Shown here: positions 1 to 64,000 of the stretch, one piece after another
Numbering within the stretch: position 1 is the stretch's first letter
How the letters are laid out: every line of letters begins with the position of its first letter
DNA from: a phage
NCBI GenBank assembly: GCA_020619395.1
Contig: GCA_020619395.1_4860.1
Length of the DNA: 64,000 bases
Strand: one strand, 5' to 3'
Notes under the pieces: model-generated
Told to the model about the DNA's origin: nothing
The model's input: the letters and a program-made list of their open reading frames with translations, nothing else
Database searches by the model: none
Made by a program: the position numbers and the translations under genes

Positions 1-35
1 GAAAGACCGCAAAAGAGCTGGTTTACGATCTCATC

Positions 36-539
36 GTGTCTCAGAATCCTGGACTGACTGGTAAGGGCGTGACAATCGATAAATTGTCGTTCGGTAACCC
101 GGCACACATCACCGTAGCCGATCCTGACCCAGAGCAATACACCAGACTGAACACCAACCTTGATGTTTCTGGTATCATTGAGAAGGGTACGTTCGGTAAG
201 ATGGGTCTTACTTATCGACGATTGGACGTAGCACATTTGTTTGAGAACGTCGTGTTGTCTGTCGATGGCACCGGTGTGTCGACTGCTGCCGATCTTGTTC
301 CCTTGCTGCGAACCAAATACAATTGGTTAATCGACACAACCGAGATTTACGCGACAGAATCAATGACCTCCTCCACGAAACACAATCTGCGTTTCAATGG
401 AAAGTCGCTGGCGTGGACAGGTACGGTTGAGGTTTATTTGACCGAAGTTCCGAGCGATGGTGTCGATATCAGTAAACTGATTACCGTTACTGAGTTGAAC
501 GGTCTGGTTTATGACGTTTCCGACATGGCTCAAGCGTAA
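36..539 (+). CDS. hypothetical protein (may be 5'-truncated; frame is open back to position 3)
   Basis: 167-aa ORF with GTG start at 36; no in-frame stop upstream to window edge; followed by hairpin terminator 556-597. Confidence 0.5.
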   Translation: MSQNPGLTGKGVTIDKLSFGNPAHITVADPDPEQYTRLNTNLDVSGIIEKGTFGKMGLTYRRLDVAHLFENVVLSVDGTGVSTAADLVPLLRTKYNWLIDTTEIYATESMTSSTKHNLRFNGKSLAWTGTVEVYLTEVPSDGVDISKLITVTELNGLVYDVSDMAQA

Positions 540-555
540 CAAAAAAAATAAGTAA

Positions 556-597
556 TGCGAGTACCCCGTTAGGGGTACTCGTTTGCTTTTATTTTTT
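556..597. terminator. bidirectional rho-independent terminator
   Basis: stem cgagtacccc/ggggtactcg with gtta loop, T-run on plus side and A-run (T-run on minus) on the other; sits between convergent genes. Confidence 0.6.
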
Positions 598-1033
598 AGC
601 GTTCGATAATCACTTTTACGATGTCTTTTACCGGAGGGTAATACCACAGTACCACGCTGTTTCGTCCCAAGTCTTTTGGAAACGTTTGGCAATATGCAAT
701 GTCGGTGCCGAAGCGCTCAGAGAGCTTTAAAACGTTCTCTGGGAACTGACAACCACCACGCCAGTCGTGTGTATAGAGTACCTGCTGTAATAACTTCACA
801 TTAGCATCGAAGAAGTACAGATTTTCTACCGGCGCAATGTGTGGTACCGGAATTGGTGTGTCGGTGAGTACGAACTCCAAACCACCGCATTGTTCTGAAC
901 GCTCCGCTAGGAATTTCAGATGCCATGGCATTAGACCGTGGTCTTCCCAGACGATATTGTTGACCAGTAAACGATCAACGTATTCGTCGTAATCAACCGT
1001 GAACAGTTTCTTCGCCATCGGTAAACGCCTCAT
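596..1033 (-). CDS. hypothetical protein
   Basis: 145-aa ORF in compact minus-strand array; no recognisable motif. Confidence 0.5.
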   Translation of the reverse strand: MRRLPMAKKLFTVDYDEYVDRLLVNNIVWEDHGLMPWHLKFLAERSEQCGGLEFVLTDTPIPVPHIAPVENLYFFDANVKLLQQVLYTHDWRGGCQFPENVLKLSERFGTDIAYCQTFPKDLGRNSVVLWYYPPVKDIVKVIIER

Positions 1034-1934
1034 CTTTTACAGTAAGGGAACCGTTTACTTCGATTTCAGCAGCGGTCATGTCTGCTTCTTTAACGAAGAT
1101 ACCGTCCGCGTTCAGGAAACCCTTACGGTCTTTGATTTCATCCCATGCCAGAGAGAAGCACTGTTCCAGCGTCATATCGTACGCATTAGCCAGCGCATTG
1201 GCGTATTCGACCATCTGAGCGAAGTGACATTCGATCATTACCGCGTCGCTGTTCTCGAAGTGTTTATATTCGAGTTGCTTATCCGAGTCGATGCCTGCCT
1301 GATCCCAGATATAATCAACCGCACAAGTAAGATGGAAACGCATTTTGTGGAACAGGTAATGACTGTTCCCGGCGTGTGGTTTCTTTGAACGTGCGTCGTT
1401 GACGTATGTGCTGATATCGGTTGAGTCAAACTTAATGAGTTCCATCAAGTTAACCAACACGACCAGAGCATCACCGATACCGTCCATGATGTAACGACGT
1501 TTGTTTTTACTGATACCGGTTGCCGCTTCACCGTCTTCTTCGTAGAGTTTGGTGGCTTGGCTATACCAGACGCCGTTATCCAGAATACCACGCGCTTTAG
1601 ACCAACCCATAACGTTAGTAATACATTGTGGGATGGTGTACAAAGGTACGTAACGCGGACGATCAACCGTACCACGATACTCGACACCTTCCAACGTCCA
1701 CGGCATTTCGAAATCATTTATTTCCAAACTCTGGTCGCCCGTGAAGACTTTACCTTCGACGTAAGTGTGACCGGTTTCACTGTTCACGCATAGGGTGTAC
1801 AGTTTCTCAAAGGACCACGGTTCAACAAACTGACGTTGGCAGAATCCAGCCAGAAGCTCATTAATCTGTGCCAGGTACTGGTTAGGTTCAACAATAACGT
1901 TATACGGAATCTGGATAATGAAACGTTCGCCCAT
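993..1934 (-). CDS. hypothetical protein
   Basis: 313-aa ORF; acidic, no recognisable catalytic motif. Confidence 0.55.
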   Translation of the reverse strand: MGERFIIQIPYNVIVEPNQYLAQINELLAGFCQRQFVEPWSFEKLYTLCVNSETGHTYVEGKVFTGDQSLEINDFEMPWTLEGVEYRGTVDRPRYVPLYTIPQCITNVMGWSKARGILDNGVWYSQATKLYEEDGEAATGISKNKRRYIMDGIGDALVVLVNLMELIKFDSTDISTYVNDARSKKPHAGNSHYLFHKMRFHLTCAVDYIWDQAGIDSDKQLEYKHFENSDAVMIECHFAQMVEYANALANAYDMTLEQCFSLAWDEIKDRKGFLNADGIFVKEADMTAAEIEVNGSLTVKDEAFTDGEETVHG

Positions 1935-1950
1935 TTTGATAGCTCCTTAA

Positions 1951-1990
1951 ACAAAAAAATAAGTAGGGTGTCCATATGGACACCCTAATA
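1951..1990 (-). terminator. rho-independent terminator (minus-strand oriented)
   Basis: palindrome agggtgtccatatggacaccct followed on minus strand by T-run (plus aaacaaaaaaat). Confidence 0.55.
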
Positions 1991-1996
1991 CGTATT

Positions 1997-2185
1997 TTAA
2001 ATCTTGCACGCACCACCGGTGCAGTTGTCGTCGTCTTTCGACGGGTCAACGCCACCTTCCACACCTGCGTCCGGGTCAAGTCCAGGGATAACCATCTCGT
2101 CATCTGGAGACATGTTTACATCCGCACCTAACCCATCACGATACATGAACGTTGTGGCTTGCCCACGACCGAGTTCTCCAGCCAT
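1997..2185 (-). CDS. hypothetical small protein (Asp/Gly-rich)
   Basis: 62-aa ORF filling gap between terminator and next gene. Confidence 0.35.
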   Translation of the reverse strand: MAGELGRGQATTFMYRDGLGADVNMSPDDEMVIPGLDPDAGVEGGVDPSKDDDNCTGGACKI

Positions 2186-2197
2186 ATTTTCCTCTAC

Positions 2198-2677
2198 TTA
2201 ATTAATCAGGTGTATCACAACGTCTGGCGTTACTACGTCGACCAGACTGCGATAGATTTTATCGTAACTGAACTTGTTGAAGAAGAAACCCGCTTCGTCG
2301 ACAATAACCAAACCGAATTTCTCGTAGCCGGATACACCAGCACCCGTCGCGCGTTTCCAACCCTCAGGCAAGTAGTTACAGTGCACGGTCAGCCATCCGA
2401 TCCCGGCAGCCTTTTCATGGAACTTCTCCACCACTTCGTTTCGTAACGCTTCGTTGTGAACCAGATACAGAACGCTGCCGTGGAACTTTGCTGACATATC
2501 AACAGCGTGTGTTGTAACGCCTTTCTGACGACCAGCGCCATAGCGGATAGTGCGGAACTCACTCAGTGCAATATGCGGTAAAAAGCCACAGCTACGGGCT
2601 TCATCGGAGTCCAGTTCGATAAGACCTTTGGACAGTTCTTTTACTACGGCACGATAATCGATCCGAGTTATAGACAT
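2198..2677 (-). CDS. hypothetical protein
   Basis: 159-aa ORF; contains VIVDEAGFF-like segment but no P-loop. Confidence 0.5.
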   Translation of the reverse strand: MSITRIDYRAVVKELSKGLIELDSDEARSCGFLPHIALSEFRTIRYGAGRQKGVTTHAVDMSAKFHGSVLYLVHNEALRNEVVEKFHEKAAGIGWLTVHCNYLPEGWKRATGAGVSGYEKFGLVIVDEAGFFFNKFSYDKIYRSLVDVVTPDVVIHLIN

Positions 2678-2688
2678 CTGTTTTCACC

Positions 2689-3456
2689 TTATTTGTAATT
2701 AACCATATACGGCGAGCCCTGCTTAGTAAAGCCAACCGTCATCTTGCTCGCCTCTTCTTTTACCCATGCGGGTAATTCTTCACGGAATGCCGGGTTCAGG
2801 AACCAAATCTGCTCATAGCGCCCGTCAATCTTTTCAACAACACGTTCCCAACCTTCGACGTACGTCAACGAGAACCATTTAGAACGCGCCTGGCGTGCCC
2901 AGTAGTGGTATTCGATGGTTCGACCGACGTGAGTCAAGACATCAATCAGAACTTGGTAGAAGCTCGGCTTTCCGATAACATGGGTATACTCGAAGATAAC
3001 AGACTCTTCGCCAGGGACGAAGTTATCTTCAAAATTCTTCTCCCCTGTTAACGGTACCATTATCGTGTCGTTGTTGATACACAGCAACCAGTGCTTATTC
3101 GAAAATATCGGCGTATCGCCTGAGAAACGAGCCCAGCGATAATTTTCAATCGCGACGCCAATCTGTGGCCGTAGTGTATCGACCACCTTCGCTATCGCTG
3201 CAGGGTCTATCGGCTCATAAACCAGACAAATCGCTTGCGCTTGCTCTCTTTCCTGCTCAGGTTCCGCAGGTCGTGGTCGCCGCCCCAGCATCAAAATCCC
3301 ACTGAGATTAGTTTCCCCAATCTCAATGATTTCTATTTCGCTAGTGGGAAGCTGCCGTTTAGCGTCCTCCATGTCGACGGCCCCTAATAACCCGTATTCG
3401 TAGTCGTCGAATTCCACCGTGTAGAATTCATCGGAGAACGCAAAGAGTTTCATCAT
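2689..3456 (-). CDS. hypothetical protein
   Basis: 255-aa ORF, tight spacing with neighbours. Confidence 0.55.
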   Translation of the reverse strand: MMKLFAFSDEFYTVEFDDYEYGLLGAVDMEDAKRQLPTSEIEIIEIGETNLSGILMLGRRPRPAEPEQEREQAQAICLVYEPIDPAAIAKVVDTLRPQIGVAIENYRWARFSGDTPIFSNKHWLLCINNDTIMVPLTGEKNFEDNFVPGEESVIFEYTHVIGKPSFYQVLIDVLTHVGRTIEYHYWARQARSKWFSLTYVEGWERVVEKIDGRYEQIWFLNPAFREELPAWVKEEASKMTVGFTKQGSPYMVNYK

Positions 3457-3457
3457 C

Positions 3458-3721
3458 TTATTTCTCCATTGTTTTAAAGAGAACGTCTACGCTGTTACGG
3501 AGCATATTCAGTTCTTCTTCTTTCTTACGCAGCAGCATTTCAGGAGCGTTCTTTGCAAACTCTTTCAATGCCATTTGGACGACATGCGAATCGGTTTCGT
3601 CCGGAAACAGGGCCTTTAATGCAACCCATTCTTCCGCCGTGAAAACATCGCCTTTGCGAACGTTACGCTGTTGTGGTAGTCGAATTGTTTTACTGAGTCG
3701 GTCAGTCATAGCTCCACCCAA
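3458..3721 (-). CDS. hypothetical protein
   Basis: 87-aa ORF, 1-nt gap to upstream gene. Confidence 0.45.
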   Translation of the reverse strand: MGGAMTDRLSKTIRLPQQRNVRKGDVFTAEEWVALKALFPDETDSHVVQMALKEFAKNAPEMLLRKKEEELNMLRNSVDVLFKTMEK

Positions 3722-4242
3722 ATCAGTTTAAAGGTATTACCTTCTAAGCCGGTCGGATGGATAATCATCGCTTCGGTATAGATAGGCTCTTCTTCTGCAA
3801 TACGGTGCTCAGCTGCTAAGCCTGAAAGGTGCATGTAGAGGTCTTCATCCATATCCCCGTTAAAAGATGAGGTCAGGATGAAAGGTGTGGATTCTGCGAT
3901 TTGCAAAAGCGTTTCTTTGCTAATCTGCATCTCCATTGTCCGACGTCGTTCCATCCAACTGCCTTGTTCGTGGATATACGGGTCGGTATTAATGCGAACG
4001 ACAGGTTCCGTAGACACACCCAGACCACGCGACATCATCTGGATGGCCAGAAGCGTCCACCATTCTTGTTCAGCTATCGGGAAACCGATAGCTTTCATCG
4101 TCCCGTCCGGTTGTGGAACGTGCAGTTGTCCACGATGTTCGTCTGGAAACTCGATGATCTTCTGTCCATTGACAGGAATAAACGGCGGTTCGTCCGTAGC
4201 AACCACCACTTTAGGTTTGAATGGAACGACGTTGTCAACCAT
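3706..4242 (-). CDS. hypothetical protein
   Basis: 178-aa ORF. Confidence 0.5.
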   Translation of the reverse strand: MVDNVVPFKPKVVVATDEPPFIPVNGQKIIEFPDEHRGQLHVPQPDGTMKAIGFPIAEQEWWTLLAIQMMSRGLGVSTEPVVRINTDPYIHEQGSWMERRRTMEMQISKETLLQIAESTPFILTSSFNGDMDEDLYMHLSGLAAEHRIAEEEPIYTEAMIIHPTGLEGNTFKLIWVEL

Positions 4243-4254
4243 AAACGCTCCTAA

Positions 4255-5292
4255 TTAGATAGCGACAGGCGCAGATATTTTTTCATGAGACTGATACCCA
4301 ACGATCTCAAAATCTTCGAATTTATAATCGAAGATAGATTCCGGTTTACGCTTGATGATCAGTTTCGGTAAAGGTAACGGCTCACGCGTCAGCTGCAGCT
4401 TGGCCTGCTCCAGATGGTTGGAGTACAGATGTACGTCACCACCACTCCAAACGAAATCGCCTGGCACCATGTTAACTTGCTGAGCTACCATGTGTACGAG
4501 TAATGCGTAAGACGCGATGTTGAACGGTGTTCCCAGGAAGAAGTCTTGGGAACGTGCATACAGCTGACATGAAAGAATGCGGCGAGGTATTTCAAGTGCG
4601 TCCATCTCAACGTGGAACACTGCGTCATCTGCTACAGCTTCATTACTAAAGCGGGAATCGTTAAATTGATCTGGAAGGTTCTTTTCAAACCAATCAAGAC
4701 GCTCGTCGATAGACAGCTCACGAGTGTAGAACTGAAAGAACGCATGACACGGAGCTAACGCCATTTGATCCAACTCACCCACATTCCATGCACTGACAAT
4801 AATACGGCGACTGTCAGGATCGTTACGCAGTTGGTCAATCACCTTGGAGATTTGGTCGTGCAGTTTCAGAAGTACACGCGCATCGAACATTTGTGAACCG
4901 TCGTCCGCGTCGCCATAATCCACGTATCCTGCATCTTGCAGTTTCTCGAGTAAAGCTGCGTTTTTCTTAGGCACCAGTTTCACATCTTTCCAACGTCTCC
5001 ACTGTTCCCCATACAGGGGGCCAAGGTTCCCATTTTCATCTTGCCACTCCCGCCAAATGGTAACGCCGTTATCTTCCAGATATTTGGTGTTGGTATCGCC
5101 ACTAAGGAACCACAGCAGTTCGTGAATAATAGAACGCAGGTGGAGTTTTTTAGTCGTGACTAACGGGAAACCTTTGCGCAAATCAAAACGCATTTGGCGA
5201 CCAAAGACGGAGAGCGTCCCTGTCCCAGTACGATCGTCCTTAACATGCCCTTCATCCAGAATATTCTGCATCATTTCAAGATACTGTTTCAC
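4255..5292 (-). CDS. thyA: thymidylate synthase family protein (ThyA-like) with two large in-frame insertions
   Basis: DRTGTGT, ALAPCH (catalytic Cys), [10 protein letters not shown] and a C-terminus near-identical to E. coli ThyA ([16 protein letters not shown]...APVAI); GTG start at 5292 directly after upstream stop; about 50-aa and about 48-aa insertions relative to E. coli ThyA. Confidence 0.85.
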
Positions 5293-5294
5293 AA

Positions 5295-6233
5295 TTATTT
5301 TCCTTTCAATAAATTCAAAATGTCTCTTAAATCGTCGTTCGCACAAATGTTTACAGCGTTACCGTCGAACTTAACATCAACGCGAGGGTTACGATTGAAC
5401 AACATTTGTTTTCTTACTATCCACGGTTCAAAGTGCGCCTTGAGAAGCTCTTGCAGCTTTTCGTTCATAATGTCCTCCATCCGCAGCAATAGCTGCGGCA
5501 TGGCGACTTCACCGTTATGTTCGGTTTGTAAATCATTCGATGTGGCCAAAAGGCAATTTACAATAATGTCGTGAACTGACTCGTTGGTTTTGTACACCGT
5601 CTGATAGGTTTGTTTCGCCAAATCATCGTCGGATAACGGCAACGATGCTTTGAGCAGTTCGCCGAGCGTGCTTGTCGTTTCAGGCGTCTTAACGAGCTTA
5701 CGATGGCCATTAAAAACAACACGGTCAAACTCCAGCCCGCAACGACACGCCAACAATTGATACTGTCTCATCAACTTACGAAGCAGCGCGCTATAACTCT
5801 TAGGGTCAGGTTCTGGTTCACGCAAAACAACACTAACGGTCTCGACTGCAATTAACATGAGCTGCTGCAGTTGTCCTTCTTTCGTGCCTGTTGTAGTACG
5901 AACAGACACCGCATCACTCAACGGAACGACAATATCACCGAGGTTAGAATGTGGACCGAGGTGTAGCAGCGCGGCAAATGTCCAAATCGATTCACCGATA
6001 CCGGCAGCCACCTTTAAGTTATCCAGTTCATCGACACCTGCTGAGATCCTGCCGAGTGTGACGTAATACTTCACCAACTGACGTTCAGTCGCTTTCTGTT
6101 GGTAAATATCTGTCTTGCGAAACCACTCTTCGACTGCCTGAACTTGCTGAATGATGCTAGGCACAGACTTCTTCCTCCCGATACGCGTAGCAGATTGCAA
6201 AGTTAAGCTGGCCGGTTGCGCGAGAAACGACAA
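5295..6233 (-). CDS. hypothetical protein
   Basis: 312-aa ORF; true start may be internal because the 5' end overlaps next gene by 77 nt. Confidence 0.5.
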
Positions 6234-6579
6234 CGGCGATAGTCTGGTCTTCTACACCAGACATCGGTGTGCCTTGGTTAACCATCTGGCCAGCGGCTTT
6301 ACTTACCGGACCCAACAAACGCCAGCTGTACAGACGGCTACGTAACGCGGCGTTTTGTAAGAAAGCGGAGCCGCAATCATAGTCGACATTAAACGCTGCA
6401 AACATTGGACCACAGTCTGCCATCGTGCCGTTTAACGGCAGCTCGCTCGTTACCACAATCTTCACAGGCTTGTCTCTGAGACGCTGTGCTAACGCTTCCC
6501 AGTTAGCGTTATTAGTGCCAGCGATGATGGTGTTGTTCAGAAGTAAGCCAACGCCTTTTTCAAACGCGATATTGTTCAT
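6157..6579 (-). CDS. hypothetical protein
   Basis: 140-aa ORF. Confidence 0.45.
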   Translation of the reverse strand: MNNIAFEKGVGLLLNNTIIAGTNNANWEALAQRLRDKPVKIVVTSELPLNGTMADCGPMFAAFNVDYDCGSAFLQNAALRSRLYSWRLLGPVSKAAGQMVNQGTPMSGVEDQTIAVVVSRATGQLNFAICYAYREEEVCA

Positions 6580-6627
6580 TATAGTTCTCCTTGAGGTCTT
6601 TTACATACGTACAGCCGTGGCCGTAAA

Positions 6628-6990
6628 TTATCGAAGAATAAGAATTTGACTACTGTCGTGCACATTGTACGTATTCATCCTGGGCTTGCTAGGCGGGTTG
6701 AATCCCATCAATAATTCGCTCAATACACGACCAGGCTGCCCACTGAAGATAACCGGGTGTGTGGTGTCTTCACTGTCCCCAAGCCTAGAGAAAGCCACGC
6801 GTGGCGACGCAGCTTGCGTGTAGAGCTGCAGCAGTTGAAACTTACCTTCTGCGAAGGGAGCAAGTTTCTCTTTCCATTCAACTTTAGACGCTTCGTCTAG
6901 TTCCAGCGTGCGTACACGTCTCCCGTCACTATCCGGAACACCACAAACAAACACGATTCCGTGACGATTAAAGAAGAAGCCGATTTGCAT
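6628..6990 (-). CDS. hypothetical protein
   Basis: 120-aa ORF. Confidence 0.45.
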   Translation of the reverse strand: MQIGFFFNRHGIVFVCGVPDSDGRRVRTLELDEASKVEWKEKLAPFAEGKFQLLQLYTQAASPRVAFSRLGDSEDTTHPVIFSGQPGRVLSELLMGFNPPSKPRMNTYNVHDSSQILILR

Positions 6991-7003
6991 TTACATACTC
7001 CTT

Positions 7004-7044
7004 AAGATAAAAAATAAAGATACCCTCTCCCGAAGGAGAGGGCA
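7004..7044 (-). terminator. rho-independent terminator
   Basis: stem ccctctcc/ggagaggg with cgaa loop, T-run on minus strand. Confidence 0.6.
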
Positions 7045-7048
7045 CGAC

Positions 7049-7708
7049 TTAGATGCGGGTTTCATTATCCCAGTAGTCCCGAATGACTTCTTGGTCATCT
7101 GGGTTAGAAGGATTGCCTGGAATAGCGTCTTCTACTGCAAACGGCAATACGTCCTTGATAGACGTCAGCTCAAATCGCTCAACTTCCAGTTCGACTTTTA
7201 CCCACTCGCCGAATGTCGTGGAGTCGCGCAGTTCGTTGACAAGGTCTTCAAACCCTGCTTGCGATTCGATAACCGGATGACCAGCCAGTTTAAAGAACAG
7301 ATCAATATCCCAATGTTTCGCACCTTGCTCTGCCAGCTCGCCTGGCTCGAGTTTGATACGACGCACGAGATGTGCAAGATTGCCATCTTCGTAGAAGGTC
7401 AGACCGGAAGCAAACCCGATATCCGAGTTCTCTTCGATACGACCATCAGATGCTTGTCGTTTTAACGTTAAGACCGCGGTTTTATCGGTGGACAACCGCA
7501 CACGACGTTTGCCGTTAACGACCGGCATGATGACATCCAGGAACGTTTCACCTGTCTGACCAAACAGCCATTGCCAACCTTCTTCAGTGGGTTTAACCCA
7601 CATGCAATACTCACGTTCCTTCTCCGTAGAGATGGACTCACGCGCAACAGTAATGACTTCTTTTTCCTGCTGTTCGTCGAGGTTTTTGAGAATATCAAAT
7701 AGTCCCAT
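7049..7708 (-). CDS. hypothetical protein
   Basis: 219-aa ORF. Confidence 0.55.
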   Translation of the reverse strand: MGLFDILKNLDEQQEKEVITVARESISTEKEREYCMWVKPTEEGWQWLFGQTGETFLDVIMPVVNGKRRVRLSTDKTAVLTLKRQASDGRIEENSDIGFASGLTFYEDGNLAHLVRRIKLEPGELAEQGAKHWDIDLFFKLAGHPVIESQAGFEDLVNELRDSTTFGEWVKVELEVERFELTSIKDVLPFAVEDAIPGNPSNPDDQEVIRDYWDNETRI

Positions 7709-8546
7709 CGTCGATTCCTAGTTTCTTCAAAAGTTCGGTTCGATCAAACGTACTGTCCTCAGGATCGATATGTTCGGCTATCATCTCAATCAGATTCGGT
7801 AGCCAGTCCCAGTGTGCCGGGAATATCTTACGCCCTTGCATCATGTAATAATGCTTAAGCGGGATACGTGCCCGCAGAATCTCCGCAAACACATTACCTA
7901 ACGAAGTCCCGTCGACCGACAGTATAAAGAGTTTATTTACCAGCGCATGGATAAAGCGGCTTTCTGTAACCGGGGTAAATGAACCGGGCTTATAACTGGT
8001 TCCTCCGTAGATTTCCGCTTTCAGATTACGACCTAACCGGATACAGTCGGTGCCATCTAGCGCACGTAACTTCTCAATATCTGGCCAGGTGTTCACCGCT
8101 TGTCGCATGATATCAAATTCCATCACCAAAGTGCGGTTATCAATTTCACGCATTAAGTAATCCAGAATACGCAGGTAATGATAATAACCTTCGAGCGTCC
8201 GGAAAGGGCCGTGGGGGGTAACAAAATACTCACCAGGGCGAGCGTAAAAGTTGCTCGCCATTCGACCTATCTCAGTTCGCCCCTGCGAATAGATGTTGAA
8301 GTGATTCAGACCGTCTGTAGACGGCGTGATATCCACCAAGGTACTCTGGTAACCCATACGCAGTAAATAGCGTACAAAGGCTTCCTTTTCTTCTGGTGGG
8401 AGGATGGGACGTAAAACAGGATATGTAGTTTCTACCGAGGCGGGCAACGTAAACCCAAAAGCAGCCGCCAAAGCATCCACCGATGCACCATCGACACGTA
8501 GACGTTCCAACGCACTACGCAAAAACTTACCTTCATCTTTCGACAT
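7695..8546 (-). CDS. hypothetical protein
   Basis: 283-aa ORF. Confidence 0.55.
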   Translation of the reverse strand: MSKDEGKFLRSALERLRVDGASVDALAAAFGFTLPASVETTYPVLRPILPPEEKEAFVRYLLRMGYQSTLVDITPSTDGLNHFNIYSQGRTEIGRMASNFYARPGEYFVTPHGPFRTLEGYYHYLRILDYLMREIDNRTLVMEFDIMRQAVNTWPDIEKLRALDGTDCIRLGRNLKAEIYGGTSYKPGSFTPVTESRFIHALVNKLFILSVDGTSLGNVFAEILRARIPLKHYYMMQGRKIFPAHWDWLPNLIEMIAEHIDPEDSTFDRTELLKKLGIDDGTI

Positions 8547-8555
8547 AGAGGTACC

Positions 8556-9830
8556 TTACAAGGCGAAATAGCTCTGCACCAGTGTACTGGCAGACTGATA
8601 TTGGACACTACCACCGGCGATAACGTACGGACGTTTCTCGGTGGTCAGGAGTGCTTGAATCGCATTACTGTTAGCGTACGTGTAAAGCTTAAGCTCAACC
8701 ATTCCAGGATTCGTTTTAGAGATATCCCAGTTTGGATTAAGCGCATTAAACAACGTTAACAGTCGCTGACCGTAGGTGCTGTAACCCACCCCCGGCTCAA
8801 CGTTAAGGTTCATCAGAAGATTCTGAATAACAGTATCTGCAATCTCAGCACCTTGACCTGGCTGTAGTTTAGGCAAGTAATACTCAACAGAATTGAGATT
8901 GCCCGCAGCCGCAGCCTGTATCATCAGTTCGCCGTACAACGCTTGTTGTGCAATAGGATCGGTGATAGCCTGAATCATCGGATCGATGCGATTCGGCAGA
9001 CCGTATTGATTGAGCTTTGTGGACATACCGTATATCAACGCAGACGAGGTGTTGATATCCAGCGAGGAGAAATTCCCACTCCCGCCCGTAAAGCTATCAA
9101 TGATCCCGTCGATAGACAAGAAGTCGTCCAGGTCCTTAAAGCTATCAAACGTGTGCGTAACATCGTCAATCAGTGCGGTGACTTGCCACTTGGCGCTATT
9201 GGCCATATCGACGTAGTTACCGATTTCACGCTGTACCTCACCAGGCAGTTTGGCAAGCTGTCCCGCGATGTTCATCGTGGACTCCAGGCGAGCTTTCACT
9301 GACGCATAATCTGTCCCGACCGCGCTTAAAGCGCTATCGCGAAGATCAGTCAGTGTATCCCATCCCTTACTTAACAGGCTACCTGCGCCACCCGGTGAGA
9401 GATAGCTCAGTGCAGTTTTCCCTTCCTGGTTTACCTTCTGAAAGGGTTCGGACACATCGCGCTTCTGCGGATCGATAACCGGCAGCGCTTCTTTCGTGTT
9501 GGAAGCAAAAGTAGGCACACGTTGTGGCGGCGATACTCCGGAAGCCGCTGAACCTGCTGCCTTTTTACCGCCTACCGTGACTTGGTCGCCACCCCCGAAC
9601 ACGTTACCAAATTTCTCACTTATCGTGTTGCCAATGTTGGAGATCTTGTCGAAAGTTTCCCCTGCTTTGGCGGTTACGTTATTGTACAAATTTTGAGCAC
9701 TTTCAATACCGCGCTCGGCATTACCAATCGTTGACTGGACACGGTTTTGAACATCGTTAACTTTGTTCTCTATTGCGCCCGTTGTGCTGCTTATCTGGTT
9801 GGTAATCCCATCAAGGTTGTTCAGTTTCAT
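8556..9830 (-). CDS. hypothetical protein (Ser/Gly/Asn/Thr-rich, possibly virion-associated)
   Basis: 424-aa ORF; composition resembles structural or injected proteins; no catalytic motif. Confidence 0.55.
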   Translation of the reverse strand: MKLNNLDGITNQISSTTGAIENKVNDVQNRVQSTIGNAERGIESAQNLYNNVTAKAGETFDKISNIGNTISEKFGNVFGGGDQVTVGGKKAAGSAASGVSPPQRVPTFASNTKEALPVIDPQKRDVSEPFQKVNQEGKTALSYLSPGGAGSLLSKGWDTLTDLRDSALSAVGTDYASVKARLESTMNIAGQLAKLPGEVQREIGNYVDMANSAKWQVTALIDDVTHTFDSFKDLDDFLSIDGIIDSFTGGSGNFSSLDINTSSALIYGMSTKLNQYGLPNRIDPMIQAITDPIAQQALYGELMIQAAAAGNLNSVEYYLPKLQPGQGAEIADTVIQNLLMNLNVEPGVGYSTYGQRLLTLFNALNPNWDISKTNPGMVELKLYTYANSNAIQALLTTEKRPYVIAGGSVQYQSASTLVQSYFAL

Positions 9831-10689
9831 TGGAACTCCAGAATCTATACGTCGCTAACGGAACGTTGTCGCTGACCTCATATTCTCTACCACTGCGATG
9901 GCGAACTTTGAAAGTGATTTCGAACTCACGTACGTCCAGCGCTTGTAAGATTATTAGAAACCAACGCCAGGTGATTGCCTCGGTGTGACGCATCGCCTGT
10001 TTCATGTTGTTTCGTCTGTCCCCACGTTTGGATGATGTGCCTGGGCACAACTTAGGGTTGTTGACGTAGTTCGTCGTCCACCGTTCCAGTTTATCGCCAT
10101 CGATTTTATACCCACGAATAACTTTGTAGATTAGACGCAGGAGAATATGCTTCATCACATGTTCGATGGTGTGGTCGATGTTCGCGACATACTCGTTAAC
10201 GTCGTGAGATGCAGGATGCTCGAAACGCTCTTTACGTTTCTTCCTATTCTCATTACGTAAGTTCTTAATGAAGTCCTCACGCACAAACGTACTGTCGAAT
10301 ACAAAACACTTCGTGTCAAAGCTTCCCCGCTTAGTCAGCAGGGTGACTGTTAGCGTTTGCATCTCCAGGATAACTAATCCCTCGATGAAACGTTTCCACG
10401 TAAAATCGACTGTCAGGTTACGTACTGAACCACCCGTAAGTGAGGTGTTCAGCCGGTTAACGCGGTCGGTCATCGTGGTCAGTTTGCTGTCGCGAAACTG
10501 TTTCAGATACTCCGGGTCGTTGACATGTTGACGGATAAGGTCTTTCCATATCCCGTCGCTAATACCCATCAACTTAACCAGATTCCAATAAGCTTTCCTT
10601 AACGGGTAGCTGGAATCTGACGCCGGTGGCGTACCGTGCCAAATTTGCTCGCGTGTGCTATTCAGCGGCGGCTTTTTCTCATCATCCAT
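9811..10689 (-). CDS. hypothetical protein
   Basis: 292-aa ORF; basic KR-rich segment. Confidence 0.5.
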   Translation of the reverse strand: MDDEKKPPLNSTREQIWHGTPPASDSSYPLRKAYWNLVKLMGISDGIWKDLIRQHVNDPEYLKQFRDSKLTTMTDRVNRLNTSLTGGSVRNLTVDFTWKRFIEGLVILEMQTLTVTLLTKRGSFDTKCFVFDSTFVREDFIKNLRNENRKKRKERFEHPASHDVNEYVANIDHTIEHVMKHILLRLIYKVIRGYKIDGDKLERWTTNYVNNPKLCPGTSSKRGDRRNNMKQAMRHTEAITWRWFLIILQALDVREFEITFKVRHRSGREYEVSDNVPLATYRFWSSNETEQP

Positions 10690-10722
10690 ACATCACCTTG
10701 TTACAAGGGAATAGATTAAAAG

Positions 10723-11253
10723 TTAGAGATAGTGTTCCACTATCACTTCTAACTCGCGGAAGATATGTGCGGTTTGATTAAACAGCGTATCCTGTTCGGG
10801 TGTTTGTTTATCAAATGCACGCTGATACAGTTCTAACATAGCGAAGACTGTGCGCAGTTTATCGCGCGCGACTTCAGGATCGGATGCACCGAAATAATGA
10901 TCAAGCCATCGTGGTTCTGAACTCTCTCCTTTTCTATCGATTGCCTCAGGCAACTCTAACCAACGTTGATTGGGAATGTTGCTACTGGATACACGGTTAT
11001 ACTCAGAAATGAAGAATTCCAATCGCTCCACCAACGTGTCAAAATCTCGAATACGTAATTCGAGTTGTCCACGCAATGAAAAAGGAAGGTATTCTTTCCC
11101 ATTATATTCCAGAGGCTCTGTAATGAGTTCTAAGCCCACCATCACTCTGTGTAGGGTGTTATGGGTATTCTTATGAAACTCAGCCTCCAAAGAGCGTCTG
11201 CGAGCTTCTACAGCCTTACGACGCAGGAGTGTTGAAAGCCATTTAAAAAGCAT
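10723..11253 (-). CDS. hypothetical protein
   Basis: 176-aa ORF. Confidence 0.5.
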   Translation of the reverse strand: MLFKWLSTLLRRKAVEARRRSLEAEFHKNTHNTLHRVMVGLELITEPLEYNGKEYLPFSLRGQLELRIRDFDTLVERLEFFISEYNRVSSSNIPNQRWLELPEAIDRKGESSEPRWLDHYFGASDPEVARDKLRTVFAMLELYQRAFDKQTPEQDTLFNQTAHIFRELEVIVEHYL

Positions 11254-11280
11254 AGGTGTTATCCTATTATGAGATGTTGT

Positions 11281-11305
11281 CTCAGATAGATAATATCTGT
11301 CTGAG
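11281..11305. promoter_or_regulatory. palindromic intergenic motif CTCAGATAGATAATATCTGTCTGAG (candidate operator/promoter element)
   Basis: imperfect 25-nt palindrome in divergent intergenic region; core AGATAATATCT recurs at 19832, 28925 and, degenerate, at 35864, 41449, 37685. Confidence 0.4.
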
Positions 11306-11329
11306 TTCTTTTTGAGATGAGGTTATCCC

Positions 11330-11800
11330 ATGAGCGAAGAAGTGAAATACCAAGCGTTCGACGGAGATGTGGACAACGAAGATTCGCTTCTCCGCCAAAC
11401 ACAACAGCTACGCGTTAAGCTCGTCACAGATATGGTGAACGACGGTGAAGTACACAAAGACTTAAAAGCCGTCGACCGAATCGAACGCCTAATCAACGGC
11501 ATCGACAAACAGGTCATGACGAAGCGGAAAATTAAAGCTGCTGAGAAAGGCGCTGAGGCGACTCAAGATTTGGCCAACAGTTTAAACGGCTTCTTAATGA
11601 CCCGTGCAGGCGTTGGTATCAAACGTCACGACGATGAAGAAGATTTAAATAACGGATACCAACCCACCGTCCCACAGATTGCCGCAGTACGGCCTCCGAA
11701 AGAAGGTGAGTTGGCACCAGTAGGCGAAAAGATTGACGTTGACCAGATCATGGCGTCTGCGTTTGCGAGTCGTCGTCCTGCTGATGACGACGAAGACTAA
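11330..11800 (+). CDS. hypothetical acidic protein
   Basis: 156-aa ORF, lone plus-strand gene; ATG preceded by motif region. Confidence 0.5.
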   Translation: MSEEVKYQAFDGDVDNEDSLLRQTQQLRVKLVTDMVNDGEVHKDLKAVDRIERLINGIDKQVMTKRKIKAAEKGAEATQDLANSLNGFLMTRAGVGIKRHDDEEDLNNGYQPTVPQIAAVRPPKEGELAPVGEKIDVDQIMASAFASRRPADDDED

Positions 11801-12476
11801 ACAGCGCAGTGTCCTTTACGTCAGTACCGACGTATTGAGCAAGAAAACGGGTGGACTCCTTAAAGGGGTTCACCTTATCTCTTTTTATTTGCGCGATGGC
11901 TTCTTCCGTTAATTCGCTGGTCAGCATACTCGGTCGGGTAATGGTGAAATCCGGAATCGGTTTCTGGAAATGGCCCGCGTGTTGTTCTATCCACGGGTAC
12001 CAGTCGTACATTATCCAACCGTCCCACGCCGAAGCAAGTCGTCCTGGTGTAAGATCGCTGTGAGGAATAACAACGACGTCTACTTGCACTTCGTTATAGT
12101 AGTAACGCAGTTCTTCCAAAAACGCATGACGTTCTTCATCATCGAGATCAGCGTACGGCCACAGGTTAAACGTTAAGACTGGTCGCTCGATAGGAGCGTG
12201 CATCTGTATCGTCATTAACATTGCCTGTACTTCGTTCTTTAGCGTAAGCAACATTTCTGTTGGCTGCGCGTTCTGCAACGCGCGTTTATCACGCTCCGCG
12301 AACTTTTTATTCCAGTCCTGAATTCCTACCACTTCGGCCCACGCATCCGTGAACCGCATCCGATACACTTCTAAATCAAGCTTCTCTAATACATCAGGCT
12401 GCAACACTTTCGCCCAACCAATTCGTGTATCGAAGATTGTGTCGATATCGACTAAGAAACGGCGTCCTAATCTCAT
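11748..12476 (-). CDS. hypothetical protein
   Basis: 242-aa ORF; 3' end overlaps convergent plus gene by about 53 nt. Confidence 0.5.
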   Translation of the reverse strand: MRLGRRFLVDIDTIFDTRIGWAKVLQPDVLEKLDLEVYRMRFTDAWAEVVGIQDWNKKFAERDKRALQNAQPTEMLLTLKNEVQAMLMTIQMHAPIERPVLTFNLWPYADLDDEERHAFLEELRYYYNEVQVDVVVIPHSDLTPGRLASAWDGWIMYDWYPWIEQHAGHFQKPIPDFTITRPSMLTSELTEEAIAQIKRDKVNPFKESTRFLAQYVGTDVKDTALFSLRRHQQDDDSQTQTP

Positions 12477-13141
12477 TCCGGGCGTCCTAAGTTGTTACCG
12501 ATGTGCATTGCTTTAAAGTACGAAGACCATGTACGCGGCGCTTTTGAACTGGTACGCTCAGCCCCTTCCAGGTTGATGCGACCTTTACCGGTTTGCCGTA
12601 GCGATTGATAGAACGCACGTTGTAACGTATCGTTACCACCACGCGCCCACAGGAACTCCTGGAGCGTTGAGTCGTGTCCATCCGAGTACATGATGTACGC
12701 TTCTGGAAACGAAACACCCGAAGCTTTGGAAGGCCCTACTACCTGACCTGAGAGTTTATCGCGGACTTTATCGTTCTTCGCCACCGCCATTTTCTTCTCT
12801 TGCATCTGCGTCTGGCGACGTGCAGGTAGCCGGAAGACTAAATGGGGGTAACGGGTACGCTGTAGGATACCGGTTTTCGGTTCCGTGAGCCACAGGCGCT
12901 GACACAAGTTCAGTCCCATCGCTTCGCAAATTTTAATATTGCGCATATGGTCAATTTTGACCTTGCCGCCAGTTGGGTTGTAAACAGGCAACCCTTCGCG
13001 CAGACGATTGAACTCTTCGTCAGACATTCGTGAGAAAGCGCGCTTGGCAGCTTCCGCGTTAATCCCGGTCGGGTCAACTAAGTTCAGTAACTGTAAAGCA
13101 TAAGCTTCTGCTTTTTTTCGCCGTGCCGGGTCTAATCTCAT
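12473..13141 (-). CDS. hypothetical protein
   Basis: 222-aa ORF, 4-nt overlap with downstream gene. Confidence 0.5.
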   Translation of the reverse strand: MRLDPARRKKAEAYALQLLNLVDPTGINAEAAKRAFSRMSDEEFNRLREGLPVYNPTGGKVKIDHMRNIKICEAMGLNLCQRLWLTEPKTGILQRTRYPHLVFRLPARRQTQMQEKKMAVAKNDKVRDKLSGQVVGPSKASGVSFPEAYIMYSDGHDSTLQEFLWARGGNDTLQRAFYQSLRQTGKGRINLEGAERTSSKAPRTWSSYFKAMHIGNNLGRPE

Positions 13142-13413
13142 TTTTTCATCCTCTCACGGAGCACTGGAAGAACCACACGTTCCAGGTCTTCAATCCAGTA
13201 CGGGATATCTTCATTGTGTTCAGGCACACCGACCGCATCAACCTTCGGTTTATCATTAATCAGGTTGCCGTAATGGGCATTTACCTGATGACTAAATTCA
13301 GACAGTGCATGTCGCGGTGCTGAGAACTCGTTATGGAACGCGGTGCTAAGTTCCTGGCTAATACCAGCGAGACCCAGACACAGACGCTCTACAATATCTT
13401 TCTGATAACGCAT
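13138..13413 (-). CDS. hypothetical protein
   Basis: 91-aa ORF, 4-nt overlap coupling. Confidence 0.45.
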   Translation of the reverse strand: MRYQKDIVERLCLGLAGISQELSTAFHNEFSAPRHALSEFSHQVNAHYGNLINDKPKVDAVGVPEHNEDIPYWIEDLERVVLPVLRERMKK

Positions 13414-13425
13414 CGCTAATCCTCA

Positions 13426-13456
13426 GGGGGAAAAAACAGGCGGGTTGCCCCGCCCA
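13426..13456 (-). terminator. rho-independent terminator
   Basis: GC stem ggcggg/cccgcc followed by T-run on minus strand. Confidence 0.5.
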
Positions 13457-13459
13457 TGC

Positions 13460-14953
13460 TTATTTCTTCTTAGTCAAGAACTTAGGTTCCAGACCATCCA
13501 CGGCCATCGCCAGTAATGACATTGCTGTTAAGCAACGCTTACCACCTTTGACTTCCTGATCCTTGAACATCCAGTATTCCACTGTATTGTCCAGAATTTC
13601 ATTCCAGTCCCACTTTTCGTCGATAACTTTATAAAGCTCCGCCGGTGAGAGATGGTATTTCATTTCCAGTCGGTGGTAGTTATTCTGCATGTACGCTAAT
13701 GCGGCGGTGATTTCCAACGCACGGCGCAAACGCGGGTTGGTGTCACACATGTCGCGAATCGTGGTACGCATGAAAGATGTACCAGGTAGCAAATCGAGGG
13801 TATAATTAGCACCACTACGTTTGTAGCCCCATTCATCTTTCAGTGTGTCGCTCAGGTAATGCCACAGTGAGAGGTGATAAAGCAGACCCATCTCCTGTGA
13901 GAAGACCATTTTGAACTTAACGCCTGTGTGACCACCTTTCGCACGGTACTGCGTGAACACGATTTCTTTCAGGTCGTTCACCGAAGCATTCATTGCTTTC
14001 GAACGCGCAGTCGGGTATTTCTCTTCGTTTACACCGGTCTTCGCGTTGTAAGTCTGATCCTGCTTCAACTCACCAGACTTGGTTGCAACCAGCAGGGAGT
14101 TAGTTAAGAACGACAACTGACGGCGCGGGATACCCGCAAACTTCAGATCATCGCCTGCATCGTCCAACAGTTTACCGTTCGCCTTCGGTCCACCACGGCC
14201 ACCTGCCGCCATTGCTTTACCCGCATCGTCGGCCAACTGAGCAACGAAGCCCATATAGAAACCACCACGCGCAAACGCAGACGGCCAACGGCTCATCATG
14301 TTCGATTTCTGCAGCGCATCGTGGGCGTTCAGGATGTTCTGTTCAGAATCACCGACCTCTGATTTGGCGTGTTTCTCTTCCAGGGAAGAGGTGTGCCATT
14401 CGGACAGGGAGTCAATCGAGTACAACCACGGGTCGAGAATCTTTTTCGCAGAGCGACGGATTGGGTCCGGGAACGGTGTTTCACGTGCCTTACCAGCCAT
14501 ATACTCTTTGAAACGTTTTTCGACTTCGTCACGGATATAAGCAGAGTAATACTCCTCACCCGCCATGATATCCGAGCCAACCATGTTGTAACGACCTTCG
14601 TGGATCAGGTCCAGCACGCCGCCTGTTGGTGATACTTCTAATCCGTTTGCTTTCGCAGCGGAGATATACCCCGTTTCCAGACGACTTAATGCTGCCGTAA
14701 CTTCGGTATCGTATTTCGATCCCCAGGCTGCATTATAACGTTGCAGAATCATGAAAATGCAGAAGTCTAATAAGGTAGACTTAAAAGTGTTCCCACGACC
14801 TGCGAAGCCCATGATGTGGGCAAAACCACCGTTGAGGTAGTACAAACCATCTTCCCCGCGCTCGTAGTTACCGAGAGCGTGGTCCATGATGGTATATACG
14901 TTAAAACGAGGGCGAATTACTTCACCCATGACTTGTTTAGCTGGACCTGCCAT
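13460..14953 (-). CDS. hypothetical protein with variant P-loop-like motif (possible RecA/UvsX-like ATPase; uncertain)
   Basis: 497-aa ORF; GFAGRGNTFKST near residue 50 resembles the UvsX-type Walker A variant (G-P-S-K-S-F-K-S); no other motif confirmed. Confidence 0.5.
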   Translation of the reverse strand: MAGPAKQVMGEVIRPRFNVYTIMDHALGNYERGEDGLYYLNGGFAHIMGFAGRGNTFKSTLLDFCIFMILQRYNAAWGSKYDTEVTAALSRLETGYISAAKANGLEVSPTGGVLDLIHEGRYNMVGSDIMAGEEYYSAYIRDEVEKRFKEYMAGKARETPFPDPIRRSAKKILDPWLYSIDSLSEWHTSSLEEKHAKSEVGDSEQNILNAHDALQKSNMMSRWPSAFARGGFYMGFVAQLADDAGKAMAAGGRGGPKANGKLLDDAGDDLKFAGIPRRQLSFLTNSLLVATKSGELKQDQTYNAKTGVNEEKYPTARSKAMNASVNDLKEIVFTQYRAKGGHTGVKFKMVFSQEMGLLYHLSLWHYLSDTLKDEWGYKRSGANYTLDLLPGTSFMRTTIRDMCDTNPRLRRALEITAALAYMQNNYHRLEMKYHLSPAELYKVIDEKWDWNEILDNTVEYWMFKDQEVKGGKRCLTAMSLLAMAVDGLEPKFLTKKK

Positions 14954-14968
14954 TTAGCGCTCCGTCAA

Positions 14969-15268
14969 TTAGCGTTTTTTCAGTGGGAGTAACAGACGAC
15001 GTTTATGCCAAACTTCGAAATGCATTTCTGCCCACTCGGTGACTTGACTGTCATCTTTAGGGTTGATATTAGAAATGCCCTTGAAGCGGTTACGGTTACG
15101 TTCGTCGATTTCGATTTCCAGAACGCGCTGACCATCAGCACGAGTGGTCACGTTCAGGATTTTACCAACCACGATCGGACTACCATCGGTATTCTTCTTC
15201 GTCGGGGTGGTGTAAATCTCAGGTTCGATACGAGAGGTTAAAGCGCGAGTCAGTAATTTGATTCTCAT
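14969..15268 (-). CDS. hypothetical protein
   Basis: 99-aa ORF. Confidence 0.45.
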   Translation of the reverse strand: MRIKLLTRALTSRIEPEIYTTPTKKNTDGSPIVVGKILNVTTRADGQRVLEIEIDERNRNRFKGISNINPKDDSQVTEWAEMHFEVWHKRRLLLPLKKR

Positions 15269-15366
15269 CAGGTGTTACCTTTTTGCAGTTCTCGTACATA
15301 AGGTTTGGGTGATACGTAAAAGACTTACTATGTAGCCCAATCCCTTATATATTCGAGGTTGATAGA

Positions 15367-16122
15367 ATGAATGTTAATCCACTTGCAGCGTTGTCGGGCT
15401 TTGTTGCCAAAGCATCCACGATTCTGCCTAAAGCCTTTAGCGGCTCTCAACAGGAACTCGCGCTGACCACCTATGACGACATGTCTGATGTGTCCAAGTG
15501 GATGCAGCAAGAGAAGTTTTTAAACTTTACCGGAATGCTTGTACCCGTACCTCCGGGCTTCAACACGTATGTGATGGACCACATAGAACGGTTGGAATCT
15601 GTATGGGCTGTGCTCCAGAAGATTCAGGAAGGGGTTTTAACACCCATCGATAAACGTTTCGGCGCGATGACCCATGACCTGGGCATGTTAACTCTGCCGA
15701 TTGGGTTTAAGTTCAAAGACCTGAACTACCCGCTGAAAAATATCAATCCAAAAGATCTGGTTGAGAAACTGGCGAAGTCGTATACCAACAACGTCATTGA
15801 CCAGCGTCCGATTGAAAAGACCTACCACAGTGCAGGCGAGATCGATGTTGCATTTAATCGTGCCAAAGCGCTGAACCTGGAAGTGACTAAGAAACTTCAG
15901 AAAAGTATTGATCGTACAGTTGAAAGCATCAATGTCTCTGTGGACATTATCTCTAATTCACAAGTCCATCCTAATGTGGCGGCAGAGTTAGTGAAAATGG
16001 CTGACATGGGTGCTGACTGGGTTGAGCTGTTCGGACTGTTTATGAAACAGATTAATGAACTGACAGAATGCCTGAACGTAACCGGTGATCGCCTCAAGAC
16101 CCTGAAAGCAAACAAAAAATAA
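15367..16122 (+). CDS. hypothetical protein
   Basis: 251-aa ORF on plus strand followed by strong terminator. Confidence 0.55.
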   Translation: MNVNPLAALSGFVAKASTILPKAFSGSQQELALTTYDDMSDVSKWMQQEKFLNFTGMLVPVPPGFNTYVMDHIERLESVWAVLQKIQEGVLTPIDKRFGAMTHDLGMLTLPIGFKFKDLNYPLKNINPKDLVEKLAKSYTNNVIDQRPIEKTYHSAGEIDVAFNRAKALNLEVTKKLQKSIDRTVESINVSVDIISNSQVHPNVAAELVKMADMGADWVELFGLFMKQINELTECLNVTGDRLKTLKANKK

Positions 16123-16135
16123 AAAAAATAAGCAT

Positions 16136-16176
16136 TACCCACTCCCCTTATGGGAGTGGGTAGGCTTTATTTTATT
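16136..16176. terminator. bidirectional rho-independent terminator (CCCACTCCC/GGGAGTGGG family)
   Basis: 9-bp GC stem, 5-nt loop, T-runs on both sides; between convergent genes. Confidence 0.65.
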
Positions 16177-17095
16177 TGCATTTAGAACCGTTGACAAATG
16201 TCGGCGGTATCCATTTCAAAATCTTTGTCCGATTCCCGTCACGTGGACCGAGCCAGTAAGTACGCCAGTGTGCACGACGCATATGCGCACATCTGCTACC
16301 TTGTGTTCTTTTCTCCGTATCAGTATCAAATTCTTCAAGATACTCGCTTTGTGCTTTTACGGTGGAGAGGACAGTCGGTTTAGATTTTGGTTCAATGTGG
16401 TAATTGGCGATACGTTTCTTTCCAGTTAATTGTCTCAGTTTGACGGGTGTAGGGTTGTGCGGGATCAGTGAGAATGTAAACATGGTAGCGCCGACAATGC
16501 GTAACGTTTTCTCATTGGCCGGCGTACCAGTTTCCGCCACACGCAAGGATACAAAGCCGTCACCCACGTCCACGATTTCAAAGGTTTCCCCCTCGATACG
16601 TTTTCCAAAAATCATCATTGTTAAACAATCTTTCCCTTTAAACATTCGCCGACCGAAAACGTAAGTCTTTTCTTGGATACCGATATCTTTAGCGCGATAG
16701 CACACTGAAAAGGAGACGGCCCAACCGGGAATCTTGTCTATCCAGCTGCGTGGTATCTCAGTGAGAACGTCGCCAAGTAGAACTTGTTCAAAAATATTAA
16801 GATCAAATTCCATCTGGATACCCCCGTATCGCCAGCCGTAGGCAAGAGACAGGAAGTCTGCGGTGCATTCTTCGGCGAAGCAGTTCTTTAGGAACGCCTC
16901 AATCGGTATAAAGTGCTGGCCTATCTCGCCACAATGGGCTATTGCGTATTGCTCGATGATGGCGGGATCTCCACTTCTGGATTTCACACGTTCGTCGATT
17001 TTAGTAAGACCGTTTAAGAAATTACTCGGGGATTCGCGCATACCGATTACATCTACATTTACCGATTCTGCCAAATCAAAAAGAAAGCTGTCCAT
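16172..17095 (-). CDS. hypothetical protein
   Basis: 307-aa ORF. Confidence 0.55.
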   Translation of the reverse strand: MDSFLFDLAESVNVDVIGMRESPSNFLNGLTKIDERVKSRSGDPAIIEQYAIAHCGEIGQHFIPIEAFLKNCFAEECTADFLSLAYGWRYGGIQMEFDLNIFEQVLLGDVLTEIPRSWIDKIPGWAVSFSVCYRAKDIGIQEKTYVFGRRMFKGKDCLTMMIFGKRIEGETFEIVDVGDGFVSLRVAETGTPANEKTLRIVGATMFTFSLIPHNPTPVKLRQLTGKKRIANYHIEPKSKPTVLSTVKAQSEYLEEFDTDTEKRTQGSRCAHMRRAHWRTYWLGPRDGNRTKILKWIPPTFVNGSKCK

Positions 17096-17117
17096 TTAAT
17101 ACTCCTTTAGATTAATG

Positions 17118-17160
17118 GTCGATTAAAATAAAACTACGGACACTCCGAAGAGTGTCCGTT
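17118..17160 (-). terminator. rho-independent terminator
   Basis: stem cggacactc/gagtgtccg with cgaa loop, T-run on minus. Confidence 0.6.
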
Positions 17161-17163
17161 TAA

Positions 17164-17706
17164 CTAGAAATTGCCAATAGTGATGGGCTGCATTGGCTCA
17201 ATCACAATTAGTATTTCTTTCAGACGTGAAACGATATGCTCCCAGACCTGTGCTTCGAGGTGACGTAGCATGGTGGTGAACTCACCCATGTACATCTCTT
17301 TATACTCGTCGCGGTTGAGATGTTCCCACGCTTCTTTCAATGGGCCTGCTTCCGGTCCAGACATCTTAATCATCATTTCGATGTCCTTCATTTCATCAAA
17401 GGCTTTACCGACCTTATCAATAACCTCATCGGTCTTGAGTTCGAGTGAGAAGCGACCCATCTTAGACTGCAGGAAGCCGTCTTCAATGTCTTCGTCGTTG
17501 TATTCGAAACACGCAATACGTTGCGCGAGTTGGTGAACTTCATTTACCGCGATATTGACATACGCTGCAGAGATAAGCCCAGCGAGGTGCTGACGATCGA
17601 TATTCTTCGGTATCAGATAGTCTTCACACTTGCGTTTAAACTCGAACAACGCCGCTGGAAATATTTCACGAAATTCGTCATCGAGTAAATCAATGAATAT
17701 TTTCAT
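17164..17706 (-). CDS. hypothetical protein
   Basis: 180-aa ORF. Confidence 0.5.
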   Translation of the reverse strand: MKIFIDLLDDEFREIFPAALFEFKRKCEDYLIPKNIDRQHLAGLISAAYVNIAVNEVHQLAQRIACFEYNDEDIEDGFLQSKMGRFSLELKTDEVIDKVGKAFDEMKDIEMMIKMSGPEAGPLKEAWEHLNRDEYKEMYMGEFTTMLRHLEAQVWEHIVSRLKEILIVIEPMQPITIGNF

Positions 17707-18242
17707 TCAATAGGTTTCCCGTATTTCTCACCGAGGTATAACAACTCACGGCGACAGATAGCCAGCACTTTCATTTCTGCTTCACGATACAACTTGGTGA
17801 TTTTGTCAATGATTGGCTGGTCAACGATGTCAGACCATGTTACCGTGTCCGTAACGTTCGACGTTTGCCCGTTAATGACCACAGCAACATATGTCTCGCC
17901 CAGGTTCTCTTGATGTAACCCCGCCAGAGATTCACCAACCTTATCAAAGGCTTCACTCAATAAGTCGGTGATTTGGTCCGTCCCTTCTACCAGTTCAAAA
18001 CGATGGGGATAATTCAGAATGTTACGCAGCCGCGTGAACATACGTTCAATAAGCTGATTTACCATATCCCCAGTGTCACAGATAGCCACATCTACACCCG
18101 AACCTATTTCGTCAGACAAACGATTTTCGTGGACGGCCAACGCATCGTGAAGTTCAAATTCCACGTCGCGTTTTAATCCTAACAGAATTTCATCTAGCTG
18201 ACGTCTCGACTCCGACAGAGCGAAGTCAATTACGATTTGCAT
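17703..18242 (-). CDS. hypothetical protein
   Basis: 179-aa ORF, 4-nt overlap. Confidence 0.5.
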   Translation of the reverse strand: MQIVIDFALSESRRQLDEILLGLKRDVEFELHDALAVHENRLSDEIGSGVDVAICDTGDMVNQLIERMFTRLRNILNYPHRFELVEGTDQITDLLSEAFDKVGESLAGLHQENLGETYVAVVINGQTSNVTDTVTWSDIVDQPIIDKITKLYREAEMKVLAICRRELLYLGEKYGKPIE

Positions 18243-18252
18243 CTAATGCTCC

Positions 18253-18726
18253 TTAAAAGTTACTTACCTCGGGCTGCGTATACCAGTATCTGCACGCTAC
18301 GAGATCCACAACGTTATATTTCAGTTGTCCACCGTGCTGTGACGTGTCTGCCAATTCATGCGCAAGCTTGTACGCCAAGTCTTCACGGTTGTCGAGGATA
18401 AGCAACACAACACGCTGCACCTCATTAAAGATATCCGGTTCACGTAAACAACTGTAGCGCTCGCTAAGATGCTTAATAACGCCTTTATAAACATCTCCTG
18501 GTACAGCAGTGCCATTTTCTGCTACGTGGAATGAAACAAGCACGATTTTAATTAAAATCTCGACAACCATGGAGTATATCATTCCACGGTTGCCGTTAAT
18601 TTCCACATGCTTTAGATACTCTTGCAAGTCCATCAATGACTCGCTATACACCTTTAACATAGCGACCACCTCTAGTTGGTTGCCGGCCACACCCCTGGCG
18701 ATGGGATTGCATCGTATCCACGCCAT
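18253..18726 (-). CDS. hypothetical protein
   Basis: 157-aa ORF. Confidence 0.5.
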   Translation of the reverse strand: MAWIRCNPIARGVAGNQLEVVAMLKVYSESLMDLQEYLKHVEINGNRGMIYSMVVEILIKIVLVSFHVAENGTAVPGDVYKGVIKHLSERYSCLREPDIFNEVQRVVLLILDNREDLAYKLAHELADTSQHGGQLKYNVVDLVACRYWYTQPEVSNF

Positions 18727-19049
18727 TTCTTAATCACGACAAGGTTCGAGCCTGGAAGGCCATCTAAATCAAAACCAACAGTAGCAACGACATCAACTTC
18801 AACATCCAGCGATACCTGATCGCGACCCTGTGTTCTGAAATGCGCAAGAGACACCAGTTTACCGCCAGTAATCGCAGTATCGCGAATAAGACGTGCCATA
18901 TTGCGCATCTCTACTGTCACTTCTCCACGAATAGCGACACTCAGCGTTGCTTTATTTAACCAGGCTTCTTGTCCCGGTTCGACAATATAGAGAATCACAC
19001 CTTCTTTGTAATACTGTTTTACCATCGTTTCAAATTCGTCTTGCGTCAT
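18672..19049 (-). CDS. hypothetical protein
   Basis: 125-aa ORF. Confidence 0.45.
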   Translation of the reverse strand: MTQDEFETMVKQYYKEGVILYIVEPGQEAWLNKATLSVAIRGEVTVEMRNMARLIRDTAITGGKLVSLAHFRTQGRDQVSLDVEVDVVATVGFDLDGLPGSNLVVIKKWRGYDAIPSPGVWPATN

Positions 19050-19062
19050 TTTAAATACTCCT

Positions 19063-19797
19063 TCAGTAGTTTAGTTTCTCAGCGACTTCTTTACGGATGC
19101 GACACATCACCACCATCGCACCATTCGGAATTTGGCTCACGCAGTTATCCGTGTAAAACTTACCTTCACACAGATAAAAGTCCAGACACATGGCATCGGT
19201 CAGCTCGTGCCACAGGGTGCCGAAACCATACTGCCAAGGGCCGGAATGAACGACATCGTAATCGCCATCAGTTATGCCAAATGCGGCAGTAGCGGAAGAC
19301 CACAGTGTTGAGGAAGTGGTATAAGTGTCATACCAGTAACCGAGCAGACGATGGTTACGACGTATCTCAGCTAACCGCTCGTACATTGGGATGAATACAT
19401 CTTCCACCTGCGTGACAAAATCAGCCAGCATCAACTTTTCCGTGAACCACTCGATCCACGCAAAGATTTGTTCTTCAACGTCTTGTTGGCTTAACCCCGT
19501 GGAAGTAATGCCTTCTTCGTAGGTGTAACCTTCGTAGACATCAACAACATTAATCTCTACATGTTCTAGCGTGAACAACCGTTCGGTGTTGATGCAGTCG
19601 TACATCTCTTGTAACCACGCAGTGAAGACTTCTATACAGACGTTGATGGCTGTGTACTTGAATTCATCGCGCAGTGGATACCACTGTGGGTTATCCTTTA
19701 GTTCGTTCTTCGCGAACGCGGGCCAATGCTTTTCGAACAACGCTTCAAAGAACTGGGGCGTGAGGTTTAAAAGCACTGGCACTTCGACTTTAAGCAT
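19063..19797 (-). CDS. hypothetical protein
   Basis: 244-aa ORF, Trp/Tyr-rich. Confidence 0.5.
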   Translation of the reverse strand: MLKVEVPVLLNLTPQFFEALFEKHWPAFAKNELKDNPQWYPLRDEFKYTAINVCIEVFTAWLQEMYDCINTERLFTLEHVEINVVDVYEGYTYEEGITSTGLSQQDVEEQIFAWIEWFTEKLMLADFVTQVEDVFIPMYERLAEIRRNHRLLGYWYDTYTTSSTLWSSATAAFGITDGDYDVVHSGPWQYGFGTLWHELTDAMCLDFYLCEGKFYTDNCVSQIPNGAMVVMCRIRKEVAEKLNY

Positions 19798-19830
19798 CGT
19801 GAATAAATTCTCCTTAAGGTTACGTCCCTG

Positions 19831-19850
19831 TAGATAATATCTATCTCAGA
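19831..19850. promoter_or_regulatory. palindromic motif TAGATAATATCTATCTCAGA
   Basis: perfect palindrome AGATAATATCT about 33 nt upstream of the minus-strand start at 19797. Confidence 0.4.
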
Positions 19851-20651
19851 TTACTTTAAGAGATGCAAGAAGCGTGCTGCCTGTTCTGTAAAGTGAAAAT
19901 ACTCGATGGTATCAGGTTCGTCCGAGTGAATGTCATCCGGGTCCAGCAGGTAGCCCGAGATATCATCCGTTAAAACCCAAGCGTCTCCCTGCAGGAAAAT
20001 ACCCATCGGTTTTTCTACCACGGACATCACCAAGTCGGAATAAGAGTTACCTTCTGCTACCTTTACAATGTCTTCACACGGGTCAACAATATACAGGTTG
20101 CAGAGACTACGATCTTTAAGACTGCGATGAAACATCGCTCGATCGTACCAAATAACCTGAGAACAATTATCTTCGTCACCCGCCACATCGACCAACTCTG
20201 TCCAGAAACGATGTAAGAACCAGTTCAACGCACCGGTTATTAGCTCGTTCGGTTTCAGCATTCTAACGTGTTCGTCGTACAACTCTTCCATTGTCCAGAT
20301 TCGACAATGCTCACGATCGATTGTCGGTAGCGGAGGTATTTGCGGCGGGACTTGTTTAGGCATCGGTTCATCACATCTTGCGTTGTAACGCGCAATTGTT
20401 TCGGTAACCAGCTCTGCCACAACATCACAAGCCGCTTCAAATCCCCACTTGTACAACACGTCGTAATCTTCCATGGGCGCAGCACCAAACTCACGGTTCG
20501 TTGCCATCCACGACATCCATCCGTATTGCTCCACACAGTTAATCAGACTTTGTGTGTGGAGCGTGAGCGATTCACTCACGACTCGCAACATGTTACACCT
20601 CTTCTTCTCGCAGTATGCGACGGTTTGCGTAATACGCACACCACAACCCAT
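19851..20651 (-). CDS. hypothetical protein
   Basis: 266-aa ORF. Confidence 0.5.
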   Translation of the reverse strand: MGCGVRITQTVAYCEKKRCNMLRVVSESLTLHTQSLINCVEQYGWMSWMATNREFGAAPMEDYDVLYKWGFEAACDVVAELVTETIARYNARCDEPMPKQVPPQIPPLPTIDREHCRIWTMEELYDEHVRMLKPNELITGALNWFLHRFWTELVDVAGDEDNCSQVIWYDRAMFHRSLKDRSLCNLYIVDPCEDIVKVAEGNSYSDLVMSVVEKPMGIFLQGDAWVLTDDISGYLLDPDDIHSDEPDTIEYFHFTEQAARFLHLLK

Positions 20652-22107
20652 GATACTCTTTACCGATATAGATTAAGAAGTAACGGATGTAGTATTTTTC
20701 AGGACGACACACCGCGATGTAATAACGGCCTTCGGGTTCTTTAATACGGTTGATTTCCGTACGTGATGGAATATCGATACCGCGAGTCAAAATAACCGAG
20801 ACCGGTCGTTTACCCATCGGAAAGTCAATCTTTAACGTTATTGACTTATCGACGCTACGGTAGTATTCCTTAACAGGCTTACCTTTGTCATCGAACAACA
20901 AGTCAGTAATATCATTTAAGACATAACCCTTTTCCTGATGCAGAACATCTCTCAACGTTGTAGCGAGTTCGTCACGAATATCGAGCGCACGGTACGACAA
21001 TAAGGGCGGGCGAAGCATTCTGGAGATGGCCAGGTCTTCAAAGAACCAGACATTGGAATCTTCCCCACTGAAATGCATCTTGTCTGCCGGTAATCCATCA
21101 CCTGCCACGTCAACGAACTTCTTACGTTTAACGAACTCATTGTTAACAACACCGATTGGATCATACTGCCGCATCTTCGGTGTATCTTTCCATGCCAGGG
21201 CGGCGTGGTTGTTTACAATCGTGTAGATGTTATCCCACGGTTGTTTAGTGAACATTACGGAAAAGTGTGCATCAGGAATCATTTTCCCAATAAACACCAA
21301 GTCGTCCTTGTTCTTTGCATGGTTGCCACCAAACATGTAATAGAAAGTTTCATCTTTCACTTTTACAGTAGGATGGTCCTCGTTCACCAACGGATAGCAA
21401 TATTTAACCGTACAAATCGGCGGATATGCCGCAAGGTTCATCCCAGCGGCGATGGGCTCGGGTTCCGCGGATGCAGGCAACTCGTCCTTCGACCAGTACG
21501 GCTGATATGGAACACCGTCGTTGGTCGCTGTGATGGCTGAACCTTTTCTAGCCAATTCGTCCGCCCGGTCGTTACCGTAGTGGCCGGAGTGTCCTTTGAT
21601 TTTGATAACCTTAACACCCCGTCCTTCTTTTTTCATCTGCTGTTTGATTTCCCAGATACGAACAATAAGTTCTTTGTTCGCCAGCGGAGTACCATCAGCA
21701 CGAACCCAACCACGTTTATGCCAGCCGTCTATCCACTCGTTAAAAGTGTTTACAACGTAACTGGCATCCACGTAGATGATATAGTTCTTCGCGCGGAAGG
21801 GCGCATTCTCAAACAACGTGATGAAGGCGATTAACTCGCCCACATCTGAGTAGAACTCTTTCGGAACGGGAATAACGGCGTCGACAAATTGAACGGTGTC
21901 CGGCAACTCCGGACACTTCACATCCTGCGGCACTTTTTTGTATCCAACAGTGGTAATCCGTTCTGAAACACCCGGATGGCTATAAGCCTGACTGTCTTCC
22001 AAATCTCCGTTGTTGAATAAATAACCATGAATACCAGCCCCCGAACCTTTCGGGGACTCAGTATGACTACCATCGGTATAAATAACCGCTACGTCGACGT
22101 CTTTCAT
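20593..22107 (-). CDS. RNase HI domain protein fused to about 310-aa uncharacterised C-terminal domain
   Basis: N-terminal about 190 aa carry RNase HI hallmarks: YTDGS, YVDASY, WHKRGW, GHSGHYGNDRADELAR (DEDD catalytic positions conserved). Confidence 0.8.
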   Translation of the reverse strand: MKDVDVAVIYTDGSHTESPKGSGAGIHGYLFNNGDLEDSQAYSHPGVSERITTVGYKKVPQDVKCPELPDTVQFVDAVIPVPKEFYSDVGELIAFITLFENAPFRAKNYIIYVDASYVVNTFNEWIDGWHKRGWVRADGTPLANKELIVRIWEIKQQMKKEGRGVKVIKIKGHSGHYGNDRADELARKGSAITATNDGVPYQPYWSKDELPASAEPEPIAAGMNLAAYPPICTVKYCYPLVNEDHPTVKVKDETFYYMFGGNHAKNKDDLVFIGKMIPDAHFSVMFTKQPWDNIYTIVNNHAALAWKDTPKMRQYDPIGVVNNEFVKRKKFVDVAGDGLPADKMHFSGEDSNVWFFEDLAISRMLRPPLLSYRALDIRDELATTLRDVLHQEKGYVLNDITDLLFDDKGKPVKEYYRSVDKSITLKIDFPMGKRPVSVILTRGIDIPSRTEINRIKEPEGRYYIAVCRPEKYYIRYFLIYIGKEYHGLWCAYYANRRILREEEV

Positions 22108-22826
22108 TATTCTCCTCGCAACTGCGGTGGAATGTATTCACCTGTGCACATTTCGCGGTGGGCTTCTAACATGCGTTCGAAGCCGTACGTACGCGCGACC
22201 AGGGCCAAATGATAGATGCGTGCCGTAGAATACGCTTCCTTCGCAGCATCAAAGCTAGCGTTATGCTCGTACGCTTCTTTGCCACGGGTCCAATGGTGCG
22301 CTTCTGCGTGCCAGTTCGGTTCCAGGCCAAACGCATATGCAATACGTTCTGCAGTCCGGTCAGAGTCCAATATAGAAAACTTGCGGTACTTGCCCGGCGG
22401 GATATCGCACTGCGCGAATGCGTTCATCAGAATTGGAGCATCGAAATCGGGACCGCGCATGGTGATAACCATTTTCACGTTGCCCAGATCATCCAACCAT
22501 TTTTTGGCCGCCCACAGTGCTTCTGGCAGTGGAGTGGTCCCAGAAAACGCTTCAATACGTGCTTTCTCGCTCGGTGCGTATTCGGGGTCGCCTTTACCTT
22601 CCCAATAACCGACCGTTTGTGGATCGATGTAGAAGATTTCTTTTGCTTTTGCATCATTGGGGTCGATTTTGTGGTAACATGAACCGATCATTTTCATTGT
22701 CGGAACATCGAATGCCACGTTTGCCAACGTTAAGATGTAGGCATCTGGACGTAAAGCCAGGGTCTCTAAGTCCGTCCCAACAACAACGGTGGGCGTTAAA
22801 ACAGGCAGAATTTTAGGATATGTCAT
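22107..22826 (-). CDS. putative DEDDh-type 3'-5' exonuclease
   Basis: motifs VVGTDLET (Exo I), PDFDAPIL (Exo II), H-x4-D in EHNASFDAAKEAY (Exo III). Confidence 0.6.
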   Translation of the reverse strand: MTYPKILPVLTPTVVVGTDLETLALRPDAYILTLANVAFDVPTMKMIGSCYHKIDPNDAKAKEIFYIDPQTVGYWEGKGDPEYAPSEKARIEAFSGTTPLPEALWAAKKWLDDLGNVKMVITMRGPDFDAPILMNAFAQCDIPPGKYRKFSILDSDRTAERIAYAFGLEPNWHAEAHHWTRGKEAYEHNASFDAAKEAYSTARIYHLALVARTYGFERMLEAHREMCTGEYIPPQLRGE

Positions 22827-22869
22827 TTCAACTCTCCACGAGATTATATATCACACTATTGACTATTAA

Positions 22870-22910
22870 CGTAAAAAAGGAAATCCCCTCTTACCCGAAG
22901 GTAAGAGGGA
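22870..22910 (-). terminator. rho-independent terminator
   Basis: stem ccctcttacc/ggtaagaggg with cgaa loop; T-run on minus. Confidence 0.6.
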
Positions 22911-22914
22911 GTTT

Positions 22915-23394
22915 TCATTGCACAAGGCAACTACTTTTGTGCCGTTCGTAGGCATGATTAAAAGACTCTCTGTCTTCGCGATAGCTGCGAATGAGAGACT
23001 TAATCTGTCGTGACAAATCACGACTAATGTCCTGAGGGCTACGAGAACCAGGGTCGAGATATATCCCGGAGGGTATATCATGAAGAGTGGGGCGAATAAA
23101 CTCTTCACAAAGCGGTGCGGCCATCGGGGTGCGCCACCCCTTAGCTTCTGCGTAATTGTTCAACGACTTAGCGTACAGATAAACGTAATAAGCATAAGCG
23201 TTCACATCCGCAACAAACATTTTCCCTGCCAGCTTTTTCGCCTCAGGACTGTTCCCACCAGCATAAACTGGTGGGTGTTCTAAAGGACGAAAAGGCCAAT
23301 CTCCGGTTGAGGAGTAATCTGGGTCTACGTGACGGATGACCCCAGGACATCCTGTCAACAATAGCACCAGTATCGCCACCAAAAATAACTTCAT
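22915..23394 (-). CDS. putative outer-membrane lipoprotein (o-spanin candidate)
   Basis: N-terminal signal with lipobox LLLTGC; immediately downstream of a type-II membrane protein. Confidence 0.45.
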   Translation of the reverse strand: MKLFLVAILVLLLTGCPGVIRHVDPDYSSTGDWPFRPLEHPPVYAGGNSPEAKKLAGKMFVADVNAYAYYVYLYAKSLNNYAEAKGWRTPMAAPLCEEFIRPTLHDIPSGIYLDPGSRSPQDISRDLSRQIKSLIRSYREDRESFNHAYERHKSSCLVQ

Positions 23395-23403
23395 GTATGC
23401 TCC

Positions 23404-23919
23404 TCATGGATTATTAAGCGTACTGATAATCTCCTGTCGGAAATCATTTGCCTCCTGCGACCCTACCGGGCGAGAAGCGGCCTGGTATTTCTTGGCAGGT
23501 GGGCTAGACGGATTTAACGGTGCCGGCGGTGTTACCGGCTTGAGTTCTACAGGCGGAACCGCGGCCTCAGTGCCTGTTCCTGTTGGAGATTTGGTACCAT
23601 CATATGGCGGTCGAGAACCCAGGCACGTGAAGAGACGATCGTACAACTTATTGTTCTCCACTTCGCCATGATCGGACTTCTCTTTTAGCTCCTTATAGGA
23701 TATCTCCAGATACTGAGTACGCGATTGAACGCTAACCAGTGTGTGGTATTGAACAATGTAGGCGTATGAGACAAATGCAGAGAACGCGATCAGTGCCACT
23801 ATCACTAGTGTCACTATTTTCCCGGCTCGTGTTACTTTCTCCCCCTCGCCCGGTTTAAATGCTTCCCACAGCATTTGTAAGAATGGAAGCAGTTTGAAAA
23901 CTGATGCTATCATGCTCAC
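23404..23919 (-). CDS. putative i-spanin-like membrane protein
   Basis: one hydrophobic TM segment (IVTLVIVALIAFSAFVSYAYIV), then predicted helical region and Pro-rich C-terminus. Confidence 0.4.
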   Translation of the reverse strand: MSMIASVFKLLPFLQMLWEAFKPGEGEKVTRAGKIVTLVIVALIAFSAFVSYAYIVQYHTLVSVQSRTQYLEISYKELKEKSDHGEVENNKLYDRLFTCLGSRPPYDGTKSPTGTGTEAAVPPVELKPVTPPAPLNPSSPPAKKYQAASRPVGSQEANDFRQEIISTLNNP

Positions 23920-23937
23920 CTCGGAGAGTTTTTAATT

Positions 23938-25317
23938 ATGTATGATTTACAAGGCTTTATTCAAATAGCGGCTCTGATTGATAATGGCCCTGGCAACACC
24001 GCTCCGGTAGGTGAGTTGTCTGAGCTGTCATATTCGTTCGCTAAAAGCAAGCAGTATTTTACTAAAGAAAATCTGCAGGTGGAACTGGTTGCTTTTACTT
24101 CTAAACGTGACGAGTTGCCTATTAAGACCCCGGCCGTCTTTAGCGACCACGTTCTTACTGTTTCCCAATGGATCTACCAACAGTCTATCCTGGGCAACTT
24201 AAGAAACGACGAAGTTGAATTCCAGCGTTTGCTGTTGGGGCAATTTAATAGCGTCATCAGCGGTGTTCAGTCTGGCGCGATGATTCAGACTAACAGTAAC
24301 TGGTTCCCACGTTGGGTCAGTTGGAAACTTGAAACCACAGCAGATAAAGTCGAAGACCCATCTGATGTGAATAACCAGATTATTCTCTGGTTTGCTGATG
24401 AAGATTTCAATCAGGACTATACCGGATTTGAAATTGAAGTCCAAATGCCGATATTACCGGTTGATACTTTCTTGGCTGTGAAATCTGTAGTCGAAAAGGC
24501 AATGGAAGGGTTCAACCTTCCGGATCACCATAATAAGATTAACGAATTAGCTGACGGTTATCCGTACACTAGCCTGATTACTAACATCTATACTTGGCAC
24601 GACCAGGAAGACTTTGATTCCACCTTACCGATACCGATGTCGGCTATCATCTACGGACGCGCGGGTCGTAACCCGAGCAGGATTAAACAAGCGTTACGTG
24701 ATTACATTTTGGCAAACTCCAGTTTTACTGTGGCGTTGGGTGTCAAGGTGTTCCCAGAAATCTTTACGACCACCAAGTTCACAATTGTTCCCGGTTGGTC
24801 AATTCGTGGGATTCCAAATGAGGAAGATGTTGCGGCATTATACTCGCCGATTCTCCCATATGATTTCTGGGTCAAAGCAATCTCCCGATTTGGGGAGTGG
24901 ACTGTTCAAACCATTACGGAAAAAAATAGTGGAGCAATCTCAACTCCAACTACCGATGTAACGGATTTACCGTCCATCTATAAATCACTAAACGCTGTAG
25001 TTATCGCAGGCCCTGAAAACGATTCACGCAAAACGACCCTGCACGATACGATTCCCGACTACGCATTAATCGGCACTAACAATGCAGATATTGCGAGAAT
25101 GTCGAAGAAAACCACCGAGTGGCTGGACTTGTTCTTCCAGGCGTTAATCGCAGCGGAAGAGTATCACCCACATTCCACCCCGCTGGATATCGTGAAGCTC
25201 GTAGACGACGTCGATCCTAACGTTTACTTCTACGTCTTCGAATTCGATAACGTGGAGTATCGTGTCTTGGCCCGCAAAGCTGTTTGGGATGTCCCTGCGG
25301 CAGAGCCAGAAGCCTAA
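23938..25317 (+). CDS. hypothetical protein
   Basis: 459-aa ORF on plus strand; ATG with AT-rich leader. Confidence 0.6.
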   Translation: MYDLQGFIQIAALIDNGPGNTAPVGELSELSYSFAKSKQYFTKENLQVELVAFTSKRDELPIKTPAVFSDHVLTVSQWIYQQSILGNLRNDEVEFQRLLLGQFNSVISGVQSGAMIQTNSNWFPRWVSWKLETTADKVEDPSDVNNQIILWFADEDFNQDYTGFEIEVQMPILPVDTFLAVKSVVEKAMEGFNLPDHHNKINELADGYPYTSLITNIYTWHDQEDFDSTLPIPMSAIIYGRAGRNPSRIKQALRDYILANSSFTVALGVKVFPEIFTTTKFTIVPGWSIRGIPNEEDVAALYSPILPYDFWVKAISRFGEWTVQTITEKNSGAISTPTTDVTDLPSIYKSLNAVVIAGPENDSRKTTLHDTIPDYALIGTNNADIARMSKKTTEWLDLFFQALIAAEEYHPHSTPLDIVKLVDDVDPNVYFYVFEFDNVEYRVLARKAVWDVPAAEPEA

Positions 25318-25327
25318 GGAGGGTTAA

Positions 25328-25951
25328 ATGGCACAACTGTTGCCTAACACGCCTCAGGTTAACCTTGAGGGGTTGTTCAAGGTTAAGGCACCTTATACGT
25401 TGCCAGATAAAGTGATTTACCGTGTTGACGCGGTACAGAACTTTCCGAAACTCCAACGTAATAATATTGACGTTTATAACAAGTATTATAAACCTGTCGG
25501 CCTAACTCGTGACGACTATATCAGCGACGCTAATGTCGAAGCCTCGATTGTAACATTAAAGTCGAGGGACGGTCAAGTCTACGAGTTGCCTGATACGTAC
25601 ATTGAGACGTATCCTGGACTGAACGGGTTAAATTATAGACGCAATGTGGTGGTTATTGACCTGGCATTAATACCCGAATACGTCGATGTCACACTGCTAA
25701 CGAACGACCTGAAAAGCATCTTAGAACGCGGTTTAGGAATCGATGCACGTGTGGACATCACATCGATGGATTACGAAGGGACGGTGACGGAAGAAGAACA
25801 CTTGCAAATGGAAGCGGTGCGTAAAGCCAAAATCCGTGAGCAGGTTCCTCTGACAGAACAAGTTGCAACACTCACTAAGCAGAATCAAGAACTGCAGGCG
25901 TTGAATGATGCGATGTTGAAAATCCTGAAAGATAACGGGTTAACAAATTAA
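25328..25951 (+). CDS. hypothetical protein
   Basis: 207-aa ORF with SD-like aaggagg upstream; followed by strong terminator. Confidence 0.6.
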   Translation: MAQLLPNTPQVNLEGLFKVKAPYTLPDKVIYRVDAVQNFPKLQRNNIDVYNKYYKPVGLTRDDYISDANVEASIVTLKSRDGQVYELPDTYIETYPGLNGLNYRRNVVVIDLALIPEYVDVTLLTNDLKSILERGLGIDARVDITSMDYEGTVTEEEHLQMEAVRKAKIREQVPLTEQVATLTKQNQELQALNDAMLKILKDNGLTN

Positions 25952-25964
25952 AGAAAAAAAAGAA

Positions 25965-26005
25965 CTACCTACTCCCTTGGGAGTAGGTAGGCTTTTATTT
26001 TTTAT
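25965..26005. terminator. rho-independent terminator (CCTACTCCC/GGGAGTAGG family)
   Basis: GC stem plus T-run; A-run upstream allows bidirectional function. Confidence 0.65.
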
Positions 26006-26009
26006 CGCA

Positions 26010-27167
26010 TTACTTGCCGATAATTTCACGCATCATTGCTTTGATTGTGGCAGCAGTACGTTTCTTTTTCGGCTGCTTGCGGATTTCCGCGTACAGCTTA
26101 TCCAGGTTCAGAGTTTTCTGTACCTGTGCAGCGATATGCATTTGCTCTTCGTCGATTTTCACTTCGACGGTCTGCTCCTGCATCTTGCCCAGTTCCTGAA
26201 TAACGCTGGCAACCGATACCGGATATGCGGTTGATTTCGGACGCTCAATGCCGAGGGTGATGAAGATTTCATCATCGATGAACACGTTTTCGATATCAGC
26301 CAGGTTTTCCAGAATGATTTCATCGTGGTCTTCATCTTCCGACGCATTCGGGTATGGACGTTTGTAGGTGTAATCCCACACGTCATAACCGAGTTTATCT
26401 GCGAGTTGTACGAAACCTTCCCAGGTTACTTCGCCGGGGTTGATAGTCTGGCCACGGAAACCGGGGTTGGCCGTAAAGACTTTCACCCAGTCGATGTTCG
26501 CGATGTTACGACACTCTTCCAGCGGCGCGTAACGATCTCCCACTTCGTCATTGTCAGTCTCTTCAACATGCTCTGCTTCACAACGCTCGAAAGTAACTGA
26601 GTGTGGTTTACCGTCGCCGAAGATAACGGAGGCAGCACGCCAGTCTTCGATAGTCCACTGGACATGAGTCAATTCAATGTAACAATGCCCAACCTTAGCA
26701 CGGCCTTGTGGGGCACTTACTGGTTTAATCAACTCACCTGGTTCGAAGAAGAATCCGTCAGAATGTGCAATGGCATACCAGACACCATCAACACCTTCAA
26801 CGAGAATAGACCAGTTATAAGGCGCGTGGCAATTTTGGAAAGCTACGCCCAGCATACTTCCCCAACGGTCATCTGGCGAATATTTCAGCGGCGGCAGGTT
26901 ATCAAACTGAAGAGTTTGAGAAGAAAGGCACAACTTATTACGCAGGTGCGGCAGCGGCAGATAAGCCTCCACATTGTTATCGACCAGCGCATTGTAAAGA
27001 TCCGGGTTGATAACACCGGTGCCAGTGACGTGTTGTGCAATCAGAGCTTCTGAATATGCACGAATACCCTCGTAGCTAAGCACATACGCACGGTCACGTA
27101 CTACACGAGCCATATCTTCGATTACGGAAATTGGAAATTGCATGTTAATAGTCCTTATAAAAGTCAA
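26010..27167 (-). CDS. hypothetical protein
   Basis: 385-aa ORF. Confidence 0.55.
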   Translation of the reverse strand: MTFIRTINMQFPISVIEDMARVVRDRAYVLSYEGIRAYSEALIAQHVTGTGVINPDLYNALVDNNVEAYLPLPHLRNKLCLSSQTLQFDNLPPLKYSPDDRWGSMLGVAFQNCHAPYNWSILVEGVDGVWYAIAHSDGFFFEPGELIKPVSAPQGRAKVGHCYIELTHVQWTIEDWRAASVIFGDGKPHSVTFERCEAEHVEETDNDEVGDRYAPLEECRNIANIDWVKVFTANPGFRGQTINPGEVTWEGFVQLADKLGYDVWDYTYKRPYPNASEDEDHDEIILENLADIENVFIDDEIFITLGIERPKSTAYPVSVASVIQELGKMQEQTVEVKIDEEQMHIAAQVQKTLNLDKLYAEIRKQPKKKRTAATIKAMMREIIGK

Positions 27168-27203
27168 TGGTATTTTCAGATGATTAGTTACTGCTGTAAA
27201 AAA

Positions 27204-27470
27204 CTAGTTACGGTCGGAATTAAAGACGTGCCAGGTACTCCGCCAGCGAAAGAATCGGGTTATGAAACCACGTATGTGGTAGCCTGAGAACAACATCCAG
27301 ATGGTAAGAAAGAGTTGCGCCCATGGAGACGTGAGTTCCATCAGATGCGCGACAATCGCACCGATCACCAACATTACCGTAGAGAATAACAAACTATACA
27401 TCATCGGAATGTTGTGGCTATAGCGTTTCTCCATCCAGTAGAGAATATTTATTAAACGTTTCACGAACAC
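27204..27470 (-). CDS. small membrane protein (2 predicted TM helices; holin-like candidate)
   Basis: 88 aa with two hydrophobic stretches and basic C-terminus. Confidence 0.4.
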   Translation of the reverse strand: MFVKRLINILYWMEKRYSHNIPMMYSLLFSTVMLVIGAIVAHLMELTSPWAQLFLTIWMLFSGYHIRGFITRFFRWRSTWHVFNSDRN

Positions 27471-27479
27471 ACACCCAAG

Positions 27480-27517
27480 AATTAAATAAAAGGTGGTCAG
27501 ACCCGAAGGTCTGACCG
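27480..27517 (-). terminator. rho-independent terminator
   Basis: stem ggtcagacc/ggtctgacc with cgaa loop, T-run on minus. Confidence 0.6.
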
Positions 27518-27521
27518 TTAA

Positions 27522-28115
27522 TTACGCTTCGGCCTCAAAGAACGGCTGGTTCGGTACCACTGCATATTCGAGCACGAAAAGATGTTCTGGGGCATCTTCT
27601 GCTCGCCACAGTTTGTGGCACGTTGCCAGTTTTTCCAGGATGGTCAACCAGCTGAGCTGGCAGAAAGCACGATCGCCGAAGAACAGTTTCTGCAGTGCAA
27701 TCGACACATCCATATACGCCTGTTTGAAGTCGAGTTCTTTATCGTAACCCGCCGACTGTCGCCACGTCAGCACGAAGCCTGCTTCGGTTTCGTTAATTGC
27801 TGGACGTAAACCACAAATCCACATCAGCGCCAGATTAACGTTCCAGTCGAATTCGATACCTTCGTCTTCGTCATCACCAAACGCCGCGTTTAACGCGTCG
27901 TAGAAACCGTGGTTCTCTGCGAACCATTCGCCGTACTCAACGTAGACAGGTGCTTCGACAGCTTCCCCATCGGCTTCACCGATAGGACGCTCAACGTAGT
28001 TCGGATTGGTTTGAACGTGTTCCGCACCCGCGCGAATCAGTTCGTAAACGTCTTTGGCGGTGATTTGTGCGGCTGTTTTAAGACCTGGATACCAGGGGCG
28101 TGTTACGAGTGTCAA
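27522..28115 (-). CDS. hypothetical protein
   Basis: 197-aa ORF. Confidence 0.5.
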   Translation of the reverse strand: MTLVTRPWYPGLKTAAQITAKDVYELIRAGAEHVQTNPNYVERPIGEADGEAVEAPVYVEYGEWFAENHGFYDALNAAFGDDEDEGIEFDWNVNLALMWICGLRPAINETEAGFVLTWRQSAGYDKELDFKQAYMDVSIALQKLFFGDRAFCQLSWLTILEKLATCHKLWRAEDAPEHLFVLEYAVVPNQPFFEAEA

Positions 28116-28834
28116 AGCAATGCTCCTTTCATGATAGTGTTATTTGCCAGTAATGTACCGGCCGCAGGTGATATTTTGGTGTACAGCGTATCCCAGATTT
28201 TCTGAAGTTCGGCGACGCGTTGGTCGTGGTCTTCCTTCGCAAAAGCAAGCTGACGTGTTTCAGCTTTCGGTGGTGTCATTTTCGCACCGTAGAATGCTGC
28301 GTCTTTTCGGTAGCTGGCCATCCAGCGTTTCCCGACCGGTGATTTCTTTTTAATCATCGCAACAGCAGCACCCTCACCGAAGCGGTAGCCTAAAGCGATT
28401 TCGGCTGTGCTCGGCTTGCGTTTGAGTTGTTTTGTCAGATGATCCTCGATGTGTTTCATGTAAACGGCAGCAAGCTGTACAGCATATTTCGGTTTATTAA
28501 GGTCCGCATTCTTTGGGATGTTAAGTTGTTTCCCATACAGACGTATCATGGAGCGTTTAGTGCCTGTCGTCATTTGGACAACACTACTAGCACTGCTCGT
28601 TTTATTCTTACCCACGTTTTTATTAAAACGGGATTCACGATAAATGGTGGTCGCGAGCATCCCGGCATGTACGCCTTGTTTTCGAGATGCGGTGACGATG
28701 AGAGGTTTAATCTCATTGAACTGGTCCTGGATAAGGACGAATTCTTTTTGGTGTTTGTTACTGGTGGTCTGGTAAGAAGCGTTGCTGTTGAACGTAGTCA
28801 TTGCTACCAGAAGAAATAAAATGGTGCGAAACAT
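28112..28834 (-). CDS. secreted protein, possible SLT-like lytic transglycosylase
   Basis: N-terminal signal peptide (MFRTILFLLVAMTTFNSNA); YRESRFN...SSVVQMTTGT loosely fits the SLT catalytic E-S...Q motif. Confidence 0.4.
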   Translation of the reverse strand: MFRTILFLLVAMTTFNSNASYQTTSNKHQKEFVLIQDQFNEIKPLIVTASRKQGVHAGMLATTIYRESRFNKNVGKNKTSSASSVVQMTTGTKRSMIRLYGKQLNIPKNADLNKPKYAVQLAAVYMKHIEDHLTKQLKRKPSTAEIALGYRFGEGAAVAMIKKKSPVGKRWMASYRKDAAFYGAKMTPPKAETRQLAFAKEDHDQRVAELQKIWDTLYTKISPAAGTLLANNTIMKGALL

Positions 28835-28924
28835 GGATGTATCTCCAAACGGATTTATACTTTTCCGTTCCCAATCCGGGAAGACGGCGCGGACGGCATT
28901 GTGCTCCTTTGTAATGTGCCCTGA

Positions 28925-28940
28925 TGATAATATCTATTTG
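28925..28940. promoter_or_regulatory. palindromic motif TGATAATATCTATTTG
   Basis: GATAATATC palindrome core in intergenic region upstream of 28834. Confidence 0.35.
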
Positions 28941-29434
28941 AAACTATTTGGGATGATTTTCTCTGCTTCCCTCAGCAGGGTGTCCGGTAAATAGAATCGA
29001 TAAGTCTGCTCCGTGTGCTGTAGTCGTTTCTGTAAGTGTATAAAGATTTCCAATCGCTCATGGTAACGTAACCAACCGTTAGCCATCCCTAGGGGCGGTA
29101 TCGCAATCCCTCCTTCTAAGTCTTCCCCTAGTCGCGCCAGCGCATCAATGCCGGACGTGACATAGTAAATCTGCGATTTATAGCGAAAATGGGTTTTAGT
29201 AGGAAGGAGTATTACCCCTTCCTCAGGATAACAATAGACCTCACCGATAACGATTTGCTCTTTACGGCATTTCTGGCGATAGTCATTATAAAGCGATGGG
29301 AAGCGTTCTCGGCACGCCAAGGCAATGCCCCTTCCCATTGCACCAACGCAGTTAACTGTAACGACCTTGAAGCGCTCAGGCGCGTTAAACAAGTCGTGGG
29401 AGATAACGGCCTCGTCGATCAGTTCGAGTGACAT
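28934..29434 (-). CDS. macro-domain protein (OARD1/TARG1-like ADP-ribose processing; candidate anti-defence)
   Basis: VNCVGAMGRGIALACRERFP matches the macro-domain G-x-G-I-A signature. Confidence 0.45.
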   Translation of the reverse strand: MSLELIDEAVISHDLFNAPERFKVVTVNCVGAMGRGIALACRERFPSLYNDYRQKCRKEQIVIGEVYCYPEEGVILLPTKTHFRYKSQIYYVTSGIDALARLGEDLEGGIAIPPLGMANGWLRYHERLEIFIHLQKRLQHTEQTYRFYLPDTLLREAEKIIPNSFK

Positions 29435-29633
29435 CTATTGCCATACCCCATTGTGAAATAACCGGAGACTGAAGCAACGATTCCAGCTCAGTAAGAACTC
29501 TGGCTTTTGCTTCTTCGCGCAACTTACGGACTTCCGGGTCAGGTTTGACTGCGCCCAAATATTGGGGTTCTGTTTGTGGGGTAGGGAAGCCACAGAAAGA
29601 ACCAACCGTTATTCCGATGATTGTTTTTTGCAT
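29385..29633 (-). CDS. hypothetical small protein
   Basis: 82-aa ORF; 50-nt overlap with downstream gene, start uncertain. Confidence 0.35.
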   Translation of the reverse strand: MQKTIIGITVGSFCGFPTPQTEPQYLGAVKPDPEVRKLREEAKARVLTELESLLQSPVISQWGMAIDVTRTDRRGRYLPRLV

Positions 29634-30056
29634 TTAGCTATTCCTTTTCACCCAGGCTTGTACCGCTGACTCGAAACCTTCGTGTTCGATACCGAGTCGT
29701 TTCATTGCCAACATAGTGTTGAGGCTATTCGTAATTTCTTCACGGTAGCGATGGTCGTCCATCTTACGCCAACACTTCTCCGGGTCAACACCTAAGCATT
29801 GGAGTAGATACGCCTCACGCACCATACCAGGCCGCCAGAATTTAGGGCGGGTAATCGCGATTTCAATCATGGGCGTCATGTCCAATGTGTGCGCGAGAAT
29901 ACTAACCGGCGTTTCCCCAACTTTATCACGTAGCGCTAAACGTAACCACCACTGAACATTTGCTTTGGTTTCAGGCAACAGGTCGTAGAATAAGGCTGTT
30001 TCTTCTTCTGATAAATGATCGTATAGTGATTTTGTTTCGCGAATAGCGGTAACCAT
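29634..30056 (-). CDS. hypothetical protein
   Basis: 140-aa ORF. Confidence 0.5.
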   Translation of the reverse strand: MVTAIRETKSLYDHLSEEETALFYDLLPETKANVQWWLRLALRDKVGETPVSILAHTLDMTPMIEIAITRPKFWRPGMVREAYLLQCLGVDPEKCWRKMDDHRYREEITNSLNTMLAMKRLGIEHEGFESAVQAWVKRNS

Positions 30057-30067
30057 TTTAATGCTCC

Positions 30068-30331
30068 TTAGGGTAAAGTTGCCTCCCAGTCGTGGTGGTG
30101 AGGCTCAGGCAGCGTACCAAGCGCTGCTTTAATACACGTACTCAGCGGAGTATCATCGAACGCAACACGCCCGATAGTACCCACGTTGATGTGTTTAGGA
30201 TTTACGGGTAAGAACTCCTTCACCCGCTCGTACTCAGCCCAACAGACATCGGTGTTTAAAGCTGAAAACCCAGGACGGTGAAACATAAATAGCACTCCTC
30301 GCGTAAAAATACCCCACTCATAGTGAGGCAT
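30068..30331 (-). CDS. hypothetical protein
   Basis: 87-aa ORF. Confidence 0.4.
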   Translation of the reverse strand: MPHYEWGIFTRGVLFMFHRPGFSALNTDVCWAEYERVKEFLPVNPKHINVGTIGRVAFDDTPLSTCIKAALGTLPEPHHHDWEATLP

Positions 30332-30356
30332 AATCGTAAGGAGTGCTAAAACAGGA

Positions 30357-30872
30357 CTATGCTACCGCAGTCCTTAAAGGTTCATCTGCTTCCGCAAGAA
30401 CCTGCTTCTTAAATTCAAGCCATTGTCCGTCTGTAGAGACGGTCTTGTCAAAACCGCGAGCGGTAAAGAACGCAATACCAGCTTCCTGGCAAGCGTATAT
30501 TCCCCCATGCGCACTGGTGAACTGTTCATTCACATCAAGCGCATCAAAAATCTGCGTCATCGTTTTACGACGGCGTGCCATTTCGGACACGAACATCGTA
30601 CGAATCTTCAGAACCCCAGCGATTACGCGATACAAACAGTAACCAACAGGGGTGCCCCCTTCCAGAGCAACACAAGCACGGTTCCCCGCCAACAGTTTCT
30701 CCAGAGTGAGGTTCGGAATCTCACCTTTTTCGATATGGAGTATGGTACGTTGGTGGTTCAGAAATTTATAATGCAGCCCCAACAGCTGTTTATTTTGTGC
30801 TTCCGTTAAATCTGAGGATGAGGAAAGAATGACAATTTCGGCCATGAGCTGAATTCCTAAGTGAGCTTTCAC
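30357..30872 (-). CDS. hypothetical protein
   Basis: 171-aa ORF; weak GNAT-like C-terminal pattern not convincing. Confidence 0.5.
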   Translation of the reverse strand: MKAHLGIQLMAEIVILSSSSDLTEAQNKQLLGLHYKFLNHQRTILHIEKGEIPNLTLEKLLAGNRACVALEGGTPVGYCLYRVIAGVLKIRTMFVSEMARRRKTMTQIFDALDVNEQFTSAHGGIYACQEAGIAFFTARGFDKTVSTDGQWLEFKKQVLAEADEPLRTAVA

Positions 30873-30991
30873 CTGCGATGAAAGCGAGTAACGAAGAATT
30901 GCGTTTGTGTTTTCTTAAGTTTACCGGTAAAGCTTAGCGGTGTATACCGCCAGAGGTGAAGACCAGTTCTCTATCGGAACCGTGTCTTTAA

Positions 30992-31270
30992 TCAGCAACG
31001 ACGTTGAAAACGTCGCGATGCTGAGGTAACCTTCCGTCGCCACATTCGCTCATGGCGCTTCTGATTACCACGCCAGTCTTCCCCGACTGTACGTGAAACT
31101 GCAAAATCATCCGGCCCGCAGACTTCCGCGATGTCTGCTAGAAGGTTCTTTGAAGACCCTATAGCCATCCCCGCGCTCGAAAGAACGATACGCCGGGTTG
31201 GCTCGGCCGCCCCTGAACCCACGACCACGGGATCAGAGACTGTTTCACTGTTACATGATACTTCTCCCAC
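30992..31270 (-). CDS. hypothetical protein
   Basis: 92-aa ORF. Confidence 0.4.
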   Translation of the reverse strand: MGEVSCNSETVSDPVVVGSGAAEPTRRIVLSSAGMAIGSSKNLLADIAEVCGPDDFAVSRTVGEDWRGNQKRHERMWRRKVTSASRRFQRRC

Positions 31271-31498
31271 TTCGTAAATGTCCTCCTGTTAAAACCAACC
31301 TTGCGTCAATGCAAGGATTGCGCCTAGGGCGTATGCGCCCGCTCCTAGTATCAGGCTACAGACGATACACCCAACCCATTTCACTAAAATAACCATGATG
31401 CCAGAAATGCTCCGATTGCACAGATGATAATCGTAATGCCAAGGTCTGTCCAGGTGGCACCATCATACGCACCTGTTGCAATCATGGCTGCGTTGACA

Positions 31499-31747
31499 CT
31501 ATTCACGACTGTCATAAGCCGGGTCCCTTAAACGCGGGGGCTTGCTCCACAGATTACCGAAGTAAACCCCTTCTAAGAACACCAAAACAACTAAGCCCCA
31601 AAAGGCAGGCGTAGCGCGAGACATGAAAATACCGAGTAGCACCACAGTGTGCATTACCACAACTGCCCAAAACTTTAAACGACCAGGTTTACGTCTTGCC
31701 ATGGAATGCCCATCCTTTCGTGCGGATAATCCAACCCCAGGCACCAC
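31499..31747 (-). CDS. small membrane protein
   Basis: 82-aa ORF (likely start at internal MARRKPG...) with two hydrophobic helices. Confidence 0.45.
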   Translation of the reverse strand: MVPGVGLSARKDGHSMARRKPGRLKFWAVVVMHTVVLLGIFMSRATPAFWGLVVLVFLEGVYFGNLWSKPPRLRDPAYDSRE

Positions 31748-31789
31748 GAATCAACCACAGTGCAATACCGGTTAATACGATACCTTCAA

Positions 31790-31981
31790 TCATGTCCGTT
31801 CCCCTATATCTCGCCACTCACAACGCGTGTCGAACAGACGTTCTTTAAGAGCAGCAGCTAAATAAACGACCGCAGCGATAACCACTACGGTTGCACAAAA
31901 GGAGAGGTACAGTACCATCACAACAAACTGAAGGAACTGAAAACCCCACCAAGCCCATAAGCGCCAACCTTTATGATGCAT
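31790..31981 (-). CDS. small membrane protein
   Basis: 63-aa ORF, Trp-rich N-terminus and TM helix. Confidence 0.4.
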   Translation of the reverse strand: MHHKGWRLWAWWGFQFLQFVVMVLYLSFCATVVVIAAVVYLAAALKERLFDTRCEWRDIGERT

Positions 31982-34481
31982 ATTTGATTATTACCCCTTC
32001 GTTATAAACCGGTGGAAGCGTTACACCTTCTGGCTCCACGACACAGTAGGTGGCTTCGTTAAGTTTAGAATGAACTTCCGCTTCATGCGAAACGACCAGC
32101 AATTGAGAAAACTCTCCCGACAACGCCAACGATTTAATGAAGTTGACCAGTCGATTTTTGTGTTCTTCATCCATGCCTTCAGAGGGTTCATCCAATAACA
32201 AAGGATAGTTTTGTAAACCAAGCGCTTTATACGCCGTTAAACGAAACATCATGTTAAAGATAATACGCTGTGCCTTCGAACCTTTCTTCACATCCGGCAC
32301 CAGTTCTTCATGGTCTTTTAATCGCACCGGGAAAGTATAATCCAAATCCCCGTCGGTTAGATCGCATGGAATAACCTGCATCGGATATGCCCACACCATT
32401 TCGATATACCGATTCATTAAATCCATGATGCGGGTAATCGCAGCATAAAAGTAACGACGCAATAATCCTTTTTCGGGTGAGACGGCATTGATAATCAATC
32501 TGGCATGATGGTGTTCTTTGAGCAACTCAGCTTGCTCTTTTTCCAATTCCGCTAAACGTGCAATAGCCCCTTCCATTTGACGAAACCGTTCACGAGCGGA
32601 AGTGTACGCATCGAGCTTCGCTTCGCGTCGGTTTAACAACTCGCGAACCACGACGTTGTTAACGGAGATGTTCATTTCCGATACCAGATGTTCGTAGCCT
32701 TTTTGGAAACGTTCGATTGCTTCTTTGGTTTGTTGCAGTTGGGTGGTTTCGCGTTCCAGCTCATTGGCTTGTCTGCGGTATTCTATCAGTCGACGGTTAG
32801 CCCCGTCCAGTTGTGAACGGATATGTTCAATTTTCTGGCTCAGCGCACCATCAACGTTACCTACTGCGGCAACAGCCTCTTGCCATTCCCGTTCCGCTGT
32901 TGCAAGCTTCGCCGATTGACGCAGATACATCATGGCCGAATCTAGCTCTTCAGTAAAGGCACGTGCAATGGCACCATAACGATCCCGCGCCGTGGTGAAG
33001 ATATCCAGCTCCTGCAGTTTACGGAAAAACAAACCGACAACAGGATGGTTGGAATACGACATGACGATTTCGCGAATCGTACGTAAGCTACGGACGTCCT
33101 CTTCAATCTCTTTGCGGTCACGCAAAAGACTATCCATTTCGTCTTTCAGCTGCTTCTTCCAACCTTCATTATCGTTGATGGCCTTTTCAATTTCAGGTAA
33201 CGACTTACGAATCCCAGGACGGAAACGGTGGTTACACTGTGGACAATCAACTTCTGCAGTTTCTAAGAAGTGTTGACGGTCGTGGTATAAACCGTGTAGC
33301 ACATTCTCACAACGTTGCAGCTTTTCAGATAGACCCGCAGAGGTTAAATCCATACCCTGTAAACGCTTCTCTAACGCTCCCAGGCGATCTGTTGTCTTTA
33401 ACTGGTCCAGATGCATGGACAACGGTAAATTCCAGTTACAGGCATCGTTTAACGCGTTCTGAATGCTATCCACATCAATGCGGGTACCTTCAAACAGAGC
33501 CGGGAACATCCAGTTCTGTTGGAACGTTGCCAGTTCCTGTTTTAAGCTGTCGATTGTTTGTTTTAGACCGGTATGGTTGCGCATCAGATACGCTTGACGC
33601 GACTCCTCATCCAGTAGCTGTGACAACTCTTTATTGTACATGTTGCATTCAGTTTCAGCAGAGGCAGCTTGCTCACGCCAGGCAACTACACGACTTTGAA
33701 ACTCGTTAATCAGTTCGTCAGAAGGCAGAACACCATAACGTTCCATAATGAGTTTTACAGCCGGTTGCAACGAAGCAATGCGTTTCCGGATACTATCAAC
33801 CGAAACGGCGTTATCTAAACCGGGTCTCGCTTCAATGGTACGGTTTAGTTCCTGAAGCTCAGCATCGAGTTCTTTCAAACGAACTTCTAAACGTGCACGA
33901 TCTTCTTCATCATCAACGACGCGCATTTTTGCTTCGCCGATTTTTCGTCCGGTGTGCTCAATGGCCCCACTTAAACTGGAAGCGAGTTTACGCAAACGTC
34001 GATAGCAACCAACAACGTACGTCAGATCAGATTCTGACATTAACGTAAACCATTTACGACGAACTTCGGTAGTGGCGTCAGTTAATAAGGTCTCACCATT
34101 AATTAACTCTTTGATTTCTTTGGTGATTCCGGTTAATTGCTCCACCATGGAGTTGTAAACTTTGGCGTTTACCGAGTCTACGATGGAGACACCTTTAGTG
34201 ATATTGAAAATACTACAAGACAAAGAAGAGCCACGACGCAGGACTTCAAACTTAAGACGGTCGTCCCCAACTAACGCGTAGTTAGTGTAGGAACCACCTT
34301 CACGGAATTCTGATTTTGCTGGAGCTAAGGGGAGAAAAACAGATAGGAGGCTTGTTTTACCGCAGCCGTTGCCACCGAGGATGATGGTAACGGTTGACTT
34401 AAGGGTGAAATCAAACGTTTCGATTTCATGTAACCCCATGCCGGTAAATCCTTTCAAAATGATACGTTCGACCTTGAGCAT
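31971..34481 (-). CDS. SbcC/Rad50-like recombination ATPase
   Basis: N-terminal Walker A GGNGCGKTS, long coiled-coil, central CPQC zinc-hook-like motif, C-terminal signature/Walker B LLLDEPSEGMD...VVSHE. Confidence 0.75.
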   Translation of the reverse strand: MLKVERIILKGFTGMGLHEIETFDFTLKSTVTIILGGNGCGKTSLLSVFLPLAPAKSEFREGGSYTNYALVGDDRLKFEVLRRGSSLSCSIFNITKGVSIVDSVNAKVYNSMVEQLTGITKEIKELINGETLLTDATTEVRRKWFTLMSESDLTYVVGCYRRLRKLASSLSGAIEHTGRKIGEAKMRVVDDEEDRARLEVRLKELDAELQELNRTIEARPGLDNAVSVDSIRKRIASLQPAVKLIMERYGVLPSDELINEFQSRVVAWREQAASAETECNMYNKELSQLLDEESRQAYLMRNHTGLKQTIDSLKQELATFQQNWMFPALFEGTRIDVDSIQNALNDACNWNLPLSMHLDQLKTTDRLGALEKRLQGMDLTSAGLSEKLQRCENVLHGLYHDRQHFLETAEVDCPQCNHRFRPGIRKSLPEIEKAINDNEGWKKQLKDEMDSLLRDRKEIEEDVRSLRTIREIVMSYSNHPVVGLFFRKLQELDIFTTARDRYGAIARAFTEELDSAMMYLRQSAKLATAEREWQEAVAAVGNVDGALSQKIEHIRSQLDGANRRLIEYRRQANELERETTQLQQTKEAIERFQKGYEHLVSEMNISVNNVVVRELLNRREAKLDAYTSARERFRQMEGAIARLAELEKEQAELLKEHHHARLIINAVSPEKGLLRRYFYAAITRIMDLMNRYIEMVWAYPMQVIPCDLTDGDLDYTFPVRLKDHEELVPDVKKGSKAQRIIFNMMFRLTAYKALGLQNYPLLLDEPSEGMDEEHKNRLVNFIKSLALSGEFSQLLVVSHEAEVHSKLNEATYCVVEPEGVTLPPVYNEGVIIKYAS

Positions 34482-34529
34482 GTTTGCCTTCTAATGAGAA
34501 AGTATTAGTCGTTCATATCCAAAAGGTCA

Positions 34530-34567
34530 TGCGTAAAAAAGAAGAAATGGAACCCCGAAGGGTTCCA
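34530..34567 (-). terminator. rho-independent terminator
   Basis: stem ggaaccc/gggttcc with cgaa loop, T-run on minus. Confidence 0.55.
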
Positions 34568-34577
34568 GAGAGGAGAG

Positions 34578-35204
34578 TTATTGCGGAATAAACTTACGGT
34601 GTCCGAGTGATTCCCAAAAACTATCGGTGCGCTCTTTGGTTAATTCGTACCACGCACGTCCGGCATCAGAATCGACAACCTTTAACGTTTCAGTAAGCAG
34701 GAATTTGAACAGTTCTGCGCTACGACCCGGTGCCACGCCGTCGAGATATATCGGGATTAAATAACCGGTTTTGATTTCTTCGTACGGTTGCGATTGGTGC
34801 TGGCCAACAACCCAGGCATCAGCAGCGCTACCGACCAAAGTGGTGTTTACAGTCAACTCATCAGAAATCCAGTTAACTGTATCAGCCATTATTGAATCGC
34901 CATTGACGTAGAAGAAAACTAAACGTTTAGGTTGCTCCACCGAACCAGCCAAATCTAATGCAGTGGTTCCGGTAAAGATCGTATTGTTAGGGTTACGTTC
35001 CGCAATAGGTAGAGCAAACCACGCTTCTAGCTGTTCCCAGCTACGCGGCAGTGCTTCTTTAAACCACTTCACCAATCGCGGGTATTCCAGAAACCCTTCT
35101 ACCTCTTCTTCCATCAGATTGATACGCAGTTTGGTATCCTGACGATTCGCTTTCTGACACGTCACCATGTCGTCGATGAAACGAATCAGGGTAATCTCGT
35201 TCAT
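34578..35204 (-). CDS. hypothetical protein
   Basis: 208-aa ORF; lacks Mre11/SbcD phosphoesterase motifs. Confidence 0.5.
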   Translation of the reverse strand: MNEITLIRFIDDMVTCQKANRQDTKLRINLMEEEVEGFLEYPRLVKWFKEALPRSWEQLEAWFALPIAERNPNNTIFTGTTALDLAGSVEQPKRLVFFYVNGDSIMADTVNWISDELTVNTTLVGSAADAWVVGQHQSQPYEEIKTGYLIPIYLDGVAPGRSAELFKFLLTETLKVVDSDAGRAWYELTKERTDSFWESLGHRKFIPQ

Positions 35205-35214
35205 GTTTAATCCT

Positions 35215-35251
35215 TCTTCAACAAAAAAAGAAGGTAGCCCGTAGGCTACCT
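35215..35251 (-). terminator. rho-independent terminator
   Basis: stem ggtagcc/ggctacc, T-run on minus. Confidence 0.55.
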
Positions 35252-35258
35252 CTCGTAT

Positions 35259-35825
35259 TTACAGCCCCATATGCATAAGGGAAATGATTGGGACCTTACG
35301 GCCACGAATCATTGCATATGGTTCGTACATTTGTGCGTTAGTTTCGAATAACTCACAGGCCGGAATACGGTCACCGGTGGAAAGTTGTAAGACTTCGATT
35401 TGGTCGCCCCAGAAATTGTTTACTAATACGTGGTCGACGGTGTTGTCTTCACGACCTTCAGGGGTTTTGCAATAAGTGGCTGCGGCGTACCAACCTTTGC
35501 GGTATACTTCATAACCCGCATGAAGCATCCGATAGTACGGACGTAGCTGTGGGGCATTCAACGCAGCATCTAACCATTCGCTGTGGATGCTGTTAATCAA
35601 TACGGTTGCTTCTGCTGGCCAGTCGGTGCGATTGAGGGTTAACTCGCCTAACAACTTCAACTTCCAGCCAGTGGAAAGAATGGCACGGGTACGTTCGGGA
35701 TTGACGTTCATCTGAGTAAAGAAAGAAGAACGGGTATCGTCGAGAATGTTCATGTTCATTTGCTTAATCCTTACGAGTAATAGTCGATTAAAAAGGACCC
35801 TGCGGCTAAGTGTTGGGGAAATCAC
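35259..35825 (-). CDS. hypothetical protein
   Basis: 188-aa ORF. Confidence 0.5.
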   Translation of the reverse strand: MISPTLSRRVLFNRLLLVRIKQMNMNILDDTRSSFFTQMNVNPERTRAILSTGWKLKLLGELTLNRTDWPAEATVLINSIHSEWLDAALNAPQLRPYYRMLHAGYEVYRKGWYAAATYCKTPEGREDNTVDHVLVNNFWGDQIEVLQLSTGDRIPACELFETNAQMYEPYAMIRGRKVPIISLMHMGL

Positions 35826-35863
35826 CGCAGGGCCAAAGTGAGATGGGTCGTCATCTCACGTTA

Positions 35864-35878
35864 TAACATCTGTCTGAA
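35864..35878. promoter_or_regulatory. degenerate copy of intergenic motif (ATAACATCTGTCTGA)
   Basis: matches ATAACATCTATCTG at 41449 and the AGATAATATCT family. Confidence 0.3.
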
Positions 35879-35888
35879 AACTTTTCGG

Positions 35889-36272
35889 TTACTGGTCGAG
35901 CGCTACTGAACCACGCACCACCCCTTGCTGTTCAATAACCAGGAGGCGTTGTTTGGTTTTCGTATTGTAAGCGAGCGACGCGCGAAGCGTCGGGTCGCAC
36001 GTTATTGTCTCTACTGGCACAATCTCTTGTGCCTTTGAGTTCAACAGAAAGTAGTAACCTGCCGGACAAGTTTCCTCGCCCTTTGCGTGGACTAGGATGT
36101 ACTCGTCGTGCCGGCTGACTTCTTCACATCTACCATCGTCGCCAGTACAGACTTCGAACGAAGGCGGGTTGTACTGATACGGTGTACCTGGTAGTAAATC
36201 TTCTACGCTGGTTGTAGCTGAAGCAGAAGCGGTAAAGAACACCGCCACGATAATACCCATAAATCCACGCAT
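35889..36272 (-). CDS. exported Cys-containing protein (paralogue family member 1)
   Basis: signal peptide ...ASASA; motif VC-x8-C-x-V ... C-P-A-G shared with neighbours. Confidence 0.5.
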   Translation of the reverse strand: MRGFMGIIVAVFFTASASATTSVEDLLPGTPYQYNPPSFEVCTGDDGRCEEVSRHDEYILVHAKGEETCPAGYYFLLNSKAQEIVPVETITCDPTLRASLAYNTKTKQRLLVIEQQGVVRGSVALDQ

Positions 36273-36285
36273 GTTGTTTCCTTAC

Positions 36286-36696
36286 TTAAAAGTCGAGTTT
36301 ATTGATGCCTACATTTTTCTTAATCGTAGGGTCATACATGATAACCGTCAGGGCATTATCGCCTGGGTCGCGAGTAAACTCGGCAACGGCTTCACCACTG
36401 CAGGCTTGGTTATCATTATAGTTCATGGATTCGGCTTGCCCGGTTGCCATGTTAATGACCCCGTATTCAGGGTCGCCACATGCGACACCGCCCATCGTTT
36501 TCACTAAGAGATAACGGTTGTTATCGGACATCGCAACGATCTGGCAGCTACCGCCTTGTACGTCAGAGTTCTGGCACCAGAACTCTCCGCCGTATTCGTG
36601 ATCGTTAACAACTTTTGGTAACTCGATACTTCCAGCGCGAGCGAAGAAGCTAATGGCCAGAGTAGCAAGTAAAACTGGTAATAAAAAATGTTTCAT
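36286..36696 (-). CDS. exported Cys-containing protein (paralogue family member 2)
   Basis: signal peptide ...FFARA; motif FWC-x8-C-x-IV ... ACGDP. Confidence 0.5.
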   Translation of the reverse strand: MKHFLLPVLLATLAISFFARAGSIELPKVVNDHEYGGEFWCQNSDVQGGSCQIVAMSDNNRYLLVKTMGGVACGDPEYGVINMATGQAESMNYNDNQACSGEAVAEFTRDPGDNALTVIMYDPTIKKNVGINKLDF

Positions 36697-36718
36697 AATA
36701 GCACCTCAATTTTTTGAG

Positions 36719-37210
36719 TTATTCTGAATAGTCGATTGTTTTGATGGTTTCCATACCGTAGTACATAGCGATGGAGGCCAGAGTTTTGGTATCCGGTCGC
36801 TGTACAAAACCGGCCCTGAAATCTTTGCTGCAAATTTTCTCCACTGATAGTTCATCACGATTAGGGATAAGCCATAACGCGTCACCATTGTGACGGTCGA
36901 CTGCACCCCACCAACCACCTGGGCAATCTTTATCGCCCGGACGGTGTACGATAGCGACACGACCGTTGAAGGATATGTCAACTACACGACACTGTTTCTT
37001 AAGCAGCTTACGCGCATTGCACCAGAACGGCTTATCATTAAGATTGATGGTGCGGGTATATGCTGGAATGCTGCCGTTAATACTGCCCTGGAACCCGCTG
37101 AATTCGTCAGCGCGTGCCTTAGAAATCCGTAGCCCAACAACAACTGACATCAACAGCACAGTAAAAAGCACCACTTTGGCCAAGTGGCGATTAACGTTAT
37201 TGCATTTCAT
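36719..37210 (-). CDS. exported Cys-containing protein (paralogue family member 3)
   Basis: likely start at internal MKCNN (ORF track extends to 37255); signal/anchor ...SKARA; motif FWC-x8-C-x-VV ... DCPGG. Confidence 0.5.
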   Translation of the reverse strand: MKCNNVNRHLAKVVLFTVLLMSVVVGLRISKARADEFSGFQGSINGSIPAYTRTINLNDKPFWCNARKLLKKQCRVVDISFNGRVAIVHRPGDKDCPGGWWGAVDRHNGDALWLIPNRDELSVEKICSKDFRAGFVQRPDTKTLASIAMYYGMETIKTIDYSE

Positions 37211-37598
37211 TTTTGATATCTCCACGATTGAGGGTGATGCGACCGACGAGCACATCGTTGTGATAAAAGCTCACAGCAACCATATTCGGTAATTCCAGTG
37301 GTGACACACTGACCGAGGTGACTTTTGGTTGATTGCACGATATGTCAATCAACCGCTGATACATTTTCAATTTCTTATCAGCGATAACCAGCCCTGTGCA
37401 GTTCTTACCGTCCGTCAGTCTGTAGATTTGTAACTGTTCGACCTCACGCATCAGTTCCGGTTTTTCATTCGGCGCAATGCCATAATCCGAATCAGCTGAT
37501 GTGTATTCAGTCACGTCTGGCTTATCGAAAGCATAAGTTGCTGCAATACCACATGCGGCCAGAACTACTACTGCTTGTAAGAACTTCTTGATAGTCAT
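37197..37598 (-). CDS. putative lipoprotein
   Basis: N-terminal signal with lipobox VLAACG; 133 aa. Confidence 0.5.
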   Translation of the reverse strand: MTIKKFLQAVVVLAACGIAATYAFDKPDVTEYTSADSDYGIAPNEKPELMREVEQLQIYRLTDGKNCTGLVIADKKLKMYQRLIDISCNQPKVTSVSVSPLELPNMVAVSFYHNDVLVGRITLNRGDIKNEMQ

Positions 37599-37615
37599 GT
37601 TTTACTCTATAGTCG

Positions 37616-37653
37616 ATTGGTTTAAAAAAGAATAGGCTACCCGAGGGTAGCCA
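37616..37653 (-). terminator. rho-independent terminator
   Basis: stem ggctacc/ggtagcc with cgag loop; T-run on minus. Confidence 0.55.
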
Positions 37654-37703
37654 GTTGAGTTAATCTCTTAACTCTCACCTAGGTAATATATATCTGAGAT
37701 ATT

Positions 37704-38300
37704 TTACAATGTGAAGGTTGTGTTAAGAATACGAAAACCCAATGCTCGCTTAGCGATTTGCATATTTGCAGGCGTGAAGTCCACCAGTTTGATTTGAACG
37801 ATCGATAAATCGTAAAGCTTGTGAAGCACTTCGATTTTGTGTCGCCAATCTGTTTTTTGGTGCAGCTCTATCGTCGTCGGTAACTCACCCAGTCTCGGCA
37901 ACTGCGCCCCAAGTAAACGATGATGGACTTTACCGTTTATAGTTGGGGTGCCTTCCGTGACCATCAGTCGCGCATCGATGTAGTTATTTCGCTTAGCGTA
38001 CTCCATAAAAGTTTTGACATTTATCTTTTCCTCGTATAGAATGCTGCGAAAGTATTCGTAAATGATGTGTCCTGCCTCCCTACCGCTTTCCGAGTCTGGA
38101 ATAACCTTATCGATGAAAATCGCAGAGACCACTTCGCTCCCACGCGAATGCATTGTAATGACCCTATCCCCGTGCTCTGCGGCAGTTAATAATCCACTCA
38201 CATCAAGCCCCACCGGAAACAAGCCACGACTACGCATTACGTGCAGGTCTTCTAACTTGTTCTCTTGCAGTCGTAAAATACGTTCTGTCATATACCACAC
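37704..38300 (-). CDS. hypothetical protein
   Basis: 198-aa ORF. Confidence 0.5.
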   Translation of the reverse strand: MWYMTERILRLQENKLEDLHVMRSRGLFPVGLDVSGLLTAAEHGDRVITMHSRGSEVVSAIFIDKVIPDSESGREAGHIIYEYFRSILYEEKINVKTFMEYAKRNNYIDARLMVTEGTPTINGKVHHRLLGAQLPRLGELPTTIELHQKTDWRHKIEVLHKLYDLSIVQIKLVDFTPANMQIAKRALGFRILNTTFTL

Positions 38301-38319
38301 CTCAAATTAATTTGAGTTA

Positions 38320-38366
38320 AGTGTAAAAAATAAGAGGACTCCAGTAACCGCGAGGGTTACTGGAGA
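38320..38366 (-). terminator. rho-independent terminator
   Basis: stem ctccagtaacc/ggttactggag, T-run on minus. Confidence 0.55.
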
Positions 38367-38370
38367 TAAA

Positions 38371-38898
38371 CTACACACTCAACGTTTCAATGAATTTGAT
38401 GCGCGCTGGGTGAAATGTGTGATAAACAGTTACTGGCGCGTGCGGGCCTTCGGCTGCGTGTATTGCGCCATCGTATCCGCTCAGCAACAGATGGTCATAT
38501 ATCGCACTACAGTTATACGCCACCGATGCCCATAGTGGTAACTTGTCAAACTCTTTAGGGTGTTGGTGGTAAACCTCCATCAAACCCTTTTCAGGATGAC
38601 TCTCTTGGATACGCTCCCACTCATTTGTTTCAATGAGCAAGTTCCCTTTCTTCTGTGCAACTGTCTGGTATTGATGCGGGGAAAGAATCTCGCGGAAATT
38701 ACCGATATCGACGAACGGGTCAGTAGGATCGTTGATAAATGGATTGGTGATTTCCAAAGAAACGTGGTTGATTAGCCAGCTGGGATTCGCTTTAACAATT
38801 TCAGCAGGGACATCGATGTCTTTATAGACAACTTGAGAACGTGAAAGGTTAGCCTCAACAAACGGCTTATCAGTAACAATATAACCTTCGAGTTTCAT
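38371..38898 (-). CDS. hypothetical protein
   Basis: 175-aa ORF. Confidence 0.5.
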   Translation of the reverse strand: MKLEGYIVTDKPFVEANLSRSQVVYKDIDVPAEIVKANPSWLINHVSLEITNPFINDPTDPFVDIGNFREILSPHQYQTVAQKKGNLLIETNEWERIQESHPEKGLMEVYHQHPKEFDKLPLWASVAYNCSAIYDHLLLSGYDGAIHAAEGPHAPVTVYHTFHPARIKFIETLSV

Positions 38899-39461
38899 TA
38901 TAAGGCTCCTTTAAAGTGGTATGTTAAGCTTTCTACGAGATGGCAGGTTTGGCTTTCAAAGAAGTGTAAAATGGGCTCAATGGGCACACCGCCGAGATTA
39001 TAGACGATTACGACATGCTTTAATCCGGCCTCGACTTCGCTAAGAAACGATTCGGTTGCGAGTTCACTCTCTGACGAGGAAAGGGTAATCGTTGTTTCCC
39101 CGTCGTCGCTACTACCAGACACGTCCTGTAAACGCAAAACTGTCGGTACGGTTTTACTGATACGAATATCTGGCGGGAGTGTAACCTCCAGTAGCGGTGT
39201 ACGGACTTTACGCGCAAGATAGTTGGTGAATAGATTGGGATCAAGCTCACTGACGCCGCAGCAAATGCAGCTCAGTAAGGTCGACAAGCTTGTCGTTTTA
39301 CGTTCAAATATCCCCTTGATCTGTTTGGCCTTATCGCTATAAAGGAACACCAGCAGCTGGTCGGGGTTATCCGGTAAATCACTTTCAACTCCTTCCCACT
39401 CCGGATCGTTGCGGATGTGCTCTTGCCAGATATCGTTTCGAATTTCTAGTAAACGGAACAT
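38898..39461 (-). CDS. hypothetical protein
   Basis: 187-aa ORF. Confidence 0.5.
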   Translation of the reverse strand: MFRLLEIRNDIWQEHIRNDPEWEGVESDLPDNPDQLLVFLYSDKAKQIKGIFERKTTSLSTLLSCICCGVSELDPNLFTNYLARKVRTPLLEVTLPPDIRISKTVPTVLRLQDVSGSSDDGETTITLSSSESELATESFLSEVEAGLKHVVIVYNLGGVPIEPILHFFESQTCHLVESLTYHFKGAL

Positions 39462-39470
39462 ACACTCACC

Positions 39471-40052
39471 TTACGCAATGTAAATACCGCGGTGGTTACG
39501 GAAACCGTGTTCTTCGGTAAGGTAACGCGCATAGGTGTGCTCGACGGATGGGGTGTAGCAAACCAGATGCAGTTCCTGACCTTCAGCTAGGCCCGGTAAC
39601 ATGACGTTTAGCCAATCCATCCCGCCGTTCTGCTGTAACGTATCTTGCGACAGCGTTAGTGGCTGAACAATATGCGCTGGGTTACTGTCGTCTTCGCTTT
39701 TCGTAAAACGAAGAATAGCCGGACGGGAACCATCTACTAGTACCGTGCGCGGTAAGTCAAAAGCAACCACCTTCGCTTTCTGTTCGTAGGATGATTTATA
39801 ACGACGTAACAGTCCAATATCGGTATCTAGTACGGTAGCCATCACGTTATACAACATCACTAGACGGGCGTCGTTATCGGTGGTGACGTGTTTTACGAAC
39901 ACCATCATCGGAATACCTTCGCGTTGGAATACCACGAAGTCTGCTTCTTTGTATTTCTCGCAACCTTCTACTACCCGTGGGGCTTTCACGCGATAGCGGC
40001 GGGTCAGTTCTTCGTAGTTCATTTCATGTTGTTCAATAATTGGTTGTGGCAT
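39471..40052 (-). CDS. hypothetical protein
   Basis: 193-aa ORF. Confidence 0.5.
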   Translation of the reverse strand: MPQPIIEQHEMNYEELTRRYRVKAPRVVEGCEKYKEADFVVFQREGIPMMVFVKHVTTDNDARLVMLYNVMATVLDTDIGLLRRYKSSYEQKAKVVAFDLPRTVLVDGSRPAILRFTKSEDDSNPAHIVQPLTLSQDTLQQNGGMDWLNVMLPGLAEGQELHLVCYTPSVEHTYARYLTEEHGFRNHRGIYIA

Positions 40053-40075
40053 GGTTAAATACTCTTTACGGTTAA

Positions 40076-40110
40076 AAAATAAGAAGGGGGTACAAGACCC
40101 CCGATGACGA
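40076..40110 (-). terminator. rho-independent terminator
   Basis: stem gggggt/accccc, T-run on minus. Confidence 0.5.
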
Positions 40111-40112
40111 GA

Positions 40113-41387
40113 TTACAGTAAACGCAAATCTGCGACAAACAACAGTTGACGGCCGTACTTAGTCACTTCTTTCCAGCCATTGTTAACACCCCATTTGATG
40201 ATAGCGTCGTAATGCCACTGTTTCAGTTCGCTGGTACCCCACGCATCCCGTACCGCCTTCGCCGACATCAAATAAGCAGGTTCGGCAACGGAGCGCATTT
40301 CAGAATCTGGCAGGCGAGAAACAACGGAACTGTTCACACGCTGCAGCGTTCCTGACACCTGTATCCAGAACGCAGGCGATATTGTATTTGTCGGTCGACA
40401 GTCAAATACCCAGGCCGTGTCATTTTCACTGGCCGGGGTCTTACGCTTATAGATGCTTAACAGTATTTCCGATTGGATAACTTCGCGGAAAACGTTAAGA
40501 AGGGTGACGACCTTCTCATTAACCACATCGCCTTTTTCGACCTTATGGTAATCTTTAAGGTTTCCGGGCTCTGCTATCGGCATTACTGACCAAACATCGG
40601 CGTCTAACATCTCACCGAAATAATGGTTAGCGTTTTCATCAGATGTCCAGAACATCGTATTGCCATCATTGGCTATGGTGGCTAGATCACGCAGTGCTTC
40701 CTTGGTGTCTTCGTCAATTTCCACAGGTTTGGCTGCTTCACGCGGTGCGTTTTTCGTGTAGAATCTGCGCTTGCTTACCGCTCTATTCCATACGGTAGTA
40801 ATTTGGTACGCAGTGAATTCGGGGAACTGCTGCACCAACACTTCTGCATCAACATCAAGCCGCTCTGAATTAAAGTTTTGTAATTTCTCATTAAACCCTG
40901 TATTCAGCTCTCCGCCAGTCCACCAGTTGCTGTCGCTTAGTGCAGGCATGTCAGGTGTTAACTCGAACACCGGTTTATCGATCAGCAGAGTAAGAATGTA
41001 GTGCACCCACATTGTGTTACCCTCAGCAATGGCGCGTCCGATGTTTTGATTACCCGATAGGTAAGCTACCCGCGAATCCCCTTCGAACGTCATGGTTAAT
41101 TCAACCCACGGCGCTAAGTCAGAGACGTGGTGGCCTAAACGACACTTTACTTCCCCTTTGTCAAGCAGACGCTTTTCGACAACGGTTGAGAGCTTTTGTG
41201 GCAGGCACGCACAATCCTGCCACGTTACGTCGCTGTAAGCCATACTCCGAACACTGAACTGCATTCCCAACAGTACAATTGTGTTAGTAATTACTGCATT
41301 AAAGAATGCTTCTTTCGGTGTCTGGTAAACTAATTCGTATTCGTTATACATTTGGTATTTCCTTTTAAAGTACACTAAAGTGACCAA
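40113..41387 (-). CDS. hypothetical protein
   Basis: 424-aa ORF (alternative start at MYNEYE, about 41351). Confidence 0.55.
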   Translation of the reverse strand: MVTLVYFKRKYQMYNEYELVYQTPKEAFFNAVITNTIVLLGMQFSVRSMAYSDVTWQDCACLPQKLSTVVEKRLLDKGEVKCRLGHHVSDLAPWVELTMTFEGDSRVAYLSGNQNIGRAIAEGNTMWVHYILTLLIDKPVFELTPDMPALSDSNWWTGGELNTGFNEKLQNFNSERLDVDAEVLVQQFPEFTAYQITTVWNRAVSKRRFYTKNAPREAAKPVEIDEDTKEALRDLATIANDGNTMFWTSDENANHYFGEMLDADVWSVMPIAEPGNLKDYHKVEKGDVVNEKVVTLLNVFREVIQSEILLSIYKRKTPASENDTAWVFDCRPTNTISPAFWIQVSGTLQRVNSSVVSRLPDSEMRSVAEPAYLMSAKAVRDAWGTSELKQWHYDAIIKWGVNNGWKEVTKYGRQLLFVADLRLL

Positions 41388-41448
41388 AAACTGTTACTAA
41401 AGAACAGTTGGTGTTTAAGCGACTGTGGGTTTATACACAATGCTCACG

Positions 41449-41464
41449 AAGATAACATCTATCT
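41449..41464. promoter_or_regulatory. degenerate copy of intergenic motif (AGATAACATCTATCTG)
   Basis: intergenic, about 60 nt upstream of the minus-strand start at 41387. Confidence 0.3.
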
Positions 41465-41472
41465 GTAAAAAC

Positions 41473-41790
41473 TTAGTATACAACCAGTACGATGCAGTCA
41501 TCGATAGCCAGATTCAGTAATGAGTAGTCGTTACTTAACCGCTGGTAACGCATCCCTTTTTCAAACTGACTTAATTGTTCAGTCGGCATGGCGTATACCG
41601 CGCTTTGCACTACTCCCGTAAACAGTTCGTCGTAGAACTGGTCTACTTCCCCGACTTTGTAAAAGCGCATTCTTTGATTGTTAGCAAAGACGCTGTCTAG
41701 CTTCCCGTTACTGGCTTTCTGTACCGCAGTAAAGGCACTGTCTGCATCATTACGCTCTAATGCACTTTTAATGGTTTGAAATAAAGACAT
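41473..41790 (-). CDS. hypothetical protein
   Basis: 105-aa ORF; last gene of the minus-strand block. Confidence 0.45.
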   Translation of the reverse strand: MSLFQTIKSALERNDADSAFTAVQKASNGKLDSVFANNQRMRFYKVGEVDQFYDELFTGVVQSAVYAMPTEQLSQFEKGMRYQRLSNDYSLLNLAIDDCIVLVVY

Positions 41791-41975
41791 GGTACTGCAC
41801 TCCTCGTTAGGTTAAAAGTCAAGGTCAACTACAAAAACAAAAAGGATGTCGGTATCCTACGGATACCTCCGTCTATGTTCGCATCCAATACATAAACCCC
41901 CTTACCCCCGTACTCTCCTCGATTGTCAAACGATGAGATCGAAACGTAAAAAGTGTAGTATGAGAGGAGGGTGGT

Positions 41976-42908
41976 ATGAATAAATCTAAGTCAGGGTTGC
42001 ACATCTTCTCGATAGGTATCGTCGCGGAAGATAAACCTCGTGGTGCCACTCGAGTTAAAGTCATCCCTATCGAAGTTAACTTTATTAATCCTACAGCTGT
42101 CGATGCAACAGAGACACCTGTAGAGAAGCAACACAACAGTTTAAGTGGTACTGACAACCTTACTGTAAAGCAAGGTAATGCCATCACTGCAAAATGGATG
42201 AAGTCCAACAGCAACCGGGTTAACCCTCCGGATGTGAAAAAAGAAGACTACGTAAGAATCTGGCGTATCGGTGAAACCGATATGTACTTCTGGGAAGATT
42301 TAAACAACAGTAACGTTAAGCGACTGGAAGATGGGGTATACGCCTGGTCTGCTGACCCAGTAAACCAGATGGCCGATGACCTCTCTAACGCCTACGTACT
42401 GAATATCTCCCCGATGGATGGTCACGTTACTTTACGCACCAGTATGACTAACGGTGAGAAAAATGCGTATCTATTTCAATTGAACACGCGCGATGGGTTT
42501 TTCCAGTTAGTAGATGACGAAGGGCGTAAGTTCTACCTTAACTCCCCAGAGGATGACTTAGGGTTTGAAAACGCCTGCCGATCGAAGGTTAATATCAATA
42601 AAGAGGACGCTTTCATTTATGCTAAACGTTCTATTAATCTCGAGACAAAAACGATTAACGAGAAGTGCGAAACTCGCAACTCTGCAGCGTCGAAAAACAT
42701 GGCATGGACGACTGAAGACTGGAAGACCGATTGTCCAACGAATCTATTTACCGGTAACCTGGAAGTAGGTAAGGATTTCCTCTATAATGGCAAGGGTGAA
42801 GGTAAGGGTACATTCACAGTTACCGAATCGGTTATCGGTGGCATCACCTTTAGTCTTCACTTGCATACTGGCCATGGTCCGGGCAACGACACTAGCACAC
42901 CGCACTAA
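41976..42908 (+). CDS. hypothetical protein (first gene of plus-strand tail-fibre module; possibly structural)
   Basis: 310-aa ORF with strong SD gagaggagg; no catalytic motif. Confidence 0.6.
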   Translation: MNKSKSGLHIFSIGIVAEDKPRGATRVKVIPIEVNFINPTAVDATETPVEKQHNSLSGTDNLTVKQGNAITAKWMKSNSNRVNPPDVKKEDYVRIWRIGETDMYFWEDLNNSNVKRLEDGVYAWSADPVNQMADDLSNAYVLNISPMDGHVTLRTSMTNGEKNAYLFQLNTRDGFFQLVDDEGRKFYLNSPEDDLGFENACRSKVNINKEDAFIYAKRSINLETKTINEKCETRNSAASKNMAWTTEDWKTDCPTNLFTGNLEVGKDFLYNGKGEGKGTFTVTESVIGGITFSLHLHTGHGPGNDTSTPH

Positions 42909-43116
42909 TTTAATTACGTGTGAGCTGTATATTGTGACAATAAACCTCCTAACTGTAACGATAACCCAAATCGCTTGTACACGGTTAGCCACTTTTTTCG
43001 CACAAAAGCCGGTTTATTGTCAACTAATTTACGAGTCGGGGCAGTTAATATGCCTCGAAGTACAAGTAGTTGAACATTGGGTTCTTCTGCTATCATTTGT
43101 TAATGGAGATAAGTAA

Positions 43117-43326
43117 ATGAGCATTCGTGAAATCACCGCAGGCAGCGACGTTTCTGGTCTGGTAGAAGCAGGCACTGTTCAGGTTTCTGGACTGAGCACC
43201 GTTACCGAAGTTACCGAAGCGCTGGCTAAGAAAGCCGAAGCTGAAGGCGGCGTAGCATTTAAAGTTACCGCTTGTGGCGGCAACAACAAAATGTTCGGCA
43301 ACGCAATCTACTACGTAAACGCGTAA
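43117..43326 (+). CDS. DUF1471 (YdgH/BhsA/McbA)-like small protein lacking a signal peptide
   Basis: 69 aa; C-terminal AEAEGGVAFKVTACGGNNKMFGNAIYYVNA parallels BhsA-family AKSFRITSVTGPNTLHGTAVIYK; own promoter-like region and terminator. Confidence 0.45.
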   Translation: MSIREITAGSDVSGLVEAGTVQVSGLSTVTEVTEALAKKAEAEGGVAFKVTACGGNNKMFGNAIYYVNA

Positions 43327-43353
43327 TCGGCCTGCAGGCAAAAAAGATATAGG

Positions 43354-43397
43354 TACCCTACTCCCATTGGGAGTAGGGTTTACCTTTTATTTTTTTC
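43354..43397 (+). terminator. rho-independent terminator (CCCTACTCCC/GGGAGTAGGG family)
   Basis: 10-bp GC stem, attg loop, long T-run. Confidence 0.65.
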
Positions 43398-44649
43398 TTG
43401 CTTTGTAGCGATGCATTTCAACAAACGGCTTACCCCAAGCCCCGAAAGGCCCGACGATTGCCTGCGCGTCGTTTACCAAATTCTGGTTATACCAACGCGC
43501 GTTCCCCAACAAAAAGTTTTCCCGGTCGAAGAATGTGGTATTAAAGACCCACTCCCCTTCTTCCCAGGTCGGCCAGTACCCTACACATTTACCAATACGG
43601 TTAAAGATAGGACCTAGCGTCTTCTTCCCATCTGGGTCAGTCGGGTCTTTTAAATAGAACCGGCCCCAGATAGCGTTGTGGCTTATTCCGTGAATCTCTT
43701 TTTCGAGATACGGGTTGTCTATCGTAAAGATAAACGAGGATTCGTGCGTCAGCAACGCTTTTAACGTTTCTGAGTTACGAATACGTTGAACGGACGTAGG
43801 CGTACTTAAATCACCTACACCGATGGCGTCCCAATCGTAATAGCGACGGGTTTCCAATACAATCTTCGCCACGCTAAGGTTTGGCAGACTCAGCATAATC
43901 GCACGGTCGCTGAAATAGCCCTGCGGTGGCAACCAATGCAGAATACCCCCGATGACGAACCCAACGGTTTTCCCTGTAATGGAATCGGGTAAGGTCAACA
44001 TTAACGAAGAATAGTAATCTCGCGTAGTATCGAGTTTGTTCATCGTTAAACCGGATATGGGGTAAGTCTTCACTTTACCAATATTCGCCATCACTAGACA
44101 GCCGATGTCGGGTGTGTTGGCTCTCCGCACGATGTTACCAGCGCCGGTTAAGCGAACACCCACTGGGTCAGATTGGTGCGGTACCCATTGACCGTTGATG
44201 TTGTACAGTACCCCAGTACGGTATTTCTCTTTCCACTCATCGTCGCAGACTACAACAACGTCGTGTGCATCATCAGGATTGAAGTCCTGAGTGTAGTGGT
44301 ACCCAGGAGGGCACAGGTGCGTTTCTACGGGCACATCTGCATTAATAGACTGGTAGTGTGCCTCAACGAATTCGAGCTTCGGTAAGCCCTTCCCAAGCGT
44401 TGGAATCGCGATTCCTGACTTGGTGTTTAACCAATCTTGCAACGTGTCCGTACGGTTTTGTAAATCAGCCAGGTGATACTGGCTATAGAAGGTATATTCA
44501 GCACCTAGTGCTTCTAGTCCTACTTCGAAAAAGTGGTAGTTAGCACAAAGGGTATTTAAGGGCTGCGTGACATCGATGGTTCCCCAAGTTCGGGTGTCTC
44601 GAGAGAAGCCAAAAGCGCTGTCGGCCCGCACTTGATAAGCAGTAGTCAC
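43387..44649 (-). CDS. hypothetical protein
   Basis: 420-aa ORF on minus strand embedded between plus-strand genes. Confidence 0.55.
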   Translation of the reverse strand: MTTAYQVRADSAFGFSRDTRTWGTIDVTQPLNTLCANYHFFEVGLEALGAEYTFYSQYHLADLQNRTDTLQDWLNTKSGIAIPTLGKGLPKLEFVEAHYQSINADVPVETHLCPPGYHYTQDFNPDDAHDVVVVCDDEWKEKYRTGVLYNINGQWVPHQSDPVGVRLTGAGNIVRRANTPDIGCLVMANIGKVKTYPISGLTMNKLDTTRDYYSSLMLTLPDSITGKTVGFVIGGILHWLPPQGYFSDRAIMLSLPNLSVAKIVLETRRYYDWDAIGVGDLSTPTSVQRIRNSETLKALLTHESSFIFTIDNPYLEKEIHGISHNAIWGRFYLKDPTDPDGKKTLGPIFNRIGKCVGYWPTWEEGEWVFNTTFFDRENFLLGNARWYNQNLVNDAQAIVGPFGAWGKPFVEMHRYKARKK

Positions 44650-44716
44650 TGGCTGTTTCCTCTAAGGATTCGGGTCATAGTATGAACTCGACGCCCTCAG
44701 AGAAAAGGAGTGTAAA

Positions 44717-47700
44717 ATGGCTGTCGTCCCTGACCCGCACTATCAAGAACCGGGGAATATGCAGACCGGTGAAGCGGTAACGCCGATCGGTACTAAGTAC
44801 CGGATGCTGTTCCCCGCACACGCCCCCTTTTATACCACATCCCTGGTGGTCAAGAGTGGCGGCAAGAAATTAACATTAGGTGATGATTACGTCATCACCC
44901 ATGCGTACGTTACGGGCATGGCCCGCACTGGCCATGTTTGTCACGGCGGCGTGTGGATTACCAACCCGAAATACCAGAGCGGCTTTACACTCGATTACCA
45001 TGCAATTGGTATCGGCGAAGCCACTGCAGAAATGATCGCCGCAGAACGAGAAGCGAATAAAGATCGCTATCCCGTAGACTGCCAATGGGATAACGTCATT
45101 GGGGATTTATATTTCCCACCGGTCGATATTAAGTTCGATTGGGAAAACTGGCGTGGCGAATCTGAGTTGATGGAAGCCATTGTTGCGGTTGGTGCTAAGC
45201 TCGGTGAAGCGATCAGTCGCGTTGACCCGATTGCTCGTAACACGTTAGACCTTCAATATCGCGCCGGCGTCACGCTTATCACATCCGAGCAGTATGCGAC
45301 GTACGACGGTACTGGCGGCTACACGTATAACGCGTCGCGTCGTCGTTATTCGTTATCTTACCAGAACACGACATTCGATGCGTATTCGTTAGCGGTAAAA
45401 CACCGTTTACCGAGCATTCCACCGGAAACAACGTTGAACCCAGGCGAGCTGATCGATTGGATGCTCTGTTACGCAAACGGCGGGACAAGTATCCTGCGTC
45501 TTCAGTTGAAGCAACGCGCGATTTATCTTACCTTAACGACAGCGATTGGTTCCGGTTCGTCTAATTACAGCTATACGTTAACTACTGGCCTGACCGATAC
45601 CGAGTTGGCGGGTGAGGTTGAGTTTAGCGTGGTCAGACGCGAAGGTAACGGCGTTTACGACATCACCGTTAAAACAAGCAAGCAAACCGTTAACTACAGC
45701 TTTAACGTTGACAACCCACCGAGCGAATTTGCACCAGGGTATCAGAAAACTGATGTCGCAAAATGGTTGAAGTTTAAATCGGACGTCAACCTAAACTGGT
45801 GGGCAGGTGAGAACGATTACGTCCAGATTCGCTCATTACCTGGCGCACCGTCGCCTGACGTTAACAATGACGTGTACCAGCTGCTGGTAAAATATCACCA
45901 GATTGTCGATAAACTGTACCGTGATGCACCGGCACACACACACGTGCCGCGCAAGGATAACCCGCATCGCGATTCGTGGGGCGCAATCCGTGCTTTGGAG
46001 AATAACGGTATTGCTTCGGACGCGACGCTGGTATACGGAAAAACGCAACCGCAGCTGACAGATTACGTTAACAATCTGTTGCCGAAACTGTCAACGCTGG
46101 CGAATAAGCTTTTACGTTTACCGACGGCTGCACAGTCTATCAACGGCACGTTCGGCATGAAGCCTGGCCTGACTTCAATAACGTCAGCAGTGGGTACCGA
46201 TGAGTCTGAAGGCGTGGGTGCACAATTTACGGTTGACCCGAGGGTTATCCGTTTTATTGGACGCGATTCGCAAACCGTTAACGCCGGGAACAATCCGATT
46301 ACATGGCAAGGTGGGGCTAACCAACTCATCCTTTATCCGGATTCCCGTGGATTGGAGTTCAACGGTAAGAAATTGTTGGACCCTACTACGGTCGGGCCGT
46401 ACCTGCCGGGCAACGAGTCGGGTGGTGATGGACTATTTTACGGAACATCCACAGCTACTGTAACCATTAACGGTAACGGTATTCAGTCTGTTCCGTTCAT
46501 TTGTACTTTTGTTCCACCGGAGTCCGACGACCTTGGCCTGATGGCTGTCCGTTTGTTGGCTACTGAATTCGGTGATCGTGAGGACTTGGCCGCAACGCCG
46601 GCACTCATCAAGAAATTGGATCAGCAGTTTACGGGCAAGTTGGTTGCCGTTAAATCGTACATCAACGACATGCCACTGACGAGTTCTATTTACATCGATA
46701 AAACTAACTTCGGCTTATCGAACGTACAGAACGTCCCAGATGTACAATTGCCGATCTCCCCGCTCCAACAAGCTGAGCTGGACAAGTATGCATTCGTTGG
46801 TCACACACACACTCCTGCTGCGCTCGGGATTAAGCGTGCAACAACGACGGAGTTCGGTTTAGTACAGTTCGGCACCGCGGTTGATGATGCCACGCTGGCA
46901 TTAGACGGCGGTGAGGTCATCCGACAGGCGGACGCCATCACAGAGATAGAGAAGGTTGCGAAGACAGTCGACTCTGGTGCTTCAATCAATATTATTCGTT
47001 ACGGTTTACCCGGCACGGATATCATTGAAAACGGCATCACTTACACCGACTGGATGGTTACTATTAAAGCGAACGATTATTTCGTTGGTCGCGAGTACAA
47101 AGTACCTCTCTCCACATTTAACTTGGCTGAGCTATTCCCAGCGACGCACGAAGATGCTGAGTTTGGCGTGTATGTTGACGCGGCGGGCGATGATGGCAAG
47201 TACATTATCTACGAAAATCCAAACACGGCAGAAACTGAGACGATGACCAAAATAGGTTCCATCATCACCAGTGAAACCGGTGTGGTTTTTGTAGAAATCC
47301 GCAACGTAACGCGTTTAGGTGAGTTTCGTGAATTAGGCGAGCATGTCGAGGACGATAACGCCCATATTCGTCGGGGTATGTCGCAAGCTGAATTCGGATT
47401 TACTTACGGTACAGGCGGGCCTGTGTGGTCCACGGGCGCGCCGGGTACAAAACGTATAGATGCTGATTGGCGTTACGCGCAGGCTAGCAGCTATACGCCT
47501 ATGTTGAAAGCGGACTACGATCCGGCTGCTGATAAATGGACGTTTAAAACAACCAGTTTATCTGTAGCCGATTATCGTTTTGTCCACAACACATTCCCGA
47601 TGTTCCAGAATAACGGCATTACCGCAACGTGGACACCTTTAACCGCAACAGCGGACAGTGTGCTAGAAACGGTAATTGGGTGTTGTCATCACTCGGCCAC

Positions 47701-48430
47701 GTTCATGCACCGTATTTCTGTACTCGTCGCACGCACCGCAGGGCGTATCACCACTCCAGGCGGCGTGAGCACGTATGCGGGAATCGCGGTTAACTACGGA
47801 CGTGCTGCACAGGTTGTTATTGGCTTGAACGGCGTTACTGGTTCCGGCCATGACTGGACGGCACTTAACCCATCGGTGCGTTTCAGCCACACGCGAACAG
47901 CGGACGGTATTTCGTTCGAGGGAACGATTAACATCGATTCCAAAACGATCAACTTTGAGCTGACGCTAACCGCGACAACAAAGACGCTGAAATACACCTT
48001 GCAGTCGACCGGCGAGTCGTGGACTGAGGATTTGTCTACCCGTCTCCGTCCTGACTATATCGACTTGACGAAACTGATTACCGATCCGAGTACGCCGATT
48101 TATCACGGCGTGGGTGGTTTGTTTAGTTCCGACACAGAAGCGCGTTTGACTTACGCTAACCTGAACACGATGCCGACAAAGAATCGTTATTACGCCACGT
48201 TCCTTGACTATGCGATTAACTATTCCGGCTTAAACCGCGCAAGATTCTTTACTGGCGTGGTGGATGCAGGTTTAACGATTAATGAGATGAACAGCGCGAT
48301 GTGCAACTATTCATACAGTTCGTTCCGACCAGTGGATGCAGGTAAAATTCCACTGGTGGCACACCCATCCAAGATGATGACGTTCAATCCGAAAAACACG
48401 TCAGCTCGAACACTTATTATTCGTGATTAA
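44717..48430 (+). CDS. tail fibre protein 1
   Basis: 1237 aa; SD aaggag; N-terminal domain shared with next three genes; T4 gp34-like fibre repeat TTTEFGLVQFGT and HTHTP motif. Confidence 0.75.
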   Translation: MAVVPDPHYQEPGNMQTGEAVTPIGTKYRMLFPAHAPFYTTSLVVKSGGKKLTLGDDYVITHAYVTGMARTGHVCHGGVWITNPKYQSGFTLDYHAIGIGEATAEMIAAEREANKDRYPVDCQWDNVIGDLYFPPVDIKFDWENWRGESELMEAIVAVGAKLGEAISRVDPIARNTLDLQYRAGVTLITSEQYATYDGTGGYTYNASRRRYSLSYQNTTFDAYSLAVKHRLPSIPPETTLNPGELIDWMLCYANGGTSILRLQLKQRAIYLTLTTAIGSGSSNYSYTLTTGLTDTELAGEVEFSVVRREGNGVYDITVKTSKQTVNYSFNVDNPPSEFAPGYQKTDVAKWLKFKSDVNLNWWAGENDYVQIRSLPGAPSPDVNNDVYQLLVKYHQIVDKLYRDAPAHTHVPRKDNPHRDSWGAIRALENNGIASDATLVYGKTQPQLTDYVNNLLPKLSTLANKLLRLPTAAQSINGTFGMKPGLTSITSAVGTDESEGVGAQFTVDPRVIRFIGRDSQTVNAGNNPITWQGGANQLILYPDSRGLEFNGKKLLDPTTVGPYLPGNESGGDGLFYGTSTATVTINGNGIQSVPFICTFVPPESDDLGLMAVRLLATEFGDREDLAATPALIKKLDQQFTGKLVAVKSYINDMPLTSSIYIDKTNFGLSNVQNVPDVQLPISPLQQAELDKYAFVGHTHTPAALGIKRATTTEFGLVQFGTAVDDATLALDGGEVIRQADAITEIEKVAKTVDSGASINIIRYGLPGTDIIENGITYTDWMVTIKANDYFVGREYKVPLSTFNLAELFPATHEDAEFGVYVDAAGDDGKYIIYENPNTAETETMTKIGSIITSETGVVFVEIRNVTRLGEFRELGEHVEDDNAHIRRGMSQAEFGFTYGTGGPVWSTGAPGTKRIDADWRYAQASSYTPMLKADYDPAADKWTFKTTSLSVADYRFVHNTFPMFQNNGITATWTPLTATADSVLETVIGCCHHSATFMHRISVLVARTAGRITTPGGVSTYAGIAVNYGRAAQVVIGLNGVTGSGHDWTALNPSVRFSHTRTADGISFEGTINIDSKTINFELTLTATTKTLKYTLQSTGESWTEDLSTRLRPDYIDLTKLITDPSTPIYHGVGGLFSSDTEARLTYANLNTMPTKNRYYATFLDYAINYSGLNRARFFTGVVDAGLTINEMNSAMCNYSYSSFRPVDAGKIPLVAHPSKMMTFNPKNTSARTLIIRD

Positions 48431-48442
48431 GGAGATTTTTGA

Positions 48443-51400
48443 ATGAAAACGTATCCTTACGATCCTCGGGGTGTAAATCCCGAGTGTCACTTCATCGAGG
48501 AACGTATCATCGACTCCGACAATCCTAACGATCGGGTGGTGATGCTAGATCATCGCCCGTTTTTCGAAGGATTGGTGGTAAGGCTCGCCGGCTCGTCCAT
48601 ACCGCTTACCCGCGGGACGGACTATGAGCTGGAGTATGCTTTAACACCGTTGGACGACTCGGTGACGACCCCGGTGTTTTGCGGGGTGCATCTTATTAAC
48701 CCTAAACTGCGTGGTGCGGTGGTCTTTGAAGGCCAGATGCTCGGGGGTACGTTTTACAGTGGTTTGATTGAGATGTTGGATGAGCTAATTAAGGCACTCA
48801 ACAACCCAACGGCTGCAGATTGGCTGCTTTTAGGTAATCGACCTTCCCTGTACCCAGCCACCCCTGCAGCGGTAGCTTGGTCAGACATGCTGAATAAAAA
48901 GTATGTTGCCTCTGCAGTGCATGATGTGGAGTTAGATGCCGGGGCGGCCAACGAGCAGATTCGTGAAAAGCTTACTGAGCTGAAAGATGCGGTTTTGGGC
49001 TTAGGAACTGAAATCGCCACATTTAACTACCCCGGACACATTGCGTCCACTAACCCTCATGGGACTACCGCGGCGCAGGCCGGTGCGCATCCTGTCAACC
49101 TGAAAACGCCAGATACTTTCCTGGCGTATGGAAAGACGTTGCGTCAGTTAACCAGCGAGGTCCGTGCACTGGGTCTGCAACAATCGGATATCGACAAGTA
49201 CATTTCTAAATGGGTATCGAAAGAATCCAAAGGGGTGTTTAATGCGACGATATCCGGTACTCGTGCCCTGTTCCGTTCTCCTGCTGGTGAATCCGAAATT
49301 GTGTTCTCTGCTGAGGCATTCACTCTTAAATCTAATGGCTCTGTTGTGTTGGCGTGTGGGTATGCCGACACTACTGGAACCGCCCGGTTTATGGAGTGGA
49401 AAGCAGGCAACAATACATTACGTATTGAGTCGACTGGCAGTGCCTTGGGGATGGATAAGCTGACGCTTAATGGTACGACGTTACTGACCACAACTGCTCT
49501 CATGGGCTATCAACAAGACCCTGGTACCGGCGGTGGTACCGTTGACCCGGATGACAACAAACTGTACATTAGCGGGGTGAACGGCATTACTTTCACGGGT
49601 AAAGGGTCAAAAGCCGATCCCGTCACCGGGAAGGTCACAGCCAAACCCGCGACGACCTCTGAACCTGGCGTTGTGACGCTGACTGATAAGCCGAGCGATG
49701 TAGTCAAGGGACAAGCAGTCACCCCAGCTTCGCTCTTACCGTACGAGGGTGATCTGTCTTCGTACGTCAGGAAAACAACGCTGCTGAATAACCAGCCGAT
49801 GGACACTGGTAGCCGAACGCTAACGAAAAAGGATTTGGGTCTGGACTTGGCTGATAACACAGCTGACGTCGATAAACCACTTTCTGATGCGTTGGCAGAA
49901 GCAGTTACCGGTCTTAGTGATAAAGATCACCATCACAACTTCGCCGATTTACAGATCCCAACGGCTTCTCAAACAGTTCCCGGTATCGCTCGATATTCTA
50001 CCAACCTAAACGGCTTGTCGGATAATCGCGGCGTTACCCCGAACGTTCTGAACGATTTGTCAAAACGTTTAGACGTAGTTGCAGCTGCGCTAGCAAACGC
50101 GAAAGAGGATTCCGTGACCGATTTTGCCGCTGTGCGCGGTAAGACTTGGACTGTGGGATCTACACGTACCACCCTCGCCGTAACGGATTTGAATTATTTC
50201 TATCTGTTAAATGGTGCACGTAAAGAGGGGACGGTATCTGGTTCGATAGACTTGCAAACCACCCCGATGTTCCAGTGGTTCTCTCCAGATAACCGTATGG
50301 AAAGAACGTGGCAGAACGCGGTAATTAATACCGGTGCCGGTATTGATTTTAGTGGGTTTGAGGTTGCCGTCCCGGAAACGAACTACGGTGCGCAGATTGG
50401 GTTAACGACAACCGGAATGGGTGATTTGTCGGTCGTTAACCTCTTGGCGAAAACGTGGGTTCGTTGCGACTCTGGTAAGCTGCGGATTTGGGTTCGTGGC
50501 GGTGGTGCTGTTTCTGTTTATCTGGACGGTGAAATTATCGGTGCGGGTATTACAGAAGCGGGGTATCTGGAGGCGAAGGTCAAGGAGGGGTGGAAGCAAC
50601 ACTGCTTAGCATTCCGTGCCGAGTGTAACGATAGCGCTAAAGCAGCCGCAATTCGTTTCACAATTTACGACGGTGACTTTGCGGTTGGGGCCTCGGATAA
50701 AAACACCAAAGTTGCCCGCCTGCAGGAGTTTGTTAAGACGCCGAACGGTTTAAGGCATTACCTTTACGTGAACATGATAACCGATGCGTTATATTCGCGC
50801 GCCGAACCTATTGTGGACACGGAAGGTATTAACCTGGAACGTGGGTATATCGGCCACATTGATGTCCCTGACGCGGGATTGGTTGCAGGCACGACTTACG
50901 AGTTTGAAACGACGTTTGATTTTGGCATGGCGTCCGAACTTAAACGGCACTTCGAAACACGTCTAGCACACGGGGTGAGTAACACCGACTGGTCGTTGAC
51001 GGATAACCCGAAAATGCTGCCGTTGAATAAGGTTGATCCATTACCTAAACAATGGCTGTATGCGTATCCAACTAACCCGTCTGTTTCTGGGGATAACCTC
51101 GTTCGTTTAGATCGTGGGTTATTTGATTATAAATTCGTAAGTGCCACCTCGCTTAGGATTCTTCTTGCGGCGGTTGTTTCCACTGAAAACGCGTCCCCGT
51201 ATTGCTGGTTTACACCAAGCAACCCGAAAGAAAATGGTATGGCGACATTCGAGGGTTCGGTGGTAATCGACACTGATTATCCTGAAGTCCCAAAAACCTC
51301 GGACGTCGAAGTTTCATTAAACTTCATGACCCCTTCTGCTGATGGGAAAGGTAAAACCAGAGTCCTGCGGTGGAGTAACACCAAGACCAGTTTAAATTGT

Positions 51401-52573
51401 GGCTTTATTGCCGCGCCGTACGATAAACCAACCGGAAGAATTGCCAGCACACAATCCAGCGTTACTAATACGCTGGTTGATGCTCCTCGTGTAATCAAGA
51501 GCGTGGATGTTCAGTCGCCTGACTGTTTAGACTATCTCCCGGTTTCAATCGCTAGCGAGTTCGCAGCCATTGGTTCGCGCTGGCTTATTCGTTATCGCTA
51601 TATTGTTGATACGCAGATACTGCGAATATCGACGATTAGTAAGATAGGTGGCCAGGCTTCGGCAACTGTTCGTGAGATAGAATACGACGTTCCGTTTGAC
51701 GCGATTGATTATTTTAAAGGTGGCGCTTTATCGATTAGTGTTACTGGCATCGAAACTGGTGAAGGCGTCACAATCAACCACGGTTTGATGGACCCCTCCA
51801 CAACAGAAGTAGATTTAAATCGTTTCCATTATCTACGCTCACTATTTGAGTCGTATATTGAGCGTTCTCCAGACAGCCAGTCTTCTGGGCATGAGGAGAT
51901 GTCGATATCAACCGTCACGTTCGCGAACTTTGGAGATAACGTCGATAACCCGGTTACGGAATACATCACGATGTCTGCTGCAAGTGAGGGTTATCCGGAA
52001 CTTGCACCGAACGGTAAACTCCCCGCACCGTTTTACAAAGGGCTGCAGAAACGTGGTGCTCCGCTACTTGAGTCGGCTCCTGCAGACTATACGTCTAACG
52101 GTGGTGAATGGAAGTACGGCTTTATGCGGGCTTATCGCCCAACTCAAAATGAGCGTTTTGTGTCGGTAAATGGGACAATGCTCTCTAACTACCCTGGATA
52201 TATCATCGTGGGTAGTGAGAAAATTCCGGGTAATGTTATACCTTTCAGTGCATCGACAACAGCTGTTCAGATATCTGGGACTCTTGCCCGCACGAAACCG
52301 ATGCAGCCAATTCACATCGTGTTCGTGCCTCCGGAAGGTTCTGTGCCGCCGCTGCAAGCGAAGTTCACTATTAATGGCGTGGGCAGTAGTGGTAATCCGA
52401 TGTTCGTGATTACTGAAACGACACCGGTGGAACTTCGCACTGGTGGCGAGACGATTCTCATTGAGAAGCGTAATCCATTCCACATCCCCACCAGGACATG
52501 GGATTGGATTTTACAAACGTTGGATACTGAACGTAGAAACGAAGGCAACAACTCGGGTGAGTGGGCCTCTTAG
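48443..52573 (+). CDS. tail fibre protein 2
   Basis: 1376 aa; SD aaggag; repeats ASQTVPGIARYST and TTSEPGVVTLT; HHH motif. Confidence 0.75.
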   Translation: MKTYPYDPRGVNPECHFIEERIIDSDNPNDRVVMLDHRPFFEGLVVRLAGSSIPLTRGTDYELEYALTPLDDSVTTPVFCGVHLINPKLRGAVVFEGQMLGGTFYSGLIEMLDELIKALNNPTAADWLLLGNRPSLYPATPAAVAWSDMLNKKYVASAVHDVELDAGAANEQIREKLTELKDAVLGLGTEIATFNYPGHIASTNPHGTTAAQAGAHPVNLKTPDTFLAYGKTLRQLTSEVRALGLQQSDIDKYISKWVSKESKGVFNATISGTRALFRSPAGESEIVFSAEAFTLKSNGSVVLACGYADTTGTARFMEWKAGNNTLRIESTGSALGMDKLTLNGTTLLTTTALMGYQQDPGTGGGTVDPDDNKLYISGVNGITFTGKGSKADPVTGKVTAKPATTSEPGVVTLTDKPSDVVKGQAVTPASLLPYEGDLSSYVRKTTLLNNQPMDTGSRTLTKKDLGLDLADNTADVDKPLSDALAEAVTGLSDKDHHHNFADLQIPTASQTVPGIARYSTNLNGLSDNRGVTPNVLNDLSKRLDVVAAALANAKEDSVTDFAAVRGKTWTVGSTRTTLAVTDLNYFYLLNGARKEGTVSGSIDLQTTPMFQWFSPDNRMERTWQNAVINTGAGIDFSGFEVAVPETNYGAQIGLTTTGMGDLSVVNLLAKTWVRCDSGKLRIWVRGGGAVSVYLDGEIIGAGITEAGYLEAKVKEGWKQHCLAFRAECNDSAKAAAIRFTIYDGDFAVGASDKNTKVARLQEFVKTPNGLRHYLYVNMITDALYSRAEPIVDTEGINLERGYIGHIDVPDAGLVAGTTYEFETTFDFGMASELKRHFETRLAHGVSNTDWSLTDNPKMLPLNKVDPLPKQWLYAYPTNPSVSGDNLVRLDRGLFDYKFVSATSLRILLAAVVSTENASPYCWFTPSNPKENGMATFEGSVVIDTDYPEVPKTSDVEVSLNFMTPSADGKGKTRVLRWSNTKTSLNCGFIAAPYDKPTGRIASTQSSVTNTLVDAPRVIKSVDVQSPDCLDYLPVSIASEFAAIGSRWLIRYRYIVDTQILRISTISKIGGQASATVREIEYDVPFDAIDYFKGGALSISVTGIETGEGVTINHGLMDPSTTEVDLNRFHYLRSLFESYIERSPDSQSSGHEEMSISTVTFANFGDNVDNPVTEYITMSAASEGYPELAPNGKLPAPFYKGLQKRGAPLLESAPADYTSNGGEWKYGFMRAYRPTQNERFVSVNGTMLSNYPGYIIVGSEKIPGNVIPFSASTTAVQISGTLARTKPMQPIHIVFVPPEGSVPPLQAKFTINGVGSSGNPMFVITETTPVELRTGGETILIEKRNPFHIPTRTWDWILQTLDTERRNEGNNSGEWAS

Positions 52574-52648
52574 GACGGACTGCCTACGGGCGGGTAGTCC
52601 GTAGGTAAACCGCCCTTCCGTTATTGGGAGGGCGGTCTCCGTTTTATT
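52574..52648 (+). terminator. tandem hairpins / probable terminator between fibre genes
   Basis: two GC-rich stem-loops (cctacgg/ccgtagg; accgccc/gggcggt) followed by ccgttttatt. Confidence 0.45.
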
Positions 52649-52668
52649 ACAGATTAGGAGTGTTTGCA

Positions 52669-55600
52669 ATGCCGAGAGAAGATGCGGCGCAGTTTAACGG
52701 TACCCTCAGTACCGCTACTTACCCGAACCGTTATTCGACGGTCATTCCCGTCGAAGCACCGTTCTATCGCATCGGGTTAACGTTAACCGTTACCGATAAA
52801 ACAACCGGAACCAAACGCAAGTTAATAGAAGGTCTTGATTATTTCTTAGGACATTACTTCCAGGAATTAGCCGAGGCTGAGAACGATGCAATATACGGCA
52901 GCATAATGCTGCTGAACGCCACAGAGGTAGAATACGAGTTGTTGTCGGTTGGTCGACAGTATCGCATCCCTGCTTCTGAAATCGGCAAGTATCTGGTTAA
53001 GACAGATATGAAAGACCCGCGTAACTGCGATTGGTCTGAGCTGATGAAATATCCGCCGATTATCTCGCCAATCGACCCGCCAAAAGATCTCGAAGAAGCC
53101 ATCCTTCGCGATGAGATTGTAAAGGCGCTGGAAGATATCCGACTGGGCATTTTAGAACGTGCCCACGAACTGGATGAGGCTTTTGCCGAAGTTACCGATT
53201 TGATTTATCAGAACGGTAAACAGGTGTTTGATGACGAAATGTATCAACACCACCTGATTAAAAATGCACATGGTTACACCTGTGGCGATATCGGTGCACT
53301 CCCTGTGCTCGGTAAGGCCGTGGATGCGACTAAGGCGTTTGGACGTACACTGGCAGAGCTAGTGACGTTAATGTCTACCAGCGGCATCCAACAGAAACAC
53401 GTTGACATGCTTCTGGATAATACCCTGGGTGATTTACTGGGCCGTATGCGTGTTCTGAATAACGACGCGATTACGTTCCAAACAACGTCTGGTCACGTTA
53501 TCAGCATGAAGGGTGAGAAGTTCATTATCACCTCGACAAAACCGCTGGTATTAAAAGCTGACCAGGATAACAACGAACCGGGTATCGCTACGGAGTTCAG
53601 TGCTGGTCTGAACACGCTTTGGGTTCACTCGGGTAAAGCAGGTGACAAGTGGGGCGCTTATGATGCAGGTGTGCTTGCACCTGTATATAACAGCGTGTAT
53701 CTCGTTACACCGGATATGGTTAAGATGTACTTGACCTCGGTGAAGATACTTCCAGCAAACGCCTACTTCAAGTCCAGCGACACGTTGAAGATTTACGGCT
53801 CTGGTAAAGAAACAAACAAAGTTTACATGAATGCGGAGCTGCCTGCAGCAACCACAACTGTGCAGGGTTTGTTTGCGATTACTAACCTCTCGGCATCCGC
53901 TGCAGCGTCCACAGCGATTTCCCAAAAAGCTGTTACTGACTTGAAGAACAAACTCGACGGATATGTGGACGACACGTATACAGTCAATGGTAAAGGGTTT
54001 GTATTAGATTCAAACGGGCAGATGCATCTGACCTTAACCGCGGCAGATTTCGGTATTGAGAAGATGAACAATACCGGACCGCTGGAGAAACCGGTTACTA
54101 ATGCGTTGCGCACCGTGCTATCAGGCAAAGCGCTTACAACGCACACCCACACCATTGCAGATCTCGATAACGTGCCGTACGCATCCACGTCTGTTACAGG
54201 TTTGGCTAAACTGTGGGATGCAATCGACACTACCTCGGATAAGATGGTCACTTCGCGTCAGGGCTTCTTGCTTGAACAAAAGATTGACACACTGAATGAC
54301 AAGATTGCTACGCTGTTGCCCGCATGGACTGTCGGCGGATCATCGTACGGCAACAATAACTTCTTGCCTATACCTGTCCAGGGGAACTACGAAGGGTATA
54401 CCAAAAACCAAACCTGGCAGAAAGGTTTGGCGCGTTACGAGTCTGGTAAGGTTTACTCGCTCCGTAACGGTTCTAACGGGAATCCACCAGGTGACTGGGC
54501 TATCTATTACGCCTATGCTGATGTGTCGCCAAGCAATACGCTGGAAAATATGCAGCAGACGTCCGTACGTTATCGACCCGCTGGAATGTCGGCGTATCCT
54601 GGGGTGAATCTGGTTGCTATTGTGATTACCGGTACCGATGCAATGATCTGCTTAGGCAGTGACGGTGCGTACTACCTGGTCATCTTCGATGGGACGATTG
54701 ACCATGCAAAACATCATCGTGTTGTTAAAGTGGTGTTGGGTGATTACAAGAACGGTAATGGTGCGGGCACAGTAACGACAGCACCGTGGGCTCCAAACGC
54801 TTCTACAGACGATTTGATTGTTTGTAATGAGCGTGTCTACCTGTTGCGTACGGTGCTTACCTCCGGTGACTATTTCGTGAGTATGCGTAGCATCGCACTC
54901 AACGAACTTAATCCGGGTGGTAGCAACACGTTTGTGGCGGATGCGTTAACAGGCGGGATATTAACGTCGGGTGAAAACGTTTATCTACGACAGGGACAGA
55001 AACGTGCAGCTTCCGATGCGCTCCCAGCACCAGTTACACAGATCTACGCAGACGCGTTAGCGAAATGGAACAATGCAATCAACTTTGTACATGGCCCTGA
55101 GTGTAATCACGCGATTGGTGTTGATGGGCTGAAATTTCGTGTTGGTTTAACGCCAACAGTCTGGTTTGCCTCCTCCACAGGACAGACGATTAACTTTAAA
55201 CAGTGGACGTCAAGCTTTGTTGTCGACTGTAGCGCATTAACGGTAACTCTGGAAGGCGCTGATCGATTCCCTATTGTGGCTGATCTTACCACGGTTCGTT
55301 ATAACAGTGGTGCTGAGATTGGGATTCCGAGCCGGAAGTGGGGCGAAGGCCAAGCTAATAACAAAACCTTTGCAACATCGCAAGACAAGTATATTGTTTC
55401 GCAAGGACATGCAGGCGATCGCGACCTAATGCCTTATGTCACGATTACAACGTTAGATGACGGTGTGAGTTGGTACGAGTACCTGTCGTGCGACTACAAC
55501 TTCACTGCCAGAAGTTTTAGTGCGGTAATGTTAAACCAAGGTCGTGGTTCTATCTACGAGCTGGGTATGGCGTATCCGCTGACTCTGGGAGCGAATTCCA

Positions 55601-57852
55601 GACTTATCTGGTTGTCACAACCGCGTTCCCGTTTGGCAATTGAAGTTGAGTTTGATCCGAACACCACTTACTCAGGTAAGGCGGGGTATGGCCCAACTAA
55701 CAATCGTCGTGTAGTAGATTCTATCACGTATGAGAATCTGTCGCAGATGTGCCACATTGTTACACCGGCGTCGCCTGGTACAGAGTTAAACGGCTGGTAT
55801 TGCACAGGACCAGAAACATTCCCTTATCACAACGTTTCTGGCACTTTCACGATTCATGCCGATCGGTTGACGCTGTCACAAGCCGAATGGGATAAGATGA
55901 AGCAGATGATCATCGACGGTGCACCGGCTGGCGCTGCGAATGGTTATGCTTCGGAATTTATCCTTGCCGCAAATAACGCAGGAAAGGCATTGTTCTCCGT
56001 TTGGTTCATCGGCATTGGTACGGCCACACCGCTCACGTTAGCACAAGTAGCATGTACGCGTACTGTGAACAACGTTAACGTGTTGGATATCTACTACTTT
56101 ACACTGAAACCAACAATCAGCAACGGGCAGGTAACATTCCCCGCAGCGATATTGGCTTTGTTTGACTTCTATAACAACCTCGACTATGGCTTGAACTATG
56201 CTACGTTGGGTGAGATAACGGGAGGAAAAACACGCCGGCCGGGACAACCTACACTGGTGTCGGTAGATGGTACTCGGTTCGGGTTGTATCTTCCACACAC
56301 GTTAACCTTGCGCCTGATTGGCGACTTGGGTGCGCTTAACTACGCTGTTGGTCTTACGCTGTCTAATGGTACTTGGACGCGTTCTTCTGCTCCACACGGC
56401 GTTGGACGTATGGCACCGGCACACACTCCAGTCAGTCCAGCTTATCTGGCCCATCGCGATCAAGTGATGCTACACAACTCATCTCTCGACTACGTCTACT
56501 GTGGTGGTATCGCAACGTCGTCGAGTGATTTTGTCGCGGCTCCTAATTTTAGTGGCCCGACTGAATCGGTTGTCATTGCTGGTGTGGAAACAGCTGAAGG
56601 TTGGCTGGTATATGTGACTGAGGAAGTTGACCTGCGTTTCGGCTCGAGCACTTATAAGCTGCCTACGTGGTATATTGACCTCAGCGCAGCATTTCCAACA
56701 AACCATCAGAACCGGACATTCTACCTGCACGCCAAGGTAGAAAATGGTACACCGAAGTACGTAATGGACGTGATTCAACATCCAGACACTGAAACGGAAC
56801 TCTATATCGGGTATGTTAAAACGGGCTCGTCGCGAGTCGTCGAGACTAACGTCGAACATGCTAAGCGATTAGGGGCGGTGAAACAACTGTTGGAACATGC
56901 GGCGGTTGAGAATAAGCATGATGTGGAGGTGGGAAGGGATGCAGCAACGGGCAGACTGGCACCATTGCGTAAAGAAGCGATGGGTCCTTTGTCGATCGAT
57001 GCTACGAAAGGCTATCTGGATAGTCAGTTGCTTTATACCGTATCCGACGCACAGCGTCGCGGTAAAGCGATGGTGTCCAAACGTTTCGAAGGCTTGAAAA
57101 CTTTGCCGGCGTTTACTCAGGCAAACAAGTCGGGGGCGTTTTGGAAACATCCTACAACAATTGCGACGGTAACGGCCGATGAGAACAGTGAAGCGACATC
57201 GTTGGGTATGGAGTGGGTAGGTATTCCAACGCCCGCTTTCGCTCCGACCTCAACAAACCTGATGGTGGTGGTGCAAAGTAAATTCGTCGTCCCAGGTACA
57301 CCGGGAGTAGAAACGACCTTTAATGTCCACGTTGCCCCATGGGAGGCGGTGGATGGCTTTTTCTACAACGTCGAGGCGGAAGGTACGGATGTTAACATTG
57401 ATGAAAATCCAGAAGTGTTATTGCCGTCACCACATACCGTGCACCACAAACAGCACTCTCTGCCAGCAGGCGTGCCGTGTACCTTTACATTTGTCGCGGC
57501 GGTAAGTTCTTCAGCGCTCGAAACAGCTAACCAGCATATTTGCTCTTGGCTTTTCACTGACGCTGGGGGACTACCAATCACCACCGATCTTTCGGATAGT
57601 AAGATTCAAATCTTACCACAGCCGGGAGAGACCAACGGCACACCAGTTGTTCTGAACAGTCGTAGCTACACGTTTACGAATGTGACAGGTGCAATCCCGG
57701 TTGTTACCACGGGCGCTCAGGGTTTATTCCCACCACCGATCGTGGCGTGGGATGGCGATGATCTTACGTTAACGATTGCGCACGATTGGGTGAACGAGAG
57801 GGGACGTCAACAGCCTGATGTTATCCAGGTCAATCTTATGTTCCGTACCTAA
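52669..57852 (+). CDS. tail fibre protein 3
   Basis: about 1727 aa from ATG at 52669 with SD aggag (ORF track extends to TTG 52624); repeats TTTVQGLFAITN, STSVTGLAKLWD; HTHTIADL. Confidence 0.75.
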   Translation: MPREDAAQFNGTLSTATYPNRYSTVIPVEAPFYRIGLTLTVTDKTTGTKRKLIEGLDYFLGHYFQELAEAENDAIYGSIMLLNATEVEYELLSVGRQYRIPASEIGKYLVKTDMKDPRNCDWSELMKYPPIISPIDPPKDLEEAILRDEIVKALEDIRLGILERAHELDEAFAEVTDLIYQNGKQVFDDEMYQHHLIKNAHGYTCGDIGALPVLGKAVDATKAFGRTLAELVTLMSTSGIQQKHVDMLLDNTLGDLLGRMRVLNNDAITFQTTSGHVISMKGEKFIITSTKPLVLKADQDNNEPGIATEFSAGLNTLWVHSGKAGDKWGAYDAGVLAPVYNSVYLVTPDMVKMYLTSVKILPANAYFKSSDTLKIYGSGKETNKVYMNAELPAATTTVQGLFAITNLSASAAASTAISQKAVTDLKNKLDGYVDDTYTVNGKGFVLDSNGQMHLTLTAADFGIEKMNNTGPLEKPVTNALRTVLSGKALTTHTHTIADLDNVPYASTSVTGLAKLWDAIDTTSDKMVTSRQGFLLEQKIDTLNDKIATLLPAWTVGGSSYGNNNFLPIPVQGNYEGYTKNQTWQKGLARYESGKVYSLRNGSNGNPPGDWAIYYAYADVSPSNTLENMQQTSVRYRPAGMSAYPGVNLVAIVITGTDAMICLGSDGAYYLVIFDGTIDHAKHHRVVKVVLGDYKNGNGAGTVTTAPWAPNASTDDLIVCNERVYLLRTVLTSGDYFVSMRSIALNELNPGGSNTFVADALTGGILTSGENVYLRQGQKRAASDALPAPVTQIYADALAKWNNAINFVHGPECNHAIGVDGLKFRVGLTPTVWFASSTGQTINFKQWTSSFVVDCSALTVTLEGADRFPIVADLTTVRYNSGAEIGIPSRKWGEGQANNKTFATSQDKYIVSQGHAGDRDLMPYVTITTLDDGVSWYEYLSCDYNFTARSFSAVMLNQGRGSIYELGMAYPLTLGANSRLIWLSQPRSRLAIEVEFDPNTTYSGKAGYGPTNNRRVVDSITYENLSQMCHIVTPASPGTELNGWYCTGPETFPYHNVSGTFTIHADRLTLSQAEWDKMKQMIIDGAPAGAANGYASEFILAANNAGKALFSVWFIGIGTATPLTLAQVACTRTVNNVNVLDIYYFTLKPTISNGQVTFPAAILALFDFYNNLDYGLNYATLGEITGGKTRRPGQPTLVSVDGTRFGLYLPHTLTLRLIGDLGALNYAVGLTLSNGTWTRSSAPHGVGRMAPAHTPVSPAYLAHRDQVMLHNSSLDYVYCGGIATSSSDFVAAPNFSGPTESVVIAGVETAEGWLVYVTEEVDLRFGSSTYKLPTWYIDLSAAFPTNHQNRTFYLHAKVENGTPKYVMDVIQHPDTETELYIGYVKTGSSRVVETNVEHAKRLGAVKQLLEHAAVENKHDVEVGRDAATGRLAPLRKEAMGPLSIDATKGYLDSQLLYTVSDAQRRGKAMVSKRFEGLKTLPAFTQANKSGAFWKHPTTIATVTADENSEATSLGMEWVGIPTPAFAPTSTNLMVVVQSKFVVPGTPGVETTFNVHVAPWEAVDGFFYNVEAEGTDVNIDENPEVLLPSPHTVHHKQHSLPAGVPCTFTFVAAVSSSALETANQHICSWLFTDAGGLPITTDLSDSKIQILPQPGETNGTPVVLNSRSYTFTNVTGAIPVVTTGAQGLFPPPIVAWDGDDLTLTIAHDWVNERGRQQPDVIQVNLMFRT

Positions 57853-57899
57853 CAGATAGCGCTATGGGGCAAGGAAGCCCCAATCAAAGGAGTTTGGCA

Positions 57900-59102
57900 A
57901 TGGCCGAAATCATTTATCAGTACCCGCTTGACCTTACCGGGACATTAACGTCGAACGCCGTTACACGGCGTATTACGTTAGGTTCTGGTAAAGTTAACCG
58001 GGCTTTTGCTTTTCCTGACGGAGCTTTCTACGCGGATACCTTCCGCTTGGCAGCTGCGAATAAACCAGGTGTCTACCCGTACAAACGCGGCACAGACTAC
58101 GAACTGATTTTTGCACATACTGCATATCAGAAAATGACCAAGAACCGCGAAGTGGTCATGGGTGTGGTGGTAACTAACTCGGCCATTCCTACTGATATCG
58201 AAGTCTCTGCGCAAGTCGTTGGTGGTTTTCAGTCCGCGAACGTCGAAGGTATCCGACAAGCGATTGCGTCGCTGAAAATTGAAGACCGTGTGGTGGACTT
58301 CAAGGATCTTCGAAACGTACCTGATACGTTCCCATCCGCCCCGACGTATAAAGACCTTGGCGATATCTACGGTTTTGAGTATATCATTACCGTACTCGCT
58401 GGGATTAAAGATGCGATTAACTCCGGCTCTGCAGTACAGCTGGAAGAAATCAAAGGTATTCTGGACGGTCTGAAAAACGACTTCCTCGATGCCTTAAATG
58501 CCCACATCAACGCCGAAGGTAACGTACACAATCTCGACATTCATCAGGTTAATGGCCTGACGGAGACGGAGATTCGTGCTCTGATTCAAAGTGTACAGAC
58601 TGCCATTGACGCCACTATCAAAGATATCGGCGACTTAAGAGCAGCAGACACGGCGTTGGGGCAACGCATCGATGCAATTGTGGCTTCGTTAGCCGCGTGG
58701 AACGACCAGCTTAATGTAGTTGCTCAAAATTACCAGAAAATGTCGTTAGCATTAGCTAACCTTAATTCTCTGGTGTTGCAATTACAGAAGATGGTTAACG
58801 ATCTTCAGTCTGCACTGAATGAAACAAATCAGCGCGTCACGGATCTTGAGAATCAGGGCAAAGACTTCCAACAGCAAATTGATAACCTGCAAGGACAAAT
58901 CAACAGTCTTAAAACTCAGGTTATAAACAACACCAACGCAATTTCGCAGGCAAACCAGAATCTGGCGAACCATGCGGCTGCGGATAACCCACACCCGAAT
59001 TACCTCCATAAACAGTATGGCGGTGTTGTGCAGGCTGCTGTTCACGTCAACAACAGCCTCACCTCGCGCGACGATGTTCAAGCTGAAGCGGGTACTAAGT
59101 AA
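57900..59102 (+). CDS. tail fibre-like protein 4 with C-terminal coiled coil
   Basis: about 400 aa from ATG 57900 (SD aaaggag); N-terminal domain homologous to fibres 1-3; Q/N/L-rich heptad region near C-terminus. Confidence 0.65.
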   Translation: MAEIIYQYPLDLTGTLTSNAVTRRITLGSGKVNRAFAFPDGAFYADTFRLAAANKPGVYPYKRGTDYELIFAHTAYQKMTKNREVVMGVVVTNSAIPTDIEVSAQVVGGFQSANVEGIRQAIASLKIEDRVVDFKDLRNVPDTFPSAPTYKDLGDIYGFEYIITVLAGIKDAINSGSAVQLEEIKGILDGLKNDFLDALNAHINAEGNVHNLDIHQVNGLTETEIRALIQSVQTAIDATIKDIGDLRAADTALGQRIDAIVASLAAWNDQLNVVAQNYQKMSLALANLNSLVLQLQKMVNDLQSALNETNQRVTDLENQGKDFQQQIDNLQGQINSLKTQVINNTNAISQANQNLANHAAADNPHPNYLHKQYGGVVQAAVHVNNSLTSRDDVQAEAGTK

Positions 59103-59167
59103 CTTGTTTACGAGCCGGACTATGTTTATGGACATAGTCCGCTCGTTCTACTTTTTAAGGAAGCGTA

Positions 59168-59560
59168 ATGGCGATATCTATTAAAGACGTCAGAAACCGC
59201 GTCCAGATAGTCGAAGCTAACATGGCGACAGGCCCCCGCATCGAGGCGCAAGTGGCCTCTAAAGCCCATAATGCAGCAGACCGATTTGGGGGTTGGACGA
59301 AAGCACAGCTAGATTGCGGCGGGACATGTTCTTGGACGTGCTCTAACGGTTGCTCGCATGGCTGTTCGAGCTGTTCAGGAAGCTGTTCTGCTTCTTGTAT
59401 CGGTAGCTGTTCTTCGACGTGTGGCGGTAACTGTTCTGGTTGCTCTGGTTGTTCTGGTGGTTGCAGTAGTAGCTGTACCGGTAACTGTTCAGGTGGTTGC
59501 GGCGGCTCTTGTTCCGCAAACTGCTCCGGGGCCTGCTCCGGCGGCTGTTCAGGTCGCTAA
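59168..59560 (+). CDS. Cys/Ser/Gly-rich precursor-like peptide A (leader + C-x3-C repeat core, 21 Cys)
   Basis: 130 aa; SD aagga; about 50-aa leader then DCGGTCSWTCS... with Cys every 4th residue; adjacent to radical-SAM genes. Confidence 0.65.
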   Translation: MAISIKDVRNRVQIVEANMATGPRIEAQVASKAHNAADRFGGWTKAQLDCGGTCSWTCSNGCSHGCSSCSGSCSASCIGSCSSTCGGNCSGCSGCSGGCSSSCTGNCSGGCGGSCSANCSGACSGGCSGR

Positions 59561-59570
59561 GGGGGATTAA

Positions 59571-59972
59571 ATGGCAATTGGATTAAAAGAACTGAATAAC
59601 CGATTAAACGCGATCGATGCAAACGCTTTAAAGAACACCACGAATGTGCAAAACTACATTCGCAATAAAGCTACGAATAACGCCGACTTGTTCGCAGGTC
59701 AAGGCCGTTCGCACTATGACTGTGGTGGCACATGCTCTTTTAGTTGCTCGAGTTGTTCTGGCGGGTGTACTGGGTCTGCTACGGGCGGTTGTGGGTCGAC
59801 TTGTTCCGCAAACTGTGTATCGGGCTGTAGCAGTAGCTGTACGGGCTGTAGCTCTTCGTGCTCGGGTGGTTGTAGCGGAACGTGTACTGGTAACTGTTCT
59901 GGGGGTTGTGGTAAATCCTGCTCCGCAAACTGCTCCGGCGCGTGTTCTGGTGGTTGTTCAGGTCCTAACTGA
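59571..59972 (+). CDS. Cys/Ser/Gly-rich precursor-like peptide B (paralogue, 20 Cys)
   Basis: 133 aa; SD ggggga; leader homologous to A; core DCGGTCSFSCS...; C-terminus near-identical to A. Confidence 0.65.
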   Translation: MAIGLKELNNRLNAIDANALKNTTNVQNYIRNKATNNADLFAGQGRSHYDCGGTCSFSCSSCSGGCTGSATGGCGSTCSANCVSGCSSSCTGCSSSCSGGCSGTCTGNCSGGCGKSCSANCSGACSGGCSGPN

Positions 59973-59983
59973 CGGAGGCTTAT

Positions 59984-60190
59984 GTGATCAGTCTCAAGAC
60001 TATTCGAAACCGTCTCGTTACGGTAGAAGGTTACATTACAACCGCACAGGCAAACAACTATATCGCTAACCAGGGCACCGTGTCGACCACAAATAACCTG
60101 GCTGGCTTACCGCTTTCTCACTATAACTGTAATGGTGGGTGTAGCTGGTCCTGCAGCGGAAGCTGTAGCCGTGGAGCGGGGAATCGATAA
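59984..60190 (+). CDS. Cys-rich precursor-like peptide C (short core, 5 Cys)
   Basis: 68 aa; GTG start with SD ggagg; leader homologous to A/B (LK-x-IRNRL); core NCNGGCSWSCSGSCS. Confidence 0.5.
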   Translation: MISLKTIRNRLVTVEGYITTAQANNYIANQGTVSTTNNLAGLPLSHYNCNGGCSWSCSGSCSRGAGNR

Positions 60191-60212
60191 CAGAAAACGT
60201 TCGGAGTATTAA

Positions 60213-61100
60213 ATGAAAAACGATTTGCATCTTGCGTATAAAACCACATTCAACCACCCGCTGCATCTATCTTCCCCAGATTCAGTGCGTGCGCACCTTG
60301 CTGACAAAGTCAGACTGATTGCACAGATTCCTGGTGAGTGGCCAAAGGTTCGTGGTCGCTTCTTGACCGACAAGAAGAACTACACCGTAGAAAATACGTT
60401 TAAGATCCGTGATATGGTTGCAGAGGCCATCGTTATCTTTAACGGCGATGGTAACTCTCGTGGCGTGTTAGTCGACGGTAAGTATTTCTTCAGTGAAGGG
60501 ATTTTGAACAACAGCGTCGATTTAGAACTGATGTTTACACCGTTTGACGAACTTGAAGCAAAACCGATGGCGCGCCGTTGGTGGAGTCCGGACTATCTGG
60601 GCTCGTTCCCTTACTACTTTGTACTGGTACCTGCCGATACGGAAACGTATTTCGACACCGAACCGTACATCGATATCGAGGGATATAAAGAACTCGGCAT
60701 CACCCGTTTAGCGGACATGATGGCGTATAGCTATAAGTTCGTGTGGGATAAAAAGCGTTCTGTCTGGTATGCGTTGACTGACGATTTTGAAATCACCAAA
60801 CGTATTCGTAAGCCGTGGATGCAACACCTGGTTCAAACCCGATATGGGGATTACCCGGCGACAGAAGCGGATTTGAGTAAGCTGGTAAGCTTCCTCTTAA
60901 CGAAGGTGGATTTAACGAAAGAAGAAGCAGAAGCTGTTTCTGAGATTCGTAGTCGTTCGGTAACGTTGGCCGATTTGAAACGCTTGAACGAAAGACACGC
61001 CGACCTGAACAAAATTTTAGCTGCCTATCACGACCCGATGTTACTGGTGCCTGGCGCTAATGTAGACGAAGATCCTTTATTCGCCATTGATTATATTTAA
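60213..61100 (+). CDS. hypothetical protein (cluster-associated, unknown function)
   Basis: 295-aa ORF with SD ggag, lying between precursor peptides and radical-SAM genes. Confidence 0.6.
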   Translation: MKNDLHLAYKTTFNHPLHLSSPDSVRAHLADKVRLIAQIPGEWPKVRGRFLTDKKNYTVENTFKIRDMVAEAIVIFNGDGNSRGVLVDGKYFFSEGILNNSVDLELMFTPFDELEAKPMARRWWSPDYLGSFPYYFVLVPADTETYFDTEPYIDIEGYKELGITRLADMMAYSYKFVWDKKRSVWYALTDDFEITKRIRKPWMQHLVQTRYGDYPATEADLSKLVSFLLTKVDLTKEEAEAVSEIRSRSVTLADLKRLNERHADLNKILAAYHDPMLLVPGANVDEDPLFAIDYI

Positions 61101-61122
61101 AAATATACTGGAGCAACCTGCA

Positions 61123-62037
61123 ATGACAGATCAAGTAGAATCCAGGATCTCGTCTGAACTGTACGACAAACCGTCAATTCTGTCGGTTGTCGCAACTTCT
61201 AAGTGTAACTTAGACTGTAGCTTCTGTGGAGGGGCTTATTACATGGATAGAGAAGATACTTCTCGTGAGTTTCAACGCGAAGAGATTCTCTCGATTTTAG
61301 AGAAGAATCCGGATATCGGTGAGATTCATTGGACGGGCGGTGAGCCGCTGTTAGCGCAGCGTAAGATTGAAGACTTCGTGAACGAGTTGAAGGAGTCTCA
61401 TCCGAACCTCCGTCATCACATGTACACCAACGGTTTAAAGATGCGTAAATCACATCTGCCGTTGCTGAAACAGTTCGACCTTATCTTTGTGTCCATTGAC
61501 GGCTACAAGAAGTCGGAACGTCCGTTTATGAACTTTGTAAACGGTGGTAATCACGAAGCGCTGGAAGTGCTGTACGAGCTGGACAACTATTACACCTGGG
61601 GTGTGATGACGCGTGACCAGTTAGGTGATAAACGCTGGTACGAAGATTTCATCGAGCTGCACCGAGCAATCTATCATTACCGTCCAGGTGGTGTGTCGTT
61701 GTTGTTTGATGCGATGATGCCGAAACCGTTATCGCCAGACCACGTCATGAACTTCATGTACGGGTATTGGAAAATACTCGACAATATCGAACGCCTTAAC
61801 ATGCAGAACGATTCTGAATGTGGGCTCGCGATCAGTAAAATGTTCGATACCGAGTGCAACACGTGCAGTGAAGTGCTGTGGCTTAACGCCGACGGTACGC
61901 AGGAGCAAATTCAGAACGCCCCAGAGATATTGGAAGTCGGCTGTAATCGCCTGGCGCGTTCTATCGGCGTTGATGCGTATAACTACATCAACCGTGTAAT
62001 TTCTGCTAAGCGTAAACGGGCGGCGAACAATGAGTAA
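61123..62037 (+). CDS. radical SAM enzyme (peptide-maturase-like)
   Basis: CNLDCSFC (CxxxCxxC) near N-terminus, GGEPLL SAM-binding motif, C-terminal extra Cys (ECG...CNTC...GC); ATG 61123 with SD tggag. Confidence 0.8.
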   Translation: MTDQVESRISSELYDKPSILSVVATSKCNLDCSFCGGAYYMDREDTSREFQREEILSILEKNPDIGEIHWTGGEPLLAQRKIEDFVNELKESHPNLRHHMYTNGLKMRKSHLPLLKQFDLIFVSIDGYKKSERPFMNFVNGGNHEALEVLYELDNYYTWGVMTRDQLGDKRWYEDFIELHRAIYHYRPGGVSLLFDAMMPKPLSPDHVMNFMYGYWKILDNIERLNMQNDSECGLAISKMFDTECNTCSEVLWLNADGTQEQIQNAPEILEVGCNRLARSIGVDAYNYINRVISAKRKRAANNE

Positions 62038-63358
62038 TAGCGAACAGCAAATCCAGTACACACCACGCACGTATCAGGTTGTGACTAACCTGTCATGTAA
62101 CCTGGACTGCGAATACTGCTACGAGCGTAAATATCCGCGTAACAACAAAGTAGCAGACGTGATTGATTTTATCCACGCTTGTTTCGAGCGCGATAAAGAT
62201 ATCCCGAACGTTGAAGTCATCATCGATATCATCGGTGGTGAGCCGTTCATGCAGCCTAAACTTCTTTTGGCGGCCTTTGAAACCGCAGAGAAGTTATGCG
62301 CAGAACACAATCGCCCGTATATGTTCAGTATCTCCACGAACGGTACGCTTCTGGACCGTCCGCTGAACAAAGAAATTATCGAGCGCTGGAAAGACAAACT
62401 GTCTATTGGGGTCTCCATCGATGGTTTACCTGAAGTCCATGACAAATATCGTATCTTTACCACGACGCGTGAAGGGTCGTACGAAGCTGCGGTACGCGGT
62501 TACAATTATCTGAAGAGTGTTGGCATCGCTGAACTGGGCGTAAAAGCGACGTTTACGATCGATACATTGCCGCACTATGCCGCCAGCATGAAATCGTTAA
62601 TTGACATGTCCGGCGGTGGTACCATTTCTGGTAATGTAACGTACGAAGATATCCTGCCGCGCCATATGGCGTTGGATATCGCGAACCAGATGATGGACGT
62701 GATGGACTACTGGATTGAGAAGGGTCTGCACACCAACCCGCGTAACACGATTACACACATCATCCCGGATGGCCTGAACTTTATGGCAACTTGGGACCCG
62801 GATTGGCGTGACAAACTCTTACACGACGACTCTGTTCGTCTCGACCCAGAACGCCTGAAACCGTACTGCGGTACGTTGACGCACATGACCTGTCTCGGCT
62901 TTGATCGCAAGATTTACGGTTGTAACCGTTTCATGTCCACGGTAACTTCCCGCTCTGCTGTAGCGGAACTGGTCGGTCGTGAGTTTGTGAGTCTGGACGG
63001 TGGTAAGCTGTTAGAAGAGATTCAAACGCAGTACACCAACTACCCAGAAACCTGTTTAGGGTGTCCGATGAAACACAGCTGCGGTAGCTGCGCAGCGGCA
63101 TCGTACGAAAACGGTGAAGGTACACTGGAAGACCGTAAAGCGTATCACGCCGAGCGTCGTCAGTGTGGTTGGACTACTGCGAAGCTGATGGCGGCGGAAT
63201 ATTGGTATCAGAAAACTGGTACGACTCGCGCATCAGATTTGCACGATAAATCCATGTGCTATTGTTCACGTTGTGTACGCCAACGTGCCGAAGCAGAAAA
63301 ATTACAAAACGGAGCCCAGAATGAAGTCAATACTGATTCACAATTTTACGAAGCGTAA
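62030..63358 (+). CDS. radical SAM/SPASM-domain enzyme (anSME/sactisynthase-like)
   Basis: CNLDCEYC (CxxxCxxC), GGEPF, C-terminal SPASM-type cluster CLGCPMKHSCGSC plus further Cys; start overlaps upstream stop (ATGAGTAATAG). Confidence 0.85.
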   Translation: MSNSEQQIQYTPRTYQVVTNLSCNLDCEYCYERKYPRNNKVADVIDFIHACFERDKDIPNVEVIIDIIGGEPFMQPKLLLAAFETAEKLCAEHNRPYMFSISTNGTLLDRPLNKEIIERWKDKLSIGVSIDGLPEVHDKYRIFTTTREGSYEAAVRGYNYLKSVGIAELGVKATFTIDTLPHYAASMKSLIDMSGGGTISGNVTYEDILPRHMALDIANQMMDVMDYWIEKGLHTNPRNTITHIIPDGLNFMATWDPDWRDKLLHDDSVRLDPERLKPYCGTLTHMTCLGFDRKIYGCNRFMSTVTSRSAVAELVGREFVSLDGGKLLEEIQTQYTNYPETCLGCPMKHSCGSCAAASYENGEGTLEDRKAYHAERRQCGWTTAKLMAAEYWYQKTGTTRASDLHDKSMCYCSRCVRQRAEAEKLQNGAQNEVNTDSQFYEA

Positions 63359-63887
63359 ACTGCACTTGGTCGATCGCTTCCTGCGCAAAAGCAAGCTGTA
63401 CAATGTGCACGCAATTGTGGCAGGGGAAGACTTCACTGATGAAATCCAAAGCCTGTTGATTAAATACGGGCTGAATGTGATGATCCCGGTCTACTGCGTT
63501 GAGAAAGGACACGAGTCTGTCGCGGAAATCGAAAAGCGCAACCCTGGCTTTGAGAAGCGACTGCTTGCATACCCACGCCACAAAATCGAACTGCTACGTC
63601 ACTCTATTGATGAAGCCAGTCCTGAAAGTTTAGTGGCATTGGGCTTGTCATTCCCGCGGATGCGTATTCGTAACTTACGCTCCAATAACCCGGTTGACGC
63701 TTATTACACAGAACGTCAAATCTTCGAAGAACACCTGCTCCCGCAGTTGGAAGAAGAAGAGCAACACAACATTTCTCTGTTGTGGGCCGGTAACCTCGAT
63801 CAGGACTTCCAGATGCTGGACTTCGGTTTGTTGTTAGAACTTGGCCTGATTGAGGAGGACGAATGTCTGTTACTGACAAAAGCTTAA
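63321..63887 (+). CDS. hypothetical protein
   Basis: about 188 aa from ATG 63321 with SD ggag (ORF track extends to 63273); start overlaps rSAM gene end. Confidence 0.5.
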   Translation: MKSILIHNFTKRKLHLVDRFLRKSKLYNVHAIVAGEDFTDEIQSLLIKYGLNVMIPVYCVEKGHESVAEIEKRNPGFEKRLLAYPRHKIELLRHSIDEASPESLVALGLSFPRMRIRNLRSNNPVDAYYTERQIFEEHLLPQLEEEEQHNISLLWAGNLDQDFQMLDFGLLLELGLIEEDECLLLTKA

Positions 63888-64000
63888 CGAACGAAGAGAT
63901 CCGCGCCCGTTATTTCCAGCGTGATTTGCCGATTGATCGTCACGGTAATTTCATGGAACGAATCGGTGCGCAGGATCAGGGTCGTACCGGATTTTGTGCA
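63862..64000 (+). CDS. hypothetical protein (3'-truncated by window edge)
   Basis: ATG 63862 preceded by SD gaggagga; open to end of window. Confidence 0.45.

Follow-up and report, generated by a model that had tools for sequence, protein, structure and literature searches.

The closest described system is that of the giant Salmonella phage SPN3US, in which Thomas et al. 2016 (PMC5105663) assigned gp186 as the SbcC subunit, shown by an amber mutation to be essential, and gp27 as the SbcD subunit. In the same study, the SbcC and SbcD genes were found to be "drastically separated" in SPN3US, phiKZ, and their relatives, functionally linked genes being generally split in these genomes (e.g., RNAP subunits and head genes), and BLASTP detected no similarity to T4. 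Jumbo myophages practically universally have SbcC and SbcD (PMC7824862). The core genes of phiKZ include orf165, in which there were no transposon insertions (PMC12676376), and ASO knock-down of 165 gives a phenotype, which is mild only (PMC12571901). Consequently, the discovery value of the present analysis is small: the ATPase, its essentiality, its partner, and the gene split are already known, having been published for SPN3US in 2016 and since confirmed in phiKZ. The oddity of an orphan Rad50, implied when this DNA was first read, is likewise not new, as the split was published in PMC5105663.

Among better-known systems, T4 gp46/gp47 and Escherichia coli SbcC/SbcD similarly combine a Rad50-class coiled-coil ABC ATPase bearing a CxxC hook with a calcineurin-like Mre11/SbcD nuclease, and recombination-dependent replication of T4 requires gp46/47 (cited in PMC5105663). 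However, the two genes are clustered or form one operon in T4 and E. coli, whereas the phage pair considered here is ~92 kb apart, and both the signature motif of the phage ATPase (SKAQ) and motif III of its nuclease (GTPSHD) are unlike those of T4/E. coli. Both subunits find their best matches in sequence and fold among archaeal and eukaryotic Rad50 (P. furiosus, M. jannaschii, C. thermophilum) and among Mre11 (T. maritima, P. furiosus, human), with pairwise identities of only ~8-18% in the fold alignments; by fold, the phage nuclease is closest to E. coli SbcD. Archaeal Rad50 resembles the 836-aa phage protein in overall size and in the position of the hook at its midpoint. The archaeal mre11-rad50 genes usually form one operon, in contrast to the unlinked partner genes of the phage.

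The window, by which we mean the whole 64-kb stretch of DNA analyzed, shares 99% identity with Salmonella phage 1252 and, at the DNA level, 96% with SPN3US. Its source is an SPN3US-like giant Salmonella phage, a further isolate of the genus Seoulvirus of phiKZ-related jumbo phages. A tRNA scan and an Rfam scan of the window were both empty. The locus under study has the same 836-aa length of the ATPase, the same neighbors, and the same downstream 63-aa membrane ORF as SPN3US, from which it shows no difference of substance. We conclude that the gene very probably encodes the Rad50/SbcC ATPase subunit of a phage Mre11-Rad50 (SbcCD-like) end-processing complex, the nuclease of which, gp27, is encoded ~92 kb away.

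The ATPase gene and its family placement

The gene and the motifs of its product, which were identified in the sequence or by alignment to P. furiosus Rad50, are as follows.

31971..34481, minus strand: Rad50/SbcC-like ABC ATPase gene, 836 aa, ATG start (ORF; orthologous to SPN3US gp186 (ACQ60_gp080, YP_009153480.1) and phiKZ ORF165)
34353..34376, minus strand: Walker A/P-loop GGNGCGKT, residues 36-43 (read directly in the sequence)
33234..33245, minus strand: CPQC, putative zinc hook, residues 413-416, at the exact midpoint of the 836 aa (sequence)
32268..32282, minus strand: signature-like GSKAQ, residues 734-738, in place of the S-G-G-Q/E of the ABC signature (alignment to P. furiosus Rad50)
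32085..32201, minus strand: Walker B LLLDE (761-765), D-loop SEGMD (767-771), and H-loop SH (798-799) (sequence; aligns to P. furiosus Rad50)

These motifs are strongly conserved. In the family alignment, G36, N38, G39, G41, and K42 of the Walker A, both hook cysteines (C413 and C416), and D764, E765, D771, S798, and H799 of the C-terminal head are invariant. The Walker A is kept in the homologs of CR5, SL2 (phiKZ-like), Goslar, and Aphrodite1, and homologs down to ~21% identity have CPxC at the protein midpoint. The C-terminal signature motif, which had been reported in this protein from sequence alone, is there in a modified form: its serine, which aligns with the signature serine of P. furiosus Rad50, is kept, but the motif reads GSKAQ rather than the canonical LSGGQ/E. 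Within the close family G734, S735, A737, and Q738 are invariant, and in more distant homologs the motif is SAAQ, SDSQ, SKGQ, or SGGE.

The AlphaFold (AF2) model of the protein predicts two ATPase lobes at the termini, forming a bipartite head, and nearly continuous long helices (138-407 and 428-696) flanking the hook loop. CPQC is placed within the short loop that links helix 367-407 to helix 428-476, so that the predicted apex is a ~20-residue CxxC loop with no globular hinge. The motifs, the profiles, and the model thus agree in supporting the initial description of an 836-aa SbcC/Rad50-like ATPase with a Walker A, a long coiled coil, a CPQC hook, and a C-terminal Walker B.

As for family placement, the protein matches phrog_77 ("SbcC-like") with E=1.5e-96 in a PHROG scan, and its top specific matches in NCBIfam are Rad50 models, with E-values of 3e-16 to 1e-10 and scores that fall far short of the cut-offs of these models. 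The ATPase and its nuclease partner are very divergent proteins, neither of which reaches the cut-off of any curated Pfam or NCBIfam model; the Pfam SMC_N match, also below threshold, covers only the N-terminal P-loop region of the ATPase. In PDB sequence and profile searches, P. furiosus and M. jannaschii Rad50 rank first, and the best fold match of the model is Chaetomium thermophilum Rad50 (7zr1_D, E=1.6e-18). The fold search also returned condensin, SMC, Smc5/6, MukB, Lamassu LmuB, and JetC (E-values of 1e-15 to 1e-8), and the PADLOC LmuB profile scores 72 bits (E=1.4e-20), on par with Rad50. Membership of the SMC/Rad50-type class is therefore firm, with a lead of Rad50 over other SMC-class proteins that is modest, and the Rad50-specific assignment is made because of the hook, the best matches, and a co-occurring Mre11.

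Homologs of the ATPase are present in ~298 phage records (tblastn). The genes of Seoulvirus genomes are 96-100% identical, and phage SPLA1a encodes exactly the same ATPase protein as the window. The protein homolog search reached ~30% identity among the matches listed, the more distant homologs coming from the phage collection. Judged at the sequence level, the ORF is confirmed to be real, its phrog_77 score and its homologs in 298 phage records arguing against a chance reading frame.

A distant Mre11/SbcD partner

The sequence-only reading had proposed, as one possibility, that the nuclease partner is encoded elsewhere in the genome, and this proves to be the case. The partner is SPN3US gp27, a 382-aa protein identical to the product of the phage 1252 CDS at 215333-216481, which lies 91.6 kb from the SbcC gene of that phage, beyond the 64-kb window. 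The gene is present in SPN3US, SPLA3, and phage 1252, and a search for Mre11/SbcD in related complete genomes found it in each of the complete Seoulvirus genomes covered. The SPLA3 CDS, which is without motif I and has no Pfam match, could be taken for a degenerate or split nuclease. We rejected this, as the loss stems from a 91-bp tandem duplication peculiar to the SPLA3 record; motif I is present in the intact 382-aa gene of the other genomes.

The relationship of gp27 to Mre11/SbcD is seen best at the level of the family. A PDB search with a single SbcD-like sequence returned nothing relevant, and a family profile was needed: this matches T. maritima Mre11 with E=4e-13 over nearly the full length (to residue 368 of 379), the next matches being P. 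furiosus Mre11 and E. coli SbcD. Against Pfam Metallophos, gp27 reaches only E=0.032, although PF00149 is a precomputed match for several distant homologs. The alignment of 31 family sequences shows no or almost no variation at D22-x-H24, G57-D58, H101-D102, H180, and G211-H212-x-H214. The AF2 model of gp27 (pLDDT 91, pTM 0.82) gives 18 top matches in a Foldseek search of the PDB that are all Mre11/SbcD (E=5e-14 to 3e-7), the best being E. coli SbcD (7yzo_A), while generic phosphoesterases such as LpxH reach only ~1e-4. In this monomer model, C-terminal helices 356-363 and 371-381 are predicted beyond a lower-confidence linker, as candidates for a Rad50-binding helix-loop-helix. By its motifs, its family profile, and its modeled fold, gp27 is confirmed as a true Mre11/SbcD.

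The nuclease nevertheless has a peculiarity. Its motif III is GTPSHD (97-102) rather than G-N-H-D, with a Ser at the canonical Asn position, and judging from this motif, its catalytic details may differ from the canonical ones. The phage Mre11-Rad50 pair shows conserved departures from canonical catalytic motifs.

The two genes occur together. The ATPase is found in ~298 and the SbcD-like protein in ~290 phage records, with near-identical counts per host genus, and such a near-identical phyletic spread is expected of an obligate two-subunit enzyme. Their separation recurs as well: among the matches listed, the two genes are 94-171 kb apart in record coordinates in 9/9 distant records with both positions (SL2, ANB1, PhiPA3, Noxifer, AH06, Aphrodite1, pEt-SU, SPLA10, and LAh10), and they are also unlinked in SPN3US, SPLA3, and phage 1252. 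The non-adjacency of the pair is thus based on nine distant genomes, three Seoulvirus genomes, and the literature. Since Pfam fails to call so divergent a partner, and since 90-130 kb of the map typically lie between the two genes, a missing adjacent Mre11/SbcD in phiKZ-like jumbo phages should not be read as an orphan Rad50.

Annotation in public records is confusing in this respect. The "nuclease SbcCD subunit D" of OQ383623.1, which we considered as an adjacent nuclease, was rejected because the label sits on the 836-aa ATPase gene itself, and MT679221.1 apparently has the same label under its match. More broadly, in several GenBank records either the ATPase bears the wrong name "SbcCD subunit D" or the true nuclease is still called "hypothetical".

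Alternatives to an Mre11-Rad50 complex

The alternative that survives best, though we consider it unlikely, is that we are dealing with an SMC-class or LmuB-like ATPase whose chief function is independent of Mre11, e.g., DNA organizing/condensing or defence/counter-defence, with the SbcD-like gene being a separate matter. [quoted passage not shown] However, linked genes are generally split in these genomes (PMC5105663), so that the separation of SbcC and SbcD carries little weight. Moreover, Rad50 ranks first in both sequence and fold searches, and the distribution of the protein is near-identical to that of the Mre11-fold protein. SMC proteins proper (Smc, MukB, condensin) have a globular hinge at the apex, a domain that is absent here, where the model instead has a short loop with an invariant CxxC.

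The context points in the same direction. LmuB and JetC share with the phage protein an ABC head and the coiled-coil class (fold matches of 1e-10 to 1e-8), but LmuB is encoded in a host defence operon with LmuA (with or without LmuC), whereas the phage gene is a core gene, essential in a lytic phage, and co-occurs with an Mre11 homolog. No kleisin-, KITE-, LmuA/LmuC-, or JetA/B/D-like gene was found in the four neighboring ORFs scanned, three of them against PADLOC and ORF 31499-31747 against Pfam and PHROGs only, in which it has no defence-related match. A defence system (Lamassu or Wadjet), as raised by the LmuB match, was rejected because of this context and the co-occurrence with Mre11. 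The suggestion, made with the original observation, of an SMC-like protein with another role is therefore unsupported, the phage encoding an Mre11-fold protein that co-occurs with the ATPase.

A variant of this explanation retains the complex. The ATPase might have gained a second, Mre11-independent job, e.g., an SMC-like organization or tethering of replicating genomes in nucleus-forming phages, with the two subunits on different expression schedules and assembling only for end processing. The uncoupled genes, the long coiled coil, the drifting signature (SKAQ, SDSQ, SKGQ), and the Asn-to-Ser change in motif III could be accounted for in this way, but we regard it as decidedly improbable.

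A third alternative concerns the genes next to the ATPase, namely the ORFs at 34578-35204 and 35259-35825 and the following features.

31790..31981, minus strand: 63-aa ORF, predicted to span the membrane once (residues ~19-45), SPN3US gp187 homolog (phrog_16515, function unknown, E=2.6e-29)
34548..34567, minus strand: terminator-like G+C-rich hairpin followed by a T-run, within the 96-nt spacer that immediately precedes the SbcC gene (consensus scan)

One of these small flanking ORFs (34578-35204, 35259-35825, or 31790-31981) might encode a novel, non-Mre11 nuclease or an adaptor for the ATPase. They are conserved as PHROGs of unknown function, and the ATG of the 63-aa ORF overlaps the final 11 nt of the SbcC gene, stop codon included, suggesting coupled expression. 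In addition, Thomas et al. (PMC5105663) likened membrane ORF gp187 to T4 gp47.1, raising the idea of a similar membrane anchor; a role of the 63-aa protein as an accessory or anchor protein is speculative. Against this, the ATPase genes of CR5, SL2, Goslar, and Aphrodite1 are not accompanied by a counterpart of any of the flanking ORFs, the 63-aa ORF included, and these ORFs therefore look like lineage-specific insertions; in SL2, Goslar, and Aphrodite1, the conserved neighbor of the ATPase is a divergent baseplate-like gene. The hairpin, as a sequence feature, suggests that the ATPase gene is transcriptionally apart from the upstream small ORFs.

Direct searches gave no indication of a nuclease next to the ATPase either. 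The four scanned neighbors have no Pfam match above threshold, and Pfam and PHROG scans of the neighbors revealed no phosphoesterase. Neither the ORFs at 34578-35204 and 35259-35825 nor the 63-aa ORF matched anything in Pfam or PADLOC, and when the first two were aligned to the profile of the phage SbcD family with hhalign, the probabilities were 0.2% and 0.1%, respectively. In the window as a whole, an unfiltered HMM search for Mre11/SbcD over 760 stop-to-stop frames (six frames) has a best E=1.7, and tblastn with the phage SbcD a best E=0.57. The early observation that neither flanking gene is calcineurin-like holds in Pfam, PADLOC, hhalign, and the frame-wide HMM search, and the result that was to count against it, a flanking ORF matching Mre11/SbcD, did not materialize. 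We thus give this third alternative very little probability.

Finally, the notion that the phage ATPase recruits host Salmonella SbcD and has no phage-encoded nuclease partner, for which one could cite a 64-kb window without an Mre11/SbcD relative and a phage SbcD-like protein easy to miss with Pfam Metallophos (E=0.03), is effectively refuted by the presence of gp27, i.e., of a conserved protein with the Mre11/SbcD fold and invariant catalytic residues that is found in all complete Seoulvirus genomes searched and, together with the ATPase, in ~290 records. The ATPase is not closely similar to E. coli SbcC and finds its best matches among archaeal and eukaryotic Rad50. Furthermore, in related phages of the phiKZ type, replication takes place within a protein shell from which most host proteins are shut out, and by analogy the same may hold for this phage.

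Proposed role in DNA end processing

How might an Mre11-Rad50 complex of this phage, our preferred explanation, be built and operate? The N- and C-terminal half-domains of the ATPase would meet via a coiled coil of ~270 residues per arm that folds back on itself, and two ATPase molecules would be joined at their apical CPQC motifs by a shared zinc ion, zinc binding being presumed. Upon ATP binding, the two heads would clamp on DNA, with the divergent Mre11/SbcD nuclease subunit supplied in trans; a physical complex with gp27 and nuclease activity are likewise presumed. Together, ATPase and nuclease most likely resect DNA ends, which would feed the UvsX-like recombinase of the phage, and thereby promote recombination-dependent replication and repair, presumably as T4 gp46/gp47 do. 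Such a role in recombination-dependent replication would account for the essentiality of the gene.

The recombinase gene is outside the locus, 17 kb away.

13460..14953, minus strand: UvsX-like recombinase gene (phrog_97, E=2.8e-55; same annotation in SPLA3)

Its product is the likely downstream user of the resected ends. RuvC-like and DprA-like genes are also present in the phage genome.

A Rad50/SbcC-type ATPase in a Seoulvirus lineage

The ORF at 31971-34481 contains the Walker A, CPQC, signature-like and Walker B motifs that the sequence-only reading had claimed for it.

Features of the ATPase gene and protein, as read from the sequence
31971-34481, minus strand: ATPase ORF, 836 aa, ATG start
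Residues 36-43: Walker A, GGNGCGKT
Residues 413-416: CPQC, at the midpoint of the protein
Residues 734-738: signature-like motif, GSKAQ
Residues 761-765: Walker B, LLLDE
Residues 767-771: D-loop, SEGMD
Residues 798-799: H-loop, SH

Across 15 aligned homologs, with identities as low as 29%, the invariant positions include the Walker A residues, the two hook cysteines, G734/S735/A737/Q738, D764/E765, D771 and S798/H799. Four far more distant homologs, from phages CR5, SL2 (phiKZ-like), Goslar and Aphrodite1 (a Vibrio phage), share 21-43% identity; all four have CPxC at the exact midpoint, and their signatures (SAAQ, SDSQ, SKGQ and SGGE) keep the serine while the two glycines drift. The AlphaFold model (mean pLDDT 79) has an N-terminal β-rich lobe and a C-terminal lobe, with CPQC on a short loop between long helices 138-407 and 428-696. 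This predicted Rad50/SMC layout without a hinge domain bears out the proposed long coiled coil with a CPQC hook.

The ATPase matches phrog_77 ("SbcC-like subunit", E=1.5e-96) in PHROGs and shows only P-loop matches, all sub-threshold, in Pfam. In NCBIfam, the best specific matches (E=6e-20 to 2e-10) are three Rad50 models and one for an archaeal SMC-related protein, each scoring far under its cut-off. Among solved structures, P. furiosus and M. jannaschii Rad50 rank first, both by single sequence and by family profile. In the fold search, both Rad50 chains from the MRN complex of C. thermophilum rank highest (E=1.6e-18), ahead of condensin, Smc5/6, MukB, Lamassu LmuB and JetC. The protein is thus firmly a Rad50/SMC-type ABC ATPase, and its specific assignment to Rad50/SbcC follows from the invariant apical CxxC, these top matches and the existence of an Mre11/SbcD partner. 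An Mre11-independent role, either SMC-like (one of three explanations originally offered for the missing neighboring nuclease) or LmuB-like, could draw on the SMC-type folds and on a PADLOC score of 72 bits against LmuB; set against those three lines of evidence, it is a weak rival and improbable.

A 5-kb stretch around the gene shares 99.1% identity with Salmonella phage 1252 (PP695294.1), 98% with the SPFM and SPLA phages and 96% with SPN3US, the type phage. These phiKZ relatives are jumbo myophages of ~240 kb and belong to the genus Seoulvirus. The gene therefore comes from a well-studied lineage in which complete, near-identical genomes supply its whole-genome context. Its SPN3US ortholog, gp186 (95.7 kDa, phiKZ homolog ORF165), is the SbcC subunit and is essential, as evidenced by an amber mutant, while gp27 was named the SbcD subunit (Thomas et al. 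2016, PMC5105663). Later studies are in line with this: in phiKZ, gene 165 is listed as a core gene whose knock-down has a phenotype (PMC12571901), and it tolerated no transposon insertions (PMC12676376).

The distant SbcD partner

The absence of a phosphoesterase from the flanking genes was upheld. ORFs 34578-35204 and 35259-35825 belong to PHROGs of unknown function, have no match in Pfam or PADLOC, and reach hhalign probabilities of 0.2% and 0.1%, respectively, against the phage SbcD family. A search of the 760 stop-to-stop frames of the window with the SbcD-family HMM, filters off, gave nothing better than E=1.7. Hence, no flanking ORF matches Mre11/SbcD. Neither ORF has a counterpart beside the ATPase gene in CR5, SL2, Goslar or Aphrodite1; that a flanking small ORF encodes a novel partner is a weak proposal, and very unlikely.

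The complete-genome search located the nuclease gene. In phage 1252, the closest genome, the ATPase gene (121209-123719) and the nuclease gene (215333-216481) are separated by 91.6 kb, which puts the latter outside the window. Among the explanations first offered, a partner elsewhere in the genome therefore stands, while recourse to host SbcD, the weakest rival, is scarcely credible.

The nuclease protein is identical in phage 1252 and SPN3US. Since Pfam Metallophos matches it with only E=0.032, its identity was tested independently. In the family alignment (31 sequences), D22/H24, G57-D58, H180 and H212/H214 are kept and EGTPSHD is invariant. The family profile matches T. maritima Mre11 over its whole length (E=4e-13), with P. 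furiosus Mre11 and E. coli SbcD next. AlphaFold modelling gave a confident structure (pLDDT 91, pTM 0.82), for which Mre11/SbcD proteins make up the first 18 fold matches; the best is E. coli SbcD from the SbcCD head complex (E=5e-14), and generic phosphoesterases trail at ~1e-4. The phage partner is therefore a genuine, divergent Mre11/SbcD. In contrast to the canonical motif III, G-N-H-D, the phage proteins have G-T-P-S-H-D (gp27 residues 97-102; invariant in 31/31 homologs), with a two-residue insertion and with Ser in place of the metal-binding Asn.

The SbcD-like gene is present in all 36 other records matching its region, with at least 95% identity in 33. In SPLA3 (OR413581.1), a PHROG-annotated genome, an "SbcD-like subunit" lies at 32863-33921; by record coordinates, the SbcC-like gene is ~146 kb away from it. 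A perfect 91-bp tandem duplication at ~32782-32963 shifts the frame in the SbcD-like gene, which is why SPLA3 annotates a 70-aa ORF and a 352-aa ORF without motif I; the region spans 1401 bp there versus 1310 bp in 32 of the 36 others. The duplication either arose in assembly or is a true mutation, which would probably inactivate a presumably essential gene.

Annotation of the pair is inconsistent between near-identical genomes. The original SPN3US record already names the SbcD-like gene "putative nuclease SbcCD D subunit", while OQ383623.1 and MT679221.1 carry "nuclease SbcCD subunit D" under the match to the ATPase, which is subunit C; we confirmed this label in OQ383623.1 (CDS 12637-15147). 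Both genes are labelled "hypothetical protein" in several SPFM records and in phage 1252. In ~10 SPFM records (e.g., LR535911.1, LR535905.1 and LR535907.1), the alignment of the SbcD-like region is broken into 22-24 pieces and matches to the SbcC-like protein are only fragmentary, which points to frameshift-ridden assemblies, not biology.

Gene separation and proposed role

By tblastn, 298 phage records contain the ATPase and 290 contain the nuclease, with almost identical counts by host genus (ATPase/nuclease: Pseudomonas 81/81, Erwinia 62/62, Vibrio 22/23, Serratia 21/21, Aeromonas 19/19, Klebsiella 16/16 and Ralstonia 13/13). In nine distant genomes with both positions among the matches listed (SL2, ANB1, PhiPA3, Noxifer, AH06, Aphrodite1, pEt-SU, SPLA10 and LAh10), the record coordinates put 94-171 kb between the two genes, which corresponds to ~90-130 kb along the shorter arc of the map. 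SbcD adjoins the ATPase gene in none of four distant loci examined. The split characterizes the family and is not peculiar to the window. The pair is practically universal among jumbo myophages (Iyer et al. 2021, PMC7824862). The separation was already known in this lineage (Thomas et al. 2016, PMC5105663); what is new is confined to the biochemical consequences, as yet unexplored, that the conserved motif variants and the distance between the genes may have.

The ATPase very probably acts as the Rad50/SbcC subunit in an Mre11-Rad50 machine of the phage, serving recombination-dependent replication and repair. Its anatomy and essentiality, the family placement and the co-occurrence of the pair are demonstrated; we infer the complex with the nuclease, zinc binding, nuclease activity and the role in the pathway. 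ATP-driven head engagement and hook-mediated dimerisation would regulate the Mre11/SbcD dimer encoded in trans, which would resect DNA ends for the phage UvsX-like recombinase; by analogy with T4, resection would support recombination-dependent replication and repair. Recombination genes are scattered, not clustered, within the window.

DNA and RNA metabolism genes in the window
13460-14953, minus strand: UvsX-like recombinase
20593-22107, minus strand: RNase H-domain protein, 504 aa
22107-22826, minus strand: Rv2179c-like 3'-5' exonuclease

Surroundings of the ATPase gene

The SbcC-like gene of SL2, Goslar and Aphrodite1 has a baseplate-like gene as its immediate neighbor, transcribed divergently. 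The homolog of the baseplate-like gene in the window (41976-42908, plus strand) lies ~7.5 kb from the ATPase gene, and the intervening small minus-strand ORFs (34578-41790), without counterparts at those three loci, look like a lineage-specific insertion of accessory genes.

Genes near the ATPase gene
28112-28834, minus strand: SLT-type transglycosylase, shortly downstream of the locus
28934-29434, minus strand: macro-domain protein (in some records, protein-ADP-ribosylation protein or phosphatase)
30357-30872, minus strand: GNAT acetyltransferase, shortly downstream of the locus
31790-31981: 63-aa ORF, gp187 counterpart, overlapping the ATPase stop by 11 nt
35889-36272, 36286-36696, 36719-37255 and 37197-37598, minus strand: four consecutive small ORFs

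The ~1.1 kb that separates the acetyltransferase gene from the SbcC-like gene (30873-31970) holds only tiny ORFs (92, 82 and 63 aa), whose annotation differs between records; no tRNA or Rfam match was found there. Thomas et al. 2016 (PMC5105663) pointed out gp187, a 63-aa membrane protein, directly downstream of gp186. Strong terminator-like hairpins on the minus strand (34548-34567 and 35231-35252), with 8-9 bp G+C-rich stems followed by T-runs, occupy both gaps flanking ORF 34578-35204; the whole 5.1-kb region has 10 terminator-like sites versus 5.3 expected from shuffles. Two scanned ORFs of the 35889-37598 cluster match PHROGs of unknown function. Each of the four has a hydrophobic, signal-peptide-like segment at or near its N terminus (e.g., MKHFLLPVLLATLAISFFARAG and MTIKKFLQAVVVLAACGIAATYA), and together they may be a jumbo-phage gene cluster for small exported proteins.

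Follow-up and report, generated by a model that had tools for sequence, protein, structure and literature searches.

The gene at 43117–43326 of the stretch of phage DNA analysed here (64,000 nt; hereafter the window) is firmly established as a conserved, selected and translated DUF1471 gene that lacks a leader, has predicted phage-type expression signals of its own and lies beside the gene for the tail spike. Its product is SPN3US gp172, and the reading that we prefer, at a probability of roughly 45%, is that gp172 derives from a periplasmic DUF1471 protein of the host, of which the phage has domesticated the mature portion, and that it is made in the cytoplasm and carried at low copy number on the tail or baseplate. 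The source is an SPN3US-like, nucleus-forming giant (jumbo) Salmonella phage, which is virulent, and the window region shares 97–99% identity with SPN3US-like jumbo phages (genus Seoulvirus) that infect Salmonella, E. coli and Proteus (top match Proteus phage 7, 98.9%).

Among the small envelope proteins of enterobacteria, those of the DUF1471 family rank with the most strongly stress-induced. The family is one of Enterobacterales, its members are stated to carry an N-terminal Sec signal peptide and to be periplasmic, and no DUF1471 protein has an established molecular mechanism (PMC11705850). A partner of gp172, if found, could show what the host family binds, and the amber-mutant genetics and established virion proteome of SPN3US make the question directly testable. 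The gene, its DUF1471 label and its detection in virions are already public; new here are the apparent precise deletion of the leader, the clade-wide synteny next to the spike gene, the promoter class, the extreme codon bias, the exchange of alleles and a tandem paralog. We found no paper that deals with both SPN3US and DUF1471, or with both BhsA and jumbo phages. A leaderless copy that is long kept beside the spike, is written in the best codons and has shuffled alleles would suggest that the domain matters at the phage–envelope interface.

The locus comprises the following features (positions in the window):

41976–42908, + strand: gp173, central tail spike (cell-puncturing device), by phmmer match to phiKZ gp164; phrog_3216
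43028–43052, + strand: phage-type promoter motif TTTACG-N15-TATG, conserved in SPN3US, pEa29 (pEa_SNUABM_29) and Caitlin
43053–43116, + strand: predicted 5' leader, 64 nt, with GGAG at 43105–43108 and an in-frame TAA at 43114–43116
43117–43326, + strand: gp172 coding sequence, 69 aa, ATG start, leaderless single DUF1471 domain, allele type A, phrog_8068
43340–43396, both directions: bidirectional intrinsic terminator (A-tract 43340–43345, stem 43355–43365/43369–43379, loop ATT, T-tract 43380–43396)
43387–44649, − strand: gp171, tail-associated virion protein, homolog of phiKZ gp130 by tblastn to PHIKZ130, convergent with gp172

The DUF1471 domain and its leader

The reading frame opens with an ATG that has a Shine-Dalgarno GGAG (43105–43108) 8 nt upstream, exactly where an earlier note on this DNA had placed a 69-aa gene, and the in-frame TAA immediately 5' of that ATG (43114–43116) rules out an N-terminal extension. 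The product is 100% identical to SPN3US gp172 (SPN3US_0172 / YP_009153466.1), i.e., the window protein and the published 7 kDa smallest virion protein are the same gene without any difference, and RefSeq already names it "DUF1471 domain-containing protein."

Assignment to DUF1471, which the earlier note had also made, is upheld by profile and by predicted fold. Specifically, PF07338 scores gp172 at 43.5 bits (E 3.3e-11; Pfam gathering cutoff 27 bits), with residues 16–66 on profile positions 2–54 of 55, and an AF2 model built from eight phage homologs (pLDDT 89.9) has a beta-alpha-beta-beta topology. The best Foldseek matches of this model in the PDB are all DUF1471 structures (4evu YdgH-C, 2ma8 SrfN, 2jna, 2m2j, 2noc and 2ma4 YahO; TM 0.66–0.78, prob 1.0), with STM0082 and STM1478-N among the proteins of the solved matches. 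By sequence and by modelled fold, gp172 is a true DUF1471 domain.

The model also superposes on RcsF, a stress sensor of the outer membrane (2y1b, 2l8y), at TM 0.79–0.80—about equal to the DUF1471 matches, at an identity of just 10–11%—and on chain B of 9biy (according to the entry, the periplasmic domain of IgaA; TM 0.79). This resemblance may reflect a common fold only, yet it offers a lead toward envelope-stress signalling.

Within the family, gp172 reaches no NCBIfam equivalog cutoff (BhsA, McbA, YbiJ, YhcN or YahO); its best scores are 40.9 bits for McbA (cutoff 110) and 39.4 for BhsA (cutoff 90), and allele types B and C and P0013 likewise stay below every such cutoff. The annotated orthologs of gp172 (phrog_8068) include Kwan gp191, the "putative BhsA" of Stratton and Wellington and the "DUF1471 domain containing protein" of pEa_SNUABM_43. 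Because no equivalog cutoff is even approached, the BhsA labels appear unjustified by sequence and are over-annotations, so that one practical gain of this analysis is their correction in several phage records.

With the single-domain DUF1471 proteins of enterobacteria (BhsA/YcfR, McbA/YbiM, YbiJ, YhcN, YahO, SrfN), gp172 shares a domain of ~55 residues, the beta-alpha-beta-beta fold (in gp172 from the model), the extent of a whole mature protein—from the cleavage site through a C-terminal (I/V)YK-like end—and confinement to Enterobacterales, the host order of every carrier phage. It differs from them in that it has no Sec leader, is encoded in the tail module of a lytic jumbo phage, ends in type A with YYVNA instead of IYK, and has been detected in virions.

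The evidence that gp172 has no signal peptide, as claimed earlier, consists of a hydropathy heuristic, an alignment and the stop codon directly before the ATG. Within the first 32 residues the best 10-residue mean hydropathy of gp172 is 1.24, versus 1.65–3.13 in leader-bearing bacterial homologs, and the maximum among phage DUF1471 homologs is at most 1.41. Against 1.84 billion representatives, a profile search gave 73 matches, mostly proteins of 83–88 aa with MKK-hydrophobic-AxA leaders; two giant repeat proteins (P0016, P0018) gave many short partial matches in the same search, which are probably low-complexity noise. In the joint alignment (A3), the phage M+SIREIT stands opposite the bacterial cleavage site between AxA and AQEIT. 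As aligned, gp172 begins at the bacterial signal-peptidase site, with the Sec leader apparently replaced by a single Met, so that the gene would encode the entire mature protein and nothing more.

Lacking a leader, gp172 must be made in the cytoplasm. The earlier note had called the protein cytoplasmic rather than periplasmic; its leaderless state and cytoplasmic synthesis stand, but the description is incomplete, since gp172 peptides have come from CsCl-purified virions (PMC5694885). The protein may thus act in the virion or at the envelope of the cell infected next.

The transcription unit and its place in the spike module

Alignment of the locus with SPN3US, pEa_SNUABM_29 and Caitlin revealed a conserved block, TTTAC(G/A)-N15/16-TATG, upstream of the gene. 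The motif lies 65–90 nt 5' of the ortholog's ATG in 10/12 loci, and the type C orthologs have no exact match to it. Across the window, TTTAC-N15/16-TATG occurs six times as against 1.2 copies expected:

6604–6627 (−), 15297–15320 (−), 30284–30307 (−), 34514–34537 (−), 43028–43052 (+) and 59107–59130 (+): copies of the promoter motif (TTTACG-N14/15-TATG)

The five copies other than that of gp172 sit 25–40 nt 5' of gene starts or plausible starts, the copy at 30284–30307 falling within a crude gene call (30068–30331). The full motif is common to gp172, an SbcC-like nuclease gene and four small genes without an assigned function; gp173, gp171 and gp170 have a bare TATG only, 15–33 nt 5' of their starts (15 nt for gp173).

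In phiKZ, middle promoters contain AAanTTACc at about −24 and late promoters a TATG whose G is +1, and phiKZ-like transcription is by phage RNA polymerases, host RNAP not being used (PMC4666361). The element found here is like these promoters in that a TTAC-containing element stands ~20–24 nt 5' of a TATG; it differs in the element itself (TTTACG in the SPN3US clade, AAanTTACc in phiKZ). No SPN3US transcriptome, promoter map, start mapping or in vitro transcription was found in the searchable literature. By analogy, the predicted transcription start is the G of the TATG (43052), with the TTAC element at ~ −24, and we infer that gp172 forms a separate unit driven by a phage RNA polymerase, of a promoter class unlike that of its late structural neighbours. 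A candidate promoter motif for SPN3US-like phages emerges from the comparison as well.

A sigma70-like promoter, which the earlier note had proposed, found no support. A sigma70 consensus scan of 42500–43900 returned no sites (1.9 expected), and the pair that likely lay behind the proposal (TTGAAC at 43070–43075 and TATCAT at 43091–43096) is spaced by 15 nt and not retained in Caitlin; what is conserved is the phage-type motif.

The leader of gp172 shows no unusual RNA structure (folding z −0.22). For the 208-bp spacer plus leader, no Rfam family scored above chance, and a tRNA search and folding gave sub-threshold hairpins only; with matches of that kind, we did not call a riboswitch or sRNA. 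A second, degenerate promoter-like motif lies directly 3' of the gp173 stop (42909–42945, +). Its copy in Caitlin (L002, about 3735–3765) is an exact TTTAC-N15-TATG, and in both pEa29 (L003, about 3750–3960) and Caitlin a GC hairpin with a T-run stands between this second motif and the gp172 promoter, which by sequence hints at a short separate spacer transcript that is reduced in SPN3US and the window. Two mechanical ORFs overlap the spacer (42787–43116, +, 109 aa; 42914–43096, −, 60 aa); they are probably not genes, because they are unannotated in SPN3US and the spacer is poorly conserved outside the promoter block.

At its 3' end the unit is closed by a terminator with an 11-bp stem (43355–43379; dG −25 kcal/mol, z −5.8 vs shuffles), which serves both gp172 and the convergent gp171 and whose T-tract overlaps the gp171 stop codon (43387–43389). 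The arrangement of A-tract, hairpin and T-tract recurs with covarying stems in 10/12 orthologous loci; in mP0013 and Kwan the hairpin is kept and the T-run is absent, because a second gene comes next. The strong terminator of the earlier note is therefore real, and so is its picture of an isolated unit between structural genes: the gene has its own promoter motif and terminator and is flanked by the spike gp173 and the virion proteins gp171 and gp170.

These neighbours place gp172 in the tail module. By phmmer, gp173 matches phiKZ gp164 (PDB 6orj) at E 6.6e-27, and its C-terminus resembles the Mu gp45 baseplate-puncturing device; the ortholog in L009 carries PF18715 Phage_spike above cutoff, and in the loci examined the gp173 gene always stands immediately 5' of the DUF1471 gene. 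On the far side, gp171 has been classed as tail-associated and essential (Thomas et al., 2016; PMC5105663), gp171 and gp170 are virion proteins (Ali et al., 2017, Suppl. Table 1; PMC5694885), and gp168–170 are phiKZ gp131-like baseplate or fibre candidates (PMC5694885). We found no SPN3US baseplate structure in the literature. Contractile injection systems have small spike-adjacent genes as well, such as that of T4 gp5.4, the PAAR tip, and the T6SS effector or adaptor genes that follow vgrG. The resemblance of gp172 to these is positional only—a small gene right after the gene for the central spike—along with the notion of puncturing-device cargo into the periplasm; gp172 differs from them in having no PAAR or known adaptor/effector domain and in being, as it appears, separately transcribed.

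Distribution, origin and exchange of alleles

One leaderless DUF1471 gene of 66–78 aa occupies the same slot in 12/12 SPN3US-clade loci examined, which span Seoulvirus, Erskinevirus, Machinavirus, Wellingtonvirus and Derbicusvirus as well as metagenomic relatives, at flank identities down to 47%. A first tblastn with gp172 as query listed 32 records and gave a patchy-looking distribution. We rejected this patchiness as an artefact of sensitivity: inspection of the slot (in STsAS, phiEaH2, Machina, EarlPhillipIV, Kwan and metagenomic contigs with distant matches) and queries with types B and C found the gene in every relative. Queries with the divergent forms brought the number to about 60 phage records, each with a single copy and all of them SPN3US-clade Enterobacterales phages, the hosts being Salmonella, E. 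coli, Proteus, Erwinia or Cronobacter. No DUF1471 match was listed by the three tblastn searches in phiKZ, 201phi2-1 or Goslar, nor in the Klebsiella, Serratia or Vibrio relatives with a gp171 homolog.

Some records omit or distort the gene. In that of STsAS (MH221128.1) the locus tag STsAS_147 is skipped and the type B gene (L010 3822–4037, −) is unannotated, as is the DUF1471 gene of JN03 (MT799840). In the SPFM records LR535901, LR535903–LR535908, LR535911–LR535913 and LR535917 (SPFM1, 5–10, 12, 14, 15 and 20), the 1.5-kb region matched as 19–23 short pieces and there are 61-aa "hypothetical proteins" (P0009–P0011) that are seemingly scrambled gp172 fragments (e.g., MFGNAIYYVNVTEVTEALAKKAEAEGGVAFGSDVS); such pieces suggest faulty assembly of the records, not biology.

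Since DUF1471 is a family of Enterobacterales (PMC11705850) and all carrier phages infect Enterobacterales, an ultimate host origin of the domain is supported, and the nearest cellular matches are likewise Enterobacterales. The closest bacterial proteins, from many genera, reach ≤44% identity, and 5,426 E. coli genomes contain no DNA match to gp172; as judged from such matches, the capture is old and without an identifiable donor. GC content was considered as a sign of foreign origin and set aside as uninformative (gp172 0.51, window 0.479, neighbours 0.45–0.51). The "host-derived moron" of the earlier note thus holds for an ultimately host-derived domain in an autonomous unit, but not for a sporadic or recent acquisition, given its presence at all 12 loci and the distance from E. 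coli DNA and bacterial proteins; the alternative named in that note, a mimic, is possible. A recent, dispensable and sporadic moron read by host sigma70 RNA polymerase would explain the promoter–terminator unit, a domain family of the host order and a codon usage like that of highly expressed enterobacterial genes. This explanation is essentially excluded: no sigma70 site was found, the gene is in every clade member examined, the distance from E. coli genomes and from any bacterial protein is as just given, and phiKZ-like phages transcribe without host RNAP (PMC4666361).

The gene is under purifying selection, with dN/dS of 0.09–0.39 within allele types, and its codon usage is extreme. By a list of E. 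coli optimal codons that we compiled after Ikemura, the Fop of gp172 is 0.84, which ranks first among 64 window genes (mean 0.53, sd 0.07), and the orthologs keep values of 0.63–0.84 vs 0.48–0.61 in their neighbours. As a pattern of sequence this argues for sustained selection for efficient gp172 translation. A 99-aa gene at 14969–15268 (−; phrog_10750) has the second-highest Fop of the window (0.69) and the same promoter motif as gp172, and may be in the same highly expressed class.

Allele exchange was assessed in the Seoulvirus/Erskinevirus set from identity matrices, trees with bootstrap values and a plot of sliding identity. Type A comprises SPN3US and the window, pEa29 and Caitlin (74–84% identity within the type), type B comprises STsAS, phiEaH2 and Machina (82–88%), and type C is Derbicusvirus-like; types A and B share 42–51% identity. 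The flanking genes group differently, gp171 and gp173 both joining the window, pEa29, STsAS and phiEaH2 on one side (NJ bootstrap 100% for gp171, 83% for gp173) and Caitlin with Machina on the other (100% in both genes), whereas the gp172 tree gives 100% to A, 100% to B and 0% to the flank groupings. DNA identity between pEa29 and STsAS is 82–88% in both flanks and drops to 30–60% across about 43130–43336, and that between STsAS and phiEaH2 is about 70%, rising to 95–98% in the 3' half of the gene. The conflict of trees and the drop in identity together point to a gp172 coding sequence that has been exchanged between phage lineages, or to old alleles that have been maintained and recombined. 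Allele types do not track host genus.

Two other signs of transfer were discarded. Caitlin and Machina, as a same-genus cassette swap, are only ~69% identical in DNA overall and no recent breakpoint can be read between them; and the lower synonymous divergence of gp172 was rejected as a decisive sign of recent transfer, because strong codon bias explains it.

Virion component or intracellular factor

Ali et al. (2017) detected gp172 in CsCl-purified SPN3US as "the smallest SPN3US virion protein," from 4 unique peptides and 6 spectra at 81% coverage, with a size-normalised abundance (SC/M) of 0.86 as compared with 0.93 for the 12-copy portal, 1.00 for gp170, 0.74 for gp171 and 0.23 for the spike gp173 (PMC5694885). 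This detection is a single data set at a low level (the 6 spectra). In the same study gp172 is not labelled a Head protein, is absent from 47(am1) particles and is said by the authors to have a virion status that needs resolving (PMC5694885), and it is not mentioned in the 2016 SPN3US proteome paper (PMC5105663); neither paper reports a gp172 mutant. The earlier note had allowed for an ORF that is untranslated; the coverage by published virion peptides and the dN/dS values both speak for translation.

Under the domesticated-domain reading given at the outset, a phage RNA polymerase would transcribe gp172 from the TTTACG-N15-TATG promoter and the protein would be efficiently produced in the cytoplasm, where, being non-exportable, it would stay available for tail or baseplate assembly. 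A few copies would be incorporated close to the spike or attached there; when the next cell is infected, the tail would take this envelope-type domain through the outer membrane without Sec, and gp172 would there bind whichever envelope component DUF1471 domains bind, with allele exchange as adaptation to variable partners.

The evidence divides between this placement in the virion, which is favoured by the constant gene order in the spike module and by the stoichiometry seen in proteomics, and action inside the infected cell, which is favoured by the codon bias, the promoter class and the allele exchange. The main rival reading, possible but less likely, takes gp172 for an abundant non-structural protein of the cytoplasm, a decoy, mimic or binder directed at a host factor in the infected cell (e.g., a handler or sensor of DUF1471-type or RcsF-like envelope proteins before export), the virion peptides being carry-over. 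The top codon optimisation of 64 genes, retained in orthologs, and a middle-type promoter of its own, common to the SbcC-like nuclease gene and unlike the bare TATG of its neighbours, are features that fit an abundant non-structural protein better than a tail part of few copies. Lateral exchange of alleles is typical of host-interaction genes, virion detection is low and inconsistent, and the fold is also like that of RcsF (2y1b, TM 0.79). Yet the gene has kept a fixed place in the spike/baseplate module despite about 50% flank divergence, and its product was covered to 81% in CsCl-purified particles at a normalised abundance like that of bona fide low-copy virion proteins; moreover, no cytoplasmic partner is known for any DUF1471 domain, and leaderless YdgH is non-functional in the cytoplasm (PMC11705850).

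A bolder form of the virion reading, which we consider quite unlikely, makes gp172 a periplasmic effector delivered by the virion, i.e., the tail spike and not Sec would bring a host envelope domain to the periplasm. At puncture gp172 would then bind the envelope target of host DUF1471 or RcsF-like proteins, and might thereby dampen envelope-stress signals, change the permeability of the outer membrane or hold the tail tip in place, and the interchangeable A, B and C alleles would follow variation in the target. If this holds, gp172 would establish a new class among the "ejected" proteins of phages and offer a first molecular entry point to DUF1471 binding.

It is also unlikely, though slightly less so, that the role of gp172 is confined to assembling or decorating the baseplate, its fold serving as a small structural brick or as a chaperone for the spike or gp171, with no envelope activity and no relation to the function of the host family. 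The gene adjoins those of the spike and the essential tail protein gp171, and the protein was detected in virions, both as such a role would predict; a further point in its favour comes from a second gene of 186–191 aa that, in Wellingtonvirus and one metagenomic lineage, directly follows the first DUF1471 gene:

L006 6306–6881, + strand: second leaderless DUF1471 gene
L007 4484–5059, + strand: second leaderless DUF1471 gene
L014 (Kwan) 3287–3847, + strand: second leaderless DUF1471 gene

The N-terminal domain of this paralog is a leaderless DUF1471 domain (30 bits, Foldseek TM 0.80), and its C-terminal tail is long, of low complexity, rich in Ala/Thr/Pro/Lys and probably disordered—in Wellingtonvirus, a linker- or decoration-like feature. 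Against a purely structural role, alleles of 42–51% identity interchange beside unchanged partners (gp171 80–89%), which is hard to reconcile with a tight interface, and the codon bias of gp172 is above that of every structural gene in the window. In Wellingtonvirus-like phages, additional short ORFs of 52 and 77 aa separate the spike gene from the DUF1471 gene.

Follow-up and report, generated by a model that had tools for sequence, protein, structure and literature searches.

Shared N-terminal adaptor modules attach several receptor-binding proteins (RBPs) in phages of the rV5, phi92 and CBA120 types. For the jumbo phage phiKZ, a set of four fibre proteins, gp131, gp133, gp134 and gp135, has its docking place beneath gp130 (Sycheva et al. 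2012; PMC13250141), a peripheral baseplate protein located above the fibre-docking sites (PMC13250141). The 2026 cryo-EM atlas of phiKZ described 12 fibre sites under gp130, the base of each fibre being built from six gp131-like N-domains together with a six-helix bundle, and assigned these to a hetero-hexamer of gp131 (three copies), gp133, gp134 and gp135, for which the authors used the word "candidate", the fibre part being fitted with AlphaFold models at 4.4-4.6 A (PMC13250141).

In the Salmonella phage SPN3US, gp168, gp169 and gp170 have been grouped as the paralogous tail proteins of "paralog family C" and likened to phiKZ gp131 (Thomas et al. 2016, PMC5105663; Ali et al. 2017, PMC5694885; PMC10052503), under the annotation "baseplate/tail fiber candidate" (PMC5694885). 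Within this set, gp170 is listed as a virion tail protein of family C (PMC5694885) and gp168 as a tail protein "expected essential" (PMC5105663). The gp130 homologue of SPN3US, gp171, is essential and tail-associated (PMC5105663). By mass spectrometry, gp167-gp170 are present in the SPN3US virion in similar and low abundance, with SC/M values of 1.9 (gp167), 1.08 (gp168), 1.41 (gp169) and 1.00 (gp170), next to 0.93 for the 12-copy portal, and tailless SPN3US particles are without gp168-170 (PMC5694885). The flagellum is the only receptor reported for SPN3US (PMC11428620).

Here we describe the fibre locus within a 64,000-nucleotide stretch of phage DNA (assembly GCA_020619395.1, contig GCA_020619395.1_4860.1), hereafter the window. 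A first-pass annotation had noticed four consecutive fibre genes sharing one N-terminal domain. This observation is correct but already known, in the form of the phiKZ gp131-type fibre paralogue set, and the locus is best explained overall, with a probability of about 80%, as the counterpart, in SPN3US-type phages, of the phiKZ gp130-gp135 fibre locus. Since the gp131-like N-terminus of the fibre paralogues has been published for SPN3US, the gain lies in confirmation and in finer mapping.

Organization of the fibre locus

The window phage is a Seoulvirus, 97% identical to SPN3US. The 14.4-kb fibre region shows 97.4% identity to SPN3US across its whole length, the differences being scattered substitutions only. 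The four consecutive reading frames of 1237, 1376, 1727 and 400 aa, hereafter A, B, C and D, are co-oriented, in agreement with the first-pass annotation (Table 1). They correspond to SPN3US gp170 (98.7% identity), gp169 (98.2%), gp168 (97.1%) and gp167, respectively, protein identity being 97-99% throughout and both the order and the lengths being the same. The divergently transcribed neighbour is 100% identical to SPN3US gp171 and matches phiKZ gp130 over its full length (BLASTP, 5e-15) as well as phrog_3337 (5e-149).

The locus is syntenic with phiKZ gp130-gp135. An arrangement of a minus-strand gp130 homologue followed by 2-4 N-domain genes is shared by 9 other phages, which belong to at least 8 genera, and the divergent layout is seen in phiKZ, phiEaH2, CR5, a Vibrio phage, Goslar, RP12, Ea35-70 and Moabite. 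Beside the gp130 homologue, two paralogues are encoded in Goslar, RP12 and Moabite, three in Ea35-70, and four in the window phage and phiKZ. The likeness to phiKZ includes the homologous N-domain, helix and N-P-H motif, the divergent gp130 homologue and the row of four paralogues. In contrast, only one of the phiKZ proteins is large (771 aa, with a seven-bladed propeller at its C-terminus) and the other three are small (~460 aa), whereas in the window phage three are large (1237-1727 aa), with predicted beta-sandwich distal parts, and one is small (400 aa). The helix/N-P-H unit is repeated several times in phiKZ gp131 but carried once by A, B and C. The seven-bladed propeller of gp131 was not found in the window proteins, BLASTP similarity being confined to the N-terminal region, PDB sequence searches giving no match and the distal model of B consisting of beta-sandwich domains.

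Table 1. Features of the fibre locus in the window (aa, residues of the respective protein)
Feature	Position	Strand	Description
U420 (SPN3US gp171)	43387..44649	-	phiKZ gp130 homologue, divergent from fibre genes
A (gp170)	44717..48430	+	large fibre paralogue; 1237 aa, 135.5 kDa
A, aa 1-160	44717..45196	+	gp131-like N-domain and first part of helix
A, aa ~165-385	45209..45871	+	hypervariable clade-specific insertion splitting the post-domain helical segment
A, aa 386-723	45872..46885	+	helix end with H-T-H...N-P-H, then shaft common to B and C, terminating in L-P-I-S...H-T-H...A-T-T-T-E-F-G-L
A, aa 765-883	47009..47365	+	domain also in C (aa 1297-1417); BLASTP 2.5e-9
B (gp169)	48443..52573	+	large fibre paralogue; 1376 aa, 149.2 kDa
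B, aa 1-206	48443..49060	+	gp131-like N-domain, helix, H-x5-N-P-H motif
B, aa 207-575	49061..50167	+	shaft common to A and C; includes D-N-T-A-D-V-D-K-P-L-S...H-H-H...A-S-Q-T-V-P-G-I
B, aa 576-1376	50168..52570	+	distal region, modelled as three beta-sandwich domains
B, aa ~850-1150	50990..51892	+	mosaic (exchanged) patch within genus
Hairpin between B and C	52609..52636	+	terminator-like; 12-bp stem, 8 G-C pairs, then T-rich tail
C (gp168)	52669..57852	+	largest fibre paralogue; 1727 aa, 187.8 kDa
C, aa 1-201	52669..53271	+	gp131-like N-domain, helix, H-H-x4-N-A-H motif
C, aa 202-560	53272..54348	+	common shaft; N-N-T-G-P-L-E-K-P-V-T...H-T-H...A-S-T-S-V-T-G-L
C, aa 561-1727	54349..57849	+	distal region, largely lineage-specific
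C, aa 1297-1417	56557..56919	+	A-like domain; BLASTP 2.5e-9 to A aa 765-883
D (gp167)	57900..59102	+	400 aa, 43.5 kDa
D, other parts			N-domain aa 1-~150; helices and N-V-H motif to ~210; short C-terminal N-P-H tail
D, aa ~222-360	58563..58979	+	long coiled coil (AF2 model; coiled-coil Pfam and NCBIfam matches)

N-terminal domain shared by the four proteins

The common N-terminal domain of A, B, C and D was detected far above chance by BLASTP, hhalign and PHROG profiles. When profiles of orthologs (residues 1-200) were compared with hhalign, formal pairwise alignment gave significant similarity for six of six pairs, with probabilities of 93.6-98.7% and E values of 2e-7 to 2.5e-16 over 146-179 columns. 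By direct BLASTP, matches were obtained for B-C (3e-23 over about 560 aa; B aa 39-574), B-D (4e-8) and A-C (4e-4) and none for A-D and C-D, the pairwise identity of the N-terminal domains being only 15-26%. The profile phrog_2163 matches A (4e-14), B (7.5e-23), C (1e-87, aa 14-586) and D (4e-108), while phrog_13857 matches A, C and D; in addition, phrog_7557 is matched by A, phrog_8078 by B and phrog_7449 by C, the last two profiles also matching the region of A aa 386-723. The domain is homologous to the gp131-like N-terminal domain of phiKZ, as indicated by BLASTP matches of A (6e-9), B (1e-6) and C (1.8e-8) to gp131 and of D (aa 9-210) to gp135 (4e-14).

The sequence landmarks named in the first-pass annotation represent real conserved columns, namely P-F-Y/F, G-x-D-Y and the N-P that closes the beta domain, and the residues F38, Y58 and G98 are invariant in the four window proteins and the four phiKZ paralogues. 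An additional landmark, H-x(4-8)-N-P/A/V-H, follows the helix. Both the helical segment and the H...N-P-H motif are present in all of A, B, C and D, the segment of A being interrupted by an insertion of 220 aa. In 3036 representative clusters, with protein lengths of 166-1901 aa, the domain invariably occupies residues ~1-220. When the N-domain model was compared structurally with the PDB, no significant match was obtained. By analogy with phiKZ, where this role has been demonstrated, the N-terminal module probably serves in the window phage as a unit of baseplate attachment and oligomerization.

Publications list three members of the family (gp168-170), and gp167, identified in the SPN3US virion with an SC/M of 1.90, has a blank entry in the paralog-family column. 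The comparisons above show that gp167 bears the same N-domain.

Common shaft and comparison with T4 long tail fibres

Three-way alignment of A, B and C revealed a homologous shaft of ~300 aa, which terminates in a D/N-N-T...K-P...H-x-H...A-S/T-x4-G module, with a spacing of 281-293 aa between N-P-H and HxH. Similarity was detected by BLASTP between A 387-723 and C 166-520 (1.6e-5) and between A 625-723 and B 425-523 (1e-3). The shaft module of B is also found, at 39% identity, in minor tail proteins of Arthrobacter phages.

The first-pass annotation had also assigned T4 gp34-like repeats and HxH motifs to the three large proteins. For the repeats, a relaxed hairpin motif is weakly present while the literal pattern and any alignable similarity are absent: T-x3-G-x4-[AT]-T has zero matches in the window proteins and zero in T4 gp34 itself, and BLASTP of A-D against T4 gp34, gp35, gp36 and gp37 gave nothing below E = 0.79. 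The relaxed motif [AP]-[ST]-x-[ST]-x-x-G-[ILVF]-[ILVAT] is present in single copy in A and C and in two copies in B (expected, about 0.05), and T4 gp34 contains 3 strict and 8 loose copies of the hairpin motif. The tandem array of ~40-aa gp34 repeats, with its A-T-E-x3-G-I-A-x-I-A-T core, was not found in the window proteins, which have 1-2 relaxed copies each. A relationship with T4 gp34 is thus weakly suggested, at the motif level only. The HxH motifs are real but sparse and form no arrays, with one in each conserved module (A 696, B 496 and C 492), an extra one within the N-P-H motif of A (407) and none in D, as against eight in T4 gp37, a fibre protein of the HxH metal-site (gp37/gp12) type. 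The likeness to T4 gp34/gp37 consists of the short A-T/S-x4-G-I/L hairpin motif and HxH, whereas the T4 long tail fibres differ in their N-terminal attachment domain and in their baseplate partner.

Variable regions of A, B and C and the conserved protein D

A shared attachment domain followed by divergent distal parts, as proposed in the first-pass annotation, was found for A, B and C, the distal parts of which are fast-evolving, mosaic regions, but not for D, which has no variable distal part. Protein A is 64-86% conserved at aa 1-160 in the STsAS and phiEaH2 orthologs, while its insertion shows 10-36% identity to these phages between flanks of 64-88%. The insertion is missing from B, C, D, the phiKZ paralogues and the Vibrio phage ortholog, and only 7 close relatives, none with a Pfam domain, were detected among 5.8 billion proteins. 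The domain shared by A and C is also kept in the Vibrio phage ortholog.

In comparison with E. coli phage Lh1B and Salmonella phage SaP7, the patch of B at aa ~850-1150 shows 52-88% amino-acid identity between flanks of 94-100%, and nucleotide identity collapses over the same interval. Several allele classes of the distal 802 aa exist among close relatives (99, 85, 81 and 54%). Pfam and PDB sequence searches with this distal region gave no match. The AlphaFold2 model, of medium confidence (mean pLDDT 60), contains beta-rich blocks with pLDDT 70-92 at aa ~650-760, ~870-1130 and ~1220-1340. Foldseek gave weak domain-level matches of the model to legume lectins, laminin LG domains, PA14, ancillary domains of CBM type and phage host-specificity proteins (best E 1e-5, low TM scores), so that the distal region of B may consist of lectin/CBM-like beta-sandwiches. 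For C, identity to phiEaH2 drops from 66-92% before aa 550 to 12-54% past it, and the CR5 ortholog aligns to aa 1411 only, the C-terminus beyond being different; a PDB sequence search with the distal region found no relative. Branching or adaptor domains, such as those like T4 gp10, were represented in A, B and C by no Pfam family and no PDB sequence relative, and Pfam and PDB searches revealed no homology to the adaptor domains of rV5, phi92, CBA120 or phiKp24. The distal regions of A, B and C are likely to be the host-binding parts.

In contrast, all orthologs of D have 396-400 aa and are evenly conserved along their length. The AF2 model of D shows an N-terminal beta domain (pLDDT 66-86) and helices at 153-204 and 222-360. 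D is probably a structural partner, in the form of a coiled-coil stalk of invariant length, rather than a receptor binder.

Possible assembly and function of the fibres

Each of A-D opens with the gp131-like beta domain, behind which come an amphipathic helix and the H...N-P-H motif, and A, B and C continue through the homologous shaft before diverging into long, mosaic distal regions of predicted beta-sandwich type. Joined by their N-domains and helices, the four paralogues would most likely form composite fibres together, instead of four independent ones; by analogy with phiKZ, we give such co-assembly about even odds. One possible stoichiometry would be a trimer of D together with single copies of A, B and C. 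Since the number of paralogues beside gp130 varies (2-4), a constant 3+1+1+1 composition does not apply to all of these phages. In spectral counts, D exceeds A, B and C by a factor of 1.3-1.9, not 3, which counts against the D-trimer stoichiometry.

A more specific and rather improbable version inverts the phiKZ recipe, with D as a homotrimeric coiled-coil core, and A, B and C each contributing one N-domain and one helix to a six-helix collar, joined beyond it in a heterotrimeric shaft and separating at the end into three different receptor-binding arms, while the insertion of A would stand out from the side of the collar and add a fourth variable surface. Its basis is the alignable shaft modules with landmarks spaced by 281-293 aa. 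If it holds, each of the ~12 fibres would carry three specificities, for instance for the flagellum and for cell-surface glycans.

Alternatively, and with a lower probability than composite fibres, A-D could form independent homotrimeric fibres, each plugged in separately via its N-domain at equivalent baseplate sites, giving four fibre types with several receptor specificities, in line with the multi-fibre apparatus suggested in the first-pass annotation. A common N-terminal adaptor is typical of many multi-RBP phages; each of A, B and C possesses one HxH and one hairpin module such as occur on trimer axes; variation in the distal part of one protein is independent of that in the others; and the paralogue number varies in related phages, as expected of exchangeable modules. 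However, the only structural data, those of phiKZ, place six N-domains of four paralogues in one fibre base, the uniformly conserved D is without a distal binding domain and thus does not represent a fourth specificity, and the alignable shaft of A, B and C, with its similar spacing, fits a common and possibly mixed shaft at least equally. What rV5, phi92, CBA120 and phiKp24 have in common with the window phage is the functional idea of several RBPs on common N-terminal adaptors, their chain-like branching being different from the phiKZ precedent of co-assembly in a six-helix-bundle collar. The SPN3US-type phage may use several receptors, of which the flagellum would be one.

It is quite unlikely that the large proteins are mainly structural components of the baseplate periphery or the sheath trigger, with host recognition by proteins encoded elsewhere. 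The published annotation "baseplate/tail fiber candidate" leaves this open (PMC5694885), Pfam searches recognized no receptor-binding or depolymerase domain, and SPN3US possesses further tail proteins without an assigned role. Nevertheless, the homologous phiKZ proteins make up the fibres, the C-termini have been exchanged in phages infecting other hosts, the mosaic replacement of allele type that near-identical phages show at B aa 850-1150 and in the A insertion is characteristic of host-range determinants and not of scaffold proteins, and the distal part of B is predicted to have lectin/CBM-like folds. Finally, an origin of the N-terminal resemblance by chance or low-complexity composition, to which the low identity and the two pairs without a direct BLASTP match might point, was rejected as having practically no likelihood, given the six significant profile-profile comparisons, the independent PHROG profile matching all four proteins and the match of each of A-D to phiKZ paralogues.

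As the SPN3US-type version of the phiKZ fibre locus, this region probably encodes the apparatus for host recognition of a model jumbo phage that is amenable to genetics and is a component of Salmonella biocontrol cocktails. Its constant parts are the N-domain, the helix, the shaft and D, while the exchangeable parts, namely the A insertion (aa 165-385), the B patch (aa 850-1150) and the C-termini of A and C, are targets for host-range engineering. From the comparison with phiKZ, an assembly rule can be proposed for Chimalliviridae-like fibres that lends itself to testing.

Translation starts of C and D

The reading frame of C can be extended from ATG 52669, which is preceded by an AGGAG ribosome-binding site, to TTG 52624, where no such site is present and the stretch is taken up by the terminator-like hairpin. 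Since this hairpin overlaps the alternative TTG start, ATG 52669 is favoured as the true start of C. For D, ATG 57900 has a ribosome-binding site, and the upstream ATG 57864 is without one.

Organization of the fibre gene cluster

The 14.4-kb fibre region aligned over its full length with the genome of Salmonella phage SPN3US at 97.4% identity, and with about 20 other Seoulvirus genomes at 94-97% identity. The four fibre proteins, referred to as A, B, C and D in gene order, showed 98.7%, 98.2%, 97.1% and 98.8% identity, respectively, to their SPN3US counterparts, and the product of the divergent upstream gene was 100% identical. In SPN3US this region is annotated as encoding four 'virion structural' or hypothetical proteins, flanked by the divergent 420-aa gene upstream and by two radical-SAM genes downstream. 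From their calculated masses, A (135.5 kDa), B (149.2 kDa) and C (187.8 kDa) were identified as SPN3US gp170, gp169 and gp168, and D, with 44.8 kDa for a 412-aa form, as gp167, the upstream gene being gp171. The protein lengths listed below for A to D, as proposed in the first-pass annotation, agree with start codons carrying AGGAG-type ribosome-binding sites, while the longer ORF versions (starting at TTG 52624 and ATG 57864) lack such a site. TTG 52624 falls within a strong terminator-like hairpin between B and C. Given this hairpin, A-B and C-D may be separate expression units, or transcription may be attenuated there. A scan for sigma-70 promoters was uninformative, since the phage uses its own RNA polymerases. 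Just upstream of gp171 are two ORFs, one of DUF1471 type and the other for a protein whose annotation in relatives is that of a baseplate assembly or puncture protein; the fibre cluster is thus part of a larger baseplate module.

Features of the fibre region in the window and loci with repeated helix plus H...N-P-H units in related phages
Feature	Location	Position	Strand	Size	Remarks
Baseplate-type protein	window	41976-42908	+	310 aa	just upstream of gp171
DUF1471-type ORF	window	43093-43341			small; just upstream of gp171
gp171 homologue	window	43387-44649	-	420 aa	divergent upstream gene
A (gp170)	window	44717-48430	+	1237 aa	fibre paralogue
B (gp169)	window	48443-52573	+	1376 aa	fibre paralogue
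Terminator-like hairpin	window	52609-52636		12-bp stem	between B and C; 8 G-C pairs, T-rich tail
C (gp168)	window	52669-57852	+	1727 aa	fibre paralogue
D (gp167)	window	57900-59102	+	~400 aa	fibre paralogue
Cys-rich ORF	window	59168-59560		~130 aa	directly downstream of fibre genes
Cys-rich ORF	window	59571-59972		~130 aa	paralogue of the preceding ORF
Unknown protein	window	60213-61100		295 aa	
Radical-SAM protein	window	61087-62037			
Radical-SAM protein	window	62030-63358			
Goslar paralogue	L013	14137-16290			repeated unit
Goslar paralogue	L013	19977-22025			repeated unit
RP12 paralogues	L014				repeated unit
Moabite paralogues	L016				repeated unit
phiKZ gp131, gp132	L004				unit-bearing loci

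The N-terminal domain common to the four proteins

By direct BLASTP, B was linked with C (3e-23) and with D (4e-8), and A with C (4e-4), and no link was detected for A-D and C-D. When profiles of residues 1-200 were built from orthologs in four other phages, all six pairwise comparisons were significant (probability 93.6-98.7%, E 2e-7 to 2.5e-16, 146-179 aligned columns), and the independent library profile phrog_2163 matched A (4e-14), B (7.5e-23), C (1e-87) and D (4e-108). The formal alignment of the N-termini thus confirms the earlier proposal that the four proteins share one N-terminal domain, which was found in no ORF of the 64-kb window beyond A-D. The same domain was recognized in phiKZ paralogues (A-gp131, 6e-9; B-gp131, 1e-6; C-gp131, 2e-8; D-gp135, 4e-14), and the upstream gene product was matched along its entire length by phiKZ gp130 (5e-15). 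The gene layout is also the same in phiKZ, where gp130 lies on the opposite strand and precedes gp131, gp132, gp133, gp134 and gp135.

The alignment of eight sequences showed, in order, a beta domain (about 125 aa) in which F, Y and G are invariant, a motif of the type W/F-x2-L/I-x3-P-x2-F/Y-P-P/S, a helical segment, and an H-x(4-8)-N-P/A/V-H motif. This alignment is in agreement with the AlphaFold2 model of D, which includes a beta domain at residues 20-106 (pLDDT 66-86); helices were modelled at 153-174 and 178-204, followed by long helices at 222-360. With the profile of the four window N-termini, 3036 representative clusters were matched, 1921 of them at E <= 1e-10, always at residues about 1-220 of proteins ranging from 166 to 1901 aa. 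The domain is a widespread N-terminal adaptor module placed ahead of very different C-terminal parts. Foldseek comparison of the D model with PDB gave no match at E <= 0.001 (best E 0.11), phiKZ chains being absent among the matches, and the sole PDB match of the domain profile was with the repeats of a fibre motif, W-x2-L/I-x3-P-x2-F-P-P-x2-H-x-H, in 9d93 'tail collar fibers gp4' (summed E 1.3e-4, single copies being insignificant).

The unit consisting of the helix and the H...N-P-H motif is present once each in A, B and C and twice in D. In the Goslar, RP12 and Moabite paralogues and in phiKZ gp131 there are 3-6 copies of it, spaced very roughly 30-70 aa apart, and the profile match of phiKZ gp132 (110 aa) covers one such unit and nothing else.

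Shaft and distal regions

Beyond the helix, A, B and C have in common another segment of about 300-350 aa, herein referred to as the shaft, which was aligned with few gaps (BLASTP: B 39-574 with C 31-558, 3e-23; A 387-723 with C 166-520, 1.6e-5). The end of the shaft is formed by the conserved module D/N-N-T-x3-5-K-P-x-S/T ... H-x-H ... A-S/T-x4-G-I/L, which was also found in minor tail proteins of unrelated phages. A carries an insertion of about 220 aa (aa ~165-385) that divides its helical segment and is absent from the Vibrio phage ortholog; a database search with this insertion yielded only 7 close relatives, none with a domain annotation. An additional domain is common to A 765-883 and C 1297-1417 (2.5e-9), while D beyond the N-terminal module is essentially coiled coil. 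Pfam and NCBIfam contained no family for A, B and C and gave only coiled-coil noise for D, and PDB searches with single sequences and with ortholog profiles of A, distal B and C gave no match.

The three large proteins had been described as carrying T4 gp34-like repeats and HxH motifs. A few motif copies are indeed present: A and C each have one copy and B has two copies of the relaxed gp34 repeat core (A-T/S-x-T/S-x2-G-I/L/V), as compared with 3-8 in gp34, and HxH occurs once per large protein within the conserved module and once more in the N-P-H motif of A, as compared with eight in gp37. The likeness to T4 was overstated, however, because BLASTP against T4 gp34, gp35, gp36 and gp37 was negative and the repeat motif as literally written had zero occurrences, even in gp34. 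These are generic fibre motifs and give no evidence for gp34 homology.

The AlphaFold2 model of B 575-1376 was of medium confidence (mean pLDDT 60) and included three beta-sandwich blocks with pLDDT 70-92, one of which coincides with the mosaic patch described below. In Foldseek searches, the distal part of B matched legume lectins, laminin LG domains, the PA14 sugar-binding domain and CBM-type ancillary domains weakly and at domain level, and among viral models it matched its own orthologs, followed by host-specificity protein J and proteins of ConA-like, PA14 and F5/8 type. These model-based matches fit, without proving, a glycan- or surface-binding role. The reported receptor of SPN3US is the flagella (PMC11428620).

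Variation among related phages

The window proteins were compared in 50-aa bins with those of eight relatives drawn from Salmonella, E. coli, Proteus, Erwinia, Cronobacter and Vibrio phages. The N-terminal domains and shafts were conserved, and D was evenly conserved, all its orthologs being 396-400 aa. The A insertion showed only 10-36% identity to STsAS and phiEaH2, in contrast to 64-88% for its flanks. Against Lh1B and SaP7, B aa ~850-1150 showed 52-88% identity as compared with 94-100% elsewhere, and nucleotide identity also collapsed over this patch; such a joint drop marks an exchanged segment. Among close relatives, several allele classes exist for the distal 802 aa of B. In CR5 the C-termini of A (past aa ~900) and C (past aa ~1410) are replaced, and in the Vibrio phage most distal parts are replaced.

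Three further observations were made among the homologues. B homologues of 1392-1393 aa (P0068-P0174, about 36% identity) formed more than 100 distinct 90%-identity clusters on contigs of up to about 220-227 kb, in assemblies bearing the labels Salmonella enterica, E. coli and Shigella. They seem to represent a second lineage of jumbo phages, which is very common in sequence data from enterobacterial isolates and may occur there as carrier-state or pseudolysogenic phage. Vibrio phage pVp-JHP1101 has an annotated tail fibre assembly protein (L008 22626-23021) between the C and D homologues, a position at which the enterobacterial phages have no gene. In several SPFM Salmonella phage records (hits H50, H52, H53 and H55; proteins P0046-P0051 and P0062-P0064) the fibre genes were fragmented, with tblastn matches broken into 2-8 pieces and proteins of unusual length, likely owing to frameshift errors or sequencing errors in the genomes as deposited rather than to biology.

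Assembly of the fibres

The core of these findings is already known for this phage and for phiKZ relatives. SPN3US gp168, gp169 and gp170 make up the published 'paralog family C', are low-abundance virion proteins missing from tailless particles, and were considered 'baseplate/tail fiber candidates' owing to similarity to phiKZ gp131 (PMC5694885; PMC10052503); gp171 is an essential tail protein homologous to ORF130, and gp168 is 'expected essential' (PMC5105663). The 2026 structural atlas of phiKZ described twelve peripheral fibres, for which its authors proposed a candidate hetero-hexamer of three gp131 with gp133, gp134 and gp135 (PMC13250141). The small increment herein is gp167 as the fourth member, which was found in virions yet is blank in the published paralog-family column.

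At the sequence level, the four proteins have in common an N-terminal module homologous to the fibre-base module of phiKZ, next to a conserved gp130-type partner gene, with a shaft common to the three large proteins and variable distal regions. As judged from published near-identical or homologous proteins, they would be located in the tail and dock under gp130 as a six-domain collar. Composite fibres may be formed by co-assembly of all four proteins, in which A, B and C would supply host-binding surfaces and D would be a structural stalk. The main rival, separate homotrimeric fibres, is still a viable reading. The distance from N-P-H to HxH was 281-293 aa in A, B and C of the window and 273-292 aa in orthologs with both landmarks found, but this spacing, conserved at 273-293 aa across phages, does not separate homotrimers from a heterotrimer. 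The published SPN3US virion data (SC/M: gp167 1.90, gp169 1.41, gp168 1.08, gp170 1.00) are too coarse as a test of stoichiometry, the ratio of D to A, B and C being 1.3-1.9.

The number of paralogues adjoining gp130, within 20 kb on either side of each match, was four in the SPN3US-like clade and phiKZ, three in Ea35-70 and two in Goslar, RP12 and Moabite, and a fixed 3+1+1+1 recipe is thereby ruled out as a universal rule. A collar of six positions built from two homo- or heteromeric trimers would accommodate the counts of two and four, while the count of three in Ea35-70 fits less neatly, indicating that the recipe is not fixed. The earlier interpretation of a shared attachment domain with different distal parts, forming a multi-fibre apparatus, was half right: the common module and the variable distal regions stand, but D is evenly conserved and beyond its N-terminal module essentially a coiled coil. 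What remains new is the mapping of the exchangeable segments and the possibility of an inverted hetero-hexamer, in which three large arms would be combined with a single small core.

A putative radical-SAM cassette downstream of the fibre genes

The C-terminal halves of the two Cys-rich ORFs consist of Cys/Gly/Ser repeats of CxxxC type (phrog_6085, about 1e-40), with weak, sub-threshold matches to TIGR04114 'rSAM target Cxxx repeat'. The 442-aa radical-SAM protein matched PapB-type ranthipeptide maturases and, as its best match, TIGR04115 'radical SAM peptide maturase, CXXX-repeat target family' (below cutoff at 3e-36). Together, these genes look like a phage-borne RiPP-like cassette of substrate plus maturase. 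In RefSeq SPN3US, the single CDS annotated across this stretch (L001 22928-23263) coincides with neither Cys-rich ORF. Radical-SAM genes also follow the fibre cluster in phiEaH2, CR5, STsAS and Ralstonia phage RP12.
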